Below, piece by piece: positions 1-64,000 of a DNA stretch of 64,000 nucleotides (positions are counted from its first letter, which is position 1; the number at the start of each line of letters is the position of its first letter). The DNA lies in UHGV virus genome UHGV-0198106; one strand, written 5' to 3'. Source of the stretch: a virus. The notes under the pieces were generated by a model, which saw nothing but the letters and a program-made list of their open reading frames with translations, was not told the origin of the DNA and did not search any database. The position numbers and the translations under genes were made by a program.

Positions 1-534
1 ATGGCGATGCCAGATTTCAGAGGAGCTTTTACATACGATCCAAATACTGGGCACCTTTTCTGGTCAATGAGTAATATCTACAATAAACAGAAAGGACAAC
101 GTGCTGGGTGTGTTAATAGCAGGGGGTATCGTATACTGACCTTCAAGAAGAAATCATATCTAGAGCATAGAGTCATAGCTGAAATGTTTATACCTAGAAT
201 AGAAGGTAAAGATCAGATTAACCACAAGAATGGGGTTAAAGATGACAACAGACTTGAGAATCTTGAATGGTGCACAGGTAGTGAAAATTGCCAGCATTCT
301 GTAGATACAGGTCTTATGAAAGTTAAAAGTCTTGAAGAAAATCCAAATTCAAAACTTACTAAAGAGCAAGTCCTCTTCTGTATAGAGAACTATAAACCGA
401 GAGATAGTGAATTCGGCGCTAGAGCCTTATCTAGGAAATTTGGTGTTAACAAAAGCACAATATCTCTCATCATTAATGGTACAAACTGGAAAGGAGTTAA
501 ATATGAGCATGCCAGAAGTACAAAACCCGATTAA
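1..534 (+). CDS. HNH homing endonuclease (HNH_3-type)
   Basis: Track ORF; motif INHKNGVKDDNRLENLEW typical of phage HNH endonucleases; ATG sits at window position 1, so the true 5' end may lie upstream. Confidence 0.7.
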   Translation: MAMPDFRGAFTYDPNTGHLFWSMSNIYNKQKGQRAGCVNSRGYRILTFKKKSYLEHRVIAEMFIPRIEGKDQINHKNGVKDDNRLENLEWCTGSENCQHSVDTGLMKVKSLEENPNSKLTKEQVLFCIENYKPRDSEFGARALSRKFGVNKSTISLIINGTNWKGVKYEHARSTKPD

Positions 535-1255
535 CACGTATGGCTGGCTTAAGAAAGCTGTTGCCTTGTGGGCCGATCGAGATGATGACGAATTTGTTAA
601 TCAAATTCCAAACTTTATTAACTTTGCAGAGAAAGAGATTTATCGTAACTTACGTATTCCTCCTCTGGAAAAAGAAGTCTATTTAGATATCAAAGATGGA
701 GTGGCTTATATTCCTCCTGATTACTTAGAAGCTCAATGGATGATGAGAGCCAAAGATGGTACAATCTTCCAAGTAACATCTCCTGAGGAGATTAGCTATC
801 GTAGGCAGCATGGAACAATTAACCCATCTCACTGGAATAACCAACCTGTTAATTTTGCTCGTTTCGGGAGTCGTTTCATTTTCTACCCTAGCATTGAAGC
901 AGATACTCCATACTACCCTGATGATGGAAGCCCTTTGATTCCAGCAGAAAACTCAGTAATTCTTAGTTACTATGCAGACCCACCGGAATTCCATGAAGAC
1001 GCAGACACTAGTGCTATCCTTACTATCGCACCAGAACTTCTTCTGTACTTCACCCTACGTCATGCTTGTCTGTTTGTTCAAGATGATAACGGTGTTCAGA
1101 AATGGTCAGCATTAGGAAAAGCTATCCTTGATGAAATGGTAGAGCAGAATAAGAAACAGGAGTATTCAGGTTCACCTATCGCAATTCCGAACAACATGAC
1201 TCGACTTCAGAGCAGCCTGCCTGACATTTATGGCATTCGTACATCTCGTCCATAA
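503..1255 (+). CDS. hypothetical virion-module protein
   Basis: Track ORF 407..1255 trimmed to first in-frame ATG (503), preceded by AAGGAG at 491-496; overlaps 3' end of the HNH gene; no recognisable motif. Confidence 0.5.
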   Translation: MSMPEVQNPINTYGWLKKAVALWADRDDDEFVNQIPNFINFAEKEIYRNLRIPPLEKEVYLDIKDGVAYIPPDYLEAQWMMRAKDGTIFQVTSPEEISYRRQHGTINPSHWNNQPVNFARFGSRFIFYPSIEADTPYYPDDGSPLIPAENSVILSYYADPPEFHEDADTSAILTIAPELLLYFTLRHACLFVQDDNGVQKWSALGKAILDEMVEQNKKQEYSGSPIAIPNNMTRLQSSLPDIYGIRTSRP

Positions 1256-1264
1256 GGAGAAACC

Positions 1265-3808
1265 ATGATCAGTTATAATAATTCAGCACCCGATGCAATC
1301 AATAACGTAGGCCAATTTGGTGCTACTGAAGGTTCTATCGGAGCCTATAAACAAGCAGCAGAATATGCAGCTGATGCTAAATATTGGGCACTCTTGTCTC
1401 AAACTAAATACAACTCTGTGGAAGACATTCTCTCGGAAGTAGAGCGGCTCTATGCCCAAGGCCGTCTGCTTGAAGAAGATATTAAGCAACTTAAGGCAGA
1501 TTTTGAAGATCAGAATCAAGTCTTATTAGGACTTATTCAGTCTACAGGACAAGCTATTGACAACACAAATGCAGCTACAGAGCTTTCAAAAGAAGCAACA
1601 CAGAAAGTGCTGGATCAGCTTGATATCATATCTAACATGACTGTTCAGGTATCTCTGCTCCCTCCGGGCAGTTTAGCAACCGGTAGTTATGATAATGAGA
1701 CAGGTCAATTCTCTTTTGGTATTCCAGAAGGGACTCCCGGGCGAGACGGCACAGACGGAACTATTTCTGATATAGGATCTGTTGCTATAGGGGTTCCTGA
1801 TTCGGAAGATTATGGGTTCTATGTTGACTCAACAGATGGGGGTTTATACCGCACTTCAATGGATAACATTGCGAATCTTGTACCCTCTATTAGATCTGTT
1901 TCTATCAATGGAGGTCCAGAACAAACAGGAGATATTTCTTTTAATTCAGTATCCAGCTTCAAGAGCCGTACAGGTGATGTTATTCCACAAGCAGGTGATT
2001 ACTCTGTGGACCAGATTACCGGGGCAGCAAAAAGTGGAGCTAACTCTGATATTACCTCTTTGTCTGGGTTGACTTCTGCAATATTGGTTAGTCAGGGTGG
2101 TACGGGGGCAACTACTCCAGAATCGGCTCGTACTAATCTAGGATTAGGTTTAGTTGCTACTGAATCTATTGTACCTATCACGAAAGGTGGTACAGGAGCA
2201 AATACTGTCACGGAAGCAAGGTCTAATCTAGGATTAGGTTTAGTTGCTACTGAATCTATTGTACCTATCACGAAAGGTGGTACAGGTTCCACTAGTGCTG
2301 AGAATGCTCGATTAGCACTTGTAGCAGCAAAAAGTGGAGATAACTCTGATATTACCTCTTTTACTAACAAAGTGAGTTTTACACAACCAGTTAGCATCCC
2401 TGATGCGACAGTTAGTACAGAAGCTGCTTCCTATGGTCAAGTATTCCCAGCTCTAGAAATGTCAAGCAAGGTATCCTCTTACGATGGGTTTAATTCCATA
2501 GGCCGAGTCTTAAACCTCTCCGCACTTCAAACAGTAAACCCTCCTTCCGCTGGGATTACTATCAGAGTTGCATCTGCTTTTGCATCATCAGAAGCTCAGG
2601 CGATGCGAGGCGGTGGGTTGTTCCAAAGCATCCCTAGAGAGGGTCAGGTGAATGACTATGGTATAGTCGTTTTCCCTGTTGAAGAAGGTTTATATTGTTG
2701 GAAACGTTTGAACGTTACTACATATGAAGCAGAATTTTGGGGAGTTGTTCCTGACGGATCTACTGATAACGCTGTTGCTATCCAGAGAGCTATGGATTAT
2801 GCTAAACGAAATAAAGTGATTATTGATTTCCCAGCTGGGAACATCCACACTTCTGTAGCCGTTCCTATTTATGACAATTGTGGAATAAGGGGAAAAGGTA
2901 GGGCTGAGTCTACAGTGTTTTATAAAACATCAAACTCTTACACCCAAGTAGGTCCTAGTTATTCAGTGGATGCTCTCTGTGTGTTTATACCTTCTGTCTG
3001 GGATTTATCAGACCATGAGATGAAATCCTATTGTTCTCATGCCCATGTTAGTAAGTGTATGTTTAGACGTCTTGGCATGTCTGCATCAACAGCGGAGTCT
3101 ATTGCACCACAATATGGTCTCTTCTTAGGGAAGGCAGCTTCTCCTGTAGTAGAGGATTGTATCTTTGAAGGGGGTAAGACCGGGCTTAAGGCATATAATG
3201 CTTTTTCTGGAGGAATCATCCGAACCTCTTTTGTTCAGTTTAACAGGGTTGGTATTACGGGGTTTGACATTTCTTACTATAACTCTGAGACTGGAGTTTT
3301 ATATCAATCTGGCACCAGCATGGATATTAGAAACGTCGGAATCAGAGGGTACCAGACTGGTTTTTCTTTAGGTAGACTTCAGCATAGCACCATGACTGAT
3401 TGCTCTGTTGAAGAGGTATTTCCTCGACCTGAAGGTGGGGAGGCTTGGGCTTTCGAATTCATTGATCCTTATATGATTTCTATGAATGGGTGTGCTACTG
3501 AGTTCATATCAGGAGGTCAGATTAAGGTAAGAGGCTTTACTAATCCGAGCTTTAGTGCTGCCTTAAATGTCACTGGATATGTAGCAATAGACCAACAAAA
3601 CCCTTCTATAAGCACCCCATATTACAACATTGATGGTGGTGGTAATGTACTAAACGTAGTTTTCCAGTCGTGTGAACTAGGTAAGGCATCACTAGCTAAT
3701 CTAACAAACCCGGTAGTAGGTAGTGCAAACACTAAGGTCATCTATATAGGGACTACAGGTGTCGATCCAACCGTATCAGGTGGTGGGTCCTTTGTTAAGC
3801 TGGCATAA
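1265..3808 (+). CDS. tail fibre / tailspike protein
   Basis: 847 aa; ATG preceded by AAGGAGAAACC; two pairs of near-identical internal peptide repeats (NLGLGLVATESIVPITKGGTG x2, AAKSG-NSDITS x2); C-terminal half resembles beta-rich fibre/spike sequence. Confidence 0.6.
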   Translation: MISYNNSAPDAINNVGQFGATEGSIGAYKQAAEYAADAKYWALLSQTKYNSVEDILSEVERLYAQGRLLEEDIKQLKADFEDQNQVLLGLIQSTGQAIDNTNAATELSKEATQKVLDQLDIISNMTVQVSLLPPGSLATGSYDNETGQFSFGIPEGTPGRDGTDGTISDIGSVAIGVPDSEDYGFYVDSTDGGLYRTSMDNIANLVPSIRSVSINGGPEQTGDISFNSVSSFKSRTGDVIPQAGDYSVDQITGAAKSGANSDITSLSGLTSAILVSQGGTGATTPESARTNLGLGLVATESIVPITKGGTGANTVTEARSNLGLGLVATESIVPITKGGTGSTSAENARLALVAAKSGDNSDITSFTNKVSFTQPVSIPDATVSTEAASYGQVFPALEMSSKVSSYDGFNSIGRVLNLSALQTVNPPSAGITIRVASAFASSEAQAMRGGGLFQSIPREGQVNDYGIVVFPVEEGLYCWKRLNVTTYEAEFWGVVPDGSTDNAVAIQRAMDYAKRNKVIIDFPAGNIHTSVAVPIYDNCGIRGKGRAESTVFYKTSNSYTQVGPSYSVDALCVFIPSVWDLSDHEMKSYCSHAHVSKCMFRRLGMSASTAESIAPQYGLFLGKAASPVVEDCIFEGGKTGLKAYNAFSGGIIRTSFVQFNRVGITGFDISYYNSETGVLYQSGTSMDIRNVGIRGYQTGFSLGRLQHSTMTDCSVEEVFPRPEGGEAWAFEFIDPYMISMNGCATEFISGGQIKVRGFTNPSFSAALNVTGYVAIDQQNPSISTPYYNIDGGGNVLNVVFQSCELGKASLANLTNPVVGSANTKVIYIGTTGVDPTVSGGGSFVKLA
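2133..2286 (+). repeat. two identical 64-bp direct repeats (2133-2196 and 2223-2286) inside the tail fibre gene
   Basis: Read directly: ctaatctaggattaggtttagttgctactgaatctattgtacctatcacgaaaggtggtacagg occurs twice with a 90-bp period. Confidence 0.85.
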
Positions 3809-3816
3809 TCTATAGT

Positions 3817-3835
3817 CCCTCCCGTAATGGGAGGG
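3817..3835 (+). terminator. hairpin after tail fibre gene (weak terminator candidate)
   Basis: CCCTCCC-gtaat-GGGAGGG inverted repeat 9 nt after the stop codon; no clear U-tract. Confidence 0.3.
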
Positions 3836-3910
3836 GTTAGTAGCGAGTGTCAATAAGTGGTAATGAAATCATTATACTAATAAGAGGTTAATATATAGGA
3901 GACATTAAAA

Positions 3911-4129
3911 ATGAAAATGATGAAACAAGCTGTATACGGTTTAGTGTGTCTAAGTGCAGGTGTTGTGGTATCTACCGCAGTTCCTGTAGGCGCAGTTCAC
4001 CCATTAGTAACTGTCCCTGCTCAGGTAGAGAAGCTTAGTTCTCAGTGCAAGCAGAGGACAATTCAGAATAATTTAGTCGTTATTTGTCCTGATGCTGAAT
4101 CTAACGCTCTGAGAAAGATACTACCTTAA
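3911..4129 (+). CDS. small secreted/membrane protein (possible lysis accessory)
   Basis: 72 aa with hydrophobic N-terminus (VYGLVCLSAGVVVSTAV); immediately upstream of the lysozyme gene. Confidence 0.4.
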   Translation: MKMMKQAVYGLVCLSAGVVVSTAVPVGAVHPLVTVPAQVEKLSSQCKQRTIQNNLVVICPDAESNALRKILP

Positions 4130-4159
4130 TTTAAAGGGATTACAAAAAGGAGGTTAGAA

Positions 4160-4651
4160 ATGGACAACGCCGCATTGCCACCTGTACAGCTAAACTTAAG
4201 CCCAGCTGGAATGGAATTCATCATGAAGCATGAGGGTATGAGAACCAAAGCTTATAAAGATTCCGCAGGTATCTGGACGATATGTGTAGGGGCTACGCGC
4301 GACATGAATGGGTATCCGGTTAGACAAGGATTAACGTATTCTATAGAGGATTGTCTAGCTCTGCTAGATAGAGACACGCAAGACTCTGTTCGTGCTACTC
4401 AGAAGAACATAAAGGTTCCTTTGTTAGTTCATGAGTTTGATGCGCTCACTTCTTTCAACTTCAATGTTGGTAGTGGGGCTTTGAGCACATCTAAGCTAAG
4501 AAAGGTTATCAATGGAGAAGTGAAAGGTGATGTTTATTCCGAATTTCTTCGTTGGGATAAGATAACGGTCAAGGGAGAGAAGCAGAGAAGTCAGGGTCTT
4601 CATAACAGAAGGGTTGCAGAAGCTGATCTTTATACCGAAGGTAAATATTAA
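4160..4651 (+). CDS. lysozyme, glycoside hydrolase family 24 (phage lysozyme)
   Basis: AAAGGAGG then ATG; sequence FIMKHEGMRTKAYKDSAGIWTICVGATRDMNG... matches the lambda R / P22 gp19 lysozyme family pattern. Confidence 0.85.
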   Translation: MDNAALPPVQLNLSPAGMEFIMKHEGMRTKAYKDSAGIWTICVGATRDMNGYPVRQGLTYSIEDCLALLDRDTQDSVRATQKNIKVPLLVHEFDALTSFNFNVGSGALSTSKLRKVINGEVKGDVYSEFLRWDKITVKGEKQRSQGLHNRRVAEADLYTEGKY

Positions 4652-4663
4652 TGGAGGTGCCTC

Positions 4664-5467
4664 TTGGCTATTGAAACTAATGCGGTAGTAGTTACCGACT
4701 TAAACCCTCTCTATCCTCGTGATAGAGATTATATTTATGAAGGTGCAGCCCAGCTGCGCCTAGTTAAACAAGTATTACAGAACACATTCCCTAATTTAAC
4801 AGAACCTATGACTGTAGATTCTGATACACTAGCCGCTATCTCTGACAAAATTTCTTTTGCTGGGGATTATATGGATGTTGGCGGCCTGATGATTAAAAAT
4901 GGTACAGCAGGCACTGGTAATAATGATTTTACCACTAAAGCTCAAATGGAAGCTTTTATGCTTAACTGGATGCAAAACAAGATTTATAGGGTTGGGTCCT
5001 ACTACATCACTGAGGAGGATATCAATCCGGGGGATTCTACATCTTTAGGGTTTGGTATCTGGACAGCTGTTACTGGTGTTATTATGGGTGCCGGAGTTGT
5101 GAACCCTGACGGAACAGTCCCTAATGCTCAGCGTGTGGAGTTTACTGCTGGTGCTACTGGTGGTCGTGTTTACAACACGATTAAGACAGAGAATCTACCA
5201 TTAACCACAATCTCTGGTTCTAGTTTTTCTCTTTCTAACTATACACACACCCATACAACAACGTTTGGGCGAGGAGATGCTAGTGGTCATAACAGTTCAC
5301 CTAACTGGTACAACCCCGGTAGTGGATATTCTGCTGTAACAAGCTCTGATACCCACACCCACTCTATCACGGGTGATGCAACATTTGGCTATGATGACGT
5401 ATCTCGTCAACCTATAAATACGTTACCACCTTTCCGTGCAGCATATATCTGGAGACGTATTAGCTAA
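4664..5467 (+). CDS. tail fibre-like protein with HxH motifs
   Basis: TTG start 4 nt after GGAGGTG; C-terminal NYTHTHTTTF and SDTHTHSITG HxH motifs, as in phage fibre tip domains. Confidence 0.5.
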   Translation: MAIETNAVVVTDLNPLYPRDRDYIYEGAAQLRLVKQVLQNTFPNLTEPMTVDSDTLAAISDKISFAGDYMDVGGLMIKNGTAGTGNNDFTTKAQMEAFMLNWMQNKIYRVGSYYITEEDINPGDSTSLGFGIWTAVTGVIMGAGVVNPDGTVPNAQRVEFTAGATGGRVYNTIKTENLPLTTISGSSFSLSNYTHTHTTTFGRGDASGHNSSPNWYNPGSGYSAVTSSDTHTHSITGDATFGYDDVSRQPINTLPPFRAAYIWRRIS

Positions 5468-5476
5468 GGAGGAAGT

Positions 5477-8434
5477 ATGGCTCTCTACCCAATAAAATCT
5501 TTGGGTGCGGTTGGTGTTATTGCCGACCAATCTCCTACAGATCTGGCTCCTAATGCATTCACCAATGCAATCAATGCTCGGTTTGTAGAACAACGCGTCT
5601 TTAAAACGGGGGGCTCTGCCCCTCTTTCTTACGTCGAGAGTGATAAAGAAATAAAACCATTATCATTCACTTCAATGCCTTTTGACTACTTCAGTGCTAA
5701 CAAAAGTTTCTTACTAGTAGGTACAGATAAGAGTATTTTTAGGTTAAATAATGAATCTATGGTTGATGTTAGTCGAAGAGTGGCTACAGTTACCAAAAAA
5801 GCTGTGTCTTATATTAAAATCAATCCTGTATTAACAGAGATCATCCCTAAAGAAACATCTGTCATTATGAATTTTAATGAAAGCAAGATTCTCGAGGTAT
5901 CTCTTCTTCCAGAGGGTGTTACTTCTCCATCCCTCGTGTGGGAGGTTAGTAACCCTTCTTATGGCTCAATACTAGTTGACCCTGTCGATAGTAAGAAAGC
6001 TACATTAAGCGTCTTGTCTAATGAGGGAAGCTTCACTGTCACGATCTCTAATGAAGATGAATCTGTGACTACCAGCATTTCCGTAAGGGTTGTCGATTCG
6101 GATTCTGGTATTTTTCTTAACCGAGATTCTGTGCAACTACGAAAAGGTGGAACAACCACTCTTACAGCAACAACAAGTAAGACTCCACTAACATGGACTT
6201 CTTCTAACCCAGCCATTATCTCTGTAGCACCTAACGGTGACACTACTACAGCAGTGTTAACCGCTCAAGGGGTAGGTAATGCGCTGATAACTGTAAGCAA
6301 CGGGTCTAAGACCTCAGAATGCTCTGTTAGTGTTATTAATCAGATTGACAGTATATCTTTAAGTCAAACAGATTTACAGATTAACCGTGGGACGTCTTAT
6401 GTTCTGTATGCTAGCCTAATCCCATCAAATGCTGCAAATCAGAAAATAACTTGGACTTCCTCTAACCCAAACATTGCTACTGTTTCGGGAACAGGTCTTC
6501 AAGGCACTGTCTCTGGACTCACAGCTGGATTTACAGTTATAACAGCAACCACGGAAGAAGGGGGGAGAGCAGCCACTTGTAATGTTAGGGTTGAGTTATC
6601 AAGCAGAACTCTTTTTGCTGCTGCATCAGCTCCTTCTGAAGAATCCAGTTCTATGGATTCAGGTATCGACACCTCATCAATGTCAGAGGGAAACCCTTTT
6701 TATGATTACTCTATGGTTGATGGCGTTGAAGCTTATTCGATAAATGAAGCTATGTCTAGGTCAACTCAGCTTGAATCCTTAACTCTTGACATTGTGGATA
6801 CCGAAATTGATGTTGGGGATGAATTAGTAATAACTGCAACGGCATTCCCTGAAGGGGAGTATCTTTATAATTGGGTGGTAGACCAGCCGGGGTATCTATC
6901 CTCTACCTCCACTACCGACCCTTCTTTTACCTTAACTGCTATTAAGACTGGCAAAGTGAAGATAACCTGCACTGCTAGTCAAGTAGCTCGTAGAGATTAT
7001 GAAGCATTTGAGGAGTATCCCTGGTATAATACGATCATCTCTAACTGCGCAGTATTCACTACTCACTACGAAACCCCTCAAGTAAAAGAGTTTGCCTCTG
7101 AGTATTTCACAGATCTTCCGGGGTGGGGTGAGCAAACAATAGTTGATGCTAACGGAAATCCATCTGTTGTGAAATATAACTGGAAGTGCGAGAGGATTCG
7201 TGCATTTAATAATCGCCTATTTGCTCTTAATATGCGAGAGTCTAATGCATCAGGGGTTACTACTCATTACCCTCTTCGCCTTCGCTGGTCTAACTATGCT
7301 AATGAGAATAAGGCACCTACTCTATGGGATGATTTTGCTTATGATAGATATGTGACTTCAGACTTAGCAGCAAATGTTGTAGGACAGACTGAGGCTCTGG
7401 AAAATGGGTATGCCGGGTATATAGATCTAGCTGACTCAAATGGTAGTTTAGTTGAGATTCTTCCTCTTAAAGATTACCTGTTTATCTATACAGAGTTTGA
7501 GACTTACATTGGATCTCCAACTAACAACACATATCAGCCACTGATGTTCAAGAAACTATTCAATGATTCTGGAATCTTAGCACCTGAGTGTGTAGTTGAA
7601 GTTGAAAGTGGTCACTTTGTTGTTACTCAGAATGATGTTATTCTACACAATGGTGCAACCAAGAAGTCTATTGCATCCAACAGGGTCAAGAATATGCTTA
7701 TCAATGAGGTGTGTTTAGTAAACCCTTTAGCCACTAAGGTTCATCTGCATCAGGATAAGAAGGAAGTGTGGATCCTCTATGTTGGTCCCGGAGAACCTGC
7801 TGGGAGTTTTGCTTGTACAAAAGCTGCTGTATGGAATTATGAGTTTGATACATGGTCTTTTCGTACAATTCCATTCTCTCATTGTATTGGTTTAGTGGAT
7901 CCTCCGACTTTAGAGAAAGGTCCTACTTGGGTTGATTTCCAAGAGTATACTTGGGATGATCCATCAATTAGTGAGCTTGTGTGGAGAAAGGATTCTACTA
8001 ACTTCCGTCAGAGAGTAACTGTAGTAGGTTCTTGGATGAAAGGTTTTTACCAAGTAGACATAGGCCCTTATGACTATTCTTATGATAGGCTGAATGACAT
8101 TGTTGTCAAAAAGCCTTTAGAGATGAGACTGGAAAGAACTGGTATTGATTTTGACAATGTAACTAATGAATGGAATCAGAAGCACATAAATCGATTCCGT
8201 CCACAAGTAACAGGGTCGGGTACCTACATATTCCAAGCTGGCGGTAGTCAGTATTCGGACCAGGAGGATAGGCATATCCACAGTGAAAAGCCTTATATAA
8301 TTGGTGTGGACAGGCATGTAAGCGTCCGACTGAACCATCCGTATCTATTCTATAATGTTATAGATAATGATGTTAACAGTAATGCAGCTATCAATGGGTT
8401 AACTATTGAGTTTGCTGTTGGCGGGCGAAGATAA
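5477..8434 (+). CDS. large virion protein with Ig-like (Big_2-type) repeats
   Basis: 985 aa; AAGGAGG then ATG; repeated ~80-aa segments of the type VTAQGVGNALITVSNGSKTSECSVSV in residues ~200-380. Confidence 0.5.
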   Translation: MALYPIKSLGAVGVIADQSPTDLAPNAFTNAINARFVEQRVFKTGGSAPLSYVESDKEIKPLSFTSMPFDYFSANKSFLLVGTDKSIFRLNNESMVDVSRRVATVTKKAVSYIKINPVLTEIIPKETSVIMNFNESKILEVSLLPEGVTSPSLVWEVSNPSYGSILVDPVDSKKATLSVLSNEGSFTVTISNEDESVTTSISVRVVDSDSGIFLNRDSVQLRKGGTTTLTATTSKTPLTWTSSNPAIISVAPNGDTTTAVLTAQGVGNALITVSNGSKTSECSVSVINQIDSISLSQTDLQINRGTSYVLYASLIPSNAANQKITWTSSNPNIATVSGTGLQGTVSGLTAGFTVITATTEEGGRAATCNVRVELSSRTLFAAASAPSEESSSMDSGIDTSSMSEGNPFYDYSMVDGVEAYSINEAMSRSTQLESLTLDIVDTEIDVGDELVITATAFPEGEYLYNWVVDQPGYLSSTSTTDPSFTLTAIKTGKVKITCTASQVARRDYEAFEEYPWYNTIISNCAVFTTHYETPQVKEFASEYFTDLPGWGEQTIVDANGNPSVVKYNWKCERIRAFNNRLFALNMRESNASGVTTHYPLRLRWSNYANENKAPTLWDDFAYDRYVTSDLAANVVGQTEALENGYAGYIDLADSNGSLVEILPLKDYLFIYTEFETYIGSPTNNTYQPLMFKKLFNDSGILAPECVVEVESGHFVVTQNDVILHNGATKKSIASNRVKNMLINEVCLVNPLATKVHLHQDKKEVWILYVGPGEPAGSFACTKAAVWNYEFDTWSFRTIPFSHCIGLVDPPTLEKGPTWVDFQEYTWDDPSISELVWRKDSTNFRQRVTVVGSWMKGFYQVDIGPYDYSYDRLNDIVVKKPLEMRLERTGIDFDNVTNEWNQKHINRFRPQVTGSGTYIFQAGGSQYSDQEDRHIHSEKPYIIGVDRHVSVRLNHPYLFYNVIDNDVNSNAAINGLTIEFAVGGRR

Positions 8435-8438
8435 TAAC

Positions 8439-8470
8439 AAGGGAGCTTCGTGCTCCCTTTTCTTGTTTAT
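8439..8470 (+). terminator. rho-independent terminator
   Basis: AAGGGAGC-ttcgt-GCTCCCTT stem-loop followed by TTCTTGTTTATTG, directly after the 985-aa gene. Confidence 0.7.
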
Positions 8471-8484
8471 TGTAAGGAGGTTCT

Positions 8485-9453
8485 ATGGGTGCTGGTGGCT
8501 TTCGTAAGAATACCGGAAGAAACAACACAACACAACCTTATAGTGTGGGCTTTCTAAACACCTCTGAGAGTGTAGAAACTAATAACGTTGCAATATATGA
8601 TGAACTCCAGAATATTAGTACTGCAACTAATCAAATGTTCCAAGCTATAGATGAAATCCATGAGGAGATTGATGTTCGTATTAAAGCCCTTCATGCTATG
8701 AATTTGCAATTCGATGAACTAGAGAACCGTGTTACGACAGAGATTGAGACTGCCATTGCAGATATCATAACACAAATGGGTAATCTATCCACCGATGATA
8801 TTTGGGATAATTCGGTTAGCCCTCCTGTCAAATTGGATTCAACTATGTCTGGTATTAAGACTTCAATAGAAGGCAATACGGCATCTATTCAAACTGTTGA
8901 AGGTATCGTCAATGATCAAGGACAAGAGATTGCCCTTATTCAATCTGATTTAACGAATGGGACAGGTAGTGCTTCTCAGTATATGAAACTAACTGAGTAT
9001 GAAGCTACTTGGGGTGTTAATTCCACAGTAAATGGTAAGACAGCAGGGGTAAAGTTAACAAACAATGGATCTATAAGCCAATTCCAAGTAACAGCTGATA
9101 AGTTTGTGGTATCTGATGGCACATCAGGAAGTACACCATTCAAGGTTGAGAACGGTAGGGCTGTTATGGAGTTTGCTGACATTACTAACGTAGTTATCAC
9201 CTCTGCTCAAATTGCAACTGCGACTATTGAGTGGGGACAGATTACTAATGTATCAATAACCAACGCTCAGATCCAAAGTCTATCAGCGGATAAAATAACA
9301 GCCGGTACAATGTCAGGGACTAACTGGAGATTCACCGTTGGTGGTGATTTTGTTATGGGTGGTACAGGTGGGGCACAGTTGTGGATGAATGGAAACAGAA
9401 TAGACTTCTACGATGGAAGTGGTGCTCTGAGAATTAGAATAGGGAGTTGGTAA
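8485..9453 (+). CDS. virion structural protein (fibre-like)
   Basis: TAAGGAGG then ATG; internal short repeats (ITNVVITSAQI / ITNVSITNAQI); Gly-rich C-terminus. Confidence 0.45.
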   Translation: MGAGGFRKNTGRNNTTQPYSVGFLNTSESVETNNVAIYDELQNISTATNQMFQAIDEIHEEIDVRIKALHAMNLQFDELENRVTTEIETAIADIITQMGNLSTDDIWDNSVSPPVKLDSTMSGIKTSIEGNTASIQTVEGIVNDQGQEIALIQSDLTNGTGSASQYMKLTEYEATWGVNSTVNGKTAGVKLTNNGSISQFQVTADKFVVSDGTSGSTPFKVENGRAVMEFADITNVVITSAQIATATIEWGQITNVSITNAQIQSLSADKITAGTMSGTNWRFTVGGDFVMGGTGGAQLWMNGNRIDFYDGSGALRIRIGSW

Positions 9454-9454
9454 T

Positions 9455-10486
9455 ATGGCATATGGAATATGGGCACAACCAGTAGGGCCGGGGCCAGCAA
9501 CCCCTGCTCCCTTATTTATTGATAGCGGAAGTACTTTCCCTCAGTTCAAGAATAGTATAAGAGGGAGTTTTAACTTTAATGGAGCTGGGAGATCTTTCCC
9601 TATTAGTGGATGGGATGGTAGTGGTCAGATAATTATTGTCCCCACTGGTTCTCTGTGCTGGCAATGGGAAGTCCCTCCTAACTTAGTCCCTGATGTTTAT
9701 TGTGTAAATAACATCTATGTAGAAAATGCCTCATCTTTTAGGGTTACTCTGAACCAGAATCCTGGCAGTAACCCCCTGTTTGATTGTGGGTTCAACGTTT
9801 ATCAAATTTGGCCTAGAGCTGATAGGAATTACGGAATCACTTTCTCAAATACAGCAGACTATTTTTCCATATCAGATGCTGGAGTTGTTGGTCAATGTAT
9901 TTGGGCTTGGCAGGGGGTCATAAACAATGCCCTTCAGATACCAAATATCGGTGGGTTCAATATGGCAAACGCTGTTGTGTTCGCTAACTGGTCTGATGGA
10001 GGTCTTGGCCTGTCTTACACATCTGATGACAGAGTTATTCGTGTCTACCAGAACAGACCTTACGTAAACGGCAACACTAATGAGGGTGGTTCAGTGTTTG
10101 CTAGAGTTGCAGTATTCTGCAATGGGGCAGGGGTTCCGGAACATAATGGAGGTTTGAATATCTACTCTCCGGGTACCACACAATGTGTCTTCTCTACTAA
10201 CAGAACACCTTTCACTGTGGATACTTTTATAGGCTCAGGAGGTGGTAACACTGGAATGTCATACCCCATGATACCTCTTACCTCTGGAATAGGTGCAATA
10301 AAAGGCCAAGGCAGTGGATGGAGATATCAGCAAATGAGATCTCACACCATGAGTGGTTCTGCGATAGGAACTGGCTATGGAAGGTATCTGTTTCAGTGGG
10401 ATCAAAATTACGACCTAGGAGCTGACACTGTAGTTAATTTATCGGTTCCTGTAATAAATGCAGCTAAGGTTTTTGCTGGACTATAA
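9455..10486 (+). CDS. virion structural protein
   Basis: ATG 1 nt after the upstream stop (coupled); Gly/Asn/Ser-rich beta-type composition; position in virion module. Confidence 0.45.
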   Translation: MAYGIWAQPVGPGPATPAPLFIDSGSTFPQFKNSIRGSFNFNGAGRSFPISGWDGSGQIIIVPTGSLCWQWEVPPNLVPDVYCVNNIYVENASSFRVTLNQNPGSNPLFDCGFNVYQIWPRADRNYGITFSNTADYFSISDAGVVGQCIWAWQGVINNALQIPNIGGFNMANAVVFANWSDGGLGLSYTSDDRVIRVYQNRPYVNGNTNEGGSVFARVAVFCNGAGVPEHNGGLNIYSPGTTQCVFSTNRTPFTVDTFIGSGGGNTGMSYPMIPLTSGIGAIKGQGSGWRYQQMRSHTMSGSAIGTGYGRYLFQWDQNYDLGADTVVNLSVPVINAAKVFAGL

Positions 10487-10498
10487 CAAGGAGATATT

Positions 10499-11281
10499 AT
10501 GGCAATTAAGATGGGTATTGAAGAACTAGACCCAATGGTTCAACAGGCTTCAAAGAAGTATGGGATTCCTGCTGCTTTGATTCATGCTGTAATCCAAAGA
10601 GAGTCTAGTGGTCGTCCTACGGTGGCTTCTGGAACTGGTCCTGTAGGTTTAATGCAGATTAGTAAGGGGTTGGCTAAAGACTATGGATACAAACTGGAAG
10701 ATAGACTGGACCCAGCAAAGAATATTGACATGGGTGCTCGTTATATCAGAGATAACTTAAAAGCTTTTAATGGCGATGTTAAGAAAGCAATGGTTGGTTA
10801 CTCGGAAGGTATCGGTGGTGCTAAGCAAATGTTCGCTGGTAAAAGAGGGTTTACTCCACAAGCTCTTGACTCTATGAACAATAAACACTTTCTTCCTTTC
10901 TATGGTGATGCAGCTTCTCAGATTGCTAACCCTGTTGGAGCTTTGCAAGCTGTTCAACCAGTTAATCAGTTTAGTCCTGACTTGTTAGATAGAGAGAAGG
11001 CCGCACAAGCTCCGACTCAGGCAGAAATTGCTGCTTCTAAGACTGGTGTTTTAGGTGGCAATCCGGTAGAGTTTTACTCTGATGAAGTGCAAGATGGAGA
11101 AGATCAGAAGCCTCAACAGAACTTTGGTAATGCAGTATTAGGAGTAGCTGCTATGCTTGCAGGTAAACCTCCTACTTCTCAAACAGTTCAGAGGGCAAGT
11201 GCACCACATGCAGCAGGTTCTCAGTACAGTCCACAAACACAGGCAGTGCTCAGACGTTTGGCTAGCATTGGTGTAAAGTAA
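10499..11281 (+). CDS. lytic transglycosylase (SLT domain) virion protein
   Basis: SLT catalytic region ESSGRPTVASGTGPVGLMQISKGLAKDYGYK; AAGGAG upstream. Confidence 0.8.
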   Translation: MAIKMGIEELDPMVQQASKKYGIPAALIHAVIQRESSGRPTVASGTGPVGLMQISKGLAKDYGYKLEDRLDPAKNIDMGARYIRDNLKAFNGDVKKAMVGYSEGIGGAKQMFAGKRGFTPQALDSMNNKHFLPFYGDAASQIANPVGALQAVQPVNQFSPDLLDREKAAQAPTQAEIAASKTGVLGGNPVEFYSDEVQDGEDQKPQQNFGNAVLGVAAMLAGKPPTSQTVQRASAPHAAGSQYSPQTQAVLRRLASIGVK

Positions 11282-11300
11282 TAATCTTTAAGGAGGACTT

Positions 11301-12353
11301 ATGTCTTTATTTGGAAAATCAGCTTCTAGCAAAACCACAGTAGCCCCTTCCTCTCAGGTTGATGCCCTGCTGAAGCAGATTGTTGCTAATGCTCAGAATA
11401 TGCAGAACAACGATCCGGGATTCATCTCCCAACAGCTGGCTGGGTTTAATGGCAACCAACAGGGTGCTCTGAACAACTTAGCAGCTTCTACTACTCAGAA
11501 GCAATTGGCTGATATGTACACACCTCGTACACAGCAAGGGTTGGACCAATTAAACGCTCTTGCTCAACAGTATCAGAATATTGTTAATGGTGGTGGAGTA
11601 ACGGCTGAAGGGGTTAATAACTTTAGTAAAGGTTTGAATAATTCGGCTCTTGCACAAGCTACTAGCAAAGCAGCTTCTAATGTCTCTCTTGGCAATGGCT
11701 CTGACTCCGGCTCCCTCCGTAGGGCTGCGGCTCAAGGGGCTGCTTTGAATGGTGCTAACACTAACCTGTCTCGTACTATCAGTGGCAAGAACATGGGTGT
11801 AAGTGCTCTTCAACAAGATCAGAACTTCCAGAGAGGTTTGCTTGGTGCTCAGTCTGGTTTAGCTGGACAGAACCTCAATCTTGGTGCCCAAGGTGTTCAG
11901 GCAACTCAACAGGCTATTCAGAATCAACTCATGGCTGGTAATCTACAACAGCAACAAGCCCAAGCTCAAGCTGATATTAATTGGCAGAACGCTATTGGTT
12001 CTCAGCAGTATGGGTGGAATCAGCTTAACAACCAGCTTAATGTATTAAACAGTGTAAGCCCAATGGCTGGGTACACGATTAAGAATGCTGCTCCGGGGGT
12101 TAACACTGGACAACAGCTCCTAGGTGCTGGTATCACTGGATTAGGTATTGCAGGGCGTATGGGTGCTTTCTCTCCTAATCAACAGACTCAGAATGCTTGG
12201 AGTTCCTATAACAACTCAGGTGGGCAATCTGGAATGGCTGGTCCTATGATTGGAGGTTCTAATCTTTCTCAACAGAGAGGTCAGTCTAACTGGTTATCCA
12301 CAGCAGGTAGTAATATCTTAGGTGGTGTCTTAGGGGCATTCGGAGCAAACTAA
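11301..12353 (+). CDS. Q/N/G-rich virion protein (paralog A)
   Basis: AAGGAGG then ATG; low-complexity Gln/Asn-rich; N-terminus MSLFGKSASSKTT and Gly-rich hydrophobic C-terminus shared with the next gene. Confidence 0.5.
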   Translation: MSLFGKSASSKTTVAPSSQVDALLKQIVANAQNMQNNDPGFISQQLAGFNGNQQGALNNLAASTTQKQLADMYTPRTQQGLDQLNALAQQYQNIVNGGGVTAEGVNNFSKGLNNSALAQATSKAASNVSLGNGSDSGSLRRAAAQGAALNGANTNLSRTISGKNMGVSALQQDQNFQRGLLGAQSGLAGQNLNLGAQGVQATQQAIQNQLMAGNLQQQQAQAQADINWQNAIGSQQYGWNQLNNQLNVLNSVSPMAGYTIKNAAPGVNTGQQLLGAGITGLGIAGRMGAFSPNQQTQNAWSSYNNSGGQSGMAGPMIGGSNLSQQRGQSNWLSTAGSNILGGVLGAFGAN

Positions 12354-12365
12354 AGGAGATTTGAT

Positions 12366-13334
12366 ATGGGACTTTTCGGAGGCGGGGGTAGTAAAACTAC
12401 TTCCCAAATGATTCGCCCTGAATACATTCAACAGTATATTGACCAGCTTAACCAACAGATTGGTAATACTAGTTCAGGGGATTATGTTTATCGTGACAAT
12501 GTAGGGTTTAATAACAACCAGACAGAAGCTCTTAATAACTTGGCACAATCTGGCGCTCTAGGAACTCTCTCACAGCAATATATGGATGCAGCAGGTCAAG
12601 GGTTAGGATACCTAGATAATGCCTATAAAGGTTATCAGAGCCTCTCTGGACAAGGTGGGATTACTGGAGAACAGATTGGTGCTCTCGCTGGTCAACTGTA
12701 TGATGATGACGCTGTGCAAGCAGCCATTACAGCTAATAATGAACAGGTTCAACAGAATCTAGCACGTAATGCTCTTCCTCAGTTAGCTCAACAGTATGCT
12801 GGTCAGCAAGGCTCAGGTGCTCGTATGGCTAAATCTTTTGCCCAAGGTGATGCTCTGAATCAGATGCAAGGGCAAGCAACAGATATTACCAACAGTGCCT
12901 ATAACTCTGCTATCAATCAGGCTGAAAGTATCCTCTCTGGTAACAGACAGAATCAGGCAGCTGCTCTCTCAGGTCTTTCTACTATCGGTTCTAATCTTTC
13001 TAACTTAGGTCAGCAAGGTGCTAATTTGTCTCAACAGCAAATGATGAATCAATGGAATGCAGGGTTGCAGCAACAACAGCAACAACAGAATGAATATGAT
13101 AATGCCTACCAGAATGCTCAGAACGCAGCTAATTGGGGATGGCAAGATATCAACAACCAACTCGGTGCAGCAGGTGTACTTAACGGTGCTCTCGGACAAA
13201 CTACAACTACTAAAACATCTGGTGGCAAAGGTGGTTTCCTTGGTGGAGCTATGAGTGGTGCAGCAGCAGGTTCTTCCTTTGGACCTTGGGGTGCATTAGC
13301 TGGGGGCGTGATCGGTGGGTTGGCTAGTACTTAA
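12366..13334 (+). CDS. Q/N/G-rich virion protein (paralog B)
   Basis: AAAGGAG then ATG; N-terminus MGLFGGGGSKTTSQ and C-terminal GALAGGVIGGLAST parallel the upstream gene. Confidence 0.5.
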   Translation: MGLFGGGGSKTTSQMIRPEYIQQYIDQLNQQIGNTSSGDYVYRDNVGFNNNQTEALNNLAQSGALGTLSQQYMDAAGQGLGYLDNAYKGYQSLSGQGGITGEQIGALAGQLYDDDAVQAAITANNEQVQQNLARNALPQLAQQYAGQQGSGARMAKSFAQGDALNQMQGQATDITNSAYNSAINQAESILSGNRQNQAAALSGLSTIGSNLSNLGQQGANLSQQQMMNQWNAGLQQQQQQQNEYDNAYQNAQNAANWGWQDINNQLGAAGVLNGALGQTTTTKTSGGKGGFLGGAMSGAAAGSSFGPWGALAGGVIGGLAST

Positions 13335-13347
13335 TTAGGAGACAAAT

Positions 13348-14997
13348 ATGCAACAGACAACTTACGCTCAGGTCAGAAGTCGTGACCCGAGAAATACTTT
13401 CTATGGTGTTAATCCGGGAGCGGCTTCGGCCTCTCCTTATATGGCGAGACCTACTCAGACAGCAGATATTTCTATGTATCAACGACCTGCTATACCTGCT
13501 GGACTTTCTTCTCTTGTAGGTCAGACTTCAGTCGACTATCAGAATATGTTGAATCCTGTTCAGAGTAACGGGCTTCCTTCTGATATTCCGAATGATGTAC
13601 AACCTCAAGCACAACAGGCTGTAACTCTTCCTGAGTTTGAGAACCAAGAAACCATGCAAGCTGCTGGACTTTCTCCTTCTTCTATTCCTCAAGAATCAGA
13701 ACCTCTTCCGGTAACGCCTCCTACTAAACCGCTAGAAGCTGGTCCTATGGAGTTTACTCCTTCTCAGGTGGAACAGGCACAAGGTGTGATTAACACTCTT
13801 GCTCAAGGACAAGACACTGGTGATGGAATGGCTGCTGCTACTCGTGCTAAAGATCAAGAGCGTGTTAACAATGATATCTTGCAAGTTGCGAAAGCTAAAG
13901 ACCCTTCAGAAGCTTGGAACAAGCTACAGAAAGAGCCATTCTATCAGAACTCTAGTTTCTATACAGGTTTGATGGGTGTTGGTCTTTCAATCATGTCAGG
14001 TAAGTCTCCTATCGAAGCTTTCCAGATTGGTCAAGGTATGGCTAACCAAGACGAGACTAAGAAGCAACTGGAAGCTAACCGTGATGCTTTGATTGAACAA
14101 GGCTTCTCTCAAGACTCAATCGCAGCTGCTATTGCTAACGGAGACCCATCACTGCTGAAGATGAAAGCTGTAGACCCTGCTCAGAAAGAAGCATTGTATG
14201 CTGCTCGTGAAGAACGTCAGAATGCTGAATGGGATAGACGTCAACAGATTCAAGAGCAGACTATGCGTGAGCGTGCTGATGAGACTCGTCGTGCCGCTGA
14301 AGAAAGAGCTAACATGAACTTTGAACGTCAGAAAGAGTTGATTGGCTTCCGTGATAAGGTTAAGGCTGAACGTGCTGAACAAGCTGCTCAGAGTTTTAAC
14401 TTTAACCCGAAAGAAGTTCGTCTTGCTCAGAACACAGCTGAGGGTACAGTTGCTAAGCAGTGGGCAGAGAAAGGTGGTCTGTTTAACCAGTCCAACAAAG
14501 ACTTGGATTTGGCTGACAAGGCTGTTAAGGATAAAGACTATCAGACAGCTCGTTCTGCTTACATGCAGGCTATCATGAACTCCGCAAGGGCTGAAATTGG
14601 TGCTACTCGTTCTCTTACCGAAGAAGACTTGGGGCACTTTGCAGAAGACCCATCAATCTTCATTCGTGTTGGCAACAAGTTTGCACTGAAGTCTGGATGG
14701 CGTCCTACTGATGCTGCTCTTTCTTATGCTCGTAAGCAAGCTAACGTTGGTCACACCTCTGCAATGAAAGGTGTTGCTGATGCTAAGAAAGCGACAATTG
14801 AAGCTTACATCGGTTCTGGTATGGATAAGAAGAGAGCTACTGCATTGGTTAACCGTGCAATTCCTTCTGGTGGTTTCTATGACCCTCTAGGTGTTTTCTC
14901 TGAGCAAGCGGAAGAATCTGTTGGGGGTGCAGCAACCAACCCTAAGCTTAATGGTGCTTTATCAGCTGTCGAAGACACTAGCTGGTTCACGCAATAA
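13348..14997 (+). CDS. virion protein, function unknown
   Basis: 549 aa; TTAGGAG upstream; Pro/Gln-rich N-terminal part and charged helical C-terminal part. Confidence 0.5.
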   Translation: MQQTTYAQVRSRDPRNTFYGVNPGAASASPYMARPTQTADISMYQRPAIPAGLSSLVGQTSVDYQNMLNPVQSNGLPSDIPNDVQPQAQQAVTLPEFENQETMQAAGLSPSSIPQESEPLPVTPPTKPLEAGPMEFTPSQVEQAQGVINTLAQGQDTGDGMAAATRAKDQERVNNDILQVAKAKDPSEAWNKLQKEPFYQNSSFYTGLMGVGLSIMSGKSPIEAFQIGQGMANQDETKKQLEANRDALIEQGFSQDSIAAAIANGDPSLLKMKAVDPAQKEALYAAREERQNAEWDRRQQIQEQTMRERADETRRAAEERANMNFERQKELIGFRDKVKAERAEQAAQSFNFNPKEVRLAQNTAEGTVAKQWAEKGGLFNQSNKDLDLADKAVKDKDYQTARSAYMQAIMNSARAEIGATRSLTEEDLGHFAEDPSIFIRVGNKFALKSGWRPTDAALSYARKQANVGHTSAMKGVADAKKATIEAYIGSGMDKKRATALVNRAIPSGGFYDPLGVFSEQAEESVGGAATNPKLNGALSAVEDTSWFTQ

Positions 14998-15017
14998 GAC
15001 CTAAGTCCTGCCTTCTA

Positions 15018-15026
15018 TAATGTATA
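15018..15026 (+). promoter_or_regulatory. TAATGTATA motif upstream of the 1,435-aa gene (candidate phage-specific promoter element)
   Basis: Exact 9-mer ~40 nt upstream of the start codon; the same 9-mer recurs at 23543-23551 and as reverse complement at 23471-23479. Confidence 0.3.
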
Positions 15027-15064
15027 TAGGGGGTAGGACATTTTTATTTATAAAAGGAGACGTT

Positions 15065-18000
15065 ATGGCTAACATTAAACCGTGGGAAGAAGCTTCCAAA
15101 GCTCCTGCGTATCTGAATGCCTCTCCGGAGCGTCAAGCTCAAATGAGAGAACAATATAAGGCAGCAGGTGGCTCTATTCCTGAGGAACAACCAGTAGCAC
15201 AACCACAACAAGAAGAACGTGGTGCTATAGGTGAGTTTGCTCAAGGTGTGTCAAATGCTCTTCAATCTGGTGGTGCAAATATCTCTGCTAATCTTGCTAG
15301 AGGTATTGGAGGCTTAGTTGAGATTGGTGAAGATCTAACTGGAGCACAAACTGGTTACGGGAAGCGTATGCAAGAGAACGCTCAAAACCTCTTGAAAGAA
15401 CGTATGGATAAGATTGAGGATGGGATTGGTAAGTCTGCTGGTCAGTATGCTGGGGTGGTTGCCGACATTGGTCTGACAGTTGCTAACCCATTAGCTGCCG
15501 CTGCTATCATTGCAGGTCGTGAGACCGGTCGTGCATATGCAGACCAAACCCCTAAAGAGGGGGAAGATAAGTCTGTTCTAGATGCAGCCCTAGTTGGTGG
15601 TGCTAACTATGCAGCTCAAAGAATCCTTCCGGGTGCTGTTGGGACAGCTGAATCAGCTCTTGGTCGTATCGGTCAGAACGTTGCTAGTAACGCAGTGGCT
15701 GGTGCTAAAGGTGGTGCTCTTGTTGGTGCTGCTGAGGTTCAGAACAAATATGGTGATGACAATGATCTAGCTAAGACATTGGAAGGTGTTATAGAAGAAG
15801 GGGCTATGGGTGCTGCATTTGGTGGCGCAGTTGGTGGAGTTCATGGTTTGATTAGCCGTCCGGATTCTGCTGTCTTCAAGAACACTCCAGAGTATGCGAA
15901 GACTGATATTGCTGCTGATGACGAACTGATTCGTAGTGCTAAAAATATTGATGAATTGAAAGAAGCTTACTCTAAAGCTGAAACTGCTAACGCTGCTTCT
16001 GCTCTGAATCTTCTGGATGAGAATGGATTCCGTATTACAGATGCTGTTGCTGTAGATTCTCCTGCTGCTCAGCGTATTCTTAATACTGACCAAGCTCGTG
16101 CTGAGAAAGCTGCTTCTGTTCAGAAAGAACATTCCAATATTCCTGGCCTTAATCCTTTAGCTTCTCCTGCTAAGACTCGTGGTAAAGCTTTCGCTGATAA
16201 TGAGCACAACCAGAAACAGGCTGTTGCTATGAAGGATGCGATGGCTGACTACACCAAAGACAACACGAAAGCTCTTACAGATGTTCTAGATAACCTAGAC
16301 CGTGAATTAACTTCTCTCCGAGCTTCTGGTGATTTTACTGGTAGTCCGATTGATATTAAGAATCGTACACAAGCTGACCGTGATTTCATTGATGCTTACA
16401 AGACTTTCTACAATGAAGCAAATCGATTCAAAGCTCGTGAAGGTGAAGATTTTAATAACTTTGTAGAGAAAGCTACTGAACTACAGAAGATGGCTGATAA
16501 TGTTTCTCCAGAGATGAAGAAAGCTATCGGTGGGTTGAAGAAACTGAAAGGTATGCCTGAAGGTTTTAATCCTATCCAAGATGCTTACACTCTGAACAAT
16601 ACGGCTAAGTTCATGAGCAACCAAGATCGTGGCTGGACTTCCCTGACTGATGATGGCTTCCGTGAGGCTTCTTCTCCTAGTCTGGTAATGAATACTCTCG
16701 GTGCTGCTAAATATGCTCTGAATCGCTTCTCTTCTCAGCGTGCTCGCTCTCAACGTGTTAAGCAACAAGAATCTAACAGTGAAGCTATCCGCTCTTTAGC
16801 TCGTGGTGATTTGGAAGTTGCTCGTGCTAAATCTACTGCTGATGAAGCTCGGGCTAAGATGGAAGAAGAACCAGTTGTTGATGACATTAAATTTAAGACT
16901 CAAAATGATGTGGAAACCGAACCGGTTCGGGAGCCTTCTTCTAGTACTGTGACGGAAGAAAATCTTCCTTCCTCTGCTCCTCAAGAAACCCCTCTTACGG
17001 CTCGTGATTTAGTTGCTCAAAGACGCGCAGTTAAACAGGCAGAACAACGTCGTGCTCAAGAAGAGGCCGCACAGGCTCCAGAACCAACTGTAGAGGAACC
17101 AACAGTCAAAGCTGAGCCATTACCTGCCCGTGCTCCTAAAGCTCCTAAGGAAGCTGTACAGGACGTTAAACCGGCAAGTGGTGTAGAACGTTTAGCTGCT
17201 ATGTCTAGTGCTGCTCGTCAGGCTACTAAAGATCGTGCAGAACGTTTTGCTCGTTCTCTGTACTCTAAAGCTGCTAAGGCTAAAGCTACTGCTGAAAACT
17301 TCTTGGCTTATAAAGGTGACCCTAAGGAATTGATGCGTCGCATTCGTCAGGAAGATAATGCTATCAACACTGAACGTCATGAAGAAATGGCTCGTAACCA
17401 GCTAGCTTCTCAGCAAGGTATTGCTACTGCTAAGAACAACACTGTACGAACTAATTTTGCTGAATGGGTTAAGGAACGTGGTCTACCAGAAGACATTGCT
17501 ACTAAGGCATTACGTGCTGAGGAGAAAGGTTTAGGTGGGAACGTGACTAACTTGGATAGTCTGAAACGTCGTGCTGAAAGATTGTATCAGAAGCAGCGTG
17601 AGGATGAGTTTGATAGGTTGTATCAACAAGCTCTAGAAGAGAACAAAGCTTTTGATAGGAAAGATGCTCCTAAACTGGTTGACCAGAAGAAAGAGCTTCA
17701 GTCTGAGATTGATGCTTTGATTGATTCAGAACCTTTACGTCCTGCTCAGAAAGATGCTATGCGTAAGTTGATGAATGACTTTGTAGATGGGAAGTTTAAA
17801 TCTTCAGAGAAGGCTGGTAGGGAGGAGGCTTTGGAAGTTGGTCAGATGAAGGATATTTGGGATGGGTTTATTAACACCTATAACAGAGAAGTGAATGCCT
17901 TCAATAAAGCTAACAAAAACTCTCAGTACGAAGCTTTTGCTAAACACATACAAGCTCGTGAAGAACGTCTTGCTACTCTGAAAAACAAAGCTCAGGCTCG

Positions 18001-19372
18001 TTCAGATGCTAAGGCTGCTGTTGAGAATGAACGTAAAACTCTAGAGGCTATTGCAGCTCAGAAGAGTGAGATTGAGAAGATGATGGAAGGTTTACCTAAA
18101 CCTGTTCGTGAGGCTCAGGAATCTCGTACATTGAAACAGTTGGCTGCTCACCACGATAAGAACTCTCCAGTTCCTCCAGAGAAGTTCCGTAGTTACATTG
18201 AACGTATCCATAACGCCGAGTCAGATTACCTTGATCGTCAGCGTCGTTTAACTGATGCAGAGGAAGATGCTCGTCAGGCTAAGTGGAACAGGATGTATGA
18301 GCAAGCGGAAGAAATGAACCGTAAGTTTGATGTGGACAAGAGAGTTAAGCGCAGTGAAGAGCTTAAAGCGGCCCAAGAGCGTGAGAATGATCTTATGGCA
18401 GTACAACGTCAACGTGATGATATTCATCGCCGCCTGATGCGTACTATGGAAGATAAGGGCATATCTAGAGAGGATGCTGAAGCATTTGCTGGTTCCTATA
18501 TGGATAACCGTTATGCACTTCTTGAGAAGCCTATGACTCCGACTGAGCATCAGAATGCTCGTTCTCGTATCGAGGCTGATGTTGAGAAGTTTGCTAAGAA
18601 GTACGAATCAATGACTCCTATCGAGAAAGAGATTGTTAAGGTTACTGGAGATACTGAAGGTAAGCTTGATAACTTGGATGCGGATACTAGGAAGGCTGTT
18701 GAGGAGGCTCAGAAGGTTGACTCTGATATTAAGAAACTGCAAGAGGAAGAGTTGGAGATGGAGAAGGTTCGTTCTGCTCTGCCTGACGATGAAAGATCTC
18801 AAGCAAGTTCCGATATCTTGGAAAGTATCAAACAACAGGAAGAAGCCTTTGCTGATAAAGCAGAGAAAGCTTTCTTAAATGGGAAGAGCTTAGATGAGTT
18901 AGTCAGTGTGGCTGAAGTTTTAGACAGGGTTCATGGTGCTGACAAGGCTGGTAACAACCGTCGCTTTGTACGTGCATTGCAGACTGCTGCTGAAAACAAG
19001 AAGAAGTATGGTGATAATCCAGTAGCTTGGTTTAGTGCTGATGATTATTCTGCCATTGCTAAACTTGGTGCTTCTTCCGCAGGTGGTAACAAATCCAGAG
19101 CACTGGAGAAGATCTTTGGTTCTACAGCTGAACAGGCTAAGAGTAAGTTGCTTGGCAGGGATGATGTAGCGAAGATGAGACGCGTGATTGAAGAGAACCC
19201 TGATATTAAGATTCCTTCTTACAAGACAACGAATCGTACTGAGTACTTACAGTTCTTGGAGAAGTTTAATGACGAAGGGAAGCCGAAGATTAAACGTGGC
19301 TCATTGTCAGAGAAGCTTGAACGCAGTAAGCGTCAATCGAGACTCCGTGTAAGAGTTCGACCTAAGGAGTGA
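15065..19372 (+). CDS. large alpha-helical virion protein (internal/ejection-type candidate)
   Basis: Track ORF 15020..19372 trimmed to ATG 15065, which follows AAGGAG at 15054-15059; 1,435 aa, highly charged Ala/Glu/Lys/Arg-rich coiled-coil-type sequence. Confidence 0.55.
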   Translation: MANIKPWEEASKAPAYLNASPERQAQMREQYKAAGGSIPEEQPVAQPQQEERGAIGEFAQGVSNALQSGGANISANLARGIGGLVEIGEDLTGAQTGYGKRMQENAQNLLKERMDKIEDGIGKSAGQYAGVVADIGLTVANPLAAAAIIAGRETGRAYADQTPKEGEDKSVLDAALVGGANYAAQRILPGAVGTAESALGRIGQNVASNAVAGAKGGALVGAAEVQNKYGDDNDLAKTLEGVIEEGAMGAAFGGAVGGVHGLISRPDSAVFKNTPEYAKTDIAADDELIRSAKNIDELKEAYSKAETANAASALNLLDENGFRITDAVAVDSPAAQRILNTDQARAEKAASVQKEHSNIPGLNPLASPAKTRGKAFADNEHNQKQAVAMKDAMADYTKDNTKALTDVLDNLDRELTSLRASGDFTGSPIDIKNRTQADRDFIDAYKTFYNEANRFKAREGEDFNNFVEKATELQKMADNVSPEMKKAIGGLKKLKGMPEGFNPIQDAYTLNNTAKFMSNQDRGWTSLTDDGFREASSPSLVMNTLGAAKYALNRFSSQRARSQRVKQQESNSEAIRSLARGDLEVARAKSTADEARAKMEEEPVVDDIKFKTQNDVETEPVREPSSSTVTEENLPSSAPQETPLTARDLVAQRRAVKQAEQRRAQEEAAQAPEPTVEEPTVKAEPLPARAPKAPKEAVQDVKPASGVERLAAMSSAARQATKDRAERFARSLYSKAAKAKATAENFLAYKGDPKELMRRIRQEDNAINTERHEEMARNQLASQQGIATAKNNTVRTNFAEWVKERGLPEDIATKALRAEEKGLGGNVTNLDSLKRRAERLYQKQREDEFDRLYQQALEENKAFDRKDAPKLVDQKKELQSEIDALIDSEPLRPAQKDAMRKLMNDFVDGKFKSSEKAGREEALEVGQMKDIWDGFINTYNREVNAFNKANKNSQYEAFAKHIQAREERLATLKNKAQARSDAKAAVENERKTLEAIAAQKSEIEKMMEGLPKPVREAQESRTLKQLAAHHDKNSPVPPEKFRSYIERIHNAESDYLDRQRRLTDAEEDARQAKWNRMYEQAEEMNRKFDVDKRVKRSEELKAAQERENDLMAVQRQRDDIHRRLMRTMEDKGISREDAEAFAGSYMDNRYALLEKPMTPTEHQNARSRIEADVEKFAKKYESMTPIEKEIVKVTGDTEGKLDNLDADTRKAVEEAQKVDSDIKKLQEEELEMEKVRSALPDDERSQASSDILESIKQQEEAFADKAEKAFLNGKSLDELVSVAEVLDRVHGADKAGNNRRFVRALQTAAENKKKYGDNPVAWFSADDYSAIAKLGASSAGGNKSRALEKIFGSTAEQAKSKLLGRDDVAKMRRVIEENPDIKIPSYKTTNRTEYLQFLEKFNDEGKPKIKRGSLSEKLERSKRQSRLRVRVRPKE

Positions 19373-19380
19373 TAAAAGAA

Positions 19381-19420
19381 AAGCCCTCAAGGAGAAATCC
19401 AAGAGGGCTTTATTTGTTTC
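19381..19420 (+). terminator. rho-independent terminator at end of virion module
   Basis: AAGCCCTC...GAGGGCTT stem followed by TATTTGTTTC; lies between convergent plus and minus blocks. Confidence 0.65.
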
Positions 19421-19445
19421 TAAGTTTTAAAAACCGTCAAATTCA

Positions 19446-19571
19446 TCATACATCCCAATTTTCCTCGGATGCTAAGTAAGACTCTTCTCTGGCTTTTATT
19501 TCTTCAATAATCTCTGTAAGGCGATTTGTCATTTTAAGCAATTCATCCAGAATATCTTGACTATAGATCAT
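19446..19571 (-). CDS. small hypothetical protein (41 aa)
   Basis: Not in track; ATG preceded by AGGAGAAAAT; translates MIYSQDILDELLKMTNRLTEIIEEIKAREESYLASEENWDV. Confidence 0.35.
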   Translation of the reverse strand: MIYSQDILDELLKMTNRLTEIIEEIKAREESYLASEENWDV

Positions 19572-19579
19572 ATTTTCTC

Positions 19580-19804
19580 CTAGATCAAATCATAATATTG
19601 AATAATATCAGAGAGCTTGAACTCTCGAATCTCATCTTTCTCTATATCTATCGCTGTCATAATCCAACAAGGTTTGCCACCGTTATGAAAACGGGAGCTA
19701 GCAACGGAGGTTCGGAGTGGAATAACGGACCGGTCAGCAACCTCGCCTCTCCAGTTGCGATAGCGAAAGCGAAGCACTTGTTGCGTAGATTTTTTGATCA
19801 TCAC
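19580..19804 (-). CDS. hypothetical protein
   Basis: Track ORF, 74 aa; overlaps start/stop of neighbours, consistent with operon packing. Confidence 0.45.
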   Translation of the reverse strand: MMIKKSTQQVLRFRYRNWRGEVADRSVIPLRTSVASSRFHNGGKPCWIMTAIDIEKDEIREFKLSDIIQYYDLI

Positions 19805-20202
19805 TCGTTTCCTTTCTTGAATTGTTTTCTTGCATCGTTTTCCATCTTTGTTTTTAGTTTATGACAAGGGTCTTTACACAGAACCTGAAAACCTTCTTTC
19901 TCACACAGAGCACGAGAGATAATTTCATCCCAGCTAGCCTCATGGTCTAGAGGAACGATAGGATTTATATGATCTAAAGCCATATCCTTTACAGGGTGGT
20001 CAGAACCACACATGGCACACTTAAAGTGCATTGCCAGTCTACCTGTCTTCGGGTTAATCTTCTGCTCTGTCTTGGCGTCTGCTAGTGCATCGAACATGGG
20101 CTTCCACTTTCTAGTCAGAGAACGAATCCCTGACTTGATGAAAGAGTTGTAACGAGCTTCAGTCCACGTTCCGCTACAGCGTGTCTTCTCAGACTTCGCC
20201 AT
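19801..20202 (-). CDS. HNH endonuclease
   Basis: Cys/His HNH core HFKCAMCGSDHPVKDMALDHINPIVP ... CEKEGFQVLCKDPCHKLK. Confidence 0.6.
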   Translation of the reverse strand: MAKSEKTRCSGTWTEARYNSFIKSGIRSLTRKWKPMFDALADAKTEQKINPKTGRLAMHFKCAMCGSDHPVKDMALDHINPIVPLDHEASWDEIISRALCEKEGFQVLCKDPCHKLKTKMENDARKQFKKGNE

Positions 20203-20378
20203 AATCAGCTTCTTCCCAAACTCGTTTGTTTACACGATGACTTACTTTGCCTTCACGAGGAATACGTCCAGTCCGCTGATCAAACAGTTGATGCTTAATC
20301 TTTTGGTCTTTACGAGATTCACGATTGGAGGAGTTTTCATCATATGAACGATAATCAAATTTACCCATTATAACATCC

Positions 20379-21200
20379 TTATTCCCAAGATTTGTTTAAC
20401 CATGACCAATCAAATAGGTCTTCTGGAGTCTGACCAACAAAGAGAAGCCGAGCATTCTCAAGCATTTTCTCTTCATCTTCAGTATCGAACTTCTTATAAT
20501 ATTCCATTCGCACTATATGATACATGGTCCATTTGTCTGTAACACCAGCTAGTAATTTAGCTGCTGCCTTCTTCCCTATTCCTTGACGTCGAAGCTGAAG
20601 CTTACCACCCCACATAACTTCTTTGCGTTCCCCACATCCGGGGATATTATCCGTACCATCTCCAATCAACATTTGATAGAAGAAGTTTTGCCATGAAACT
20701 AAATCGGATACGTAGTGAGGGGGAACCTCTTTCTGCCTTTCTCCACAAGCCCAGCGATAATGCCATCCGGGGGTTATTAATAAATCTTTGTCTCTAGTAC
20801 AGATGATAGTGTTCTTGTCTCTACGCTGCCTTTCAGCTAAAGCGTCATCTGCTTCTCTACCAAAGACGTCAATATACTCATAGTGCTCTTTGATATAATC
20901 TCCGACCGCTTTCCAGTGGAAGGGTTTCTCAGATATTGCTCGATTACCTTTATAATCCTGTTGCTTAGCGATATCGAAACGGAAGTTACCACCTTCGCTG
21001 AAGTAGAATACAACCTTACTACAACCCGAGCGAGCTATAATTGTATCAATCTTGTACTGAAGTCGTTCAATCATGAAATTGTAATCGACTGGAACACGTC
21101 CTGTGTCAAGGAATGGATGCTCCTGAGTAAGGGCACCCACCTCATATCGAAGAACATCCGCGTCCACAATTGCTACTTCAGGGAGCTTAACTTCTTCCAT
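20379..21200 (-). CDS. 5'-3' exonuclease / flap endonuclease
   Basis: Acidic N-terminal segment IVDADVLRYEVG, CTRDKDLL and H3TH-like GDGTDNIPGCG as in FEN-family phage exonucleases. Confidence 0.8.
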   Translation of the reverse strand: MEEVKLPEVAIVDADVLRYEVGALTQEHPFLDTGRVPVDYNFMIERLQYKIDTIIARSGCSKVVFYFSEGGNFRFDIAKQQDYKGNRAISEKPFHWKAVGDYIKEHYEYIDVFGREADDALAERQRRDKNTIICTRDKDLLITPGWHYRWACGERQKEVPPHYVSDLVSWQNFFYQMLIGDGTDNIPGCGERKEVMWGGKLQLRRQGIGKKAAAKLLAGVTDKWTMYHIVRMEYYKKFDTEDEEKMLENARLLFVGQTPEDLFDWSWLNKSWE

Positions 21201-21201
21201 G

Positions 21202-22372
<1,171 letters not shown>

Positions 22373-22615
22373 AATGCATCTCTTTATAAACAGTTTCCGT
22401 GTTCTTCTTCCAGTCGGATAAACCAGTAAGAACCCTCTGAGCAACTTCATCAGCTGCCTTACTTCTTTCAATCTCTAACTCTTGTTGATGCTTCTCTTTA
22501 TCAAGATTGTTACTGTCTGTTCGGTATTCATTGAACTTCATACCTCCAAAGAACACGAGAGCAGAGAAGATGATAAAACCTACATTATCACTTAATGTAC
22601 TTTTCATATTGTCTC

Positions 22616-22643
22616 CAACGAAAAAAGCCACCCGAAGGTGGCT
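22616..22643 (-). terminator. rho-independent terminator
   Basis: On minus strand AGCCACC-uucg-GGUGGCU then UUUUUCG; directly downstream of the SSB-like gene. Confidence 0.8.
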
Positions 22644-22664
22644 AAGCTATAACAAGGAGAGTTA

Positions 22665-23411
22665 TCAGAAAGGCGAATCGTTATCATCTTCATAAGTAGA
22701 AGCAGGCTCTTTATCAATCGTAGGGATTGAAGGAGTAGCTTCTTTCTGTTCTGTTTCAGAAGCACGAGTAATTTCACGACCAGCCAGAGGCATGTTCTTA
22801 GCGTCATTAGCTTGAGTAAGCAGGTTGCGCTGGAACGGGAACATCAGTTGATAGGATGCTACGTTCTCATCGGTTTCAGCATATGGTTCGAAGAATACCA
22901 GAGGACTACGAGCTTCACCAACTGCTGCACGGTATTTGGTTGGGATTGGAGAAATGGTCTTGATGGAGTTTTTAACTTCACCAGCTTTATTAGTGTAAGA
23001 GTTAACCAGAATGTTAACAGGCTGACCTAACAGAACATCCTTGAACCAAGATAGATCACCTTTCAGTGCTTGAATGCTTGGGTCAATCATCTTGCAAAGA
23101 TCAAGAATACCAGAGTTCTTAGCTCGTGGGTTTACATCATAGCTCTTGAACTGGCAAGCCGGACGTGGTTCTAATGCCTTACCATCGGAATCTTTACCAG
23201 TAGCATCAACGCCAATCAGCTCGAAAGCTAAATCCATACGGAATGCTGGATTCTTAGGAGTTACTGCTTTGGTCTTCGGGTCAATCCAAGGGTCACGATT
23301 GTGAACACCCAAACCTACTACACGAACAATACGTGCTTCGTATTCACCATCAGGGATTACATCGTAGTTGGATTTACGGGAAGAAGTTGCGATAGTTGGA
23401 ATCATGCTCAT
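22665..23411 (-). CDS. single-stranded DNA-binding protein (T7 gp2.5-type candidate)
   Basis: 248 aa with acidic C-terminal tail ending DDNDSPF, as in SSB proteins; located in replication block. Confidence 0.55.
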   Translation of the reverse strand: MSMIPTIATSSRKSNYDVIPDGEYEARIVRVVGLGVHNRDPWIDPKTKAVTPKNPAFRMDLAFELIGVDATGKDSDGKALEPRPACQFKSYDVNPRAKNSGILDLCKMIDPSIQALKGDLSWFKDVLLGQPVNILVNSYTNKAGEVKNSIKTISPIPTKYRAAVGEARSPLVFFEPYAETDENVASYQLMFPFQRNLLTQANDAKNMPLAGREITRASETEQKEATPSIPTIDKEPASTYEDDNDSPF

Positions 23412-23839
23412 TATTAAATTTCCTTATTTAGTTTGAAAGATTGTTGCTCTCTTTGAGCGGTTATGTATAGTATACATTACGCTTATACCGATAAGAGTAC
23501 TATATAGTATAAGTATCTTTGGTAGTAGATATAACATACCAGTAATGTATATATTGTATAGCTGATAAAGTTATTGCACGGGACTGACGACGATAAGGCG
23601 CAGACGACAATCTCTCATAAGTTTGTAAGAAATTGAGAGACTACCGGAAGGGCAGGAGCCACCTGCGTGATAAAAATAGAGAATTAAGGAATCCTTGATT
23701 TAGGTTGTAGGGACTCCTAGGGACTTTGATTCTCTATTTAAAAGAATAGATAATTATTACATCTAACACTAAACAAATTGATACAAAAACAAGAAACTTC
23801 TCATAAACACCCATTACTTATTACCTATTATAAAGAAAG

Positions 23840-24028
23840 TTAAATCAAGCATCCATCACAAACATAATCTCCACTAAGAGACTCTTGTAACAAACGATTT
23901 TGTTCCTCTGAATATAAAGAATCTACTAACTCTTTTAACTCTGAAAGAGTAATGAAATCAATAGTATTTCCATTATCTAAAATAGAAGAGTTAAGTAAAT
24001 ATTCATTATCTTTAATTTTATTAATCAT
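23840..24028 (-). CDS. hypothetical protein
   Basis: Track ORF, 62 aa; start overlaps stop of upstream small ORF (ATGA). Confidence 0.4.
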   Translation of the reverse strand: MINKIKDNEYLLNSSILDNGNTIDFITLSELKELVDSLYSEEQNRLLQESLSGDYVCDGCLI

Positions 24029-24165
24029 TCTTCATTTCCTTTTACTTCAGCGTATACTTTAACTTCTCCTTTAAGAACTTCTTTGGAAGCATTAGCACTT
24101 TCTTCAGAGTGATGCACAACGGTGATCTCTTTCTTTCCAATCTTATAGGTGTGAATCCAAATCAT
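24025..24165 (-). CDS. small hypothetical protein (46 aa)
   Basis: Not in track; AAGGAA then ATG; MIWIHTYKIGKKEITVVHHSEESANASKEVLKGEVKVYAEVKGNEE; stop overlaps next start. Confidence 0.4.
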   Translation of the reverse strand: MIWIHTYKIGKKEITVVHHSEESANASKEVLKGEVKVYAEVKGNEE

Positions 24166-24177
24166 TTAATTTCCTTA

Positions 24178-24576
24178 TTAACGTATAACCAGAGGCTCTT
24201 CAGAGTACACAGGAGCGGCTATTTCTACAGGAGGTGCTGCCCTAAGGTCATTAAGTCTTACGCCCTTCAGCATACCGTCTAGGTGGTCCTTTTTGGGGAT
24301 TCCAACAGGGAAGTCGTCAATCCAGATATCTACAAAGAAACCTAACTGTCGACATACCTCATCCTTCTGCACACCATTACAAAAGATGACAGGGATTTGC
24401 AGGGTCTCTGCATCGTACAGGATATCCACGTTATCATAACCATTAGGCTCTGAGAAACGGAAAGTCACGAATCTTACATCATGTCCATACTCTTTCATCA
24501 AGCCTATTACATCTCTCCACAGACGTCTATCTGCTGTGTAAGTGTCGTCATAATCTAAACCAATATTCATATCCAA
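24178..24576 (-). CDS. HAD-superfamily phosphatase-like protein
   Basis: N-terminal DxDxT-type motif (GLDYDDTYT) and later acidic DD motif (VDIWIDDFP). Confidence 0.4.
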   Translation of the reverse strand: MDMNIGLDYDDTYTADRRLWRDVIGLMKEYGHDVRFVTFRFSEPNGYDNVDILYDAETLQIPVIFCNGVQKDEVCRQLGFFVDIWIDDFPVGIPKKDHLDGMLKGVRLNDLRAAPPVEIAAPVYSEEPLVIR

Positions 24577-24591
24577 ATCCTTTAGACAAGA

Positions 24592-24612
24592 AAAGCCGCC
24601 CTAAGGCAGCTT
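24592..24612 (-). terminator. terminator hairpin (possibly bidirectional)
   Basis: AGCCGCC-cuaa-GGCAGCU stem (G-U wobble on minus strand) flanked by T-runs on both sides. Confidence 0.5.
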
Positions 24613-24617
24613 TTTAT

Positions 24618-24794
24618 TTAACTGTTCACTTTAGCTTCAAGTGTTTCATTTTCAATGCTCAAATCAATCACTACACCAGTAAGCTCAACAACTGCTTGGC
24701 GAAGGGCATCTTTACCCATGGAGTGTACTTGAGATAAGAAGAAAGCTTTACCTTCTTCAGTGGATAGGGTTTCTTTCAGTTCAGTTGCAGTCAT
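24618..24794 (-). CDS. small hypothetical protein (58 aa)
   Basis: Not in track; GAGGAAAAGA then ATG; translates MTATELKETLSTEEGKAFFLSQVHSMGKDALRQAVVELTGVVIDLSIENETLEAKVNS. Confidence 0.4.
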   Translation of the reverse strand: MTATELKETLSTEEGKAFFLSQVHSMGKDALRQAVVELTGVVIDLSIENETLEAKVNS

Positions 24795-24986
24795 TCTTTT
24801 CCTCTCTCTCTTTCCATAATTCAGCTAATTCCAAATAGTATTGCGCTTCATCAGCACGTCCTTGTTCATTACAGATGGTGCTTTGACGATAGCACCAATC
24901 CGATGGCATCTCTTCCACTTCAATCTCCTTGTTATGAACCAATCAATAAGACTAGTTCATTAGTGTTCCAGTTTTTCAGTTCTGAA

Positions 24987-26831
24987 TCAATGGGTGTGCA
25001 TCCAATTTAATCCAATCTGACAATCAGATGCTAATTCACAGTGCATGTTTAGATATTCTCCTGCTTTTTTAACACAAGTCTCAGCTATCTCTTTCATTTT
25101 ATCAATGTCGTTACGGTTGACAGACCACTGTGCTTCATCATGATAGTCAATCACCTTATTTCCTCTAATACCCTGCTGCTCTACCCATTTATTTGTGAAC
25201 AAAATGGAGTATTTCATGACAATGGCACCTGCACTCTGGAGTAGGGTATTCAGGGCTTTATGCACCATAACCTTACCAGTAGCATCCCGTCTCATGGTCA
25301 ACTTACGACCATCCACACCTTCAAGAGTACCTGTTTCTGCACGAGCTTGTACTCTCTCCAAGACAATTGGGATACAAGGGCATTCTGCTAAGAAACGTTC
25401 TCTGAGAATTTCACCCTCTTGAGCACCTCCTCCAACAATCTCTCCAATCTTAGCTGCGCCTGCCCCATATAGAAATCCATAGATAAAAGTTTTTGCATTA
25501 TCTCTAGTTGGTAGGCCAGCTAGTTTCTGATTGTGGGAATGGATATCACCTGAGAGAAGAACCTCTCGATAAGTATAAGCAGCCTCTAAGCCTTTCTCAG
25601 CCCTAAGATACTTAATTTTATCGTTCTCTGCTTTGGCTTCTTCCATCATGTCAAGGCACTCTTTCACAAGATAGTGCACTAACATACGCAACTCTAACCC
25701 AGAACCATCATACCCTAAGAATACTTCTTTACCAGCGGGTATGTAATATTTGTAAGCACCTACAGGTTTGTCTTTCTTCCCCGGCTTACCTTTCTCGTAA
25801 ATTACGTTAGTACCTTTTCGTATATAACAACCATCAGGAACAACGTTAGTAATAACGAAAGGACGAGAGTGATCACTGTCTGAGTTATAGTCAGACTCAA
25901 ACAAACTGCGACACTCGTGACCAAACAGACCACGGGAGGGAATATTAACCACGATACGATGTTTGAATCGAAAAGTCGGCGTAGCGCAGCTGTTAGCTTC
26001 TGCTGAAAGTTTACCATCTTCGCGTTCCTTTGCTATAAGTCCACTGATAAGACCTAGCCTGTGAGCCGCTACAACGCGTCTCTTAAGCAAACTCCCAACA
26101 CTCCCTAGCTCACCCCCTAGCCCTTCTTCAAGAGTCTCCTCGAGGTTTGTAGGAGCTGTAGGCCACTTGTTTGATGTGGCTAGTGCTTTCTTAATCTCAT
26201 CAAACGTTACAGGATTACGGCGATTCGGGTTTAATCCCAAACCAAATACGTAAGCCTTCATGTAATTCTTAGTCTTAAATCTAAAATGCTTTTCTAAGAA
26301 TTTCTTTATATCAGCGTCAACCATCTCGGCTGTCTGCTTTTGCTTAGCATTGCCTCGCATCCAAGCAGTATACCATGCTTGGTATGTTCCATACTTTCTC
26401 ATATCTTTCTTAATTTCGAAAGTATTCCAAGGCTTTTTAGATACGTTAAACTCTGGAGGAAGAAAGCCCTCATCCATAAGAGCTTCTTTAACTCGTGCAT
26501 CCTTCGATGGGTCAAAGTCTACGTATTCGACACAGGTGAAAGCTCCACCAATGTCCTCCCTCTTCAGCCCAACCCTATCACAATAGGCTTGAGGCCACTT
26601 CTGCAAAGCTCCAGACTTCTTAAACGGCTTCATATAAGTAGAGCCGTCTAATCTCATCTTAGGTAAGAGAGGAATTAGTTCTTTATCAATATTAACAATA
26701 ATCTCTTTAAGGAGGTGAACATACCACCGAGCATTTCTTCGGTTGAAACTCACTCCGTGCTTTGCTTGCTTAGAGATTATATCAGCGACAGTCATCTCTG
26801 TCAAAAATGGAAGAGCGTCCGGGTTGCTCAC
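24987..26831 (-). CDS. DNA polymerase, family A, polymerase domain
   Basis: Motif A DGSGLELR, motif B RDNAKTFIYGFLYG, motif C VIDYHDEAQW; GTG start; no exonuclease motifs in this ORF. Confidence 0.9.
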   Translation of the reverse strand: MSNPDALPFLTEMTVADIISKQAKHGVSFNRRNARWYVHLLKEIIVNIDKELIPLLPKMRLDGSTYMKPFKKSGALQKWPQAYCDRVGLKREDIGGAFTCVEYVDFDPSKDARVKEALMDEGFLPPEFNVSKKPWNTFEIKKDMRKYGTYQAWYTAWMRGNAKQKQTAEMVDADIKKFLEKHFRFKTKNYMKAYVFGLGLNPNRRNPVTFDEIKKALATSNKWPTAPTNLEETLEEGLGGELGSVGSLLKRRVVAAHRLGLISGLIAKEREDGKLSAEANSCATPTFRFKHRIVVNIPSRGLFGHECRSLFESDYNSDSDHSRPFVITNVVPDGCYIRKGTNVIYEKGKPGKKDKPVGAYKYYIPAGKEVFLGYDGSGLELRMLVHYLVKECLDMMEEAKAENDKIKYLRAEKGLEAAYTYREVLLSGDIHSHNQKLAGLPTRDNAKTFIYGFLYGAGAAKIGEIVGGGAQEGEILRERFLAECPCIPIVLERVQARAETGTLEGVDGRKLTMRRDATGKVMVHKALNTLLQSAGAIVMKYSILFTNKWVEQQGIRGNKVIDYHDEAQWSVNRNDIDKMKEIAETCVKKAGEYLNMHCELASDCQIGLNWMHTH

Positions 26832-26847
26832 TTTATACTCCTTTAAA

Positions 26848-27252
26848 TTATTGGTAAAGTAAATCTGTAAATGCTTGATTGTCAGCTATTGCATCTAGGT
26901 CATTAGGGGATACTCGGATAATGTTACCTTCAACTCTCCACGGAGATGACGTAGGTGAAGACCTAACTTCAAGAGGCTGCTCTCTGACTAGATGGGCCAT
27001 GACCCTCTGATTAGCAACTTCTTCTCTTTCTCGAATAGCTCTTTGGATGTAAGCCAGCTTCATACCCCAAGCTTCTTCAAACTCTTGAGGGTGCTTATCA
27101 CTGATAACTACATACTGACGTTCAGGTATACCAGAGCGAATCTCTGATAATAATTCATGAAACAAATCTAGTTCATGTTCAGTGAGATTCATTTCGATAT
27201 CATCCCACTTGAGGACTAAGAATCTGTTTTGATGTCTAGTTGGTAATGACAT
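26848..27252 (-). CDS. hypothetical protein
   Basis: Track ORF, 134 aa. Confidence 0.45.
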   Translation of the reverse strand: MSLPTRHQNRFLVLKWDDIEMNLTEHELDLFHELLSEIRSGIPERQYVVISDKHPQEFEEAWGMKLAYIQRAIREREEVANQRVMAHLVREQPLEVRSSPTSSPWRVEGNIIRVSPNDLDAIADNQAFTDLLYQ

Positions 27253-27255
27253 AAC

Positions 27256-27504
27256 TCAACCTTTTGGGAATGGGATCAGGTTTTCTACTGCAACGCGAAT
27301 TCCTTTGTTTACTTTTTTATTCTTATAAGAGATAAACTTCCCGTCAGCTCCACGAAGGATTACATTAGTACGAGCTGTAGAAGGGACCTGCTTGATAGCT
27401 GATACACATTGCTGGGAAGTCAATTTGGTTGCAGCGTAAAAGGTAGTTGTAATGGAGCCAAATTTAGTGTTATCAGTAATGGTTACAGTTTTTACAATAG
27501 ACAT
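27256..27504 (-). CDS. hypothetical protein
   Basis: Track ORF, 82 aa. Confidence 0.45.
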   Translation of the reverse strand: MSIVKTVTITDNTKFGSITTTFYAATKLTSQQCVSAIKQVPSTARTNVILRGADGKFISYKNKKVNKGIRVAVENLIPFPKG

Positions 27505-27541
27505 ATTTTATTTACCTAATAAGATTAATTTTAGTTTATAT

Positions 27542-27570
27542 AAAAGAAAAGGCCACCCGATTGGGTAGCC
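27542..27570 (-). terminator. rho-independent terminator
   Basis: On minus strand GGCUACCC-aauc-GGGUGGCC followed by UUUUCUUUU; just downstream of gene ending at 27576. Confidence 0.75.
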
Positions 27571-27575
27571 TCATA

Positions 27576-27893
27576 TTATGATGAGCTTAAAGCTCCTTTG
27601 CGAGATCCAGCTGCTTTTCCAGCTCGATCACCACTTTTGCCGCCGTTTGAACGGTTTGAGCTGACTGATTCAACACGTAAGTTGCTTGACGCATTAGAGC
27701 CTCCAGACTTGACAGCTCGTTTGTGTCCAACGTCTTTACCTCTGACAGCAGCTTTTCCATCGCGCTTTTCAACGATGCGACGTGCACGGTGGCGCTGAGC
27801 ATCTCCGCTCTTGCTCCCAACGCCTGTTTCACCACGGGCAATTGCGGTACGTCTTTCTTGTGCATAATCTCTCTTTCCTACATGGTCTGCCAT
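27576..27893 (-). CDS. basic Gly/Lys/Arg-rich small protein
   Basis: AAGGAG then ATG; an alternative fully overlapping frame (27587..27865) also has a plausible RBS. Confidence 0.45.
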   Translation of the reverse strand: MADHVGKRDYAQERRTAIARGETGVGSKSGDAQRHRARRIVEKRDGKAAVRGKDVGHKRAVKSGGSNASSNLRVESVSSNRSNGGKSGDRAGKAAGSRKGALSSS

Positions 27894-27949
27894 TTAGAAC
27901 TCCTTAATATATCAGTGTACACTAAGGAGTATACATTATAAGTTACTAT

Positions 27950-28687
27950 TTAAGCTTTCTTTTCCATTGCTTTAACAATCGCCTTACAGAAACCAGAACG
28001 AACAATGTCATCCGATTCACCATCTACAATCTCAGCATACTCATACAGATCGTGTTCATCAATAAAATTAGTAGCCCAAGTTAGGCCACTCTCACGACCA
28101 CGCATATCATGCTGGTTTGTATCACCCATGCAGAACAGTTGAGAGGTTTCTCCCAATCGAGTCATGATGGAGAAGGCTTCATCCTTAGTTGTGTTCTGGA
28201 ACTCGTCTACGATAACAATAGCATCATTGAAAGAACGACCACGGAGATATTCCAGAGGTACAAATTCAATGTTACCATTTCCGATTTGGCATTCATAGAA
28301 TCCCTTACCATATCGCTGAGTAATAACATCAATAATAGGCATCAGGTACGGTTCAAACTTCTCACGCATCCCTCCAGGAAGTAACCCAAGAGAGTTACCC
28401 ATGCCAACTGAAGGTCGACTTAGGATGATCTTCTGAATCTTACCACTCTTCAGTGCATCAATAACCGTGGAAGTGATTACAAAGGTCTTACCACAGCCCG
28501 CAGGAGCGTCTGTGAACACAACTTGTTTAGTCTTAATAGCATTGAGTAGCTCAGACTGAAACTGGTTCTGAGGGACTACAGGCTTTGCTAAAACCACCTC
28601 TTCATACTCTCGCTTACCCTTACGAGTAACAAGTGCTTCCCGACGAAGATCTTTCCGTGATTCTTTCCGTGATTGACGACGACTCAT
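27950..28687 (-). CDS. phoH: PhoH-like P-loop ATPase
   Basis: Walker A APAGCGKT and overall PhoH-family layout. Confidence 0.85.
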   Translation of the reverse strand: MSRRQSRKESRKDLRREALVTRKGKREYEEVVLAKPVVPQNQFQSELLNAIKTKQVVFTDAPAGCGKTFVITSTVIDALKSGKIQKIILSRPSVGMGNSLGLLPGGMREKFEPYLMPIIDVITQRYGKGFYECQIGNGNIEFVPLEYLRGRSFNDAIVIVDEFQNTTKDEAFSIMTRLGETSQLFCMGDTNQHDMRGRESGLTWATNFIDEHDLYEYAEIVDGESDDIVRSGFCKAIVKAMEKKA

Positions 28688-28869
28688 TTACGCTCTCCAA
28701 TTTCTTCGTAATGACACTCAGTGGTTAAACAGTCTTTACAGATTGCTGTATAAACCCTGACGTTAGTAAATCGTTTGTTCTTCCCTTTGGTTGGAGAGCC
28801 TTTGGCAAGCTCTCTGATAACCTTGTTACTTAAATGAAGGTTTGTTCCTTCGCATTTAGAGCACTTCAT
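28684..28869 (-). CDS. small zinc-ribbon protein
   Basis: 61 aa with paired CxxC motifs (CSKCEG ... CKDCLTTEC). Confidence 0.45.
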   Translation of the reverse strand: MKCSKCEGTNLHLSNKVIRELAKGSPTKGKNKRFTNVRVYTAICKDCLTTECHYEEIGERK

Positions 28870-29185
28870 GGTTCATATCTTTATGAATCCTGTAAACAGC
28901 TGTAGCCATACAAGCAACAGCCTCATTATGTGGGAGGTGCATCCCTGTAGAACCATCCCAATCCCTGAACTCATTGTCAAAGACTCCGGTAGGATCTGGA
29001 TACAAAGCTTGCAACTCAACCAAATCATTAGCAACTTGTTGCCATTTATCATCAGACCAGATAGGGTCATCCAACCAGTAATACAAATAGGAATGGATGA
29101 TCAATTGCCTTCTGTGCCGATTGATTACTTCAGCGGGACTTATCTCACTTCCATTTGAAGTCTTAAATGTATTACTGTCAATCAT
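28856..29185 (-). CDS. standalone NAD-dependent DNA ligase domain-Ia-like protein
   Basis: RRQLIIHSYLYYWLDDPIWSDDKWQQVANDLVELQALYPD resembles the LigA N-terminal Ia segment; only 109 aa, no ligase catalytic domain. Confidence 0.4.
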   Translation of the reverse strand: MIDSNTFKTSNGSEISPAEVINRHRRQLIIHSYLYYWLDDPIWSDDKWQQVANDLVELQALYPDPTGVFDNEFRDWDGSTGMHLPHNEAVACMATAVYRIHKDMNHEVL

Positions 29186-29388
29186 TATGAAAATTTCCGT
29201 TCTGTTAAAAAGTACTGAACTTCATTATCCGGAGACCAAACCTTTTCTCCATTTACTAATTTCTTAGCATCTTTGTATGAAACACAATCCAAAGCAGGAG
29301 TATCAGGTGTTGGTTTCCCTAGGAAATATTTCCAAGTCCAACGTTCTCCATCATCATCTTGGCAGTCAAAAGTCCACAATGTTTTCAT
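29185..29388 (-). CDS. hypothetical protein
   Basis: Track ORF, 67 aa. Confidence 0.4.
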   Translation of the reverse strand: MKTLWTFDCQDDDGERWTWKYFLGKPTPDTPALDCVSYKDAKKLVNGEKVWSPDNEVQYFLTERKFS

Positions 29389-29403
29389 TTCACAACCTTA
29401 AAT

Positions 29404-29646
29404 TTAAATGTTGTTGGGTGAGAATAATTCCACACTGTCAAGCATGTAGTAGGAGTAACCAAAGGGTTTGGCTGTTAAGTTGGAAACCCTTTTATCAAAA
29501 AGAGATTGAGAAACATCCTCTTCTACTCCAACATCCTCAAGCTGCTGCTTTGTAGGATAGTCAGTGAAAGAGCAAAGAATTTCTGTATCCTCTCCTCTGT
29601 CTGTATCCTCAACACGACTCAGAATCCAAATATTCTTCCTAACCAT
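29404..29646 (-). CDS. hypothetical protein
   Basis: Track ORF, 80 aa. Confidence 0.4.
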   Translation of the reverse strand: MVRKNIWILSRVEDTDRGEDTEILCSFTDYPTKQQLEDVGVEEDVSQSLFDKRVSNLTAKPFGYSYYMLDSVELFSPNNI

Positions 29647-29647
29647 T

Positions 29648-30304
29648 TTAATTCTCCAAAGTTTTCTTCAAAGCTGCCCATGAGACTGGGTAGAGCTTAG
29701 CCATTTCTTCATCTAGAGATTGGGCAAACACTCGAACTTCATACTGAGCATGAGAGGAGAGTCGCTGACGACACAACTCAAACCAGCCATATAAAGAACC
29801 AGTCCACACCCACTCAGTGATCATCCCCTGAGGAAGAACAAATCGGGCTTGCTCTGGTGCAACGAATTCAATCAACTTGTCATATGCTGCTAGAGAAGCT
29901 TCATATGCATCGTTAATCAGCATTAATGCTTCAGCTCGTTCTCCGTTGAGGAGTTGAATCCCTGAACCTGCATGGAGGTCCGAAGGTCTCGCAAAAATCT
30001 CTTTAGGGATGAAGACTTCAACTGCTCCATCTTTATACCGCCGGGACATTTCGTTCCACGAGAATCCAACCTGATGCTTGCCCAACTGTCTCGCAATTGC
30101 GATAGGTGCTTTGCATCGGAAACTGACTTGCGGGTGTCGGAATGGAGTACAGTGTTTTTCCCGTGCAAGGAAGTTGATAAGTTTTGTGTCTCTCTCATTT
30201 AAGTCACCTTCTCGAACAACACCGAAAGATACTCTAGCTGCATTGACTACAGATTTGTCACTTCCCATTGCTTCAATCAGTGTTGCTTGTAGTTGTTCGT
30301 TCAA
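29648..30304 (-). CDS. ThyX-like (flavin-dependent thymidylate synthase family) candidate
   Basis: Weak match to ThyX signature region (FRH...S...SRRY); sits among nucleotide-metabolism genes. Confidence 0.4.
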   Translation of the reverse strand: MNEQLQATLIEAMGSDKSVVNAARVSFGVVREGDLNERDTKLINFLAREKHCTPFRHPQVSFRCKAPIAIARQLGKHQVGFSWNEMSRRYKDGAVEVFIPKEIFARPSDLHAGSGIQLLNGERAEALMLINDAYEASLAAYDKLIEFVAPEQARFVLPQGMITEWVWTGSLYGWFELCRQRLSSHAQYEVRVFAQSLDEEMAKLYPVSWAALKKTLEN

Positions 30305-30743
30305 TTAAAAGTTCCTTTTTTCGATTCATGTAAACTTGATGAGCTTCTTCGGCAGTTCCATACATACCTAGATGTATATCTACTTTATCAATACAAATAA
30401 CAGCCCTATATCTGATAGTGCCTGATCTGTATTTGACAACCTTAACACCTTGAAGCCCTGTTTCCTTGTTTGATACTCTAGCCCCGAACTGGTTGTGGCA
30501 GTTTGTCGAGGTGTCCACCAACCTCAAGTTCTGTATTGAGTTGTTCTTCTTATTTCTATCGATATGGTCTATCTGAGAAGAAGGCCATTCTCCATAGTAA
30601 AAGAACCATGCCACTTTATGAGCTTTGTGTACTTTCCCTTTAAACCGCAGGGTTATGTACTTACTTCGAGTTCCTCCTAATTTCTTACCTTTTCGAAAGA
30701 ACTCTCCAGTTTCAGGGATATACTCTAAATCATCGATTACCAT
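30273..30743 (-). CDS. HNH homing endonuclease (HNH_3 + AP2-like)
   Basis: IDHIDRNKKNNSIQNLRLV HNH motif; overlaps both neighbours, typical of free-standing homing endonuclease insertions. Confidence 0.7.
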   Translation of the reverse strand: MVIDDLEYIPETGEFFRKGKKLGGTRSKYITLRFKGKVHKAHKVAWFFYYGEWPSSQIDHIDRNKKNNSIQNLRLVDTSTNCHNQFGARVSNKETGLQGVKVVKYRSGTIRYRAVICIDKVDIHLGMYGTAEEAHQVYMNRKKELLIERTTTSNTD

Positions 30744-31008
30744 TCAGAGCTGTATCCAAAAATGCTTTCAGGTTTGCTTCAGTCTGCATACCAGAGAGGC
30801 TGTAGTGTGCACCACTGTTACGGTCAGGCACAACGAAAGCAGGGATACTTCGTACACCATACTTAACAGCTTGTTCACGACCATCACCTTCAAGGATGTT
30901 AATCTCTTCCACTTCTACATCAAACTCCTTAACAACCTTCTCAAAGGTAGGAGCCATTGCTTTACATGGAGCACACTGATCACTATAAAACTTAATTACT
31001 TTAGACAT
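30730..31008 (-). CDS. thioredoxin-like protein
   Basis: CxxC redox motif QCAPCK in a 92-aa thioredoxin-fold-sized ORF. Confidence 0.7.
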   Translation of the reverse strand: MSKVIKFYSDQCAPCKAMAPTFEKVVKEFDVEVEEINILEGDGREQAVKYGVRSIPAFVVPDRNSGAHYSLSGMQTEANLKAFLDTALNGNR

Positions 31009-31016
31009 GTAAATCC

Positions 31017-31196
31017 TTATGCAGTCAGGAGGTGAAGCAGGAACGGGATAACAACAGCTACGATAACCATGATGGTTGATGCTGTTTGAATCTCACCTTT
31101 CTTATCAGGAGTTTCTTCAATAAGCTTACCAGAAGCCCAATAAATACCACCACCGATAAAGATAGCCCAAATACCCCATACGATTGCTGATAACAT
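31017..31196 (-). CDS. small two-TM membrane protein (59 aa)
   Basis: Not in track; AAGGATAT upstream of ATG; MLSAIVWGIWAIFIGGGIYWASGKLIEETPDKKGEIQTASTIMVIVAVVIPFLLHLLTA. Confidence 0.4.
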   Translation of the reverse strand: MLSAIVWGIWAIFIGGGIYWASGKLIEETPDKKGEIQTASTIMVIVAVVIPFLLHLLTA

Positions 31197-31256
31197 ATAT
31201 CTATATCCTTATAAATAAGTTCGCCCCACCTCGGGTTAGGAGGCAGGGCTTGAGTT

Positions 31257-31820
31257 TTAGTAAGACACATCACCACTGGAATGGGACATGTTACTCTTGA
31301 CGAAGTAACAATACTTGCCAAGACCTTCATTAATTTCTTGAAGCATACTCTGGTCGACAGGATAGGAGGCTAAATCGCCATCAAACTCATCCATCTTCTC
31401 GATAATACACATCAAGGTCATGCACATATCAGAGAGCATACCGTCCATATCTAGGTCAGCATTACCCTCTGAGAACCAAGCGTGAGAAAGATAATTAGCT
31501 GCTGTAGCATCCACCTTAACACAGTGGTATCGCATACGTTCAGCAATACGATCTCCTACTTGTCGTGCGTAATCTTCCAGCTCATCAAACATACCATGAA
31601 CACCCTGAAATCCTGCACCAGAGACGTTCCAGTGGTAGTTTTTAGCTTTGATATGCAAGAGTTCCATGTTAGCTTGTAAGCAGCTCAGGATGTGTTCTAG
31701 GCTGTTTCCACTAATCATACCCTGCATTGTTTCAAGGCGAGAGATTGAAAGCTCAGACCGGTCTAACACACTATAGCTGTCACGACCAATCTCAGGTAAA
31801 TCAAAGACATTCTTATGCAT
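31257..31820 (-). CDS. Dps-like ferritin-fold protein
   Basis: Dps signature NYHWNVSGAGFQGVHGMFDELED; start placed at ATG 31820 after GGAGAAAA (track ORF begins at 31868). Confidence 0.65.
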   Translation of the reverse strand: MHKNVFDLPEIGRDSYSVLDRSELSISRLETMQGMISGNSLEHILSCLQANMELLHIKAKNYHWNVSGAGFQGVHGMFDELEDYARQVGDRIAERMRYHCVKVDATAANYLSHAWFSEGNADLDMDGMLSDMCMTLMCIIEKMDEFDGDLASYPVDQSMLQEINEGLGKYCYFVKSNMSHSSGDVSY

Positions 31821-32142
31821 TTGGGTTTTCTCCATCAAGTTCAACTGAGTTAGCAACGTTACGTGCAATATTATCCATTACCTGCTGGGTAATTACGATG
31901 CAGTTCTGTGGGTCTACTGACTTAGAACGCCCCATTTCAGGGTCATACACCTTAACTCGCTTAGCAGTTGAACCTGTAACCTGAAGAACCTTCAACAGAT
32001 ATCCCTGATTACCGATAGACCAAGCAACAACATCACGATTCTTGATAAAGCGACCAAGCATATCACGATGATAAAACTGTTGCATCACCTTGGATTTTGT
32101 AATCTCTTCAGTGGGCGGGGCCACTTTACTCAAATCTAACAT
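31813..32142 (-). CDS. hypothetical protein
   Basis: Track ORF, 109 aa; 8-nt overlap with the Dps-like start. Confidence 0.45.
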   Translation of the reverse strand: MLDLSKVAPPTEEITKSKVMQQFYHRDMLGRFIKNRDVVAWSIGNQGYLLKVLQVTGSTAKRVKVYDPEMGRSKSVDPQNCIVITQQVMDNIARNVANSVELDGENPNA

Positions 32143-32214
32143 AACTCTCTCCTGTAAAATACAAATTCTTATTGTACTCTATATACATTTGAGAGTTATC
32201 ATATCTACTACCAA

Positions 32215-32409
32215 TTAGTAGTGCACTTTTCCACTGATATAAACACGACCAGAGGAGTACTCCTTGGCCTTATGAATACTAACGCTCTTAGTTAAGTCCC
32301 CATGGAACATAGACTTTTTAAAATCTCGAGCCTGTTGACGAGTAGGTAATGCGGTCATAGTCATACTTCCTGATGCCCACTTAATCTTTGCTAACCAGAA
32401 TTTTTTCAT
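32215..32409 (-). CDS. hypothetical protein
   Basis: Track ORF, 64 aa. Confidence 0.4.
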   Translation of the reverse strand: MKKFWLAKIKWASGSMTMTALPTRQQARDFKKSMFHGDLTKSVSIHKAKEYSSGRVYISGKVHY

Positions 32410-32451
32410 TTATCTTTCATCCACATTAAAAGAGAGATGAAGTAGACTTCA

Positions 32452-33006
32452 TCATACCATATCAGCATGATTTGTTCCACCAAAAGCTTTTGTTGGCCCT
32501 TGTTGATTATTATAGGAACCTTTCGTTGCGTAGCTATCCTCTTCCGAGGAGGAATGTTTAAAGAACTCCATTTGACCTATACGCATCCCCGGTTTAATTA
32601 GCAAAGAGTGGTGCTGTAGGACATTCTTGAATTCCATAGTTAACTGACTGCCATGCCAACCGCCATCAGCATGACCAGCGTGCATGTGCTCTAAGAAGCA
32701 ACGACCGACAGTAGACCGTAGCATGAAGTCACAGCTAATGTTGTCTGGAAGGTTGAATGTCTCCACTGTATGAGCTAAGAAACACTCACCCGGTTTGATC
32801 ACCAACCCCTCCTCTGGAATCATAACCTCATTGAAGTTAGGGGACTCTTTAGCAGAGATATCAACAACCCCATTAGCTGCACCTTCCATCAGAACGCGAT
32901 CTCCAATACGAACATCAATGCTGGAGGAATTAACAGCTGAGTGTGGTGCATCAATAACACCATCGTCAATTAATTTATGTAACTCTGGGCTTCCTAGTAA
33001 ACTCAT
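32452..33006 (-). CDS. dcd: dCTP deaminase family protein
   Basis: Collinear with the Dcd/dUTPase fold: IDVRIGD, IKPGECFLAHTVETFNLPDN, GWHGSQLTMEFKN, IKPGMRIGQMEF. Confidence 0.85.
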   Translation of the reverse strand: MSLLGSPELHKLIDDGVIDAPHSAVNSSSIDVRIGDRVLMEGAANGVVDISAKESPNFNEVMIPEEGLVIKPGECFLAHTVETFNLPDNISCDFMLRSTVGRCFLEHMHAGHADGGWHGSQLTMEFKNVLQHHSLLIKPGMRIGQMEFFKHSSSEEDSYATKGSYNNQQGPTKAFGGTNHADMV

Positions 33007-33027
33007 TCTTATTCCTTAGTTATTTGT

Positions 33028-34314
33028 TCACATTTCAAAAGAGAAACCGCGACCCGATTCATCGGCAAACCGAACTGTACGGGTTTGAGGTTCTAATACT
33101 TCAGGATTATTTGAAACAAATTGATCAGCGCGACTCTCTACCATATCTTCATCAGTCCACACAGCCCTAACAGGTGCGTTGATATCACCAACAGCAAAAC
33201 CCTGACCAGAGAACTGACGTGCGCCGACAGTAAAGCCATTTGATCGACCACGAGAAGGTCTAGCCATCCATTGCTCCATAGAATCGCTTGTAATACCAAG
33301 ATCTTCAAAAGATATTCTACGAGTAGGGCTTACTCTTCGTGACTCTTGTGCTCGACGCATTGTAGGGGATACAAAAACCCCTTCAATTGCATTGTGTCGG
33401 TTAGAGTCTTCTTCTCGACCAAGCAGATCACCACCCGTGTTAGTTGTTAAATTTGTCAACCCTTCAGACCAATACGCATGAATCTGGCTAGAGCTATGAA
33501 TGCTTGACATTAACTGAATCTCTTCATAAGGGATCCCAAAGAATCGACTCATGTCACGATTAACACAATAATGAGCACTTGTTGTATCCTCAATAAGAGC
33601 AACCTGACCTCGTTCGTTGACCAGATGACTAACTGGTTGAGGTGTAGGAAGGTATCGAGTTTGTGCCATATATTGATATGCAACAGATGGATCGGAGAAT
33701 CTTAATACCTGTGAATTAGGCCACTTCTTGTGAACATACTTGATTTCACGACTAGAGACAACCACTGGACAAGGAGAGGTCATAGCCAAATATCCCTGGG
33801 GGGTCATGAACAGCTTGTCAAGAGTCATCGCACCACGGCACATCATAGGAAAATTATCCAATACCTCTTCAATAGAAGTAGGATAATTAAACATGAATTG
33901 GATACGAACCCCATTCCACTGAAACTCAATAATATCAGTGAATGTTAGTTGAGAAGTCCCAGTATACGGCTCATCTGTAGATTCAGCAAGAAGGGATGCA
34001 TATTCAATATCTTGTGATTCTAGCCATTCCTTCACATTACTTTCAACCTCTCGTCCGAGATCTTGCCACTGGTCATGGTGGATAAAGGTATTTCGAGTTC
34101 TTGGGGCCTGTCCTCTGACAATAAAGATATCAATGTCATGAGGTGCTCTGTTATTAAGAACAGCATCACGAACAGCCCCACCAGTGATGATGGGACAAAT
34201 ACAGTCTGGAATCAAGTTGTTGTTAATCAACTGTTCAATGAAGTGACGACCAACAGTGATATCAGGTTGTTGAGCAACCTTATCTGCAATTCGGTTAATC
34301 GGGATAACAATCAT
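33028..34314 (-). CDS. class-II (CCA-type) nucleotidyltransferase with Arg/Ser/Gly-rich tail
   Basis: Head-domain motif IITGGAVRDAVLNNRAPHDIDIF; C-terminal ~150 aa low-complexity RS/RG-rich; start trimmed to ATG 34314. Confidence 0.55.
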   Translation of the reverse strand: MIVIPINRIADKVAQQPDITVGRHFIEQLINNNLIPDCICPIITGGAVRDAVLNNRAPHDIDIFIVRGQAPRTRNTFIHHDQWQDLGREVESNVKEWLESQDIEYASLLAESTDEPYTGTSQLTFTDIIEFQWNGVRIQFMFNYPTSIEEVLDNFPMMCRGAMTLDKLFMTPQGYLAMTSPCPVVVSSREIKYVHKKWPNSQVLRFSDPSVAYQYMAQTRYLPTPQPVSHLVNERGQVALIEDTTSAHYCVNRDMSRFFGIPYEEIQLMSSIHSSSQIHAYWSEGLTNLTTNTGGDLLGREEDSNRHNAIEGVFVSPTMRRAQESRRVSPTRRISFEDLGITSDSMEQWMARPSRGRSNGFTVGARQFSGQGFAVGDINAPVRAVWTDEDMVESRADQFVSNNPEVLEPQTRTVRFADESGRGFSFEM

Positions 34315-34315
34315 T

Positions 34316-34873
34316 TTACATTTTCCAATATAATGAAGGTGGGTCGTAAGGGTCAAATCCTGTGAGTTCACACAAGTATTTATAAACCTTAACAGTTAAG
34401 TTAACGTCCTGTTCACAATAAGTAAACATATCCTCAGTGAAAGCATCCCATGCTTCCTCTTGCTCACCGTAATCACCTTTAAGTTCCCCTAAGAACTCAC
34501 CCCATTGCTTCAAGCCATGACCTCTTGGGCCATGTCTAGGGTCGCCTTTCGGATACTCAGGACTGTCACCAATACGGTCAGGTTTAAGATATCGACTAAG
34601 ACATAAAGTGTCGAAGACGTTAAAACGATAGTCGATCAGATTGGGATACATTTTCTTCAGAGCACAAAGGTCGAAGTCAATAATGTTATGACCTAAGATC
34701 ACATCAGCTTCTGTAAGCTTACGAATCCCATCTTCAATTTGGTGAGGCCGATAGCCCCACCTTTCATCAGTTTCAACATCGAAAATATAAATACACCACA
34801 CTTTGGTTATATCATCGTATAGTGCATTACTCTCGATATCGAATGCAAACACTTTCTTCTTTTTCTTTACCAC
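34316..34873 (-). CDS. 3'-5' proofreading exonuclease (DEDDy), separate gene
   Basis: Exo I FAFDIES, Exo [11 protein letters not shown], Exo III YCEQD; GTG start. Confidence 0.8.
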
Positions 34874-35121
34874 GGTGAAGCTCCATCTGCTTGACTGACG
34901 AGAGAAGCTGCATCCTCTCCGTTAGTTAAAACGAATGGATTATCTTCGTCAACTTCAAAGTCTTCCCTTTCTACAAGTCTGCCGGTCTCACTGATATACT
35001 TAGTATAACAGACACCTGTCTGACCGTAGTTACGTTCTTTCAGTAATCGAATGACTGAGAGGTTCTTAGCTAAGCCATCAGCTTGCTTGTCACGCTCAAA
35101 GCCAATGATACACTGACACCA
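34867..35121 (-). CDS. primase-helicase, 3' exon (C-terminal segment)
   Basis: Encodes [36 protein letters not shown]..., collinear with the C-terminus of T7 gp4-type helicases; no own canonical start; exact splice junction uncertain by ~20 nt. Confidence 0.55.
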
Positions 35122-35747
35122 CAAAAGTTCAGATATGATCGCTACTCATACCCCGCACCACTACATGCTGCTTACAGTTTCCTGCAAGATCGGACTATCT
35201 CACCACACAAAAGTGTGCCTACTGCTTCCATTTAAGTCAATGTTAATGACACCACTTGGCTGTACTTCGGTCTTATGACCACCCTAGTCTCTGCACTTTC
35301 TAAACAGTCTTCCGTTTATAATTAAAGAAATTGTAACCTCTCTGAACATTCTCAGCGTTGGTTACCCACTCCAAATTAGTTGCCACGTTATTATCTCTTG
35401 TATGGTCCAAGTGATCAATAAATGGATAATTGTGAGGGTTAGGAACAAAGGCAATAGCTACTAGTCGGTGCATGTAGAATTTCTTTCTTTGTCCCGTATC
35501 CATTCTTAAGTAAACAGTTAAATATCCGTTGCCATGTCTGGCCCCTAAGATAACATTGCCTGTTTTACTATTATAAATCGTACCATCAGGCCGCACCCAA
35601 TAATTAGATGCACCTTCTATTTGTTTCTCTTCCATAAAGCCTCCTTGCTCTTGGAAGACTGTCTAGCTTAGCTCAGGATTGGCATATCTTTCGACTTAGC
35701 TTTCCCTGAGTTCAATAGGTTTTACATGCGCAGGTTTGTTTACGCAT
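35122..35747 (-). mobile_element. group I intron candidate carrying an HNH homing endonuclease ORF
   Basis: About 620 nt insertion between helicase motif H3/H4 region and the C-terminal exon; contains a complete HNH ORF; boundaries approximate. Confidence 0.5.
35300..35635 (-). CDS. intron-encoded HNH homing endonuclease
   Basis: HNH_3 motif IDHLDHTRDNNVATNLEWVTNAEN with N-terminal YWVRPDGTIYN module. Confidence 0.7.
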   Translation of the reverse strand: MEEKQIEGASNYWVRPDGTIYNSKTGNVILGARHGNGYLTVYLRMDTGQRKKFYMHRLVAIAFVPNPHNYPFIDHLDHTRDNNVATNLEWVTNAENVQRGYNFFNYKRKTV

Positions 35748-37277
35748 AAGGGAACGAGAACCAGTGAACTGCACTTCACGTACCTGTCCACCTTCTTCGT
35801 GAGGAGCACCACCTGCCGGAGCATTGAGGTGAGATAGAACGAAAGCGGTAAAGTCTAATTCTTTACACATACCAGCAAGCTCGGAAGCAATCTTACTGAT
35901 TTCAGTGTTAATCTCTGAAGGTGTTAAATGAGATACCAGAGCGGTAATGTTATCAAGGATGATAAACTTACACTGGTTTTCAACTACCCAGAAACGGATA
36001 CACTGTTTAATGTCTTCCCATTCGTTCTGTCCGAAGTTGTCATACAAGAAGAATTTGTCTGCATAACGAAGTGCTTCATTACGCAAATCCTCCTCATCAT
36101 ATTCAACATCTGGTCGGTGGAAAGGAATAGATGCTGACTTACCAGCAATGTTCTTAACAGACATGCCTACCTTCTCTTCCAAGAAGAAGCCACCTCCATT
36201 AAAACCATGCTCTAAGCACAGATGAGCAACCAGCTCGTGAGCAATGAGTGTTTTACCACTCCCTACTCCACCACCAATTGCTACCACCTCTCCCCATCGA
36301 ATACCGAAGGTCATTTCATTCAGAGTCTTCCACGGATAGGGGATACCCCATTCTGCTTTCTTCAGAGCATCATCAAGACAATCAAAGATTGTTACAGCAC
36401 CAGCAGGAGATTCCCGCTTTGCTGAATACTTGAGAATGTTGAATAACTCTTGACCACGACCAGACAGAAGCATGTCATTCGCATCCTTAATCTCTTTCTC
36501 CACACCGTTGTATGGGAAAGTTCCTTTAGGAATACGAGCAAACTTGACATGAGGGAATAAAGAACGACCTTTTGTTAAAGCTATCTCACCTGCATCATCG
36601 TTGTCCATGCAGAGCACAACCTCCTCAAAACCATTTACGAAGTCTCGATTACGAGACAACACAGAAGAGATTGAACCTGCACCGAACGGTAAAGAAACAC
36701 ATGCTGGCTTAATGTTTGTTGCATTTGTAAAAGCTGTAAGGACATGGAAACCAGACATACAAGATAGCGGGTCTTCAAAAATGAATAGCTTCTTGTTGTA
36801 CACATCACCACGCTGAGCCTGTGCCATACCAAATAAATCTGCTTCTTTCACACTGCCAACGTAATAAAACTTCTTACTATCTAGCAGTTTAACCTCGTAA
36901 CCAACGATGTTTCCATCACGTTCACGAGGAAAGAAGTAACTGTCTGGTGTCTGACCATCAGTTTGGCTGAGGCCAATGCGACACTCAAAACGCTCTGATA
37001 CGGCTTTAGGGATTAAACGTCGAGTAAGTTCACCCTGAGGAAGCTCTAAGCAATCATCTAAGACTTCTCTCAACTCTTCAGGGGATAACTCTTTCTTCTC
37101 GTTTGGAGTAGGTGTAGTGCCCTTTTCGAACACTTCGTAATTCCCACAACGGTTACAACTTCCCCACTCCTCACCGGTCTCTTCGTTACGGAAGAGAATC
37201 ATGTGGTTGTGGGTTTTATCACGACCATGAGAGATACATTCCTTACAGCCTGTGTCTCCCAAAATGATCTTTGACAT
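35742..37277 (-). CDS. primase-helicase (T7 gp4-like), 5' exon
   Basis: Zn-ribbon (CKEC...CNRCG), TOPRIM CMDNDDAG, helicase Walker A GGGVGSGKT and Walker B FIILDN; collinear with T7 gp4 through QFTGSRSL; track ORF runs on into the intron to a stop at 35712. Confidence 0.8.
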
Positions 37278-37303
37278 GCTCTTCCTCCTTGGAATCCTTG
37301 AGC

Positions 37304-37516
37304 TTAGTAGAACGAACGGATTTCATCCCACACTTGTTCCTGTTCTTTCCTATAAAAAGAAAGTTGGGTCTTGAACATCTCCACTGATGATTCAAAGTTT
37401 TTGGTTTGTGCAGCTTCAACGAAACGCTCGTGTCGGTTGATTTTGCACCGTAACATTAAATACTTGGCTTCAAGCCTCCGAAGAGCCTGCCTTTTCTCAA
37501 AATTCATTTTAGTCAT
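37304..37516 (-). CDS. hypothetical protein
   Basis: Track ORF, 70 aa. Confidence 0.4.
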   Translation of the reverse strand: MTKMNFEKRQALRRLEAKYLMLRCKINRHERFVEAAQTKNFESSVEMFKTQLSFYRKEQEQVWDEIRSFY

Positions 37517-37742
37517 ACTCTACTTCTATATCATAGTCAATATAGGGTAGAAGCTCTAGGAGCTCAGGCGGGAAATCATCTTGAGTGATACGGTCAGTTC
37601 TTGTATTATAGGCTACATCACCTCCCTCAGAGATGGCCCAATCTCCATTCTCTATCTGGGGGATTGTGGAGAAGTTATAAAAAACAATATCAGTATCCTC
37701 ATCATAGAATGCGGATACACATTTTATCTTTTCGAACTCCAT
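37509..37742 (-). CDS. hypothetical protein
   Basis: Track ORF, 77 aa, acidic. Confidence 0.4.
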   Translation of the reverse strand: MEFEKIKCVSAFYDEDTDIVFYNFSTIPQIENGDWAISEGGDVAYNTRTDRITQDDFPPELLELLPYIDYDIEVEYD

Positions 37743-37743
37743 A

Positions 37744-38163
37744 TTAACCCTCGTTTTTTAGATACTCTGACCAGTCTCCTGACTCAACCAGAACATCTTG
37801 TTCTTCGTCGATATGATAAATCCAAGCGATAACAGTTTCACCTGAGTCCATCTTAACAGCAATCTGGGTACGCTGATAGAAGCTATCTTCAGGGCTATGT
37901 TTGTTGTAGCCTTCCAGACGGTCATATGGACCTTCCAGACCTGCTTTGTCAGTAGCAAACACTTCTACACGAACAGGCTTATTGTTATTGCTGTGTGCGA
38001 GAGAGATGCTCGGGAAGTAGGAACCACCGTAACGGAACAGATCGAAGTTATCTTCAGTCCAACCTTCACCAATAGATTTAGCACCAGCTCGGTCATTAAT
38101 TAAATAGTTAGCTTGACCGCTTCTCAAACTTCCATAAGTTGCTACGTAAATTACTTCTGACAT
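37744..38163 (-). CDS. gamma-glutamyl cyclotransferase-like (AIG2/GGCT fold) protein
   Basis: N-terminal YVATYGSLRSG (YGxL) typical of AIG2/GGCT-like proteins; 139 aa. Confidence 0.5.
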   Translation of the reverse strand: MSEVIYVATYGSLRSGQANYLINDRAGAKSIGEGWTEDNFDLFRYGGSYFPSISLAHSNNNKPVRVEVFATDKAGLEGPYDRLEGYNKHSPEDSFYQRTQIAVKMDSGETVIAWIYHIDEEQDVLVESGDWSEYLKNEG

Positions 38164-38232
38164 TATCTATACCTTTGTTGGTTTGTTTAGTTTATCCGAA
38201 CTAGCCCCCTCTTTCGAAGAGGCTAAAGCAGA

Positions 38233-38418
38233 TTACTCTGTAATAAAGATTTTGATTACACCACAGATTGCTGCACTCTCAAACATTGCAACAGCTTCAC
38301 TTCCCTGAAAGAAGGTCACTTTGCCATCAGAGAAGTTAAACATATCAGCATCTAGGTCCATAGCTCGCATTTCACCAGCGGCATTGGTATCTTTAAACAG
38401 AACTTTATACTTATTCAC
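38233..38418 (-). CDS. hypothetical protein
   Basis: Track ORF, 61 aa; 4-nt overlap with upstream gene. Confidence 0.35.
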   Translation of the reverse strand: MNKYKVLFKDTNAAGEMRAMDLDADMFNFSDGKVTFFQGSEAVAMFESAAICGVIKIFITE

Positions 38419-38663
38419 AGATAGGTCACTCCTTTGTCTTGTTGTGCTTCAGCGATGATACGTTCTACACATTCCATAGAATACTTATCACCACGTTTCA
38501 GGAAAGTTACAATTGCAGAGAATTGATTACCAATCATTCGCTGATTAGTAATACCCCATTCCTCACACAACTTACGCAACTCTTTACGAGAGCCTACAAT
38601 CAGAGGCTCTTTTTGTTCCATCATTCCATTTTGTACTAGATCTTCCAATGAAAACATATCCAT
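38415..38663 (-). CDS. hypothetical protein
   Basis: Track ORF, 82 aa. Confidence 0.4.
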   Translation of the reverse strand: MDMFSLEDLVQNGMMEQKEPLIVGSRKELRKLCEEWGITNQRMIGNQFSAIVTFLKRGDKYSMECVERIIAEAQQDKGVTYL

Positions 38664-38669
38664 ATATCC

Positions 38670-39866
38670 TTAGTAGTTTACAACAGTGCCATCATTCAGG
38701 GTAAGGCTATTAATCTGCAACACACGACCAAGCTGACGATCACTAATTGGTGCGTTCCAACCAGAGCGGTAGAAGTTACGACCGCAGAAGAAAACAATTA
38801 CATTACTTGCTACAGTTGAGCCGTTTTCAGGATGCTTGATGTTCGCGATATAATAACCACGACGCAGGGTACGACGGGTGATTGGGTTGATCTCTAACCC
38901 TTGTTCTTCCACTTGCATTGTTTCAGGAACAGGTTCAGATGACTCTTCAGCAACTGGCTCAGCTGTCAATGCAAAGTTCTCATCATCCGCTGAGTCAGCA
39001 AACTCAACTTCCGACTCTTCAACAGGCAGTTCGTAAGCAACGCGGTAGTCAGGCTCAACACCAGAGAAGCTCTTAACAAACTCAACAATGTTGTGAGTGT
39101 AAGTTTCCAGAGTTGTACCAGTCAGACCCGGAGCAGTGTTTACTTCCAGAACCCAAGCGTTAGAGCCTTTACTAATCAGGTCAACAGCGCCGAAGTTTAA
39201 ACCCAGAGCAGACACAGCTTTGTGGGCTTGAATCAGAACTTGATCAGGAGGAGCTTCAGTGAAAGAGTTAGAGTAAACCCAGCCAGTGTGATGGTTGCGA
39301 ATATTTTCACGATAGCTTTCCAGTTCACGATATCCATTACGACGAATCTTCTTCTGAACGTAAGTGATAACACCTTCGAACACATGAACACGCCATTCAC
39401 GACGCGGACCTTGAATACCTTTCGTATACAGAGGAGCACTTGCAGTACCTTCTCCCGGAAGACGTACGGTGATGCCTTCACCAGAATGTCCAGTTAAGGT
39501 TGCACGCTCATAAACGATTTCGTTTTGGTTCCAGCTCTGAGCTACTTCACGATCAACGGTATATTCAACAGTCTTAACTCCAGCCAACCGTAATGCGTTA
39601 AATGCTGCAACTTTATTAGCTGCTCGGTTCAGGGCTTCAACAGGGTTCAGTACGGTTGCACCACCAAAGAAAGAAGCATCATAACGACGGTTGCCATAGT
39701 TTACAACAATATCACCGGCTCGAGAACGATAACGAGAGTTTTCTGATACCAGAGACATTACGTTAGCATTCAGTCGAAGTTCCTGAATCTTAGCATTAAT
39801 AGCAGAAGTAAGTTCACGAACTGAATCAGAAGGGCCATAAGGGAGAACACGGATACGAGTAGTCAT
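38670..39866 (-). CDS. ATP-grasp family ligase
   Basis: ATP-grasp C-terminal motif GAVDLISKGSNAWVLEVNTAPGL; acidic linker plus extra C-terminal domain. Confidence 0.75.
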   Translation of the reverse strand: MTTRIRVLPYGPSDSVRELTSAINAKIQELRLNANVMSLVSENSRYRSRAGDIVVNYGNRRYDASFFGGATVLNPVEALNRAANKVAAFNALRLAGVKTVEYTVDREVAQSWNQNEIVYERATLTGHSGEGITVRLPGEGTASAPLYTKGIQGPRREWRVHVFEGVITYVQKKIRRNGYRELESYRENIRNHHTGWVYSNSFTEAPPDQVLIQAHKAVSALGLNFGAVDLISKGSNAWVLEVNTAPGLTGTTLETYTHNIVEFVKSFSGVEPDYRVAYELPVEESEVEFADSADDENFALTAEPVAEESSEPVPETMQVEEQGLEINPITRRTLRRGYYIANIKHPENGSTVASNVIVFFCGRNFYRSGWNAPISDRQLGRVLQINSLTLNDGTVVNY

Positions 39867-39868
39867 TG

Positions 39869-40093
39869 TTAGATACCTTTAAGTTTAAGAATTTCGTTAC
39901 GAGTTTTTTGAATCTGAGCTTCAATTTCGAAGTAGTCATTGAACGCATCGTTCTCTACTTCATCGGATGGTGCATCAATCAGACCGAAAGCGAACGGATA
40001 CAGCTTTCGCTGCTCCGTTACTAATTCGATATGAACTCCTATGTAATACTGTAGGAGAGTAATCTTCGGTTTCTTAGGAACCAGATTTGACAT
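39869..40093 (-). CDS. hypothetical protein
   Basis: Track ORF, 74 aa. Confidence 0.35.
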   Translation of the reverse strand: MSNLVPKKPKITLLQYYIGVHIELVTEQRKLYPFAFGLIDAPSDEVENDAFNDYFEIEAQIQKTRNEILKLKGI

Positions 40094-40307
40094 GAGGTTC
40101 TACCTTAATGCCTTTGATTTTTACATAATCAGCAAGTACGTTATTGATCACCGTTGGGAACGGAACCTCAACCTGTGTCTCAAGTACTTGACCAATACCA
40201 GCTTGCATCCACTTCTGGATTGCACGAAGGTTGTCACATCCTGTGCTCGTCATCGGGATACGTCGAGTAGTTACAACATTATCCAACATCATCTTACGAA
40301 TTTCCAT
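40074..40307 (-). CDS. hypothetical protein
   Basis: Track ORF, 77 aa; overlaps neighbour. Confidence 0.35.
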   Translation of the reverse strand: MEIRKMMLDNVVTTRRIPMTSTGCDNLRAIQKWMQAGIGQVLETQVEVPFPTVINNVLADYVKIKGIKVEPHVKSGS

Positions 40308-40312
40308 CTGAT

Positions 40313-42343
40313 TTAACCTCTATTCAATGAACATTTAGGAGAATTACAATAAACTTGATTCATAGAACCAAGCGTACAACTTTCAGCATCGCGCCACGGA
40401 ATCTGCTTAAAACACTCTGAGCAGTATCCGAGGGTTGACCACATGGCTTTGGTGAAGTCAGTGCTTCGATTTCCGTCGAAGCTGACAACAGTTTTGCGGA
40501 GAGCTGTTCGTGATTCAGGAAACACACCTGCTTTCTCAGCAGGTTCCTCCTTTTTTGGCTTAGTCGAGATTGCAAAAATACTGTTGCCACGTTTCTCAAC
40601 ATAAGCATCAACAACATCTTCCAGAGTGATACCTGTTTGTTTCGCTGAGGAGGGTAATACGGTCATACGACCAATCATTTCCTCAGTTACACGTACAGCA
40701 ATTTCAGGACGACGGGTGTTTGTTGTATCTGTTGCTTTAATCCAGACATAACCATCTTTGATCGTAGCATTAGACACTTTCTTCTTTACTTCTACAGCAC
40801 AGTCTTTACAGATATCTTCACCACGGAGGCGGCTAAGTTCTTCATCGAACTCATTCTCTGTTTTAACCTCACCACAGATTTCACAAACACCGATAGGAGT
40901 CTCCTCCTCTTCTTCCTCTTTAGGTTTAGTCAACCTTTCCAGACACTCGGGATGCCAGTAGCACTGATATGCGAAGACTGCTTTAGGTGCATCCTTCCAA
41001 TCAATGTGCTTGTCACAACCACCACAATCACCATGAGAGTGTGCTTCCCAGAATTTACGAGTGATAGTAACGCCATTCTTGTTGACGAAACTATCATTCA
41101 TGTCAAAAGGGATATCATCATCGAAGTCAGCAGTAGTTGACTCAGGCTCCTTTTTCTCCAGAGATGGGTCAACAAAACGACCTGCTGTGATTACTAAACG
41201 AACCATAGCATCGACTTCGGAGATGCAGGATACTGTCCCACGGTAAACAATTTTAGGGTCTTTCAGGGCATCCTGATAAGCCTTAATGTCTACGTTATGA
41301 ACATCACCTTCAATGTACTCTTGAGATTTCTCATCGTAGATATAACCAATCATCTTACCACGAGAAGGAACAGCACCAGCAGTTGCATAGGGAACAAATT
41401 CATGTGGTGTGATTTCCACAGTCATGTCGCGGCGAATATCAATGTTTCGATCGCTTGCGATTTTGTTTTGACTTACCACTGCGTTTCTTCGACGAACGTC
41501 TGCCGCTGTCACTCCCGGCTTCGTGTCGTAAGGATTGCTTGTACTGCTTTTTGAGGAGCTTTGATAATTGCTTTGGCTGTAGTTGTTCGAGTAGTAACTG
41601 GCCCAACGATTGACTACCGTAAAAACCGGAAGCTCATGGGCGACCTCTTCAACCAGAGTCATGCTGTTGTTTGACATATCAAAGATATATTCTGTACCAA
41701 CTTTACATTCAAAGTGCTCATCAATTCGGTTTTTGTGAGACTTAGAACGCTTCAGAATCCACATCAGCATATCTTCTTCAGAAGCACCAAACCAATCTCT
41801 ATTACAACGTGCGAGATGGAAAGGACGCTCTTCGTTACGAATAATATGAAGACGGTTATCAGAAGCATCATGCCAGATTAAGGTGAAAGCACCATCCAGC
41901 TTTTGAATAGTCTCTGCTGCACCAATAGTGTTAATAGAGTAGCAGATGTTCTCACTGTCTACCTCGAAGTTTTTACTGTCAGGTAACAGATCTTGGTCCA
42001 TCAAGGTTCCGTTATGAACCAGAGTGATGTTACCGTGTTGGAAAGGATGGGCGTTCTTGGCGTTAACTGCACCTTTCGTTGCATGACGACTGTGACCAAC
42101 AATCCATGAAGGTGCTACAGTATAAGATGTTTCACCAGTGGTGTGCTTCTTATACTCATCTTGTAGGATGAATGCGAAAGAGGGAAGAGCTTCCTTATAA
42201 GTGAAGACTTCCTTAGTACTTTTACGCTGACCAAAGATACCAGAGGAATGTTGTCCTCGGAATACCCCAGCATAAAAGAGTTGGTTGAATACGTCTAAAT
42301 CGGTGCTTGACAGATTACCGCCAGCTAATACGATGCCGCAAAT
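40313..42343 (-). CDS. class-II (Ntn) glutamine amidotransferase domain protein with Cys-rich C-terminal region
   Basis: GATase motifs CGIVLAGG, GHSRHATKG, NAHPF, HNGTL are encoded upstream of the first ATG/TTG (track start 42004); frame is open to a TAG at 42347-42349; only start placing Cys at position 2 is ATT 42341-42343, 8 nt after AGGTGGA. Confidence 0.6.
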   Translation of the reverse strand: MCGIVLAGGNLSSTDLDVFNQLFYAGVFRGQHSSGIFGQRKSTKEVFTYKEALPSFAFILQDEYKKHTTGETSYTVAPSWIVGHSRHATKGAVNAKNAHPFQHGNITLVHNGTLMDQDLLPDSKNFEVDSENICYSINTIGAAETIQKLDGAFTLIWHDASDNRLHIIRNEERPFHLARCNRDWFGASEEDMLMWILKRSKSHKNRIDEHFECKVGTEYIFDMSNNSMTLVEEVAHELPVFTVVNRWASYYSNNYSQSNYQSSSKSSTSNPYDTKPGVTAADVRRRNAVVSQNKIASDRNIDIRRDMTVEITPHEFVPYATAGAVPSRGKMIGYIYDEKSQEYIEGDVHNVDIKAYQDALKDPKIVYRGTVSCISEVDAMVRLVITAGRFVDPSLEKKEPESTTADFDDDIPFDMNDSFVNKNGVTITRKFWEAHSHGDCGGCDKHIDWKDAPKAVFAYQCYWHPECLERLTKPKEEEEEETPIGVCEICGEVKTENEFDEELSRLRGEDICKDCAVEVKKKVSNATIKDGYVWIKATDTTNTRRPEIAVRVTEEMIGRMTVLPSSAKQTGITLEDVVDAYVEKRGNSIFAISTKPKKEEPAEKAGVFPESRTALRKTVVSFDGNRSTDFTKAMWSTLGYCSECFKQIPWRDAESCTLGSMNQVYCNSPKCSLNRG

Positions 42344-42422
42344 TTTCTAATCCACCTGAAGGGTAAACCCTTTCATCTAATTAACCTTTAAATTGTGCCC
42401 CTTTATCAGAGGCACCCATTGA

Positions 42423-43526
42423 TTACAGCGCTTGCTCTAACTGATACTCCAGATGATCTGGAATGTACCCTGTGATATTATTATCAATATGGCCTGACTC
42501 ACGAAGTAAGTCAAAGATCTCACGGATACATTGCTCTGGTGCAGATCGTACAGTAGATAGATCTGTTGTATTAAGCATGACCAAAATCTCTTGGTACAAG
42601 TTGTTAGCATTCCCTCGGACATATCCAAGGTATCCATAGAAGTCTGAGATAAGACGTAAGTCAACAAGAACTTCTCCACTTGGGTTGGTTCGACGTAAAC
42701 GAATACGACCAGACTGCTCTACTTCATGAGAACGGCAGTACAAAACATCACGGGCCATACAATACCCTGAATGCAAATCCAATTCATCCAGACTGTAATC
42801 TAGTGGAAGATAAGGAAGCATTGGGGCAAATCGTACAGTATTTAAATGCTCGATAAACTGATCATTGCTCATCTCTGCGTTATCTAAAGCCAGCTTCTTC
42901 AACATTAAGAAGCGGTTAACCAGATTGAGAAGTTGACCACGTTTCCACTTAGGCTCACTGATACGGAACTCGATCGAACCATATTGGGCAAGTGGCAGAA
43001 GGTTCAGAGATGTATATTTATCCCATGAACGAACCAGACGGTTGAAGAACTCTTCATCGTCGTAGTTAAATGCGTCAGAGGCATTCATTACCTGTGCTTG
43101 TACCACTGCGAAAGCAGGGCAGAAGTTGCTACGGTAACGATGGTAGCCTGAACACTTGAACAACATCTTTTCATAGAAGGTCCAAGCTAGAATGGTCTTC
43201 TTGAGGATATTACTATCAGCATCCCTCATATCCATATGAACGTGAGTAGAGCAACGCCAAGTCCCCTCGGCGTGCGATTCAGCTACTGCTTCACTCAGGT
43301 TGTTGATAGCGTCTAACAACTCCTGTCCGTTGTAAGGTCGTGAACATACCATTTCACAACCGTTACGCAGGGAACCATCCTCTGTGCAATCCCACATATC
43401 TGCTTCGATATGTTCAGAACCTTCGAGTTCAAGTTCAATACCGACACCGCACTGAAGTGCAATTGAACTATGCGCCTCAGTTAAACGACCTTCTCGATAT
43501 CCAAAAGTTTGCGCTACAGTTGTCAT
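42423..43526 (-). CDS. glutamine-synthetase-fold carboxylate-amine ligase-like protein (amidoligase candidate)
   Basis: N-terminal GVGIELELEG resembling the G-I-E-x-E motif of GCS2/YbdK-type ligases. Confidence 0.45.
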   Translation of the reverse strand: MTTVAQTFGYREGRLTEAHSSIALQCGVGIELELEGSEHIEADMWDCTEDGSLRNGCEMVCSRPYNGQELLDAINNLSEAVAESHAEGTWRCSTHVHMDMRDADSNILKKTILAWTFYEKMLFKCSGYHRYRSNFCPAFAVVQAQVMNASDAFNYDDEEFFNRLVRSWDKYTSLNLLPLAQYGSIEFRISEPKWKRGQLLNLVNRFLMLKKLALDNAEMSNDQFIEHLNTVRFAPMLPYLPLDYSLDELDLHSGYCMARDVLYCRSHEVEQSGRIRLRRTNPSGEVLVDLRLISDFYGYLGYVRGNANNLYQEILVMLNTTDLSTVRSAPEQCIREIFDLLRESGHIDNNITGYIPDHLEYQLEQAL

Positions 43527-44140
43527 AACGAATCCACCAACGTAATATTATAATTGCTAAGGTTTTCAGAGATGTGATGAAAATGTTCCAGAAGTCGCAT
43601 CGGTTGCTGACCGTAAGAGTCACGAGGTGCTTCCAGATCTACCTGACCTACCCGTGCACCTTTATAATGCACTTTACCATCTGTAGGGTTGATGTAAATG
43701 TAACGAGTAACCAATCCATCAAATTCAGGATTGAATAGACTGTAAACCATTTCCCCAGAGATAGAACGACCAACCCCCGGAGCATTTCGAATCTTGTTAC
43801 CCACCAAACCCTTCGCTCTCTGACGAACAGGGTTGATATGAGTCCAGCTTACAGTGTTACCATTATGGAACAGATAGCCAACATCAGGTGATTCAAGAAT
43901 CAAGGTTGGGTCAAACACTGGAATATTCATCGTAGTGTTTCGGAGAATCCCGTTCTCATTCTTGTACCATTGCTCTACAACAAAGTACAGAGCTTGTTCT
44001 GCTTCATGTGAGAAGTCGTCGCTGCGGAAGTTACCTCTCTGCTCAACACCAATCACAAAACAGGGAAGGTTGATGTTGCCTGCTCGTTTAGCAATCCATG
44101 TGCCACTATAGTAATGAGAAAAATCAGCTACTAAGCTCAC
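43523..44140 (-). CDS. hypothetical protein (amidoligase-operon member)
   Basis: Track ORF, 205 aa; 4-nt overlap with upstream gene. Confidence 0.45.
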   Translation of the reverse strand: MSLVADFSHYYSGTWIAKRAGNINLPCFVIGVEQRGNFRSDDFSHEAEQALYFVVEQWYKNENGILRNTTMNIPVFDPTLILESPDVGYLFHNGNTVSWTHINPVRQRAKGLVGNKIRNAPGVGRSISGEMVYSLFNPEFDGLVTRYIYINPTDGKVHYKGARVGQVDLEAPRDSYGQQPMRLLEHFHHISENLSNYNITLVDSL

Positions 44141-44149
44141 GATAACCTC

Positions 44150-44956
44150 TTATGCTACCTGAAGGAGTTTGATCTGCTGGTCCGCTTCTTTAACGTTATT
44201 ACCGTTAATAATTTCGTGAAGCTTCTCAATCGGAAGACGAGAGTGCAATGCCATCAGAGTGGACATATCACACTGCTGAACAACCTTGTCAACCTGATCG
44301 TAAACAAACTTACGATTTTCACGATCGTTAATCCAGAAGTTGGACAGTGAACGGTATTCAATACCGTAGTCCTTATAACGGATTGCAGATGCTTTGCCAT
44401 AAAGTTCTTTACGGCGAGTATCTTTATCCATGATAACTGCTGGGAGTGATAGGAAGTAGTCACACAGCACACCCAGCATCATCTGAGTTTGCAGAGTGAT
44501 ATCCAAAGAACCAACTACGCCAAGATGTACGTGACCACCGGCAGTACGAAGCCCCTTGTTCTGAGAAGTCGGGGATGGATTCTTCTGACCAGTGAAAGCG
44601 TTGAAATCAGGAGTACATCCGAAGATGAACGCTGATTCATTGAAAGTCTTCATCTCCTCTTCAGTGAAGATGTGAGAGCTAACACCCGGAGCTGTTTCCA
44701 TGTCCAGTTTGTTCAGGACTCTATTGGTGAGATCAATACCACGTTGCATGTTATCATTAAACGCTTCAAAACCGCTCTGTGGGTCAATATCAAACTCAGC
44801 CAATACGTTGTCCTCTTGAAGACGAACATCCTTAGCCAGAGCGATCTTATCGTCCTTAGAGCAGCCTAGAAGACCGGCTACAGAGGTGATGATTCCGTTG
44901 CTAGTACGAACGAAGAGCTCAGGGTCGCTGCCTATTAAGAATTTGCGCTTAGTCAT
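44150..44956 (-). CDS. second GS-fold amidoligase-like candidate
   Basis: N-terminal FLIGSDPELFV resembling the G-x-[DE]-x-E-[LF]-F motif of GS-fold ligases; weak. Confidence 0.35.
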   Translation of the reverse strand: MTKRKFLIGSDPELFVRTSNGIITSVAGLLGCSKDDKIALAKDVRLQEDNVLAEFDIDPQSGFEAFNDNMQRGIDLTNRVLNKLDMETAPGVSSHIFTEEEMKTFNESAFIFGCTPDFNAFTGQKNPSPTSQNKGLRTAGGHVHLGVVGSLDITLQTQMMLGVLCDYFLSLPAVIMDKDTRRKELYGKASAIRYKDYGIEYRSLSNFWINDRENRKFVYDQVDKVVQQCDMSTLMALHSRLPIEKLHEIINGNNVKEADQQIKLLQVA

Positions 44957-45920
44957 TGTAATACTCCACTAGTTCAGAAAAGAGAGATGAGATTGTGTTA
45001 CCAACTTCTTCAGTCGTAAGGCCAGAAGTTGGACCAGTACGCTGAATCAATCGGGCTGTAAAGTTTTGTACTGTAATGTTTTCCAACTTATTGTCTATTG
45101 TTTCACGTTTGTGACCATGACAGCTGGACCAGAGTCTTAACCACTCTGACATTGTTTCATACTCGTCCGGGTCTTGATCTTTAGCACGAGCAAATCTTCG
45201 TAAGGCATCTTGGTTATGGTTGCGAACATAACCGTCCTTGTTGTCACCAACACCGAAGGGGTTTTGAACCCACACTTGTTTCGTGTATTCATCAGAGTCT
45301 ACAACCAAAGGAAGGAATGCTGCTGCTGACATATTGTTGTTAATAACAATGGATGTGTTCTCTCCACTCCCATTGGAGGTTCCTCGTTGAGACCATCCAC
45401 CGAAGAAGTCTCGACCTAACCCAGCTAACACTAGAGCAATTCCGATGCGTTTACGCTTCAGCCACTCTTCCCTGTCTTCAATTCCTTCTGATAGGAAATC
45501 CATTCCACGATACTGCCCTTCCAGAATACTACGGAAGAGCATAAGTCCTGTGAAGATTTGATCTGCTGGATGCTCACGGAGGTTGACAGCAACACTATTC
45601 GCTGAAGTGATCGTAAATACATCACGATAGCAAGACATAGAGTTCATAATGTCTGCTGTTTCAACCAAGTTCTTTTCAATGTCAGATGCAGCGAGACCAT
45701 GAAAAGAGTGAGTCCAGTAATTCAACATCTCCAATTGCAAGTTGATATCACGGTTGAAGCGTTTATGAATCCCTTCTTCCATTACAGAGTCGCCATTAAT
45801 GTCATTTATGACTTGGCCTTGCATGTAGTTGTGAATACCGAAGCACCCACGACCTAAGAACTTCTGTTCCCCTAAATCTTGTTGAAGATTCAGAGGTACG
45901 ATCGTTGTGGAGATTGACAT
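44949..45920 (-). CDS. hypothetical protein (amidoligase-operon member)
   Basis: Track ORF, 323 aa; overlaps downstream gene by 8 nt. Confidence 0.45.
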   Translation of the reverse strand: MSISTTIVPLNLQQDLGEQKFLGRGCFGIHNYMQGQVINDINGDSVMEEGIHKRFNRDINLQLEMLNYWTHSFHGLAASDIEKNLVETADIMNSMSCYRDVFTITSANSVAVNLREHPADQIFTGLMLFRSILEGQYRGMDFLSEGIEDREEWLKRKRIGIALVLAGLGRDFFGGWSQRGTSNGSGENTSIVINNNMSAAAFLPLVVDSDEYTKQVWVQNPFGVGDNKDGYVRNHNQDALRRFARAKDQDPDEYETMSEWLRLWSSCHGHKRETIDNKLENITVQNFTARLIQRTGPTSGLTTEEVGNTISSLFSELVEYYND

Positions 45921-45930
45921 AACTAACCTT

Positions 45931-47130
45931 TTATTTTCCTAAAAATAATCCGCTCATAATACCATCCCATTCAGAGGATGGAACCACTGAATACTCCGAA
46001 CTTTGGTCCAGAGTTCCACTACTAAATCGCTGAATAATGTTATAGATGTTGAACATATCCTTAGTCTCGATACGATTACCGTAGAGTAATTTGTCAGCTG
46101 TTCTTTCACCTTTAGATACCCGACGAACAAAGTTAACCAGAAGGTTGTCACATTCAAGTGTTTCTGATCCACTCTTTACTAAATCGGGGTGCATCACCGG
46201 CAAGAACATTGAGTTATTAACTCGTAAATCTGATGTTTCGTTATTTTCATAACTAATCCATTTAAAATCTTCATCACGGAAGTGACCACAACCATGATTG
46301 TACGACTGCTGACGCCAAGGCACTTTAAATGCTTCAGTATACTTATCAGCCATACCAACTGTAAACAGTGATGCTGGGAAGATACAAGCATCCCAATCAT
46401 TACCAACCAGAGTTGTTTTTGTTTCTCCTAAGAGGTTAGTGTAAGTGCTAACCATTCGTGAGTAAACATAGGCCTGAAGGATTGTCCAGCCTTCAACCAA
46501 CCATTTATGAAGGAAGGTTTCAACCTGACTCTCTTCATCTTCACAATAGAAGGTTCGGTCTAACATCAAATAGAACAGACAACGGTCAGCATGGACATTC
46601 TCAGTTGCTACACCCATAAAACCTTTTTCGTGCCAGCGTAAACAGGAGGGACGGTCTTTGTCCACAAATGCTTCCATAGCTTCCAGTACAGCACGAGGTG
46701 TGGTTTGATACTCAGGGTTTTTGTCATTCCAACGTTCAATGTTATTTTTAAGCTCACCTTCCTGATCAATATTACCCCAACCCAACCCTTTGGTTACAGG
46801 CTTTTTGTCACGATAACTCAGAAAACCTAACATATCTAAGTGGGTTCCAGAGTTCCAGATATGTTTAATATCGCACATATCCATCTCGTCACTTAACAGG
46901 CAGTCTTGCCCATCTGCACTACGAATATTAGATGCTTCGCTCCAAACCTTAACGTGCATATTCCACCCACGAGTTGCCTCATAGGTGTTAGGTTCAAAAT
47001 ATTCATCGTATTTGCCATCATCACCTTCATCAGCACCACCGTTATAGTTGCGGAGCTGAAGGAATCCATAGCAAGGAGGATAAACCGTTAAAACATTACC
47101 TTCAGTATCTTCTAATGTTACTGGAAACAT
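45931..47130 (-). CDS. hypothetical protein (amidoligase-operon member)
   Basis: Track ORF, 399 aa; Cys/His/Trp-rich. Confidence 0.45.
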   Translation of the reverse strand: MFPVTLEDTEGNVLTVYPPCYGFLQLRNYNGGADEGDDGKYDEYFEPNTYEATRGWNMHVKVWSEASNIRSADGQDCLLSDEMDMCDIKHIWNSGTHLDMLGFLSYRDKKPVTKGLGWGNIDQEGELKNNIERWNDKNPEYQTTPRAVLEAMEAFVDKDRPSCLRWHEKGFMGVATENVHADRCLFYLMLDRTFYCEDEESQVETFLHKWLVEGWTILQAYVYSRMVSTYTNLLGETKTTLVGNDWDACIFPASLFTVGMADKYTEAFKVPWRQQSYNHGCGHFRDEDFKWISYENNETSDLRVNNSMFLPVMHPDLVKSGSETLECDNLLVNFVRRVSKGERTADKLLYGNRIETKDMFNIYNIIQRFSSGTLDQSSEYSVVPSSEWDGIMSGLFLGK

Positions 47131-47141
47131 TGTACCAACCT

Positions 47142-47504
47142 CTATTGGTTTTTAATCAACTCAATTGACTTACGGATATAAAGAATATCTCGGAAGTTTC
47201 TGTAGTTGTTCATAAATTGGTGCTTCTGAAACTCAGCTTCAAGCAGAGCTTCTTTAGCACTTTCGTAGTTCTGGCGGGCAAGATGTACAACCCGCTCTGG
47301 TAACGTGTTTGCGCGACGTATAACATACTTGTGAGCTTTCATATTACTTTGCTCACGAGCAATCTTACTTTTCGCTACCGTAATACCATTTGCAATCCAA
47401 GCAAGCTCTTGCTCAAGTTCTTCGTTGGACATACCACCGAGGTTTGATGCAACCTTGTTCAGAGTTTCAATATTAACGTTGCCCTTAATGGGACGTGTAT
47501 TCAT
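47142..47504 (-). CDS. hypothetical protein
   Basis: Track ORF, 120 aa, helical. Confidence 0.45.
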   Translation of the reverse strand: MNTRPIKGNVNIETLNKVASNLGGMSNEELEQELAWIANGITVAKSKIAREQSNMKAHKYVIRRANTLPERVVHLARQNYESAKEALLEAEFQKHQFMNNYRNFRDILYIRKSIELIKNQ

Positions 47505-47506
47505 GC

Positions 47507-47659
47507 TTACTCCTGTTGTTTACACTCGTCAATAATCCACTGATAAGTGGATTGCCCAGAAAAGAAACACTGAATAAATCCAGATGTTCTCTGCGTTACC
47601 AGTGCTAGTGCACAAATCACTACCGCTGCTGCTAGCAGTTTTAAATCTAATTTAGACAT
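47507..47659 (-). CDS. small membrane protein (50 aa)
   Basis: Not in track; AGAGAGGAAAT then ATG; MSKLDLKLLAAAVVICALALV... hydrophobic helix. Confidence 0.35.
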   Translation of the reverse strand: MSKLDLKLLAAAVVICALALVTQRTSGFIQCFFSGQSTYQWIIDECKQQE

Positions 47660-47678
47660 ATTTCCTCTCTTTGAATTT

Positions 47679-47703
47679 AAAAAAGGACTCTCCGAAAAGA
47701 GTC
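47679..47703 (-). terminator. rho-independent terminator
   Basis: On minus strand GACUCU-uuucgg-AGAGUC followed by UUUUUU. Confidence 0.7.
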
Positions 47704-47885
47704 AAGCTTTAAACACAAAAAGATATTACCCAATATCTGTGGATAACCTGCTCTTAAAATATCTATCCGACGGATGTTTGAGGAATACTCCTCGCCCTAG
47801 CATCGGCCCCATACGGGAAATATATTAAGATTAGGTTAGTTGAGTCAGAATAACTCACATAGCCCTCCGAAGAAGGCTATAGGTG

Positions 47886-48119
47886 TTACTCACCTTTCTT
47901 GGTACGGTCTTTGGCAGTTTTGCCAGTGCGGATGCGATGAGAAACGTTAACCAGAGTGCCACCATCAACTACGGTAACGCTCTTGTTTTTAGCCAGATCG
48001 AACACAGTTTTCTCTGTGCCACCCAAGCGAATTTGCTTAGATTCGCTGAAGGTTTGGGTTGATTTGGATTGGAACTGGAACGGTTGACGGATTGCATCAA
48101 TTGCACTTACTTTAGACAT
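47886..48119 (-). CDS. hypothetical protein
   Basis: Track ORF, 77 aa; AAGGAA upstream of ATG. Confidence 0.4.
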   Translation of the reverse strand: MSKVSAIDAIRQPFQFQSKSTQTFSESKQIRLGGTEKTVFDLAKNKSVTVVDGGTLVNVSHRIRTGKTAKDRTKKGE

Positions 48120-48270
48120 AGGGGAAATTCCTTAAAAATTATGGCTGCGTAGAGGGAATTCCCTACGCAAATTGGGCCGCCTAAAAAGAGGCGTCATAGT
48201 ACTAAAAGGAGGAGAGAAGAGGGCTTATTTAGCTACCTTTTTCTGTCCGTTTACGAACCGAATAATTACG

Positions 48271-48516
48271 CTACTCCTGAACCACTGACATGCGAATCAT
48301 TTCCACCTGAGTATCAGCACCTTTAGCACATAAGACCCCTGTGAGAAGATTTACCACAGTAATCCAACCGTTAACTACACTAATATTGCTAGAAGTGTTT
48401 TCAACTCTCATGTAATATTGAGGAGATGCTGAGCCACGTTGAATTACGAATGGGTTTCCGGGAATGATAGTAGACAAGGAAACAGTATTATCTTTAATCT
48501 TGGGAATGATCTTCAC
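48271..48516 (-). CDS. hypothetical protein
   Basis: Track ORF, 81 aa. Confidence 0.4.
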   Translation of the reverse strand: MKIIPKIKDNTVSLSTIIPGNPFVIQRGSASPQYYMRVENTSSNISVVNGWITVVNLLTGVLCAKGADTQVEMIRMSVVQE

Positions 48517-48524
48517 ATTGATTC

Positions 48525-48836
48525 CTATTTAAGTTTGAGGCTAATATTAAGGTGCATACATGCCCTGTTCTGTACAGCAGCATAACTTCTACCGAGCATG
48601 TCAGCCATTCTCTGAATAGACATGAACCCGGCATTACGGATAACAAACTGATCTTCTTCTTCAGACCACTTCAATCGAGCTTTAGCACGAGAGATTTTAA
48701 AACGAGAACACGCAGCATTAATAATCTGTGCTGTTGTTCCCATCATGACAGCCGTTTCTTCAACAGAATGTTCACTGATAAGCTTCTTCAGCAAATCAAT
48801 CTGCCAAGGAGTCCATTGGATTTGTGCGGGTTTCAT
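48525..48836 (-). CDS. Myb/SANT-like two-repeat DNA-binding protein candidate
   Basis: Trimmed to ATG 48836 after TAGGAGG; two W-x-x-[EQ]-x-D-x-L...G-x-[ST]...A...R repeats (WTPWQIDLL..., WSEEEDQFV...GRSYAAVQNR). Confidence 0.45.
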   Translation of the reverse strand: MKPAQIQWTPWQIDLLKKLISEHSVEETAVMMGTTAQIINAACSRFKISRAKARLKWSEEEDQFVIRNAGFMSIQRMADMLGRSYAAVQNRACMHLNISLKLK

Positions 48837-48857
48837 ATAACCTCCTATTAAACATTT

Positions 48858-48886
48858 ATATAAGACTTGCTTAGATAAAGATTCAA
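48858..48886 (-). promoter_or_regulatory. sigma70-like promoter for the Myb-like gene
   Basis: On minus strand TTGAAT-17 nt-TTATAT about 20 nt upstream of the RBS. Confidence 0.4.
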
Positions 48887-49153
48887 TAAAATAGGGGGAG
48901 GGGACGAATCCTCCCATATCCTATTAATTAAGTTTGCATGTAAGATCTAACAATCGGTTGCCTTTGTAGGAATAAGCGTTATGCTAATCCAGCACTAAAC
49001 TCCCGCCCCCCTTAGTGGGCTGGGTTATTAAAGGGTAACGCCCCTTATGGGCTAGTTACGTGAATGTTAGTTTGATAGGAGATCTGAAGTCCTATCTCAA
49101 AGGACTCTCGTAAGAATCCTTCACGATAGTCACGATTTGATCATGGTAACTCT

Positions 49154-49375
49154 CTAATAAACTAAACCTACAACCTTTGCATCAGCTTGAGGAGTGACTT
49201 CAGCGGCTGGACGAAAACCATCAACAACACCGTTGCCAATGTTGATGCAGGTGATATACCCTCCAACCACTTGATTACCCTTAATCCAAAAAACCTCCCC
49301 ATGTCTAAAAGCACTTCCGATAGGAAGTGAGGACAGAGGGACTACTGGCAATGATTGCTCAGCTTCTAACAACAT
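49154..49375 (-). CDS. hypothetical protein
   Basis: Track ORF, 73 aa; AAGGAG then ATG. Confidence 0.45.
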   Translation of the reverse strand: MLLEAEQSLPVVPLSSLPIGSAFRHGEVFWIKGNQVVGGYITCINIGNGVVDGFRPAAEVTPQADAKVVGLVY

Positions 49376-49384
49376 AATAACTCC

Positions 49385-49627
49385 TTAATCGTAGTCAGTA
49401 TTCCAAAAGTCATAAGTAAAATCGCCCTTAGGGCAACCATATATAATGAAGTATGTCTTCTTAATCCTTTCCTTCAATGTGTAATAAAGACCATCACTGA
49501 AGTTACCAATCTTTACTTGGAAGCGTAAAGAGCGAGCATCCCTTCGAAGCATAGATATTAGCTGTACTCTGCTACTTCCAGCCATCTCTTCAAGAAGCTT
49601 CTTTGTGTTCCAATAATGAGCTGTCAT
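49385..49627 (-). CDS. hypothetical protein
   Basis: Track ORF, 80 aa; AAGGAG then ATG. Confidence 0.45.
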   Translation of the reverse strand: MTAHYWNTKKLLEEMAGSSRVQLISMLRRDARSLRFQVKIGNFSDGLYYTLKERIKKTYFIIYGCPKGDFTYDFWNTDYD

Positions 49628-49631
49628 ATTA

Positions 49632-49928
49632 TCACTCCTTACCGGTTGTTTTTACTGAGCCACCACACCACAACGCTGTGTCAATCACAACATTGTCTGG
49701 CGTAGATTTCTCTTCGTTGATAGACGGGTTAGCATTAGAGCAGGTTGCTCCGTTCCAGCGCATATCAATTTCACCAGAAGGAACCTTCTCACCCTTATGC
49801 CAGCGAGAAACACAAACACCTTCCACTGCTACTGCACACCATCCATCAGGACGGCTCTGTACGCAGCCTGTAAGGACCACACAGACAAGGAAGATACAGA
49901 TTAAGGATATTACACCACCCCAACTCAT
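49632..49928 (-). CDS. Cys-rich lipoprotein (paralog 1)
   Basis: Signal peptide with lipobox LTGC; RPDGWCAVAVEGVCVSRWHKGEKVPSGEIDM... paralogous to the 57573..57902 product. Confidence 0.55.
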   Translation of the reverse strand: MSWGGVISLICIFLVCVVLTGCVQSRPDGWCAVAVEGVCVSRWHKGEKVPSGEIDMRWNGATCSNANPSINEEKSTPDNVVIDTALWCGGSVKTTGKE

Positions 49929-49940
49929 AACTACCTCATT

Positions 49941-50456
49941 CTATTTAGTTAACCAAAAACCTTTCGGCTTTTTAACAACACCAAGAATCCTACATCTCTT
50001 ATGGACAGCCGAATCACTAACACTCAGTAACCTCCCTACTACATACACGGGGTAAATGTCTATTAAAGACTGAAGAGATTCTTTTGTTATTTCAAACCGT
50101 CTGCTATCTAATTTGGCACAAAGCTGTGAGCAAAACCTTTGGTTGCTATTCTCTGAAACAAGGTAAATCTCTCCACAAAAAGAACATAACCTTTCTTCCA
50201 TGACAGCCCCATGATGGTGCCTGCTATGCTCCTCATAAGTCATGATTTCTAAATTAGATGGTTCGTTGTTTAACTTATTCTCATCCTTGTGATGAACCAC
50301 TAGGTCAGAGTTCAGTTCGACACCGTAGAAATTTTGAGCAACATATCTATGAACATACACCTTTCCAGCTTTATTGGCCATAGGGTGTGTTGGTTGGTAC
50401 ACATACAAATAACCAACACCTTTATCAACAACTGCTTTACTTAGATCTAGCTTCAT
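49941..50456 (-). CDS. HNH homing endonuclease
   Basis: HNH_3 motif VHHKDENKLNNEPSNLEIMTYEEH plus C-terminal Cys cluster. Confidence 0.7.
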   Translation of the reverse strand: MKLDLSKAVVDKGVGYLYVYQPTHPMANKAGKVYVHRYVAQNFYGVELNSDLVVHHKDENKLNNEPSNLEIMTYEEHSRHHHGAVMEERLCSFCGEIYLVSENSNQRFCSQLCAKLDSRRFEITKESLQSLIDIYPVYVVGRLLSVSDSAVHKRCRILGVVKKPKGFWLTK

Positions 50457-50464
50457 AATACCTC

Positions 50465-50568
50465 AAGAGCTCTTAGCGAGGGTGACAGGACTCGAACCTG
50501 CATACTCCATTTACTTCTTTAACGACCGCTTAGAAGGCGGGGAAGATACACCCTCACTAAGAGCTCTC
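50465..50568 (-). other. structured element: 20-bp inverted repeat enclosing tRNA-like T-arm and anticodon-like hairpin
   Basis: Arms aagagctcttagcgagggtg / caccctcactaagagctctc; on the minus strand GCAGGTTCGAGTCCTGT (T-arm-like) and CCGC-CTTCTAA-GCGG (UCU anticodon-like loop); no canonical D-arm, so not called as tRNA. Confidence 0.3.
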
Positions 50569-50576
50569 GTTAATCC

Positions 50577-50828
50577 TCAAGCACAAGCAGGGAGAGTGAT
50601 GATTTTATACTGACCTTCAAACTCTCCAAACAAACCCAAGAACGTAGGGCTATATGTGCCAGTACAAACAAACTCATCAAAGAGTTCATTGTACGAGGGC
50701 TTAATCTTCCAAGCCCACACATAGCCCATCTTATCAATCGCAATGTGACGAGTGTTCAGAGGAACAGTCATCATCACATCATTAACTGCGATCACTTTAG
50801 TTATTGGTGCAGCTTGGAAGTTTTTCAT
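50577..50828 (-). CDS. hypothetical protein
   Basis: Track ORF 50577..50861 trimmed to ATG 50828 (MKNFQ...) with GGAAAA upstream. Confidence 0.4.
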   Translation of the reverse strand: MKNFQAAPITKVIAVNDVMMTVPLNTRHIAIDKMGYVWAWKIKPSYNELFDEFVCTGTYSPTFLGLFGEFEGQYKIITLPACA

Positions 50829-50830
50829 GA

Positions 50831-51103
50831 TTAGTTTTCCCATTTTCCTAGATATAGACAATATATTCTACCACCGTCCGGATATGTTTTGGTATGAGCT
50901 TCAGCTAAAGAGGCACATGCATAGTAAGAAAGTTCTTGTGAGCTTCTTTTTACGGAGAATAGCATATTATCTGCTGTATGTGGCTCTGACCTGAAACCTC
51001 CGTACCAAAACCCAGAACTTTCATAGTCACTTTTGTAGATACTCTCCCTTTCCTTACAGCCAAATGCAGAGATAAGACACACTAGGATTATAAGCTTTTT
51101 CAT
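50831..51103 (-). CDS. secreted protein / lipoprotein candidate
   Basis: N-terminal MKKLIILVCLISAFGC signal; start overlaps the stop of the upstream small ORF (ATGA). Confidence 0.45.
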   Translation of the reverse strand: MKKLIILVCLISAFGCKERESIYKSDYESSGFWYGGFRSEPHTADNMLFSVKRSSQELSYYACASLAEAHTKTYPDGGRIYCLYLGKWEN

Positions 51104-51276
51104 ACTTTACCTTTGATAAAAATGTCATTACCACAGACACAGCATGAACGAACAACAGTAGCGCCACGCTGAATGATATGAACCTCTTCCTTAACCAGAT
51201 TAACACGAGCACCACAGCAAGGAGAGTTAACATAAGAGTAACCAGCTTGCGTATTCTTGATTGTTTGCTTAGACAT
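51100..51276 (-). CDS. small Cys-rich zinc-ribbon-like protein (58 aa)
   Basis: Not in track; GAGGAAG then ATG; MSKQTIKNTQAGYSYVNSPCCGARVNLVKEEVHIIQRGATVVRSCCVCGNDIFIKGKV. Confidence 0.4.
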   Translation of the reverse strand: MSKQTIKNTQAGYSYVNSPCCGARVNLVKEEVHIIQRGATVVRSCCVCGNDIFIKGKV

Positions 51277-51320
51277 TTTAGCTTCCTCTTGTTAGTTTAA
51301 GTAAGAGCTGTCCCTTAATT

Positions 51321-51349
51321 AAAACAACAAAGGCCACCCGAAGGCAGCC
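51321..51349 (-). terminator. rho-independent terminator
   Basis: On minus strand GGCUGCC-uucg-GGUGGCC (two G-U pairs) followed by UUUGUUGUUUU. Confidence 0.65.
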
Positions 51350-51810
51350 TTTTATTTATTAACTGTTATAGGTCCAATTGCCTTGCTTGTTACGGATGGC
51401 TGACATTGCATGAAGCCAGAAGCCTTCCAGTTTCAGAGCACCATTAGCTACTGCATCCATACGTTCAGGGCGGTTCATACGTTTGGTTGATACTTTCATA
51501 CCTATCTCTCTCTATTAGTGGAGGCATTATTGCCAGTTGATATAGCGGATGACTCTCACTATAGAGCCAATTACTCTACAAACTAGTGAAGACTCCCTAC
51601 CCCTAGAGAGTCTCCTAAATCCCAAACCAATATGTACCCCTACATATCAGAAAGTATATCGAAAATTAACAGGTTTTAGTCTAGCACCGGATGTTTGAGC
51701 AAGCTCTCCCTAGCGGTGTGGCATATGCCTGAATTAATAAGTTAATGAGGAACACCCTCACATAGCCCTCTGATAAACACAAGGGCTATAGGTTGATGTT
51801 ACTTAGTTTT

Positions 51811-52113
51811 TTATACTTTAAGCTCGTCAGAGAGCTCCTGCTGCTTAGCAATAGCTACTCGCAAGTCTTCATTAGCACGAGCAAGGCGTAATACTTCATG
51901 GTTAAGATTCTGAAGACGCTTGTTTCTGTCCTCTACTTGCATAATAAGATCGTTGAGTGTTACTTTAACTTTCTCATTATACATCTCATCTACTTGAATC
52001 AAAGATTTATACTTTCTCTCCCAGCTTGCTGCTTTGTTTCTTAGAACAATAAATCCTATAACGCTGATAGTTAAACAGCTTACAAAAAGGAATTTATATA
52101 TCTCTAAAGTCAT
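51811..52113 (-). CDS. membrane protein with coiled coil
   Basis: N-terminal TM FLFVSCLTISVIGFIVL followed by charged helical region (100 aa). Confidence 0.4.
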   Translation of the reverse strand: MTLEIYKFLFVSCLTISVIGFIVLRNKAASWERKYKSLIQVDEMYNEKVKVTLNDLIMQVEDRNKRLQNLNHEVLRLARANEDLRVAIAKQQELSDELKV

Positions 52114-52311
52114 ATTATTTACCCTTTATCAGAGATTAAAAGTAATATTATTTAAGTAAGTTATATTTAGTAAACTTATTTTCTAAGAAATTTTCAAAGG
52201 GTCTATATACAGAGCATTACCATAGTCCCAGAATACTACCATCTTTTTCAATAAATTTACTAAGTGGTTGGTTTATAAAGGAATTTAGTTTGTCAAATCT
52301 GGCACCAGTGA

Positions 52312-52701
52312 TTATTCCCTAGAGCTGTTATCGAACACTAAATCACCACAATACATAGGATTGGCATACCATTTTGGCACCCCTTCGCTCTTACTCTGAA
52401 AGTAAGTCCCACTGTACAGCGGAACATAATTCTTCTTAAGGGCACGTTTAGCTAGCCGCTCGCTTTCTCCAATGGCTTGCTTAGTCATCGGATTTTTATC
52501 ACGAATCAGCTTTACATAACGTTTATAAGGTTTCTCCTGTTTTAATAGTACCGGAATCCACTCAAACTGGTTCTTTTGTCTTATCACCTGTTCAGCGGTC
52601 AGTTTTCGTTGGGCCATTCTATTTATCACGGTATCCGCAACCATAGCTTTACATGCGGTTGGCTGATTCCCTGCCTCATAATAAATAGTCAATGTCAACA
52701 T
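52312..52701 (-). CDS. SleB-type cell wall hydrolase (Hydrolase_2 family)
   Basis: TIYYEAGNQPTACKAMVADTVINRMAQ ... QFEWIP matches the SleB-family conserved core. Confidence 0.6.
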   Translation of the reverse strand: MLTLTIYYEAGNQPTACKAMVADTVINRMAQRKLTAEQVIRQKNQFEWIPVLLKQEKPYKRYVKLIRDKNPMTKQAIGESERLAKRALKKNYVPLYSGTYFQSKSEGVPKWYANPMYCGDLVFDNSSRE

Positions 52702-52941
52702 TAGCTGGGCCGTTGTTATCAGAACTTGCTACCTCCTATTCTACGGGTACAAAAAAGCCCCAGCCGTAGCCGGGGCAAACCTGAAAGCAACACATGACCG
52801 TTGCTATAAATACACTCGCAAATGCACTTACAGCAACGCAAAAAGCCGCTCAAAGGCGGCTATGCGGAAGCTTCAAATGGGGAGAGGGCACTACGCGACA
52901 GAGAGAGCGTCATAGTACTAAAAGAGGGGGCTATAGTCCTA

Positions 52942-53385
52942 CTATTTAACCCTTGCCTCTTTGATGGGGTCAATGTATTTTTCAACTCCCCACTTGTGTT
53001 TACTATCTGCGTAGAAAACATCAGGTGCGCACTGGCTTGTCTTAGGGAATGCTTGAGGGTCTTTCGTGCTACCCTTAAACTTCTGCTTACCACGGGTGCG
53101 ACCATTACAGAAGATTTCTAACTTCTTCTCCTCTTCTGTTTTAGCTCCCCCGCTCTGTAATAAAGAACGTTTATGATCGGCTAACAATAACGCATCAGCA
53201 CGATGAACACGATGGCCTACACGTTTTGCCACACTGGAAGGAGTATGGGATTCAGCCTCAGCCTTTGCAGCACGACGTTTTAAACTACGCTTACTGACGT
53301 GATTGGTTGCCTTTGGTTTCTCTTTCTCTAATTCAGAGATAGCAAAACAACGACCGCCCTTCATGCTGATTTTTGATTTAGCCAC
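52942..53385 (-). CDS. basic protein, possible nucleic-acid binding
   Basis: GTG start after AAGGAA; 147 aa, Lys/Arg-rich. Confidence 0.4.
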   Translation of the reverse strand: MAKSKISMKGGRCFAISELEKEKPKATNHVSKRSLKRRAAKAEAESHTPSSVAKRVGHRVHRADALLLADHKRSLLQSGGAKTEEEKKLEIFCNGRTRGKQKFKGSTKDPQAFPKTSQCAPDVFYADSKHKWGVEKYIDPIKEARVK

Positions 53386-53454
53386 AATCTTATTCCTTTC
53401 AGTGATAAGTTATATCGGGCAAGCCCATCAAGGCGATAGGCTTGAACAAACAAC

Positions 53455-53661
53455 TTAATTGAGTAAACCGAACGACTTCCAACTACGTGTTAAAACTGTA
53501 CCATCATCCATCTTAACGGACATGTTGAGAAATTTCTTTCCTTGTGTACTAATCGTTGCAACTACTCCTGTCATTGCCTTACCTTTATTTAAGTATCGGT
53601 ATGAAACACGACGGCCAAGAAGGGCGATAGGGGTCTTGCTAAGAGGTTTAATGTTAATCAT
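53455..53661 (-). CDS. hypothetical protein
   Basis: Track ORF, 68 aa. Confidence 0.4.
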   Translation of the reverse strand: MINIKPLSKTPIALLGRRVSYRYLNKGKAMTGVVATISTQGKKFLNMSVKMDDGTVLTRSWKSFGLLN

Positions 53662-53882
53662 GATGCTTGATACCTTTTCATATATTCAATGCGGTGGGAG
53701 TGTTTGTATGATGCTTTAATTGCCATTGCTCTAACCTCTTCTAAGCGTTGGTTTTCGTAAACCTTCTTTGCTTCTTCATGGTTATGGCGTTTCTGGAGAA
53801 TCCTACTACATTTGCGATGGTTTCCGGTGCTGCGATGTTTCTTACAAATAGGACATTTACCAAAGCCTTCACTAATGATCAT
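53658..53882 (-). CDS. small Cys/His-containing protein
   Basis: Track ORF, 74 aa, GKCPICKKH motif. Confidence 0.4.
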   Translation of the reverse strand: MIISEGFGKCPICKKHRSTGNHRKCSRILQKRHNHEEAKKVYENQRLEEVRAMAIKASYKHSHRIEYMKRYQAS

Positions 53883-54106
53883 TTTCTCAATCCTAACTTA
53901 CGTAGCACACGGCCTAACGTTGTTTCTTGCGTGATGGTATAACTAATCGCTTCATGTTCTAACGTCTCAATCTTCATTGGAGACGGATACCATTCACCAG
54001 TAAGTATACATTTACATTCAACGCCATACTTTTTAGATAGGCGGTAATGCTGACCGTTGCGAAGGTTTCTGTAGATCGTGGTATGCGTAGTTAACATAAT
54101 CGTCAC
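53879..54106 (-). CDS. hypothetical protein
   Basis: Track ORF, 75 aa. Confidence 0.4.
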   Translation of the reverse strand: MTIMLTTHTTIYRNLRNGQHYRLSKKYGVECKCILTGEWYPSPMKIETLEHEAISYTITQETTLGRVLRKLGLRK

Positions 54107-54208
54107 CTTTGATTAGATTCTTTTATTAGCACACTGAATCAATGCACTGATAAAAGAAAAGGCGCTACCCGTTAAGATAGCGCCTCATGTTTATTCAAAT
54201 TGTCTTAC

Positions 54209-55108
54209 TTATGCTGCCTGACGTGCTGCCATAATTTCAGCCGCTTTACGCAATACTTCTTCCTCTTCTTCTTTCGCAGCTTGTTCGGTACGGGTAGCAA
54301 CCGTTGAAGAGATACGACCGCGCAGACTTTCTAACTTCTCCTGCATAGCTGCAACAGCCTTTTCCATTTCATCAGCATATGAATCAAGTGATTCCAGTTC
54401 CTTGCTTGATGCGTTCATCAGATAGTCATCAGAGATCGCTACAGTTGAGGCCGTTACTTTCTTGATGAGTGAGTCGAAAGACTTCTTAACCTTCCCAACT
54501 TCTTCACTTAAGGCAATAGTGTTATCACTAGTTGCGCCGTTGCGTTCATCAGCCAGCAACTTGGCTTCAATGCGGATTGCGTTCAAGCGTTCAACCAAAG
54601 CGTAAATATCTTGGTTAAAATCTTCCTTGTTTTTCGCCGGGATTTGCAGGTGTGCCGCCACGTTGTCGTTACAGCCTTTGTAGAAGTTAGGATTATCAAC
54701 TTCAATTGCACGACCTAAAGCAAAGTTTTCGAAAGCGTTTGACCAGCGAGCGCGGTTTTGCTCCATTTTGGTTTTAATCTGCGCTTCTTTCGCATCTTCT
54801 TTAGCTTTCGCTTCACCTTCCAGATTAATCCACTTTTTACGACCATTTGCCGCATCGGTGTTAAACTTGATAGGGGTTAAGAAAGTGATTGCGGTAGCAA
54901 TAACATCCATATCGCGGAAGCGTTCAGTTAACAGGAAATCAACCGCCGCTTGTAATACGTCCAGTTTCTTACCGTTGCTGCGGAAGTGCTGTAAGTGCCC
55001 TAACAGGAAGTTAGATACGTCTTGCTTAATCGCTGCGTTGTTGCTGCGGATGTTGTTAGCCAGAGCGTTAAAACCAGATTCGTTAACCAGAGTAAAGATT
55101 TTAGCCAT
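54209..55108 (-). CDS. first early gene product, function unknown
   Basis: Trimmed to ATG 55108 after AAAGGTGA; first ORF downstream of the three tandem early promoters; helical, Ala/Glu/Lys-rich C-terminus. Confidence 0.5.
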   Translation of the reverse strand: MAKIFTLVNESGFNALANNIRSNNAAIKQDVSNFLLGHLQHFRSNGKKLDVLQAAVDFLLTERFRDMDVIATAITFLTPIKFNTDAANGRKKWINLEGEAKAKEDAKEAQIKTKMEQNRARWSNAFENFALGRAIEVDNPNFYKGCNDNVAAHLQIPAKNKEDFNQDIYALVERLNAIRIEAKLLADERNGATSDNTIALSEEVGKVKKSFDSLIKKVTASTVAISDDYLMNASSKELESLDSYADEMEKAVAAMQEKLESLRGRISSTVATRTEQAAKEEEEEVLRKAAEIMAARQAA

Positions 55109-56031
55109 GATATTCACCTTTCAATTGTAAGGGCACTATGCCCCGCTCTCTATGAGCTTGCTTAAGTCACTATTAACTTAACTCTAACCACTCACTTTTT
55201 AAGTAGTTACAGGTAAGTGAGGCGGTCTTATCAGGAGTTAACCTTTCCGCCTCCTTATCCGTGATGTTTCATCTGGTATCTTTAATTAGTCGCTATAAAC
55301 TAAGCCGACCTGATAGCGATGATCAATCATCACAATAAGGCAGTGCGTCCGACTCTAATTAGTTACATTTATTGTAACCGTCGGCAATATCGTCTACTTT
55401 GTTTTCGCTCTCGCCTATCCTTTTGTATCAACTCTCAATCGCTAGTCATCGCCCACTACGGGATACTATTGCGAAAGAGTCATTGACCGTCTAATGTTCC
55501 GACGTTTTATATCTTTCGGCAAGTTTACTACATAAACCGACTATGTACTTTCATCATAAGATGAATCTCAAGCCGTTCACATCGTAAACGTTCACACTAA
55601 GCCTTATTGTTAAATAGCAATTTGCCACTTTTTAACCGCTCCCCGCCGCTCGCAATTGAGCTTGTATTCGTCGGACTTGTCTACCCTGATTAACTTCTTT
55701 CACTGTAGCGCCTTGTTAGCGATGACCGCCGCTACCCTTAACCGTGGGCGATTAGCTTAAGTCTCTGCGTGCACTCAGTGAATCCGTTTGTCAGTGGTGA
55801 CGTTTCCAGTAAGGGATTGCAAGATTGTTTCCTCTGATAGTTTAGAGAATCTTACACCGTTTTATCTGGCATACTTTCCGATGGTTATTATCTTCAAGCA
55901 TGTTCAACCGATATAGAAGAACGTTTAAATTGTTAAAGAGCGGTAAATCTATCAGCATGTTTACTCACGCTATGCAACTGTTAGCCGTTGTCTCGCTTCG
56001 CTTCGGAATGTTTCCCTTAGCTAATGTGCTC

Positions 56032-56060
56032 ATTATGACCTATCTCTCAGCGCCTGTCAA
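56032..56060 (-). promoter_or_regulatory. early promoter P1 (sigma70-type)
   Basis: On minus strand TTGACA (56055-56060), 17 nt, CATAAT (56032-56037); A-rich tract upstream of -35. Confidence 0.55.
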
Positions 56061-56208
56061 CCATCTTTTTAATCTTTTTCGTCGTTCCCTTTATTGGGAG
56101 GATATATCAATCAGCTATATTTGATTGAGGATTACTAAGCGGCTCGGCTAGTGAATCAGGTCATATTGTTAAAGAACTTGTTAGCGGTGTATCTGCTAAC
56201 TGGTAATC

Positions 56209-56236
56209 ATTATAACTTATTAGATTACCTTGTCAA
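56209..56236 (-). promoter_or_regulatory. early promoter P2 (sigma70-type, consensus hexamers)
   Basis: On minus strand TTGACA (56231-56236), 16 nt, TATAAT (56209-56214); A-tracts upstream of -35. Confidence 0.6.
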
Positions 56237-56355
56237 CTCTTTTTATCGTCCTCTTTTTATTCTTTTCCCTTATCTCGCGCGAATCTTTGCGAAAGGGCAG
56301 GACGATAAGTTTTTAAAGAGCATTTGCAAGTTTCCTTGCTTTGTTTCTGATACCC

Positions 56356-56383
56356 ATCTTACTACGTTTGAGCATCTTGTCAA
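56356..56383 (-). promoter_or_regulatory. early promoter P3 (sigma70-type)
   Basis: On minus strand TTGACA (56378-56383), 16 nt, TAAGAT; A-tract upstream. Confidence 0.45.
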
Positions 56384-56640
56384 TCTTTTTTATTTCTTAT
56401 CGATTACCTGTTTTTCGTACGACTTATCAGGTTGTCTACTTGGTACTGCTTAACCGATGAATAGATAATAGAGGAAGTGAGGAAGGAAAGCAACCTTTAT
56501 TTTGATTATTTTCAGGGAGGAGAGATATAAAGGAACGCGCACGCGAATAACACACTAGAACAGGCTTGTAAAGCAATATTTGACGCTCTCAGACGCATCA
56601 CAACGAGCTAAAAGAGGGTAAGGCATACAATCGCCTTAGA

Positions 56641-56666
56641 AATGAGAAAAGCCTCACTAGGAGGCT
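56641..56666 (-). terminator. rho-independent terminator upstream of the early promoters
   Basis: On minus strand AGCCUC-cuagu-GAGGCU followed by UUUCUCAUUUCU; downstream of gene ending 56743. Confidence 0.65.
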
Positions 56667-56742
56667 CACAGGAAGGATTAGAGAATCAGATAAATTATGA
56701 CCATAGGCATGACCACGGCACAATACAGCAGAAAGATTAAGC

Positions 56743-57120
56743 CTATGGATTTACACACTGACCATTACCGGATTTTATTTCGTTCATAGATTCATCAAAG
56801 AGCGTCAACGACGAGCGCAGCAAGTGATCGACCGTAATTTGCTTACCAGTGGTTTCGTTAGTCATGTGGATAGACTTGTCGTAGGTTATGACACTCTCAA
56901 AATCTTCTACATGTAAAATAATAACCTTAGGTGACTTTTTACCAGTTTCATAATCTTCTATAAGATAGGTGCATTGCAAGCCTTCGATAGTATCAGGCGT
57001 GAACGTTGCAGCCTTTACACTACCAATAGACGACAGCAGGACACCTAACAGAAGAACAACCAGAAAGAAGCCTACAATCACTTTCACTACAAACTTGATA
57101 ACACCCATGATAATAGTCAC
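56743..57120 (-). CDS. membrane-anchored/secreted protein
   Basis: N-terminal hydrophobic segment VIVGFFLVVLLLGVLLSSIGSVKA; 125 aa. Confidence 0.45.
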   Translation of the reverse strand: MTIIMGVIKFVVKVIVGFFLVVLLLGVLLSSIGSVKAATFTPDTIEGLQCTYLIEDYETGKKSPKVIILHVEDFESVITYDKSIHMTNETTGKQITVDHLLRSSLTLFDESMNEIKSGNGQCVNP

Positions 57121-57202
57121 CTATAGTTATAAAACGTAAGAATAAAGCATATCAGAGACAAATAACGCCACTGTAACAACGAATAAGCACCGCCAAAAAT
57201 AA

Positions 57203-57475
57203 TCACTCTTCTTCATTACTACCCTCGACAAAAAATGCTATACTGATCTGTTCCACTTCTTCCAGCGATAGAAGAATCCCACGTTGAGCTAAATACTTCC
57301 CAATAGTGAGATAATCTTGCACTAAATAGACCGCAGGAAAGCTAATGGTTTTTATCTCACCTTTCGTAAGAAAAGACAAATAAGCATAGTCGATTGACTC
57401 ATCAAAGGAGAGCGTAACGCCACCGTAATTATGCGTATCAATCAGCGCAATAGTTTCATTACCCATTGGTATCAC
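57203..57475 (-). CDS. hypothetical protein
   Basis: Track ORF, 90 aa. Confidence 0.4.
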   Translation of the reverse strand: MIPMGNETIALIDTHNYGGVTLSFDESIDYAYLSFLTKGEIKTISFPAVYLVQDYLTIGKYLAQRGILLSLEEVEQISIAFFVEGSNEEE

Positions 57476-57572
57476 ACTCCCAAAACAATTAAGAAATAGT
57501 AAGCAATTGCAGTAGCAATCACCGTGAAAATCAAAGATAACAAAGTAGAACTGGTATTACAAACCCTTCTTT

Positions 57573-57902
57573 TTAAATGTCCCATTCTTTACCCTTAGTG
57601 GAAGTGTTGCCACCGCAATGAGTTGCTCGGGAAATAAAGTCTGACTTCTTCCAATCAGCTTGTGTTTTCATATCACGCTCACGATAGGCCTTCTCATCAA
57701 CAGATCCACCATTAGAGCAACTAGCACCTTCGTACTTCATATCAATCTCACCAGCAGGAACCTTAACACCATCTTTCCAACGCATCACACAAGTGCCCTC
57801 AACTTCCAGAGCACACCAACCATTGGGACGCGGAGAAGAAGAGCATCCTACAGTTGAGAGAACAGCTACAGATAAAAGAGCAGATGCAATCAGAGTTTTC
57901 AT
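57573..57902 (-). CDS. Cys-rich lipoprotein (paralog 2)
   Basis: Signal with lipobox-like TVGC; RPNGWCALEVEGTCVMRWKDGVKVPAGEIDM... parallels the 49632..49928 product. Confidence 0.55.
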   Translation of the reverse strand: MKTLIASALLSVAVLSTVGCSSSPRPNGWCALEVEGTCVMRWKDGVKVPAGEIDMKYEGASCSNGGSVDEKAYRERDMKTQADWKKSDFISRATHCGGNTSTKGKEWDI

Positions 57903-57969
57903 TGTCTTGATTCCTTTAGTGTTGTCTTAATGAGGTAACAATACTGCCAATCTATAACCGTGTCAACTA

Positions 57970-58449
57970 TTATTTTGCTTTAACACAATCACCCATCTGA
58001 AAGCGGAAAGTCCAAATACTGTTATCTTCCCCACTGTAGACAGAGGTGGCTAACATGGTTTCTTGCATTGTGCCATATGTTACCAGATTAGTCACAACTT
58101 TAGAACCTTTAATAGTCTGCACATCGCCAAAAGTAATCAACTCTGGGTCATTGTCTTTACGGGAAAGCAGAATATCCTCATTATTCTGGTTGTCAAGTGT
58201 ACGAGTAGACAATACCATGCCACGATTGGTTACGTTAGATAATTTAACTTTCATCAACGTAGTGACATTATCTGAATCCAATCCTTTACAAACCAGCCAA
58301 CCTTTAGGGGCGTTGCTAACGAAGGTGTCAGCAGCATCACTCATGACTACAGCAGCTTGAGCAACTGGAGCACTAGCAATCTTGTCAGCGATAGCCATGC
58401 TACCGAAGGTTAATACCAGAGCACCGATTACAAAGTTTGCCTTATTCAT
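57970..58449 (-). CDS. secreted (periplasmic) protein
   Basis: N-terminal signal peptide MNKANFVIGALVLTFGSMAIA; 159 aa. Confidence 0.5.
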   Translation of the reverse strand: MNKANFVIGALVLTFGSMAIADKIASAPVAQAAVVMSDAADTFVSNAPKGWLVCKGLDSDNVTTLMKVKLSNVTNRGMVLSTRTLDNQNNEDILLSRKDNDPELITFGDVQTIKGSKVVTNLVTYGTMQETMLATSVYSGEDNSIWTFRFQMGDCVKAK

Positions 58450-58515
58450 GATTGATTCCTTTAGTTGGTATGCTTCGTTTCAATGAGATAAATATATTTC
58501 TTACTACCTAACATG

Positions 58516-58701
58516 TCAACAATTAATTTCAACTTTCTTACTACTAAACTGAGCACCATCAAACTTGCTTGGTTTATCAACTACTTCTAATCTTTTGTCA
58601 GTGAACAACTCAACCACTTCACTAACAATCAGAGCAAGTAAAGGAAGCACTACAGCTATTACCATCATTACTAAGATTATCATCTCTACTACTCCAACCA
58701 C
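58516..58701 (-). CDS. small single-TM protein
   Basis: 61 aa; hydrophobic stretch MIILVMMVIAVVLPLLALIV. Confidence 0.4.
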   Translation of the reverse strand: MVGVVEMIILVMMVIAVVLPLLALIVSEVVELFTDKRLEVVDKPSKFDGAQFSSKKVEINC

Positions 58702-59356
58702 TCAATCGATAGATTCAATTTACCACTACCTGATAAGGAAAGCAAGCCCACGGGTAAACTATTTCTACTATCTATATAGGACGGGGACATACAACCGCAG
58801 GACAGACCACGGGGAAAGGTAGCTAGATAGTGCGGTAGTAATATACCACTTAAATAATCATCAACTCATAAAAGAAAAAGACCAACAGAACGCTGAAAAA
58901 AGAAAGGAATAAAAGAAATTATTAAAAGAAATACAATCATCCACTTAATTAATACATACATCATTATTGCACTCATAATCATTACATTTAGAATCATTTA
59001 CATTCAAACTATGGGGGCTTGTGACTATTACTCATGGGCATTATATCGCCTCAATCTATTGGTACAGTGGAAGACTAGCCTCTCATCCACTCTTTAAAGG
59101 GGAACTAAATAAACGGGTAGGTAATGTATTGGGTAGTATACACGGGGAAAGAATAACGGGGAGTAGGCACGGGGAAAGGTTGGAACGTGGAAGGAGGTGT
59201 AAAGGCATTGCCAATAACCCTTTTTTAAATGAGGACTCCCCCTTTTTAGGAAACGCGCGGGAAGCGGCTAGCCCCACTCGGTCAAATCAGGATTTTAAAC
59301 TCTTATATATAACTATGGAGGGTTTAATTACGGGATTGGATACTGCACATGAAGTA

Positions 59357-59402
59357 GCCTTAACGTGACATGGCCTTAATGTGATAGTGCCTTAACATGA
59401 CG
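59357..59402. repeat. three tandem 14-bp iterons GCCTTAAYRTGAYR (16-bp period)
   Basis: gccttaacgtgaca (59357-59370), gccttaatgtgata (59373-59386), gccttaacatgacg (59389-59402); ~50 nt upstream of the first packaging-block ORFs. Confidence 0.6.
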
Positions 59403-59582
59403 TCCCCTTTATGTTTTAACTTTTATCAGAGGGATGTATGACTGAAGATGAATATGGTAGCTTCTCTGAAGAAGACTACGAAAAGGAATACAGGTATACT
59501 CACGGGTGTTAATGTGAGGTGGCCTTTACGGGTAGGTCTTATGATGTGCCCTTTATATTTTTTTTACTCAGAGGACAAAAGT

Positions 59583-59693
59583 ATGGGATGGTTACTGTTG
59601 GGTTTAATTCTTTTTGTCACTGTTCCTATTGTTGTTGTGTTTGGTTACATAGCCGCTGACTTATTAGGAATAAAGAAGGGAGATGAATTATGA
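59583..59693 (+). CDS. small TM protein (36 aa)
   Basis: Track ORF 59448..59693 trimmed to ATG 59583 after GAGGA; MGWLLLGLILFVTVPIVVVFGYIAADLLGIKKGDEL; stop overlaps next start. Confidence 0.35.
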   Translation: MGWLLLGLILFVTVPIVVVFGYIAADLLGIKKGDEL

Positions 59694-60046
59694 GATTGGA
59701 TTTAAGAGGTTGTACTAGGTCAGTTATATTGTTCAGAGGTTATGCTATCAAGATTCCTACTTTTAAATCTTGGAAGCTTTTCTTAAAAGGGATTCTTGCT
59801 AACCTACAAGAGAGACATTTCTCTGAGATGAAAGACCCCAACCTTTGTCCTGTAGTCTTCTCTGATAAGTTTGGTTTCTTAGTAATAATGAAGAGGTGTA
59901 AGGTGGTTAAGCACAGAGGATTGTGGATGGCAGAGCTTCACACCTTGAAAGGCTCCCTTCCTAAAGAATTTTACCTGTCAGACCTTAAGCCAGAAAATTA
60001 TGGATACCTAGGCGGACGGTTGGTTAAATTAGATTATGGAGATTGA
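59690..60046 (+). CDS. hypothetical protein
   Basis: Track ORF, 118 aa. Confidence 0.45.
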   Translation: MRLDLRGCTRSVILFRGYAIKIPTFKSWKLFLKGILANLQERHFSEMKDPNLCPVVFSDKFGFLVIMKRCKVVKHRGLWMAELHTLKGSLPKEFYLSDLKPENYGYLGGRLVKLDYGD

Positions 60047-60270
60047 TCATGAATTTAATATTAGACTTTTTATCAGAGGTGATTCCACGGTTCAGAACAG
60101 AGACTTGTGCCTTTGTTAAGATATCCCCTGAAGAATTAGAATGCATTGGTCGTCTGGTTGACTTAGATGACGATGAAGAATTTGATGCAACGATGGAAGT
60201 TAGTAGCCTAGGATGGTTATTTTTCCGAGCGTTCACCACTATCAAACCACACACTTATAAGGAATATTAA
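60043..60270 (+). CDS. hypothetical protein
   Basis: Track ORF, 75 aa, acidic. Confidence 0.4.
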   Translation: MIMNLILDFLSEVIPRFRTETCAFVKISPEELECIGRLVDLDDDEEFDATMEVSSLGWLFFRAFTTIKPHTYKEY

Positions 60271-60273
60271 TTT

Positions 60274-60675
60274 ATGTTAGATTTAATCCACACTACTCGC
60301 CCTGATTCTAAAACTAAAACACAACCATCTACTCTGGAAGTAGTTGAATACGAATCTACTAAATATGATCACCTCCCTGACTATGCTCGTGCAATGATTG
60401 AGATGATTGAAGAAGCTGAATATGAAATGCTCCATGATTACATTACCTCCAAAGATGAATGGCATCGTGATGTTCGCATCGAAGAAGATGGTACAGAAAC
60501 AATTACGTGGATTCACAAGAGTGAATTAGTAGACGACGCACTGCGAGACTACGAAAAATTTTTGGTCGACGGCTCTATTCTTTTAGAGGAAGGAAAGGGT
60601 GCAGAACTTCCGTGGGAAGGTGAGACGATTGCTCTAGGTAAGATGTTTAATCTGTCCGTTGGTGATTGTAAGTAA
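60274..60675 (+). CDS. hypothetical protein
   Basis: Track ORF, 133 aa, acidic. Confidence 0.45.
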   Translation: MLDLIHTTRPDSKTKTQPSTLEVVEYESTKYDHLPDYARAMIEMIEEAEYEMLHDYITSKDEWHRDVRIEEDGTETITWIHKSELVDDALRDYEKFLVDGSILLEEGKGAELPWEGETIALGKMFNLSVGDCK

Positions 60676-60680
60676 TGTTT

Positions 60681-60705
60681 GCCTCCGTTGGGAGGCTTTT
60701 TGTGT
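60681..60705 (+). terminator. rho-independent terminator
   Basis: GCCTCC-gttg-GGAGGC followed by TTTTTGTGTTG. Confidence 0.8.
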
Positions 60706-60731
60706 TGTTGATAATGTAGAAGGAGTATAAA

Positions 60732-61205
60732 ATGTTTGGAGAAAACGGAGAACTCACGCCTGCACAGGTAGCTGAGATTACAGGAAGATTACCCGGAGTA
60801 ACGGAAGAACTTGAAGGCCGTGGTATGAACCCAAGCAATGGGAAGTTTCAAAAGGGAAATAAATTCGGACGACCCAAAGGTAGTAGAGGTAAGCTGACAC
60901 AATTAATGTTGGACCGTGTTGCTGCAAGTCATTTGTCTCCTGATGAAGTGTTAATTCAAATTTACGAAGATCCCAATATTCCACCTGATCTTAGATTCAA
61001 GGCTGCATCAAAAGTTGCAGATCTGGTATATCCTAAGGCGGCCTCTGTTGAAGTTAAGATTGAGGAAGAGAATGTAATCAACGAAGATTCACTGAATGCA
61101 CAAATCAAGGACTTCTTGACTGGAGCACTTGGTATCGACGTTATGCCTCCAGAAGAAGACAACTCTGAGGACGCTGAAAAGGGGGAGGAAGCGGACGAGA
61201 GTTAA
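60732..61205 (+). CDS. possible terminase small subunit / DNA-binding protein
   Basis: 157 aa immediately upstream of terminase large subunit; basic segment GNKFGRPKGSRGK and acidic C-terminus; assignment by position only. Confidence 0.35.
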   Translation: MFGENGELTPAQVAEITGRLPGVTEELEGRGMNPSNGKFQKGNKFGRPKGSRGKLTQLMLDRVAASHLSPDEVLIQIYEDPNIPPDLRFKAASKVADLVYPKAASVEVKIEEENVINEDSLNAQIKDFLTGALGIDVMPPEEDNSEDAEKGEEADES

Positions 61206-61235
61206 GTAAAGGAAAGAAGGGGAGGTTCTTTGACG

Positions 61236-61260
61236 AAGGGACTTTCCCTTTTCTATTTTT
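61236..61260 (+). terminator. rho-independent terminator
   Basis: AAGGGA-ctt-TCCCTT followed by TTCTATTTTT. Confidence 0.75.
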
Positions 61261-61274
61261 AAACTGGAGGAAGT

Positions 61275-62816
61275 ATGTCATTAGATAAACAAATTTATGA
61301 AGCTCTAACTGGTAACAACCTTAGTGTAGATGAAAAGAAAGCACTATTGAATATGTTGAAAGAGCGTGACCAATGGAGGAAGTATAATAGGATTTTGTCT
61401 TTCAAGGCGTATGACTTCCAAAAGAAATTTTATGCAGCAGGATTGAAGCATCGCTTTAGATTCTTGTGTGCAGCGAACCGTGTTGGTAAATCTTATAGCG
61501 AGGCATACGAGTTTGCTTGTCATGTCACAGGTCGCTACCCAACTTGGTGGACAGGATATAAATTTAAAAGACCTATCTTAGCATGGGCAGTTGGTATTAC
61601 AGGGGATTCCACAAGGAAAGTATTGCAAAAGGAATTGTTTGGTACACCTATCGGAAAGGATACAAATTTATTAGGGACAGGTGTCATTCCTCGTGATGCT
61701 ATCGTCATTGATACGATAGAACGAGATGGTAACAAACTTCAAATCGTACAAATCAAACATCAAAATGAGAGAGGAGAGTTTGACGGTTTAAGTACATTAG
61801 AATTCCGTTCAACCCAACAGGGTGAACACACATTGATGGGTGCAACAGTTGATTACATTTGGTTAGACGAAGAAGATCCATACGAGTCTATGGCTATATT
61901 CGCACAGTGCGTCACACGTACACTCACAACTAAAGGTCTAGTTACAATTACAGCTACACCAGAGAACGGTTTAACTGAACTGGTAGATAAATTTATGAAA
62001 GGTGAAGGAGATGAGAACACAGGTTCTCTATATTTCCAGAATGCTTCTTGGTGGGATGCTCATGCAGACCTAGGTGGACATATCACTGACCAAGATATAA
62101 AAGATATGACTGAAGGTATTCCAGCGTGGCAATTAGAGATGCGTTCAAAAGGTATGCCATTGTTAGGAAGTGGTTTGATTTACGATGTATCGGATGACAC
62201 AATTAAATGTGAACCATTCGAAATTCCTGATACGTGGAAACGTGTCTGTGCAATTGATATTGGTATTGATCACCCAACTGCTGCTGTTTGGACAGCTTAC
62301 GACGCAAACACGGATACTATCTATGTTTACGACTCATATAAAGAAGGTGGCTTTACTCCAGTGTATCATGCTCCAGCTATTAATGGTCGTGGTCAGTGGA
62401 TTCCTGTCATCCTACCGCATGATGCGGACAATATTGAGAAAGGTAGTGGTTCATCTGTTGCTCAATTCTATAAGAATGCAGGAGTTAACGTACAGAGTGA
62501 TACCTTCTACAACAAAATTGGAATGGATGGTAAAAAGAACTTCTTTGTAGAACCGGGAATCACAGATATCCGTGAAAGAATGATGAGTGGACGCTTTAAA
62601 ATCTTTAACACAGCCGCTAACGCTAAGCTATTCGAAGAGAAAGCTAGATATCACCGTAAGGTTGGTAAGATTATTAAAGAACATGATGACTTAATGGATG
62701 CAATGCGCTATTCAGCGTGCTCTGTTACACATCGTGGTCGCTCTAAGCATGATGTTAGCTACGGAAGCGCTTCTTTGTATGAGGCAAACGTAAGCAGATG
62801 GAATCAGAGCTACTAA
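61275..62816 (+). CDS. terL: terminase large subunit
   Basis: 513 aa; N-terminal ATPase region (AANRVGKSYSEAYEF), C-terminal nuclease-type region (VCAIDIGIDHPTAAVWTAYD); followed by portal gene. Confidence 0.8.
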   Translation: MSLDKQIYEALTGNNLSVDEKKALLNMLKERDQWRKYNRILSFKAYDFQKKFYAAGLKHRFRFLCAANRVGKSYSEAYEFACHVTGRYPTWWTGYKFKRPILAWAVGITGDSTRKVLQKELFGTPIGKDTNLLGTGVIPRDAIVIDTIERDGNKLQIVQIKHQNERGEFDGLSTLEFRSTQQGEHTLMGATVDYIWLDEEDPYESMAIFAQCVTRTLTTKGLVTITATPENGLTELVDKFMKGEGDENTGSLYFQNASWWDAHADLGGHITDQDIKDMTEGIPAWQLEMRSKGMPLLGSGLIYDVSDDTIKCEPFEIPDTWKRVCAIDIGIDHPTAAVWTAYDANTDTIYVYDSYKEGGFTPVYHAPAINGRGQWIPVILPHDADNIEKGSGSSVAQFYKNAGVNVQSDTFYNKIGMDGKKNFFVEPGITDIRERMMSGRFKIFNTAANAKLFEEKARYHRKVGKIIKEHDDLMDAMRYSACSVTHRGRSKHDVSYGSASLYEANVSRWNQSY

Positions 62817-62820
62817 AGTA

Positions 62821-62850
62821 AGGGGAGGTTTGTCCTCCCTTCTTTTATTT
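62821..62850 (+). terminator. rho-independent terminator / attenuator
   Basis: AGGGGAGG-tttgt-CCTCCCT followed by TCTTTTATTT. Confidence 0.75.
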
Positions 62851-62876
62851 AAGCTATCAACCGAGGGAGAGAATAG

Positions 62877-64000
62877 ATGGCTAAGCAAAAATATAGTGAA
62901 GAGGTGTTGGACGAGTTACGTGTTGACCTTCAACGTCGTTTTAATTACGCTCAAGGTTACGTTGACACGGCTGTTAAGGGCTATGCTCGTGAAGCTTGGG
63001 AATATTTCTATGGTAACTTACCTGCACCAGTAACTGCTGGCAGCTCTAGTTGGGTAGATCGTACTGTTTGGGAATCTGTTAACGGTACACTGCAAGATAT
63101 TATTAACGTATTCTGTTCTGGTGATGAAGCGGTTACTTTCGTAGCTGACAACCAACAGGATTCTGATGCTGCTGATGTAGCAACTAAATTAGTTAACCAA
63201 ATTCTTCTGCGTGACAATCCGGGATACAATATTATCTCTTCTGCTGCACAAGAATGCCTGGTTACTCGTAACTCTTTTATCAAATACTATTGGGATGAGC
63301 ACACTTCTACTCAAACTGAAGAAGCTGAAGGTGTACCACCGGAAGCATTGGCTGCATATGTTCAGGGACTAGAAGCTGGTGGACTTAAGAATCTGGAAAT
63401 CTTCACTGAAGAGAATGAAGATGGTACAGTAGATGTTAAAGTTACTTATGAACAAACTGTTAAACGTGTGAAAGTTGAATATGTTCCTTCAGAGCAAATC
63501 TTTGTTGATGAACATGCTACCTCTTTTGCAGATGCACAATACTTCTGTCATCGTGTACGTCGTTCTAAAGAAGATCTGGTTGCTATGGGCTTCCCTAAAG
63601 ATGAGATTGAAGCATTCAACGACTGGACAGACACGATGGATACCACTCAATCTACAGTTGCTTGGTCTCGTACTGACTGGCGTCAGGATATTGATGCTGA
63701 TATTGGCACAGATACCGAAGATATTGCTTCTATGGTTTGGGTTTATGAGCACTACATTCGTACAGGTGTTCTAGATAAGAATAAAGAGTCTAAACTCTAT
63801 CAGGTTATTCAAGCTGGTGAGCATATCCTTCACACTGAAGAAGTAACTCACATTCCGTTTGTAACCTTCTGCCCGTATCCGATTCCGGGTTCCTTCTATG
63901 GTCAATCAGTCTATGACATTACGAAAGATATTCAGGATTTACGTACCGCGTTAGTTCGTGGTTATATTGATAACGTCAACAATGCTAACTATGGTCGATA
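62877..64000 (+). CDS. portal protein (3' end beyond window)
   Basis: ATG 62877 after GAGGGAGAG; open frame to window end (not in track for lack of a stop); MAKQKYSEEVLDELRVDLQRRFNYAQGYVDTAVKGYAREAWEYFYGN...; position after terminase. Confidence 0.65.
   Translation, partial: MAKQKYSEEVLDELRVDLQRRFNYAQGYVDTAVKGYAREAWEYFYGNLPAPVTAGSSSWVDRTVWESVNGTLQDIINVFCSGDEAVTFVADNQQDSDAADVATKLVNQILLRDNPGYNIISSAAQECLVTRNSFIKYYWDEHTSTQTEEAEGVPPEALAAYVQGLEAGGLKNLEIFTEENEDGTVDVKVTYEQTVKRVKVEYVPSEQIFVDEHATSFADAQYFCHRVRRSKEDLVAMGFPKDEIEAFNDWTDTMDTTQSTVAWSRTDWRQDIDADIGTDTEDIASMVWVYEHYIRTGVLDKNKESKLYQVIQAGEHILHTEEVTHIPFVTFCPYPIPGSFYGQSVYDITKDIQDLRTALVRGYIDNVNNANYGR

Follow-up and report, generated by a model that had tools for sequence, protein, structure and literature searches.

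The T7-like family-A DNA polymerase of this phage is split into two genes, one for a 3'-5' proofreading exonuclease and one for the polymerase proper, and homology, predicted structure, synteny and phylogeny all agree on this. The window analysed here (the whole stretch of 64,000 nucleotides) is, judged from its sequence, the genome of a Kuravirus (phiEco32-like) podophage infecting E. coli; its nucleotide identity with FH3, ES17 and SU10 was about 92% (Kuravirus genomes overall, 92-93%). Taken as a whole, we consider it probable that a T7 gp5-type enzyme was divided by a single old fission and reassembles non-covalently, with a thioredoxin-type partner being plausible.

The split arrangement is ancient, common to many phages, and has been annotated and published before. 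PMC3517423, citing Savalia 2008, reports separate exonuclease and polymerase genes for phiEco32 and LUZ24-like phages, and PMC9965538 reports the separation for all Kuravirus-like phages. The split as a trait shared by phiEco32-like and LUZ24-like phages is on record in three papers (PMC3517423, PMC9965538, PMC7881722), one of which also puts forward the phage thioredoxin as processivity factor. New here is that, on alignment, the two proteins jointly account for the full length of T7 gp5 and meet at the exonuclease/polymerase linker; that the polymerase-only relatives share a common start and form a single clade with the fused forms outside; that the order helicase, exonuclease, variable cargo and polymerase is kept across Kuravirus, Lahexavirus, Bruynoghevirus and metagenomic relatives; and that a segment aligning as a homolog of the T7 thioredoxin-binding domain is retained in the polymerase.

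Table 1. Features of the polymerase region and its surroundings, in window coordinates.
Feature	Position	Strand	Description
5'-3' exonuclease	20385..21200	-	Separately encoded, T7 gp6-like; downstream of polymerase gene
Family-A DNA polymerase subunit	24987..26831	-	614 aa; thumb, palm, fingers; motifs A, B, C; homologous to T7 gp5 residues ~200-704
Thumb insertion of polymerase	26427..26660	-	Residues ~58-135; corresponds to C-terminal half of T7 thioredoxin-binding domain (HMMER, MAFFT)
Cargo block	26832..34315	-	7,484 nt, 17 ORFs; called: nucleotidyltransferase, dCTP deaminase, Dps/ferritin-like protein, thioredoxin, HNH endonuclease, ThyX, Nlig-Ia domain protein, PhoH
Exact middle-promoter motif TAATGTATA	27930..27938	-	Between phoH and the ORFs leading to polymerase gene
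Phage thioredoxin	30730..31008	-	92 aa; PF00085, E=2.2e-13; CAPC active site; lacks N-terminal ~21 residues of TrxA
phiEco32-type middle-promoter motif (AAATGTATA)	32182..32190	-	5' of ORF 31813..32142; early/middle boundary between exonuclease and polymerase genes
3'-5' proofreading exonuclease subunit	34316..34873	-	185 aa, DEDDy; homologous to T7 gp5 residues 1-~199
Primase-helicase exon 2	34867..35121	-	95% identical to SU10 residues 509-596; stop overlaps exonuclease start
Group I intron with HNH endonuclease ORF (35300..35635)	35122..35741	-	620-nt insertion in primase-helicase gene
Primase-helicase exon 1	35742..37277	-	T7 gp4-like, PF03796 + Toprim; immediately upstream of exonuclease gene

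The two genes

The original prediction had placed the exonuclease and the polymerase in separate ORFs, and its coordinates (Table 1) were exact to the base. It had put about fifteen genes between them; these are separate ORFs as stated, but 17 were counted, all on the minus strand like the two genes themselves, and the exonuclease stop lies 7,484 nt from the polymerase start. The thioredoxin-like gene noted among them is indeed a thioredoxin.

The exonuclease matched PF01612 (E=4e-8), and its top PDB sequence match was T7 gp5 residues 3-182 (E=4.5e-11). Its DEDDy residues, D12, E14, D68, Y152 and D156, were invariant in 42 homologs. Its AF2 model had a pLDDT of 93.8, and the first 27 Foldseek matches in the PDB were all T7 gp5 chains. 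The full-library HMMER search placed it as close to stand-alone proteins as to the exonuclease domain at the N-terminus of fused polymerases 590-690 aa long. The start codon is GTG, with GGAG 7-8 nt upstream.

The polymerase matched PF00476 (E=1.9e-20) and, as top PDB hit, T7 gp5 (E=1.6e-37), which also gave the best Foldseek matches to its AF2 model (pLDDT 92.1). Motifs A, B and C had been noted, and they are well preserved: D375 (motif A), R443/K447/Y451 (motif B) and H564 (motif C) were invariant in 53 homologs and D565/E566 (motif C) nearly so, the catalytic motifs being those of T7, including the tyrosine equivalent to T7 Y526. The gene has its own AGGAG and a GTG start. Three insertions set the protein apart from T7: one of about 85 aa follows the thumb, and two of about 44 and 25 aa flank motif A on its N- and C-terminal sides, respectively. 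T7 gp5 is thus the top sequence and structure match for both halves, and T7 likewise has a gp4-type primase-helicase upstream; however, gp5 is a single polypeptide of 704 aa, while here there are two proteins plus a phage thioredoxin.

Origin of the split

Placed in tandem, the two proteins match T7 gp5 along its whole length. Both MAFFT and BLAST alignments locate the junction near T7 residue 200, and no extra sequence of intein size was present at their termini in the T7 gp5 alignment. Because the two proteins abut on T7, there is no space for an intein half at either terminus. That the split is merely apparent, the halves being rejoined by an intron, trans-splicing or a split intein, or separated by an assembly error, has a negligible probability in our view. 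The module is not free of group I introns: one lies in the helicase gene of this phage and another in the polymerase gene of the relative L011 (102 bits). However, where the exonuclease gene ends (3') and the polymerase gene begins (5'), Rfam detected no intron elements, the halves are 7.5 kb apart with 17 translated genes between them, both genes are equipped with a ribosome-binding site and a start codon of their own, and the identical arrangement is seen in about 100 independent genomes. An assembly artefact was ruled out by 57 phage records carrying the region, each with at least 80% of it covered at 80-95% nucleotide identity.

All 28 polymerase-only relatives compared (identity of at least about 36%) have a common starting point to within a few residues, and all 21 more distant relatives bear an N-terminal exonuclease domain matching the exonuclease here, with E down to 8e-42. 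In a neighbour-joining tree without bootstrap the 28 split sequences were monophyletic, and their nearest outgroups were fused forms. The common start and the one clade with fused forms outside point to a single old fission. Synteny, which had been suggested as a check, is congruent: SU10, Bas91, LAh_8, PUTH1 and four metagenomic contigs all have the order helicase, exonuclease, cargo, polymerase, with cargo of 1.7-9.6 kb whose content differs by lineage.

The phiEco32-like phages (Kuravirus/Gordonclarkvirinae: phiEco32, SU10, YF01, Bas91) carry both genes in unchanged order, with proteins 87-97% identical, and differ in cargo details only; here an additional HNH gene, which SU10 and Bas91 lack, separates trx from thyX. 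LUZ24-like phages (Bruynoghevirus) and Lahexavirus share the breakpoint, the gene order and the monophyletic polymerase-only clade. Their cargo differs, being 1.7 kb in PUTH1 and 9.6 kb, with an anaerobic ribonucleotide reductase, in LAh_8; the LUZ24-like polymerases are shorter (about 545 aa), and no homolog of the present thioredoxin was detected in either group.

We propose that an ancestral gene of T7 gp5 type was severed in a single ancient event, in the linker that connects its exonuclease domain to its polymerase domain. The exonuclease gene would have stayed directly behind the primase-helicase gene, and the polymerase gene would have gained a ribosome-binding site and a start codon for itself. 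The gap between the halves may then have become a site gathering nucleotide-metabolism genes and homing endonucleases.

A probable single enzyme from two proteins

A non-covalent two-subunit enzyme appears to be the best and most economical reading, and public GenBank records already annotate the pair as polymerase and exonuclease subunit; the exonuclease orthologues in SU10 and Bas91 are labelled 'DNA polymerase' and 'DNA polymerase exonuclease subunit'. The two proteins would reassemble into a proofreading replicase acting with the gp4-like primase-helicase. In the literature we found no report of the split exonuclease binding the split polymerase.

It is improbable, as we judge it, that the exonuclease works independently, whether as a nuclease for repair or degradation or alongside the helicase, leaving a polymerase without proofreading. 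Its start overlaps the primase-helicase gene, to which it is probably translationally coupled, and the transcription maps of phiEco32 and SU10, transferred by homology, place it in the early unit and the polymerase gene behind middle promoters, so the two are not strictly co-regulated. But its closest relatives by sequence and fold are polymerase proofreading domains (E of about 1e-10 with T7 gp5, against about 1e-4 with ExoI and RNase T), it is always accompanied by a polymerase-only gene starting exactly at the exonuclease end, and the fused outgroup polymerases bear the same exonuclease domain.

For the two-subunit enzyme, the E. coli Pol III core offers a functional analogy, its alpha polymerase and epsilon proofreading subunits being separate polypeptides that must associate; its polymerase is however of the unrelated family C, and the arrangement arose separately. 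In PhiKZ, biochemical experiments revealed a stable 1:1 complex of a split B-family polymerase (DNAP-N/DNAP-C) with an Rhc processivity subunit (PMC13648687). That replicase also comes from two genes, but with another family, another split point and a clamp-derived processivity factor instead of a thioredoxin.

Phage thioredoxin and processivity

T7 DNA polymerase is a single polypeptide using host thioredoxin for processivity. The polymerase here carries a thumb insertion about 29 aa shorter than the T7 counterpart and predicted to be folded (pLDDT about 90); by HMMER its residues 63-135 align with 289-357 of PDB chain 1skr_A, whose numbering is that of full-length T7 gp5 minus 6. P69, F70, G74, G96, F98, F106 and D107 were nearly invariant among homologs. 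With T7 thioredoxin-contact residues taken from PMC5984650, T7 E319/T327/V329/E330 correspond in the alignment to E92/T99/V101/E102. Because this T7-like insertion is apparently retained, a thioredoxin-type processivity partner is plausible.

PDB matches of the phage protein were thioredoxins. Only 113 phage records contain a homolog of it, and every one is of phiEco32, GAP52, 7-11 or Privateer type, so the lineage seems limited to C3-morphotype enterobacterial podophages. In the DNA examined of the LAh_8, PUTH1 and L008 lineages no thioredoxin was detectable, and the split polymerase and conserved thumb segment are present.

That the phage protein is a dedicated processivity factor, giving a three-protein holoenzyme independent of host TrxA, is possible but rather doubtful. 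In its favour, the polymerase retains, by alignment, the thioredoxin-contacting part of the T7 domain in a strongly conserved segment; the thioredoxin is a core gene of C3 podophages, with 97-100% identity among most kuraviruses (PMC4281155; PMC7881722); like the polymerase gene it is classed as a middle gene; and the close relative Bas91 has no annotated ribonucleotide reductase. However, the thumb segment is just as conserved in the split-polymerase lineages without a detectable phage thioredoxin, and host TrxA, which already serves T7, is at hand in E. coli. Compared with E. coli TrxA, the phage thioredoxin is 31% identical to residues 25-108 and keeps R73, I75, P76 and G92, but has G74S, K90L and CAPC for CGPC and lacks the N-terminal strand and helix. 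Positions 74 and 90 matter for T7, and G74D abolishes T7 binding (PMC5984650).

We give about an even chance to a redox enzyme for nucleotide supply or redox balance, reducing for example host NrdAB, with the polymerase relying on host TrxA or on none, and lean slightly towards such a role. The CxxC site is intact, the gene lies among nucleotide-metabolism genes (dCTP deaminase, ThyX, PhoH, Dps-like protein), and its lineage is missing from the other split-polymerase lineages. Against this, the Bas91 annotation offers no phage ribonucleotide reductase as client, ThyX runs on flavin and NADPH, not on thioredoxin, and the strong conservation of the thumb segment is left to explain. A precedent is cyanophage Syn5, whose thioredoxin, the one phage thioredoxin studied experimentally, is redox-active, predicted not to bind polymerase at the T7-type site, and judged to serve redox and not processivity (bioRxiv 10.1101/2025.10.05.680603). 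SU10 proteomics detected both the polymerase and the thioredoxin proteins (PMC4281155).

Cargo block and neighbouring genes

Cargo-block ORFs other than those called in Table 1 are small and without a call. The two promoter motifs have counterparts in SU10 (PMC4281155): the motif at the early/middle boundary corresponds in position to the promoter 5' of CDS68, and the exact motif matches the promoter between CDS56 and CDS57. The T7 gp6-like 5'-3' exonuclease showed 95% identity to residues 1-272 of the Bas91 'exonuclease' (tblastn).

Exon 1 of the primase-helicase gene encodes a product 99% identical to SU10 primase/helicase residues 1-516. The group I intron and its HNH gene are absent from SU10 and Bas91, and relative to SU10 the junction is clean. 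The insertion matched Rfam RF00028 over its full length (40.2 bits, E=1.2e-8, under the gathering score of 50), and at its borders the last base is U in the 5' exon and G in the insertion.

Exonuclease and polymerase genes

As the original prediction held, the DEDDy 3'-5' exonuclease and the family-A polymerase with motifs A, B and C are encoded by separate ORFs in this Kuravirus genome, and both ORFs lie exactly where they had been placed. The distance from the exonuclease stop to the polymerase start is 7,484 nt, and each ORF has its own start codon. As two ORFs, the domains do not form a single polypeptide of the T7 gp5 type. When the two proteins were joined end to end, they aligned with T7 gp5 across the whole length, the polymerase taking over from the exonuclease (residues 1 to about 199) at about residue 200. 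About fifteen genes had been noted between the halves; intervening genes are indeed present, and we counted 17 minus-strand ORFs.

Location of the features described in the text (window positions unless another record is named)
Feature	Position	Strand	Size	Remark
Exonuclease gene	34316..34873	minus	185 aa
Polymerase gene	24987..26831	minus	614 aa
Extended sigma-70 consensus	26776..26804	minus		polymerase codons 10-19
Middle-promoter motifs	32182..32190; 27930..27938			TAATGTATA-type
Insertion in primase-helicase gene	35122..35741	minus	620 nt
HNH ORF within the insertion	35300..35635
Phage thioredoxin gene	30730..31008	minus	92 aa	PF00085
Free-standing HNH endonuclease gene	30273..30743	minus		PF13392
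Ligase Ia-domain protein gene	28856..29185	minus	109 aa	PF22745
Nucleotidyltransferase gene	33028..34314	minus	~428 aa
tRNA gene	50477..50555	minus		RF00005
Intron in L011 polymerase gene	L011 11354..11617			RF00028
Block upstream of primase-helicase	PUTH1 (L009) 551..6662; Bas91 50503..57756			record coordinates; loci L003, L005

The exonuclease matched Pfam DNA_pol_A_exo1 (PF01612), and T7 gp5 residues 3-182 were its top relative by sequence among solved structures. Residues D12, E14, D68, Y152 and D156 were invariant across 42 homologs. The AlphaFold2 model (pLDDT 93.8) gave T7 gp5 chains as the 27 best matches in a Foldseek search of the PDB (E~1e-10), followed by phiVC8 DpoZ, family-B polymerases, ExoI and RNase T (1e-5 to 1e-4). 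By ancestry the protein is a polymerase proofreading domain rather than a nuclease of the RNase T or ExoI type. Its gene starts with a GTG, which overlaps the primase-helicase stop codon, behind a Shine-Dalgarno sequence of its own.

The polymerase matched Pfam DNA_pol_A (PF00476) and T7 gp5 (E=1.6e-37), with its catalytic residues lined up with the T7 motifs. D375 (motif A), R443/K447/Y451 (motif B) and H564 (motif C) were invariant in 53 homologs, and D565 and E566 of motif C were nearly invariant in the same set. Its AlphaFold2 model reached pLDDT 92.1, the top 27 Foldseek matches in the PDB being T7 gp5 chains. A GTG start and a separate Shine-Dalgarno sequence are present for this gene too.

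Intron, trans-splicing and split intein explanations of the separation were rejected, since the proteins abut on the T7 alignment and Rfam found no introns at the exonuclease and polymerase gene ends. No intein half was found at the exonuclease C-terminus or the polymerase N-terminus, and neither end has surplus sequence on that alignment. An assembly artefact was rejected as well, with at least 80% of the flagged region covered in 57 records (megablast). The separation is a true gene fission, unlike the sporadic introns in genes of the same module. The two-subunit polymerase proposed earlier was borne out in part: the split itself stands, we infer that the two proteins act as a heterodimer, and the thioredoxin may take part as a processivity factor.

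Distribution and history of the split

The flagged 9.9 kb matched about 100 phage genomes (megablast), nearly all of them Kuravirus Escherichia phages (Gordonclarkvirinae, phiEco32-like), with FH3, ES17 and SU10 as the closest (92-93% identity). Therefore the window belongs to a well-sampled phage genus. From about 20 to 58 kb, its genes are on the minus strand.

In a search of 5.8 billion proteins, exonuclease relatives were all stand-alone proteins of about 100-250 aa, and polymerase homologs were polymerase-only down to about 36% identity, shorter N-terminal pieces aside. An HMMER scan of 1.84 billion representatives with the exonuclease gave top matches mixing stand-alone exonucleases and domains of fused 590-690-aa polymerases. 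In the joint alignment all 28 polymerase-only sequences, which include LUZ24-like PUTH1 and Lahexavirus LAh_8, start within a few residues of one position. The residues before window-polymerase residue 10 number 7-14 in polymerase-only relatives (none in the truncated P0049) versus 141-214 in fused ones, and each of the 21 more distant homologs carries an N-terminal exonuclease domain matching the window exonuclease (E down to 8e-42). The polymerase domain (403 columns) was also used for a neighbour-joining tree, which placed the 28 split sequences together, with fused enzymes as nearest outgroups; as the tree was made without bootstrap, their monophyly is indicative only.

Synteny with related phages, proposed as a check of the original prediction, agreed with it: the order primase-helicase, exonuclease, cargo (the ORF block between the two halves), polymerase is kept in SU10, Bas91, LAh_8, PUTH1 and four metagenome contigs, with cargo of varied length. 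The window polymerase shares the start at the linker, the gene order and the tree placement of the phiEco32-, LUZ24- and Lahexavirus-type split PolA clade. In the simplest history, one fission would have occurred at the linker between exonuclease and polymerase domains, and nucleotide-metabolism genes and homing endonucleases would then have built up in the gap in a lineage-specific way.

Length of the cargo between exonuclease and polymerase genes
Genome	Cargo (kb)
PUTH1 (Bruynoghevirus)	1.7
L008 (metagenome)	2.5
L007 (metagenome)	3.2
Window	7.5
SU10, Bas91 (Kuravirus)	8.1-8.6
L006, L011 (metagenome)	8.3
LAh_8 (Lahexavirus)	9.6

PUTH1 and Bas91 also have a common gene block upstream of the primase-helicase, with amidoligase, COOH-NH2 ligase, glutamine amidotransferase, RimK-like 'S6 glutaminyl transferase' and gamma-glutamyl cyclotransferase. 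It suggests one early module inherited in LUZ24-like and phiEco32-like phages, which have more in common than the split polymerase.

Expression timing and introns

Two middle-promoter motifs of TAATGTATA-type were detected. Transferred by homology, the SU10 and phiEco32 transcription maps would make thioredoxin and polymerase middle genes behind such promoters, and would put exonuclease and primase-helicase in the early unit named in the SU10/phiEco32 studies, with the polymerase two middle promoters downstream. With this separation the two subunits would not be made from one regulated unit; the timing would not prevent their assembly, because early proteins persist.

Within 55 nt of its start, the polymerase ORF contains a perfect extended sigma-70 consensus (TTGACA, 17 nt, TG-n-TATAAT), the same in SU10 and Bas91. 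An internal promoter was considered here. The -35 element is gone in L011, a Kuravirus-like metagenome contig from ENA whose polymerase is 84% identical in protein to that of the window, so we regard the consensus as a probable coding coincidence.

In the L011 polymerase gene, motif B is interrupted by a group I intron without an ORF (102 bits), and therefore gene callers give pieces of 454 aa and 139 aa. This type of intron accounts for the ~450-aa 'polymerase' matches P0013 and P0015-P0017, and probably also for BUCT695.

Compared with SU10, where the gene is intact (596 aa), the window primase-helicase gene has a 620-nt insertion with a clean junction. It matched RF00028 over the full length (E=1.2e-8; 40.2 bits, below the gathering score of 50) and has an HNH ORF within a loop; U is the last nucleotide of the 5' exon and G that of the insertion. 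On the core, the U/G boundaries and the absence in SU10 we assign it as a group I intron with HNH homing endonuclease, and splicing is predicted. The whole element was not found in GenBank phage records, where only 40-77-nt pieces matched, some lying within the polymerase genes of other kuraviruses. Introns interrupt genes of the replication module sporadically, as in the window helicase and the L011 polymerase.

Phage thioredoxin and the polymerase thumb

The thioredoxin-like gene noted between the two halves was confirmed (E=2.2e-13). The protein has a CAPC motif and an 'RSIP' motif (CxxC, cis-Pro), and its PDB matches are thioredoxins. Against the E. coli TrxA sequence it shows 31% identity and aligns to residues 25-108 only, with the first ~21 residues absent, CAPC instead of CGPC, R73, I75, P76 and G92 kept, and G74S, K90L and A93M changed. 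The full five-strand TrxA architecture with N-terminal beta1-alpha1 is absent. T7 gp5 uses R73, G74, I75, K90, G92 and A93 on the TrxA surface (PMC5984650), and some of these are kept while others are changed. The truncation and the changes were weighed against this protein as a dedicated processivity factor of the split polymerase, a role which we consider unlikely overall.

The polymerase itself offers arguments for such a role. Its residues ~63-135 (thumb segment) align with the C-terminal half of the T7 thioredoxin-binding domain (HMMER, MAFFT), and the block 'REDIGGA-FTCVEYVDFDPS' matches T7 'REYVAGAPYTPVEHVVFNPS'. The T7 residues E319, T327, V329 and E330, which contact thioredoxin (PMC5984650), have E92, T99, V101 and E102 as counterparts in the alignment. 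Few parts of the N-terminal half are as well conserved as this segment (P69, F70, G74, G96, F98, F106, D107), which is an ordered module in the AlphaFold2 model. However, the T7 loop is ~29 aa longer, the missing residues belonging to the N-terminal loop. The segment is also equally conserved in L008, PUTH1 and LAh_8, for which the DNA examined yielded no phage thioredoxin. A 70-aa ORF in the L007 cargo is weakly thioredoxin/glutaredoxin-like, was below all Pfam cut-offs and was not counted as thioredoxin.

Placement of both genes in the middle class, detection of both proteins in SU10 preparations and the lack of any annotated ribonucleotide reductase in the Bas91 genome speak for a processivity role. 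On the other side, the thioredoxin lineage comprised 113 phage records only, all of C3-morphotype enterobacterial podophages, so it came later than the split of the polymerase. The one phage thioredoxin that has been studied to date is that of cyanophage Syn5, for which a redox role was favoured and no T7-type docking was found (10.1101/2025.10.05.680603). For the window protein, we give a redox role about an even chance. Under either reading the polymerase may use host TrxA.

We also speculate, as an improbable case, that the replicase of C3-morphotype enterobacterial podophages may have become a three-gene holoenzyme: early exonuclease made with the helicase, and middle polymerase with an N-terminally truncated phage thioredoxin that replaces host TrxA as processivity clamp. 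If true, the phage would be freed from a host factor, and fidelity and processivity would be tunable over infection.

Both the split and its interpretation are already in print. Polymerase and 3'-exonuclease were described as separate genes in all LUZ24-group phages in 2012 (PMC3517423), and according to that paper a similar organisation had been reported for phiEco32. The GenBank record of SU10 annotates both genes as 'DNA polymerase', and those of Bas91, LAh_8 and PUTH1 label the small gene 'DNA polymerase exonuclease subunit'. Coupling of a conserved phage thioredoxin with the polymerase, improving processivity, was hypothesised in 2021 (PMC7881722), and annotation papers have repeated this idea since at least then. 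In the literature we found no biochemical test of either split-polymerase assembly or thioredoxin coupling, and no paper tying Kuravirus to trxA dependence; assembly of a split phage polymerase has been shown only for PhiKZ, whose B-family enzyme is unrelated (PMC13648687). The split T7-type polymerase is an ordinary genome feature: our analysis confirms a peculiarity of phiEco32-like and LUZ24-like phages that papers and annotations already record. What it still offers is an experimental system in which to ask whether the halves of a naturally split T7-type polymerase assemble, and whether such an enzyme uses the thioredoxin of the host, that of the phage or none. Since kuraviruses can now be grown on E. 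coli K-12 derivatives (BASEL collection, PMC11990801), tests by deletion of host trxA and of the phage thioredoxin are straightforward.

Other genes of the region

The cargo calls were CCA-adding-enzyme-like nucleotidyltransferase, dCTP deaminase, Dps/ferritin-like protein, thioredoxin, HNH endonuclease, ThyX, Nlig-Ia domain protein and PhoH. The nucleotidyltransferase gene directly follows the exonuclease gene; its product has a weak poly(A) polymerase/CCA-adding head domain (PF01743, E=2.5e-4, just under the cut-off) and a long C-terminal region for which no domain match was obtained. The HNH endonuclease gene is free-standing between thyX and the thioredoxin gene and overlaps both, whereas SU10 and Bas91 have no HNH gene at this spot. 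Several GenBank records call its equivalent 'integrase', which looks like a misannotation.

The Ia-domain protein consists solely of the NAD+-binding Ia domain of NAD-dependent DNA ligase (E=7e-35). It is too short for the 'DNA ligase' that relatives annotate, and it may modulate host LigA. The single tRNA gene (30.2 bits) is probably the counterpart of the Bas91 tRNA-Arg, beside a homing endonuclease.

Follow-up and report, generated by a model that had tools for sequence, protein, structure and literature searches.

This locus raises the question of whether two phage genes resembling those for thioredoxin and the bacterial mini-ferritin Dps are genuine members of these families, and whether their products act together on phage DNA, iron, or the redox state of the infected cell. 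The window, a 64,000-nucleotide stretch of the viral genome UHGV-0198106, belongs to a phiEco32-like Kuravirus of Escherichia coli and shares approximately 96% nucleotide identity with phage ES17. Three ORFs on its minus strand are homologs of phiEco32 genes 65, 66, and 67; these encode a minimal thioredoxin of 92 aa (30730–31008), a 59-aa protein with two hydrophobic segments (31017–31196; phrog_9296), and a Dps-family mini-ferritin of 187 aa (31257–31820). The coordinates are exactly those of the original prediction, and the distance of 248 nt from thioredoxin start to Dps stop agrees with the spacing of about 250 nt claimed there. Its assignment of the genes to a replication block is likewise correct, the neighbors encoding ThyX, dCTP deaminase, a DNA polymerase exonuclease subunit, and a primase/helicase. 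The gp65 and gp67 proteins of phiEco32 and SU10 are orthologous to those of the window (96–98% protein identity), and the gene order ThyX, thioredoxin, small transmembrane ORF, Dps, and gp68 is common to all. In the window and ES17, but not in phiEco32 and SU10, ThyX and thioredoxin are separated by an inserted HNH homing-endonuclease gene; this insertion aside, the gene 65–67 region shows no other substantial difference. The thioredoxin and Dps-family genes of phiEco32-like phages are already known, having been annotated since 2008, with phiEco32 gp67 described as a “DNA-binding protein, member of the Dps family” and SU10 gp67 also assigned to the Dps family. In 2014, both genes were reported to be conserved in all C3 phages and their proteins were detected by mass spectrometry; gp65, gp67, and gp68 were all found in SU10 lysate, Dps being represented by six peptides (35.8% coverage) (PMC4281155). 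Overall, the finding is thus an ordinary one that had been made before, to which a few modest leads are added here.

The Dps ORF, which contains HWNVSGAGFQGVHGMFDE, is taken here to start at the ATG at 31820, as annotated in related phages; the mechanical ORF extends upstream to a TTG at 31868. Its identification as Dps is borne out by a Pfam Ferritin match (PF00210; 31.1 bits against a cut-off of 24.5) whose alignment is restricted to residues 55–109, and by a match to phrog_3636 (E 3.7e-55). Among PDB sequences there were 60 matches at E ≤ 1, nearly all of them Dps, the best being Mycobacterium smegmatis Dps2 (E 2.2e-9, residues 51–176). An AF2 model (pLDDT 80) contains helices A (41–65), B (71–98), C (125–150), and D (154–176) with a short BC helix (107–112), that is, the four-helix bundle with a short helix in a long B-C loop that typifies Dps; the fifth (E) helix that marks 24-mer ferritins is missing. 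The best 50 Foldseek matches to this model are all Dps or Dps-like, with target-normalized TM-scores mostly of 0.72–0.92 and rmsd values of 1.1–2.5 Å among the better matches. Together, the HMM, PDB, profile, and fold evidence rules out a chance motif match. The profile of the phage family retrieved 3415 proteins at E ≤ 1e-3, yet only seven representatives form the phage clade at E ≤ 1e-30, and a large score gap separates them from bacterial Dps. Residues 1–40 constitute a clade-specific N-terminal extension with a conserved S-x-x-R-L-(E/D)-x-M motif. The gene product is a true Dps mini-ferritin, though a divergent and phage-specific one, and the gene's dN/dS of 0.05–0.07 indicates very strong purifying selection. 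The protein scores 34.6 bits with the NCBIfam Dps equivalog NF006975 (PRK09448), far below the cut-off of 114; this low score and the large gap to bacterial Dps mean that its function may have diverged, which counts against the account favored below.

The putative ferroxidase ligands H63, H75, D79, D90, and E94 and the adjacent W64 are invariant in 14 phage homologs; in sequence order, phage H63, W64, H75, D79, D90, and E94 align with H51, W52, H63, D67, D78, and E82 of E. coli Dps. The original prediction had made its reading depend on these residues, and all five ligands are present. By homology, the site would lie between subunits, with two ligands contributed by the two-fold partner, and the phage protein can be predicted on the same grounds to assemble as a dodecamer, to act as a ferroxidase, and to take up iron. 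A group of strictly lytic coliphages retains an intact gene for a predicted iron-oxidizing nanocage under very strong purifying selection.

The phage protein differs from E. coli Dps in the features associated with DNA binding. The two have the same fold (6gcm, 6b0d) and matching ferroxidase residues at 19% identity, but E. coli Dps carries a K5/K8/K10 tail needed for DNA condensation that the phage protein lacks. Phage Dps has a pI of 4.72 and a net charge of −15 per subunit; its N-terminal 40 aa hold one lysine and a net charge of −2, it has no basic C-terminal tail, and all members of the phage clade are acidic. The DNA-binding mode of E. coli Dps, which depends on the lysine-rich tail, is thus absent, and the direct binding or protection of DNA suggested by the original prediction is unsupported. 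Elsewhere in the family, Dps proteins without such a tail are not known to bind DNA, examples being those of Listeria innocua and Bacillus anthracis. Those of B. anthracis (Dlp-1 and Dlp-2), Bacillus subtilis (MrgA), L. innocua, and Staphylococcus aureus, together with M. smegmatis Dps2, have the same bundle with a BC helix, superpose on the phage model with an rmsd of 1.1–2.5 Å over about 140 residues, and have in common with it the ferroxidase ligands, the tryptophan, acidity, and the lack of a lysine-rich tail. However, they share only 20–27% identity with the phage protein, which forms a separate clade, adds the 40-residue N-terminal extension with its own motif and several cysteines, and is paired with a phrog_10984 protein in most prolate-podophage lineages examined. 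Furthermore, bacterial Dps genes respond to stress through OxyR, sigma-S, or PerR, whereas the phage gene follows a phage sigma-factor-type promoter and belongs to the lytic cycle. Being very acidic and without a basic tail, phage Dps on its own would most likely be a soluble iron and peroxide sink rather than a DNA coat. The widespread label “DNA-binding protein” and especially the label “integrase” are unsupported, and “Dps-family ferroxidase” is the defensible name; because Kuraviruses such as ES17 are used as therapeutic phages, a mis-annotated “integrase” matters for genome safety screening. A redox-regulated cysteine pair was also considered and rejected, since none of the five cysteines of this Dps is invariant across the clade, in which the number ranges from 0 to 10.

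The original prediction had described Dps proteins as uncommon in phages. This holds overall, with 168 of 50,697 phage records matching, but not in this group, where Dps is a core gene in every prolate (C3) podophage lineage sampled. Dps-like genes have also been described in Lactobacillus plantarum myophages (PMC6669764) and in gut “Gratiaviridae” and other Bacteroides phages (PMC8008677), and in both cases were proposed to limit iron and peroxide damage. As in Kuravirus, these genes lie near replication genes, and the protective role was proposed without experiments; they belong to other phage lineages with Gram-positive or anaerobic hosts, and their products have 16–22% identity to Kuravirus Dps. 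Dps folds of the Lactobacillus phages LP65 and Semele appeared among the viral structure matches. Kuravirus Dps genes were left out of the count in a 2021 survey, and neither Dps nor thioredoxin is mentioned in the SU10 cryo-EM paper or the Kuravirus taxonomy paper. No biochemical or genetic work on any phage Dps was found in the literature searched. One literature match linking “Dps” to “prohead protease” was discarded, as “DPs” there meant decoration proteins.

Gene order and overlap identify the constant, translationally coupled neighbor of Dps as the phrog_10984 gene and not thioredoxin. This gene (31813–32142, minus strand; 109 aa) is the homolog of phiEco32 gene 68, and 8 nt at its stop-codon end are shared with the start of Dps (ATGCATAA). 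It adjoins Dps in Kuravirus, Privateer-like, L012, and Aeromonas LAh_6 loci, which represent most prolate-podophage lineages examined, and lies approximately 1 kb from Dps in Salmonella 7-11-like loci; it is absent from Streptomyces phage Gilson, and no such partner was seen outside the prolate podophages. The partnership of thioredoxin and Dps implied by the original prediction is consequently unsupported, and the upstream phrog_10984 gene is the one to study alongside Dps. Its dN/dS is 0.05–0.08 and its product is mildly basic (pI 8.8). The model of this protein (pLDDT 67) comprises a five-stranded SH3/Tudor-like small barrel with one helix before and one after it; with this low-confidence model, Foldseek returned generic Tudor, SH3, PWWP, and KOW barrels, none of them significant (best E 5e-3). 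There was no Pfam match even at E ≤ 10, and 111 relatives, none informatively named, turned up among 5.8 billion proteins searched with a profile. A resemblance to a beta-propeller protease in PDB sequences was not credible (E 0.1 at best), and a precomputed PF23835 tag on a few relatives was not reproducible.

Upstream of this pair, the element AAATGTATA (32182–32190, minus strand) has one mismatch to the phiEco32 gp36 consensus tAATGTAtA and is a candidate sigma-factor-type promoter; it lies about 40 nt before the phrog_10984 ATG, within a 72-nt intergenic spacer, and is invariant in six Kuravirus sequences. In phiEco32, a gp36-dependent promoter has been mapped experimentally upstream of gene 68, and the Dps gene cluster belongs to the middle class of expression (PMC8948821). 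No sigma-70 promoter was found between 29500 and 33200, against 8.4 expected, which fits read-through or transcription by the phage sigma factor. Just upstream of the phrog_10984 gene lies a small, very basic ORF (32215–32409; pI 10.3). On the other side of the pair, beginning 8 nt past the Dps stop codon, a ten-pair G+C-rich hairpin is followed by a U-rich stretch (31223–31249, minus strand; MFE −21.6 kcal/mol, z −3.6). Its stem is kept while the loop varies, one C-to-T change preserving a G-U pair, and it is a candidate attenuating terminator or RNA-stabilizing stem between Dps and the genes downstream. The 59-aa ORF beyond it has hydrophobic segments at about residues 1–20 and 38–59, in agreement with its description as a small two-TM ORF. 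It is absent from loci L008–L012 and duplicated in L005–L007; fast-evolving and Kuravirus-specific (dN/dS about 0.5), it probably contributes to the function of neither neighbor.

The thioredoxin call, made from a CxxC motif, is also upheld, by Pfam PF00085 (E 2.2e-13; 50.5 bits against a cut-off of 23.5) and by matches to 143 PDB thioredoxin/PDI sequences at E ≤ 1e-3. The active site is C12-A-P-C15, with a cis-Pro loop at I55-P56, and the C-x-P-C motif and loop proline are invariant in Kuravirus, distant relatives, and E. coli TrxA; the tryptophan that precedes the motif in the canonical WCGPC is glutamine here. Alignment begins at about TrxA residue 23, indicating that the first ~20 residues (beta1-alpha1) are missing, and scores for full-length TrxA/TrxC orthology fall well below threshold (TIGR01068, 49.1 bits against 96.8; PRK09381, 37.6 against 138). 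No RNR, peroxiredoxin, or Msr that might serve as a phage-encoded thioredoxin client is present in the ES17 annotation. The family A DNA polymerase of the window (24987–26831), whose best PDB match is T7 gp5 (E 1.6e-37), offers thioredoxin a specific candidate site for docking. When this enzyme is aligned jointly with Klenow and T7 gp5, its residues 59–103 (26523–26657, minus strand) appear as a thumb insertion of ~45 aa at the T7 thioredoxin-binding position, where Klenow has only a few residues. T7 gp5 residues 293–373 and polymerase residues 72–145 show a weak, local similarity (E 7e-5, 28% identity). The system would resemble that of T7 gp5 and E. coli thioredoxin in relying on a family A polymerase with a candidate thumb insertion at the same site; it differs in that thioredoxin is host-encoded for T7 but here is phage-encoded and N-terminally truncated with an intact active-site surface, and in that the exonuclease is a separate subunit in the window phage. 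Against this parallel, the insertion is only ~60% as long as the 76-aa T7 thioredoxin-binding domain. Nevertheless, a role for thioredoxin as processivity factor of the T7-like polymerase, bound at the thumb insertion, is more plausible than one in Dps function, and the same thioredoxin–polymerase hypothesis has been published for phage Privateer (PMC7881722).

Taken together, these comparisons suggest that Dps is an iron and peroxide sink coupled to phrog_10984, with thioredoxin separate and linked to the polymerase, an account that we consider moderately probable. Of the roles suggested by the original prediction, iron and redox management during infection is the most reasonable one for Dps. 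By analogy with all characterized Dps proteins, it would assemble as a 12-subunit cage that oxidizes Fe(II), preferentially with hydrogen peroxide, and stores Fe(III) inside, so that both Fenton reagents would be removed. The cage would be made as a middle gene product, at the time of DNA replication, as the second gene of a unit comprising phrog_10984 and Dps that would be driven by the phage sigma-factor-type promoter, translationally coupled, and ended at the conserved hairpin. The basic, SH3-like phrog_10984 protein is a likely physical partner and could act as an adaptor or tether. The expected benefit is that Dps would limit free iron and peroxide during replication of the phage genome and during the work of oxygen-reactive or iron-dependent nucleotide enzymes, among them the flavin-dependent ThyX and, in related phages, RNR components. 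The redox-competent minimal thioredoxin would most likely dock on the thumb insertion of the polymerase and may alternatively or additionally supply reducing power to host ribonucleotide reductase. The host already has its own Dps and thioredoxin, which speaks against this account, as does the conserved gene order of the entire module, which weakens functional arguments from adjacency. The phage also shuts off host transcription, so that the host would be unable to induce its own Dps.

A single redox module in which thioredoxin reduces Dps cysteines, for example to gate iron uptake or release, would account for the short distance between the two genes, for their contiguity with phrog_10984 in Privateer-like phages, for the cysteine-rich nature of phage Dps, and for the joint detection of gp65, gp67, and gp68 in SU10 lysate. 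We consider it extremely unlikely, as one clade member has no cysteine at all, L012 shows no thioredoxin match near Dps and LAh_6 has none annotated nearby, and in Kuravirus the hairpin and a fast-evolving ORF lie between the genes. Alternatively, Dps might be mainly an iron store and donor that, with thioredoxin, sustains iron- and thiol-dependent dNTP synthesis after host shut-off, through host class I RNR or, in relatives, phage NrdD/NrdG. Dps here sits among dNTP-synthesis genes (dCTP deaminase, ThyX, and thioredoxin); its immediate neighbors in Aeromonas phage LAh_6 and in Privateer include NrdG, NrdD, and a stand-alone ATP-cone protein; RNR and ThyX lie near it in Streptomyces phage Gilson; and Kuravirus, with no annotated RNR, must depend on the host enzyme. 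On the other hand, such adjacency may reflect conserved module order alone, no reductase or ferredoxin was identified that might serve in iron release, and the polymerase is a better-supported partner for thioredoxin. Dps proteins are, moreover, generally seen as protective and not as iron donors. We accordingly give a donor role little credence.

The sink account, in which Dps acts in the cytoplasm, must also be set against readings that place Dps on DNA or in the particle. The family name and record annotations would make Dps a protein that coats or compacts replicating or host DNA, perhaps through a phrog_10984 tether, and its location in the replication module, the basic partner with its weak Tudor, PWWP, and KOW matches (many such barrels bind nucleic acids), and the very basic ORF upstream of that partner could all be read in this way. 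We judge it unlikely given the negative charge of the protein and its lack of a basic tail, the acidity common to the whole clade, the behavior of tail-less Dps elsewhere, and the low confidence and non-significant fold matches of the phrog_10984 model. Privateer virions purified on CsCl contained Dps as one of only about ten phage proteins (PMC7881722), a result that a purely cytoplasmic detoxifier does not predict. It would be explained if phrog_10984 and Dps formed a phage-specific two-component device across the prolate podophages, the partner recruiting the acidic cage to DNA or the particle. Such a device, which we regard as improbable, would be no borrowed host stress gene but a virus-adapted mini-ferritin guarding the viral genome from iron-driven damage, in the cell or even in the virion. 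A virion-associated or capsid-internal Dps that protects packaged DNA or acts on arrival in the next host would fit the Privateer result, the core status of the gene in all prolate (C3) lineages sampled, and the N-terminal motif that is conserved in the Kuravirus-type clade and missing from other Dps. Yet the gene belongs to the middle (replication) class and not the late class, the motif is not common to the shorter Dps of Privateer and no shared targeting motif was found, and in SU10 the protein was detected in a PEG-precipitated lysate along with polymerase, PhoH, and sigma factor. The SU10 cryo-EM study, in which only major gel bands were analyzed, lists gp20–24 as ejection proteins without Dps; a cage of ~9 nm presumably could not exit through the portal, and cages made dense by their iron load could band together with phage in CsCl. 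A place in or on the virion seems very unlikely. The BFVD database adds Dps-fold domains within larger proteins of uncultured phages named “prohead protease,” which would favor the virion, but the multidomain relatives inspected gave no support for capsid targeting by a fusion of Dps to a head protein. P0096 carries two Dps domains in tandem plus an uncharacterized tail, and P0126 joins Dps to DUF6321, a tail also found on a helicase; P0126 shows no link to the head module, its relatives adjoining PhoH instead.

The Dps-thioredoxin part of the window, in which all genes are on the minus strand, contains a thioredoxin-like ORF (30730-31008, 92 aa), a small hydrophobic ORF with two transmembrane segments (31017-31196, 59 aa) and a Dps-like ORF (31257-31820, 187 aa from the ATG at 31820, a start that follows the annotation in related phages), flanked by genes for ThyX, a flavin-dependent thymidylate synthase (29648-30304), and dCTP deaminase (32452-33006). 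The original prediction of a CxxC thioredoxin and a Dps-motif protein encoded about 250 nt apart holds, since the two ORFs are separated by 248 nt and the motif HWNVSGAGFQGVHGMFDE is present as described. The 3.5-kb region shares ~96% identity with Escherichia phage ES17 and 94% with SU10, and 99 phage records match it, each from an Escherichia or Shigella phage or an unnamed phage isolate; these are Kuravirus (Gordonclarkvirinae), phiEco32-like podophages with prolate 'C3' heads. The original phiEco32 record lists ThyX (phi32_64), a 'thiol-disulfide isomerase and thioredoxin' (phi32_65), a hypothetical protein (phi32_66), a 'DNA-binding protein, member of the Dps family' (phi32_67) and a conserved hypothetical protein (phi32_68), and CDS65 (thioredoxin), CDS67 (DPS domain) and CDS68 were common to all five C3 phages sequenced by the time of the SU10 study (PMC4281155). 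The observation is correct and restates published annotation of phiEco32-like phages. Modest new points are that the phage Dps is acidic and tail-less, that its gene is paired with one for a predicted SH3-like protein, phrog_10984, behind a phage-sigma promoter element, and that a polymerase thumb insertion, recognized by alignment, offers a concrete candidate partner for thioredoxin. An HNH homing endonuclease gene (30273-30743; Pfam HNH_3 E 1.6e-13; phrog_99) sits between ThyX and thioredoxin, sharing 32 nt with the ThyX ORF and 14 nt with the 3' end of the thioredoxin gene; it is found in ES17 but not in SU10 or phiEco32, and is thus an apparent mobile insertion. A second HNH gene in ES17 adjoins dCTP deaminase.

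Assignment of the larger ORF to the Dps family is supported by sequence, profile and fold. It scores 31.1 bits with Pfam Ferritin (cut-off 24.5) and matches phrog_3636 (E 3.7e-55) and 60 PDB sequences at E <= 1, nearly all of them Dps, the best being M. smegmatis Dps2 (2.2e-9, residues 51-176 aligned). The AlphaFold model (pLDDT 80, pTM 0.72) has the topology of Dps: helix A spans 41-65, B 71-98, C 125-150 and D 154-176, with a short BC helix at 107-112. Every one of its 50 best Foldseek matches among PDB entries is a Dps or Dps-like protein; they include B. anthracis Dlp-2 (rmsd 1.1 A) as well as Dlp-1, S. aureus Dps and B. brevis Dps (target-normalised TM-scores 0.89-0.92). A profile of 14 phage homologues, searched through 1.84 billion representative proteins, recovered 3415 at E <= 1e-3; just seven of them reached E <= 1e-30, and the next values fell to ~1e-19, which sets the phage proteins apart as a distinct, divergent clade within the family. 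That Dps is uncommon in phages, as originally stated, agrees with a tblastn search in which 168 of 50,697 phage records matched (0.33%), mainly from Escherichia (93), Streptomyces (31), Aeromonas (11), Proteus (8), Salmonella (7), Cronobacter (6) and Shigella (3), records being grouped by the first word of the organism name. Kuravirus-like records by DNA similarity and records with a near-full-length Dps match both number 99, so that Dps, rare across phages, is apparently core in this lineage.

All 14 sequences in the phage alignment share residues H63, W64, H75, D79, D90 and E94, which correspond to H51, W52, H63, D67, D78 and E82 of E. coli MG1655 Dps, such that the ferroxidase-centre ligands and the adjacent Trp are all conserved; in the wider Dps family, D79 alone varies (Asp/Glu). 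The catalytic site is intact at the sequence level, and the gene, with a dN/dS of ~0.05 against Kuravirus relatives at 81% protein identity, is under strong purifying selection. The protein would probably assemble into the 12-mer cage and is likely to have ferroxidase activity. Iron and peroxide management, one of two roles originally suggested, is a reasonable reading of its function, and the benefit may lie in keeping Fenton chemistry low while DNA is replicated and nucleotides are made, once the host has been shut off. Surveys of gut phages (PMC8008677) and Lactobacillus phages (PMC6669764) have noted Dps genes and proposed oxidative-stress protection without experiments, and in the literature searched, no phage Dps had been studied by biochemistry or genetics.

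Direct coating of DNA, a rival reading close to the other suggested role of protecting replicating DNA, finds no support in the protein itself. DNA condensation by E. coli Dps relies on tail residues Lys5, Lys8 and Lys10, whereas the 40-residue N-terminal extension of the phage protein has one Lys and a net charge of -2. The C-terminus is not basic, the subunit as a whole has a pI of 4.72 and a net charge of -15, and all clade members examined are acidic. Within the extension, the motif S-x-x-R-L-(E/D)-x-M is conserved (its R28 without exception), in a region predicted with low confidence to be helical. The phage protein also scores far under the cut-offs of the NCBIfam Dps equivalogs. Given the acidity, the missing tail and these scores, the database labels 'DNA binding protein' and 'integrase' are best seen as name transfer or errors. 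The latter is attached to the Dps gene in many GenBank/RefSeq Kuravirus records (e.g., ES17 PQC45_gp065, IME267, EK5, and IMEP8), has no support in the Dps sequence, and could cause strictly lytic therapeutic Kuraviruses to be misflagged as temperate. In a few records, the label is 'ferric iron binding protein' or 'putative DPS protein'.

Related loci were taken from viral contigs and phage records and their ORFs searched with the window proteins. A homologue of phrog_10984, the 109-aa ORF with no function assigned at 31813-32142, directly precedes Dps in Kuravirus, Privateer-like phages (L010, L011, L026), the metagenomic locus L012 and Aeromonas phage LAh_6 (L024), with profile E-values of 1e-38 to 1e-57 and usually a 1-8 nt overlap; in the window, its stop overlaps the Dps ATG by 8 nt (ATGCATAA), with GGAG upstream. 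Salmonella 7-11-like phages (L008, L009) have their homologue ~1 kb upstream of Dps with ThyX between. The gene is translationally coupled with Dps and adjoins it in most prolate-podophage lineages sampled. No sequence relatives of phrog_10984 were found in Pfam, NCBIfam or the PDB, and none of 111 homologues has an informative name; those on long contigs are on phage-sized ones. The protein is mildly basic (pI 8.8) and strongly constrained (dN/dS 0.05-0.08). Its AlphaFold model, built from a shallow alignment (pLDDT 67), places a five-stranded small barrel between two helices, with weak, generic matches to Tudor, PWWP, SH3 and KOW barrels (best E 5e-3), and an SH3/Tudor-like small barrel is predicted with low confidence. 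The gene coupling suggests that phrog_10984 is a partner of Dps, with which it may interact.

Transcription signals bracket these two genes as a unit. A phiEco32-type promoter element, AAATGTATA (32182-32190, minus strand), lies ~40 nt upstream of the phrog_10984 ATG and is invariant in six Kuravirus sequences; the consensus for gp36, the phage sigma factor, is tAATGTAtA. A gp36-dependent promoter has been located experimentally upstream of phiEco32 gene 68, whose cluster belongs to the middle class together with polymerase and nucleotide enzymes (PMC8948821), placing the unit in a middle-class genomic context. Directly 3' of the Dps stop is a hairpin (31223-31249, minus strand; 10 pairs, -21.6 kcal/mol, z -3.6) whose stem is conserved and whose loop varies between Kuravirus species. 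No sigma-70-like promoters were found in 29500-33200 against 8.4 +/- 3.2 expected from shuffles, which suggests that the middle-gene block avoids them. From these three features, the pair is the apparent first, and possibly most strongly expressed, part of the middle unit. Just upstream of the promoter element, the 64-aa ORF at 32215-32409 (phrog_4939) is very basic (pI 10.3, net charge +10) and has weak paralogues close by in related phages.

Three further rival roles for Dps are less probable than iron and peroxide management, each having particular findings against it. Packaging in the virion is suggested by a Dps-family protein in CsCl-purified Privateer virions, in which ten predicted virion proteins were confirmed (PMC7881722), but a cryo-EM study of SU10, analyzing major gel bands only, does not list Dps among structural or ejection proteins. 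The CDS65, CDS67 and CDS68 proteins were detected in SU10 by mass spectrometry (PMC4281155), establishing that Dps is expressed; as the sample was only PEG-precipitated and also held polymerase, PhoH and sigma factor, this detection does not show virion residence. Dps might instead donate iron for ribonucleotide reduction, although Dps proteins are generally regarded as protective. In LAh_6, genes for NrdD, an anaerobic ribonucleotide reductase, and for its activase NrdG adjoin the phrog_10984-Dps pair, and in a Streptomyces phage whose Dps copy is unrelated, RNR and ThyX are nearby and no phrog_10984 was found at the locus; the ES17 annotation includes no RNR, peroxiredoxin or other obvious thioredoxin client. 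A redox pair of thioredoxin and Dps would fit their usual closeness but is not supported: no thioredoxin match was found near Dps in the ORFs of L012, nor is one annotated there in LAh_6, and the steady neighbor of Dps is phrog_10984.

Thioredoxin may have a different partner. The family call is secure (Pfam Thioredoxin E 2e-13), with the C-x-P-C and cis-Pro loop invariant in Kuravirus, distant relatives and E. coli TrxA; its matches to many solved thioredoxins begin at TrxA residue ~23, and the protein lacks the N-terminal beta1-alpha1 unit and scores under the TrxA/TrxC equivalog cut-offs. When aligned jointly with Klenow fragment and T7 gp5, the T7-like DNA polymerase (24987-26831, E 1.6e-37) begins at the polymerase-domain start; the exonuclease domain it lacks is encoded separately (34316-34873). 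At the thumb position where T7 gp5 carries a 76-residue thioredoxin-binding domain and Klenow fragment only a few residues, the phage polymerase has an insertion of ~45 residues (59-103; 26523-26657, minus strand) with local similarity to T7 residues 293-373 (E 7e-5). This fits the proposal, made for phage Privateer, that phage thioredoxin is a polymerase processivity factor (PMC7881722), and thioredoxin may dock on the insertion.

The two-TM ORF was found only in Kuravirus among the loci compared and is fast-evolving (dN/dS ~0.5; 49-53% identity within the family vs 77-93% for flanking genes). It is duplicated in some members, with two tandem paralogues in L005-L007 (about 6590-7005). It occupies the position directly downstream of Dps that in non-Kuravirus prolate podophages is taken by a stand-alone ATP-cone protein, ~90-100 aa long (Pfam E 2e-20; at L026:4398-4694 and L024:4429-4701, with homologues also in L008-L012) and mis-annotated in Privateer as 'ribonucleotide reductase'. 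Upstream of the Dps block, a minus-strand cluster at ~37700-47500 is homologous to ES17 gp077-gp088, annotations of which include gamma-glutamyl cyclotransferase, aminotransferase and COOH-NH2 ligase, and looks like a peptide or metabolite-modification module; SU10 early gene products include an ATP-grasp enzyme and a glutamine amidotransferase (PMC4281155). The profile search and the viral structure library BFVD also revealed Dps domains in larger phage proteins. Among the proteins flagged were P0088, P0096 (777 aa, two tandem Dps domains), P0126 (Dps with a C-terminal DUF6321 module that is found on a helicase too) and P0033 (Dps bearing a poly-acidic tail), and several BFVD entries with the Dps fold carry the name 'prohead protease'.

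Follow-up and report, generated by a model that had tools for sequence, protein, structure and literature searches.

The gene at 33028..34314 of UHGV virus genome UHGV-0198106 (the window, meaning the whole stretch of 64,000 nucleotides that was analysed) had been read in an earlier note, from the letters alone, as a phage-encoded CCA-type nucleotidyltransferase (NTase) with a role in tRNA 3'-end repair or RNA tailing. The locus raises the question of whether its product is a CCA-adding enzyme, and, if not, what a protein with a class II catalytic motif might do in this phage.

Gene, start codon and replication neighbourhood

The NTase gene lies on the minus strand, directly between two genes of replication and nucleotide metabolism:

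34316..34873, minus strand: 3'-5' exonuclease, a separate subunit of a family A DNA polymerase (Pfam DNA_pol_A_exo1, E=4e-8)
33028..34314, minus strand: NTase gene, 428 codons plus stop, ortholog of phiEco32 gp73 (phi32_73), assigned from open reading frame, start codon and orthology
32452..33006, minus strand: dCTP deaminase (Pfam DCD, E=1e-31), starting 21 bases past the NTase stop

The complete minus-strand open reading frame is GTG-initiated and spans 33028..34371, and an ATG at 34314 within it yields a 428-amino-acid protein with the N-terminus MIVIP. The exonuclease gene ends in a TAA stop codon at 34316–34318, with the ATG of the NTase one base beyond it. Because the initial methionine (M1) was invariant across 26 diverse homologues in the family alignment, and because of the one-base spacing from the upstream TAA, the ATG at 34314 was identified as the true start, and the coordinates given in the earlier note were right. 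Translation of the NTase is coupled to that of the DNA polymerase exonuclease subunit. The gene order DnaB-type primase/helicase, exonuclease, NTase and dCTP deaminase (Dcd) was common to phiEco32 and to metagenomic relatives at 24–30% identity, and the NTase is a constant part of the replication operon across the whole phage subfamily. In the window, the primase/helicase gene is itself split by a 620-nt group I intron with an HNH open reading frame (35122–35741).

The 3.3-kb stretch around the NTase gene was 91–94% identical to Escherichia phages SR02, ES17, SU10 and others. The window represents an E. coli Kuravirus (Gordonclarkvirinae) of the phiEco32 type, and the phage origin proposed from the raw sequence was thus borne out. 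The NTase shared 85% protein identity with phiEco32 gp73, which carries the annotation 'nucleotidyltransferase', and 76–89% with full-length Kuravirus orthologs in approximately 70 records. The genes of these orthologs are likewise flanked by those for the PolA exonuclease subunit and the dCTP deaminase, and the proteins have the same tail; they differ only in tail indels and substitutions, and the present copy is without an 18–25 amino acid segment found in most of them. Residues 1–428 matched positions 1–453 of the 457 positions in the phrog_12715 profile (E=7.2e-230), the long Kuravirus proteins carried PF26128.2 among their precomputed domains, and a catalogued protein that was 100% identical to the NTase (P0001) was labelled 'classII CCA-adding enzyme-like protein'. 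Hence, the label in the earlier note recovered, from raw sequence, an annotation already in catalogues: GenBank, RefSeq and PHROGs have carried the family under nearly the same name since phiEco32 (2008).

Class II affinity and departures from canonical CCA enzymes

The part of the protein that bears on enzyme class consists of:

33445..34314, minus strand: folded N-terminal domain, approximately residues 1–290, in which a class II-like head precedes an alpha/beta region specific to the family
34117..34188, minus strand: motif A, residues 43–66 (ITGGAVRDAVLNNRAPHDIDIFIV), with the hG[GS] nucleotide-binding turn and the DxD metal carboxylates

The head motif GGAVRD...DIDIF, on which the initial reading was based, was present as described, with GGAVRD at residues 45–50 and DIDIF at residues 60–64, and it satisfied the class II motif A pattern GGxVRD(x8-12)DxD (DID at 60–62). 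Seven of its residues (G45, G46, R49, D50, D60, D62 and F64) were invariant in 26/26 homologues with identities down to 21%. Motif A was also the sole stretch that could be aligned confidently to E. coli Cca and PAP I. When the family profile was compared with the single sequences of these two enzymes by hhalign, only motif A was aligned, at probabilities of 5–12%, and in a comparison of the family profile with the PDB, CCA enzymes were matched at E=0.0025, again confined to motif A. The HMM search for head and body domains that had been suggested in the earlier note gave a mixed outcome. Residues 43–127 matched positions 3–85 of the 126 in the PolyA_pol head model (PF01743; E=2.3e-4), with a score of 21.9 bits that lies below the Pfam gathering cutoff of 23, and the body domain was not detected. 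The PolyA_pol model was matched by 18 of the 26 family members, the present NTase having the best E-value, and an NCBIfam search with the NTase returned no match.

Structure prediction was carried out with AF2 on the 26-sequence alignment. The model was confident for residues ~1–270 (pLDDT mostly >90) and unstructured from residue 290 onward. In a Foldseek search of this model against the PDB, the 40 best matches were all class II CCA- or A-adding enzymes (E about 1e-5), and TENT5, CdnE, TUTases, Pol beta/X, Rel and MenT all scored 7.7 or less in the structure comparison. The AF2 model thereby shows a predicted fold like that of class II enzymes, and the assignment of the NTase to the class II (CCA-adding/poly(A) polymerase) branch of the Pol-beta-fold nucleotidyltransferases is supported. 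The earlier note had allowed that the protein might prove to belong to an unrelated family, such as the cGAS/DncV-like or the antibiotic NTases; class II enzymes came top in the fold search. Four other identities, namely a CD-NTase (cGAS/DncV-like), an antibiotic NTase (ANT/Lnu), a MenT-like toxin and a RelA/SpoT-like enzyme, were considered and rejected, each with lower fold scores and without supporting context. For the MenT/AbiEii-type toxins that extend tRNA acceptor ends, the structural match was far weaker than for class II, and the phage NTase, unlike them, has neither an antitoxin partner nor a defence-system context. A PADLOC search for defence systems gave no match for the NTase.

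Motifs A–E define the class II enzymes; among them, RRD recognises the 2'-OH on the ribose of the NTP, and EDxxR acts as the template for C and A. All five sequences of a class II reference alignment, which was drawn from E. coli genes and the PDB, showed RRD as well as EDxxR. In the 26-sequence alignment of the phage family, the invariant residues were M1, G45, G46, R49, D50, D60, D62, F64, Y117, I128, Q139, P156, Y193 and K197. No invariant Arg, Asp or Glu was found beyond motif A in this alignment, and RRD and EDxxR are therefore absent in every register tried. The signature residues of the alpha/beta region that follows the head were Y117, D/E127, Q139, P156, D/E190, Y193 and K197.

Downstream of motif A, two alignment registers conflicted, and conclusions were restricted to those that were true in both. 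Register 1 (Pfam, hhalign and MAFFT) placed IEYASL on the Glu-bearing class II strand and VRIQFMF on FTINA. Register 2, which combined the AF2 secondary-structure order with an alignment to phiAS7 gp03, placed the hairpin at residues 125–146 on the class II hairpin, so that the third carboxylate corresponds to Q139, RRD to NFP and EDxxR to R(D/E)xxY. Motif B, RRD(xxxN), was not recovered, its place being taken by NFP in the secondary-structure register or by WNG in the MAFFT/hhalign register. Nor was motif D recovered: the family has [R/K/T][D/E]xxYxxxK at that place (R189, E190, Y193 and K197), with no conserved Glu-Asp pair or templating Arg. The strand that supplies the third carboxylate had an invariant Glu in 5/5 of the aligned class II sequences; in the phage family, the corresponding position was either the invariant Q139 or the variable E104 (E/P/S/T/Q), depending on the register. 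Two positions, D/E127 and D/E190, were kept acidic in the family and could contribute to catalysis as a third ligand. Residue equivalences past motif A are putative. RRD and EDxxR are absent in both registers, and neither register recovered an invariant third carboxylate, a conclusion that is robust to the alignment uncertainty.

The differences from class II tRNA nucleotidyltransferases and PAP I (PF01743; 1MIV, 3H37, 1OU5, 4WBY, 3AQL) extend to domain architecture. In addition to RRD and EDxxR, the phage NTase is without the neck, body and tail RNA-binding domains; no invariant Glu was recovered on the third-carboxylate strand, and the protein has an extra long helix-strand-loop insert with invariant W97 and Y117. 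A tRNA-binding body or tail domain was not detected by Pfam search of the NTase or of the 26 family members, and the distant members are just 274–320 amino acids long. The family is small and isolated, since an exhaustive HMMER scan of 1.84 billion representatives gave 31 clusters, all of them in the family itself, and a database search with the family profile revealed no bridge to other families. Judged by its motifs, the NTase is not a canonical CCA-adding enzyme. Of the designation 'CCA-type NTase', the class II head stood, on the Pfam and Foldseek results, and CCA addition with tRNA 3'-end repair was not supported, as RRD, EDxxR and the body and tail domains were absent. The CCA label overstates what is known, because the family keeps only the catalytic turn and has its own invariant residues in place of the specificity motifs.

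C-terminal tail and head-only relatives

Two further features cover the C-terminal part of the protein:

33028..33444, minus strand: C-terminal tail, residues 291–428 plus stop, predicted disordered, lysine-free and specific to the Kuravirus lineage
33205..33384, minus strand: Arg/Ser/Gly-enriched tail core, residues 311–370, net charge +4

The pLDDT of the AF2 model was <50 at residues 290–342, 344–393 and 407–428, and residues 291–428 contained zero lysines. Arginine, serine and glycine together made up 25 of the 60 residues in the core (42%), vs 22% in the whole protein (hypergeometric p=1.3e-4). The tail had been described as RS/RG-rich and of low complexity; the enrichment in the three residues was confirmed, but the dipeptides themselves were few (RS 1, SR 3, RG 2, GR 3), and no RS or RGG repeat arrays were found in the tail, so that the enrichment is compositional only. 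The last 58 residues were net acidic. Among 17 Kuravirus proteins, the tail showed 76% mean identity with indels, compared to 88% for the head, and consisted of conserved short motifs around a middle of variable length. In the distant NTase homologues, the tail was missing or unrelated. The tail is a lineage-specific appendage that lies outside the conserved catalytic function.

The second-best viral structure match of the NTase was gp03 of Aeromonas phage phiAS7 (203 amino acids, phrog_1614; Foldseek E=1.3e-6, TM 0.53 on the target). The phrog_1614 profile also matched the NTase at the sequence level (E=7.7e-8, residues 42–157), and homologues of this type were found by tblastn in 177 phage records, mostly Autographiviridae. 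These head-only proteins, among them phiAS7 gp03 and Gp22 of Klebsiella phage fHe-Kpn01, differ from the NTase in being only ~180–200 amino acids long, without the extra C-terminal region or the tail. PhiAS7 gp03 further differs in having an Asp at the position of the Kuravirus Gln139 and in retaining a D..IN.A string like motif B. Its gene is flanked by those for the DNA ligase and the DNA polymerase and lies directly upstream of the latter. Remote head-only cousins of the NTase occur in many T7-like phages, in one case beside the DNA polymerase gene. One phrog_1614-type NTase was toxic in E. coli when expressed (PMC7291057).

Candidate activities and the tRNA-like element

The best explanation of these results is that the phiEco32 gp73-type protein is a phage-specific protein that descends from the class II NTase head domain but has diverged strongly from it. 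With regard to its activity, we favor, at a probability of roughly 0.45, an active, neofunctionalised and template-independent enzyme of class II descent that extends a nucleic-acid 3'-OH with a specificity other than CCA addition. RNA is a likelier acceptor than DNA, because all the nearest structural relatives tail RNA. Catalytic activity appears likely from the invariance of G45, G46, R49, D50, D60 and D62 over 26 sequences, and such an enzyme would add nucleotides to the 3'-OH without a template. The place of the third carboxylate is held by Gln or is variable, so that two-metal catalysis on a 3'-OH cannot be taken for granted. A shift in specificity would have come about through the replacement of RRD, which reads the ribose, and EDxxR, which forms the C/A template, by the invariant P156, Y193, K197 and Q139. 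The missing tRNA-measuring body and tail domains suggest that the substrate would differ from that of CCA addition. The disordered tail, Arg/Ser/Gly-rich and then acidic, would be a Kuravirus add-on, probably for the binding of nucleic acid or of a partner. The conserved replication and nucleotide-metabolism neighbourhood and the loss of RRD would fit a role in DNA or dNTP chemistry as well as a role in RNA chemistry.

The reading as a true CCA-adding or tRNA 3'-end repair enzyme, which follows the earlier note, now appears very unlikely. Such an enzyme would mend host or phage tRNAs damaged by nucleases or toxins of the host, or mature CCA-less phage tRNAs. The reading can draw on a near-perfect class II match in motif A, on the presence of CCA enzymes among the best fold matches, on several GenBank labels that suggest a CCA-adding function, and on the RtcB and several tRNAs encoded by some relatives in the group (PMC7881722). 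The window also encodes a tRNA-like element, noted previously at 50.5 kb, that has CUA, not CCA, after the discriminator. These points have to be set against the absent RRD, EDxxR and body/tail domain, the Pfam head score under the cutoff, the short homologues, and an E. coli host with its own Cca. Moreover, Kuravirus-like phages have been reported with a single tRNA-Arg(TCT) (PMC9965538), and the NTase is found in phiEco32 and in others of these phages; in phiEco32, this sole tRNA is canonical and already encodes CCA. The CCA-less element of the window shares a 624-bp cassette with a gene for an HNH endonuclease; this cassette replaces the usual tRNA-Arg(TCT) and a small open reading frame and is missing from most Kuraviruses. 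A role of the NTase in phage tRNA maturation was rejected on the basis of the phiEco32 tRNA and the replacement cassette, and, for the same reasons, the tentative connection of the NTase with the 50.5-kb element found no support.

A second alternative, which we regard as unlikely though considerably less so, is that the NTase works together with the replication and nucleotide-metabolism genes and not on RNA, either as an NTase for DNA 3' ends or primers or in one step of a covalent modification of DNA or dNTPs behind the restriction resistance of the Gordonclarkvirinae. The order of helicase, PolA exonuclease, NTase and dCTP deaminase is kept at ~24% identity, the phrog_1614 NTase of phiAS7 adjoins the DNA polymerase gene, and an NTase is found among the replication-region genes in other Autographiviridae maps (PMC7693777). 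In the BASEL study, the Gordonclarkvirinae were strongly RM-resistant without a known modification pathway, and its authors point to the Dcd and NTase pair as a possible DNA-modification module (PMC11990801). The window contains 9 EcoRI, 30 EcoRV and 8 EcoKI sites, so site absence does not explain the resistance, and losing the RRD ribose sensor would permit the use of dNTPs. However, the closest structures are all RNA-acting, and we know of no class II-type NTase shown to modify DNA. The phage encodes ThyX, which makes dU-DNA unlikely. The window also strongly avoids CCWGG (7 observed, 97 expected), GATC (134 vs 287) and 6-mer palindromes overall (688 vs 966), which argues for DNA that is at least partly exposed to restriction. 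Finally, gene neighbourhood in the early and middle modules of phages is a weak guide to function. Under a more radical version, which seems improbable, the NTase would have given up RNA tailing altogether and, together with the split DNA polymerase and the dCTP deaminase, would target DNA or dNTPs, for instance to attach or activate a nucleotide moiety on phage DNA. The enzyme would then be a neofunctionalised class II derivative with RRD lost, EDxxR changed to RDxxY...K and Gln at the third-carboxylate position, and the conserved disordered tail would tether the NTase to the replisome. If true, this version would provide the missing explanation for the broad restriction resistance of the Gordonclarkvirinae. 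Members of this subfamily serve in phage therapy work and resist restriction to an unusual degree, and the NTase is among their few conserved enzymes without an assigned function that could contribute to this trait.

It is also highly doubtful that the protein tails no polynucleotide at all, and either binds nucleotides as a pseudo-enzyme or regulatory subunit or transfers them to a protein or small molecule, with the tail docking it to a partner. The lack of an invariant third carboxylate, with the invariant Gln139 at the candidate position, would suit such a protein, as would the tail motifs, which are conserved despite the predicted disorder, and the acidic, aromatic C-terminus. The SU10 ortholog was seen in a phage preparation through a single peptide, but this preparation was PEG-precipitated and not CsCl-purified (PMC4281155). 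Against such a protein, GGxxRD and DxD are fully conserved across deep divergence, as is typical of active NTases, and the acidic D/E127 and D/E190 could supply the third ligand.

The tRNA-like element was confirmed as a structured RNA in its own right. It matched the Rfam tRNA model with 30.2 bits at 50477–50555 on the minus strand, and ARAGORN called no tRNA at this position. The element is nearly absent from 185,579 bacterial and archaeal genomes, with two matches, both on MAG contigs. An alignment of 19 distinct gap-free copies from unrelated large phages showed 94.5% standard pairing, vs 67.6% in shuffles (0/500 reached 94.5%) and 31–50% in slid controls, with compensatory changes in 4/4 helices. 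Based on this covariation, the element is a rearranged tRNA-Arg(UCU), in which the anticodon arm lies within a helix formed by positions 11–14 with 39–42, and this helix is followed by a D-loop-like AAUUGGA. The anticodon loop CUUCUAA was invariant in 18 of the 19 copies, the UCU anticodon was present in all 19, and CCA was encoded in 11/19.

A tRNA-like element at 50.5 kb

The earlier note had pointed to a tRNA-like element at 50.5 kb. The element proved to be real, with a score of 30.2 bits against the Rfam tRNA model and support from covariation, and on these sequence grounds it is a rearranged tRNA-Arg(UCU). It was not called by ARAGORN. The features of this region are:

50477–50555 (−), with flanks 50467–50476 and 50556–50566: rearranged tRNA-Arg(UCU), from covariation and Rfam tRNA
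49941–50456 (−): HNH endonuclease ORF downstream of the rearranged tRNA (Pfam HNH_3, E=1.6e-12)
49947–50570 (−): 624-bp cassette holding the rearranged tRNA and the HNH ORF

The acceptor stem, T arm and anticodon arm were all present, and the normal D arm was missing. In its place, a helix of 3–4 bp (columns 11–14 with 39–42) encloses the anticodon arm and is followed by the D-loop-like UAAUUGGAGUAUG (G18, G19, A20-like). Across 19 distinct copies of 83 nt each, found in unrelated coliphage-type genomes, pairing amounted to 94.5%, compared with 67.6% in shuffles, and 15 of the 21 base pairs showed changes on both sides. The UCU anticodon was kept in every one of the 19 copies, and the anticodon loop CUUCUAA was identical in 18 of them. 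CCA was encoded in 11/19 copies; the window copy has CUA at this position, and its acceptor helix is lengthened to 18 bp by the flanks.

Genomes carrying the rearranged tRNA included Vequintavirinae A7_1, the jumbo phage 121Q, in which the copy is annotated as tRNA-Leu, and IMG/VR contigs of 15–500 kb; the loci with related copies were L008, L009/L018 and L012–L033. A search of 185,579 reference genomes returned two matches, both on MAG contigs, and no description of the rearranged tRNA was found in the literature search.

In contrast to the window, phiEco32 has a canonical tRNA-Arg(TCT) and gene phi32_107 at the site of the 624-bp cassette, and the flanking sequences are 86–88% identical between the two phages. 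Among the records listed, only the Kuravirus Bas93 combined a match across the rearranged tRNA with an HNH annotation there. The cassette looks like a tRNA-gene replacement driven by a homing endonuclease.

Interrupted and split replication genes

The DNA primase/helicase gene is split by a group I intron of 620 nt bearing an HNH homing endonuclease ORF, and the DNA polymerase of family A is divided into two genes about 7.5 kb apart, as it is in phiEco32:

35122–35741 (−): group I intron (Rfam Intron_gpI)
35300–35635 (−): HNH homing endonuclease ORF within the intron core
34316–34873 (−): free-standing 3'-5' exonuclease subunit of the polymerase, 185 aa
24987–26831 (−): polymerase subunit, 614 aa
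30730–31008: phage thioredoxin, between the two subunit genes
31257–31868: Dps/ferritin-like protein, likewise between them

The intron scored 32.2 bits (local E=2.6e-6), which is under the Intron_gpI gathering score of 50. In phiEco32 protein numbering, it is inserted between the codons for R512 and W513, with U as the last base of exon 1 and G as the last base of the intron. The exons show 99% identity to phiEco32 gp75, and the insert is missing from most Kuraviruses.

Other gene content and restriction sites

38670–47130 (approximate, −): predicted ATP-grasp/ligase cluster, syntenic with phiEco32 genes 80–88

Based on this synteny, the block should encode ATP-grasp, glutamine amidotransferase, amidoligase, COOH-NH2 ligase and gamma-glutamyl cyclotransferase proteins.

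In the protein table, covering P0001 (the catalogued protein identical to the window's nucleotidyltransferase) and its relatives, the precomputed domain PF26128.2 occurred on long Kuravirus-type proteins only. It had no match in the Pfam-A scan, and no mention of it was found in the literature search.

Several sites were strongly avoided in the whole window: CCWGG was observed 7 times against ~97 expected, GATC 134 times against ~287, and 6-mer palindromes taken together 688 times against ~966; CTGCAG and CACGTG were absent. Sites still present were those of EcoRI (9), EcoRV (30), EcoKI (8) and EcoP1 (93). Both the avoidance and the remaining sites are relevant to the unexplained resistance to restriction that the BASEL study (PMC11990801) reported for Gordonclarkvirinae.
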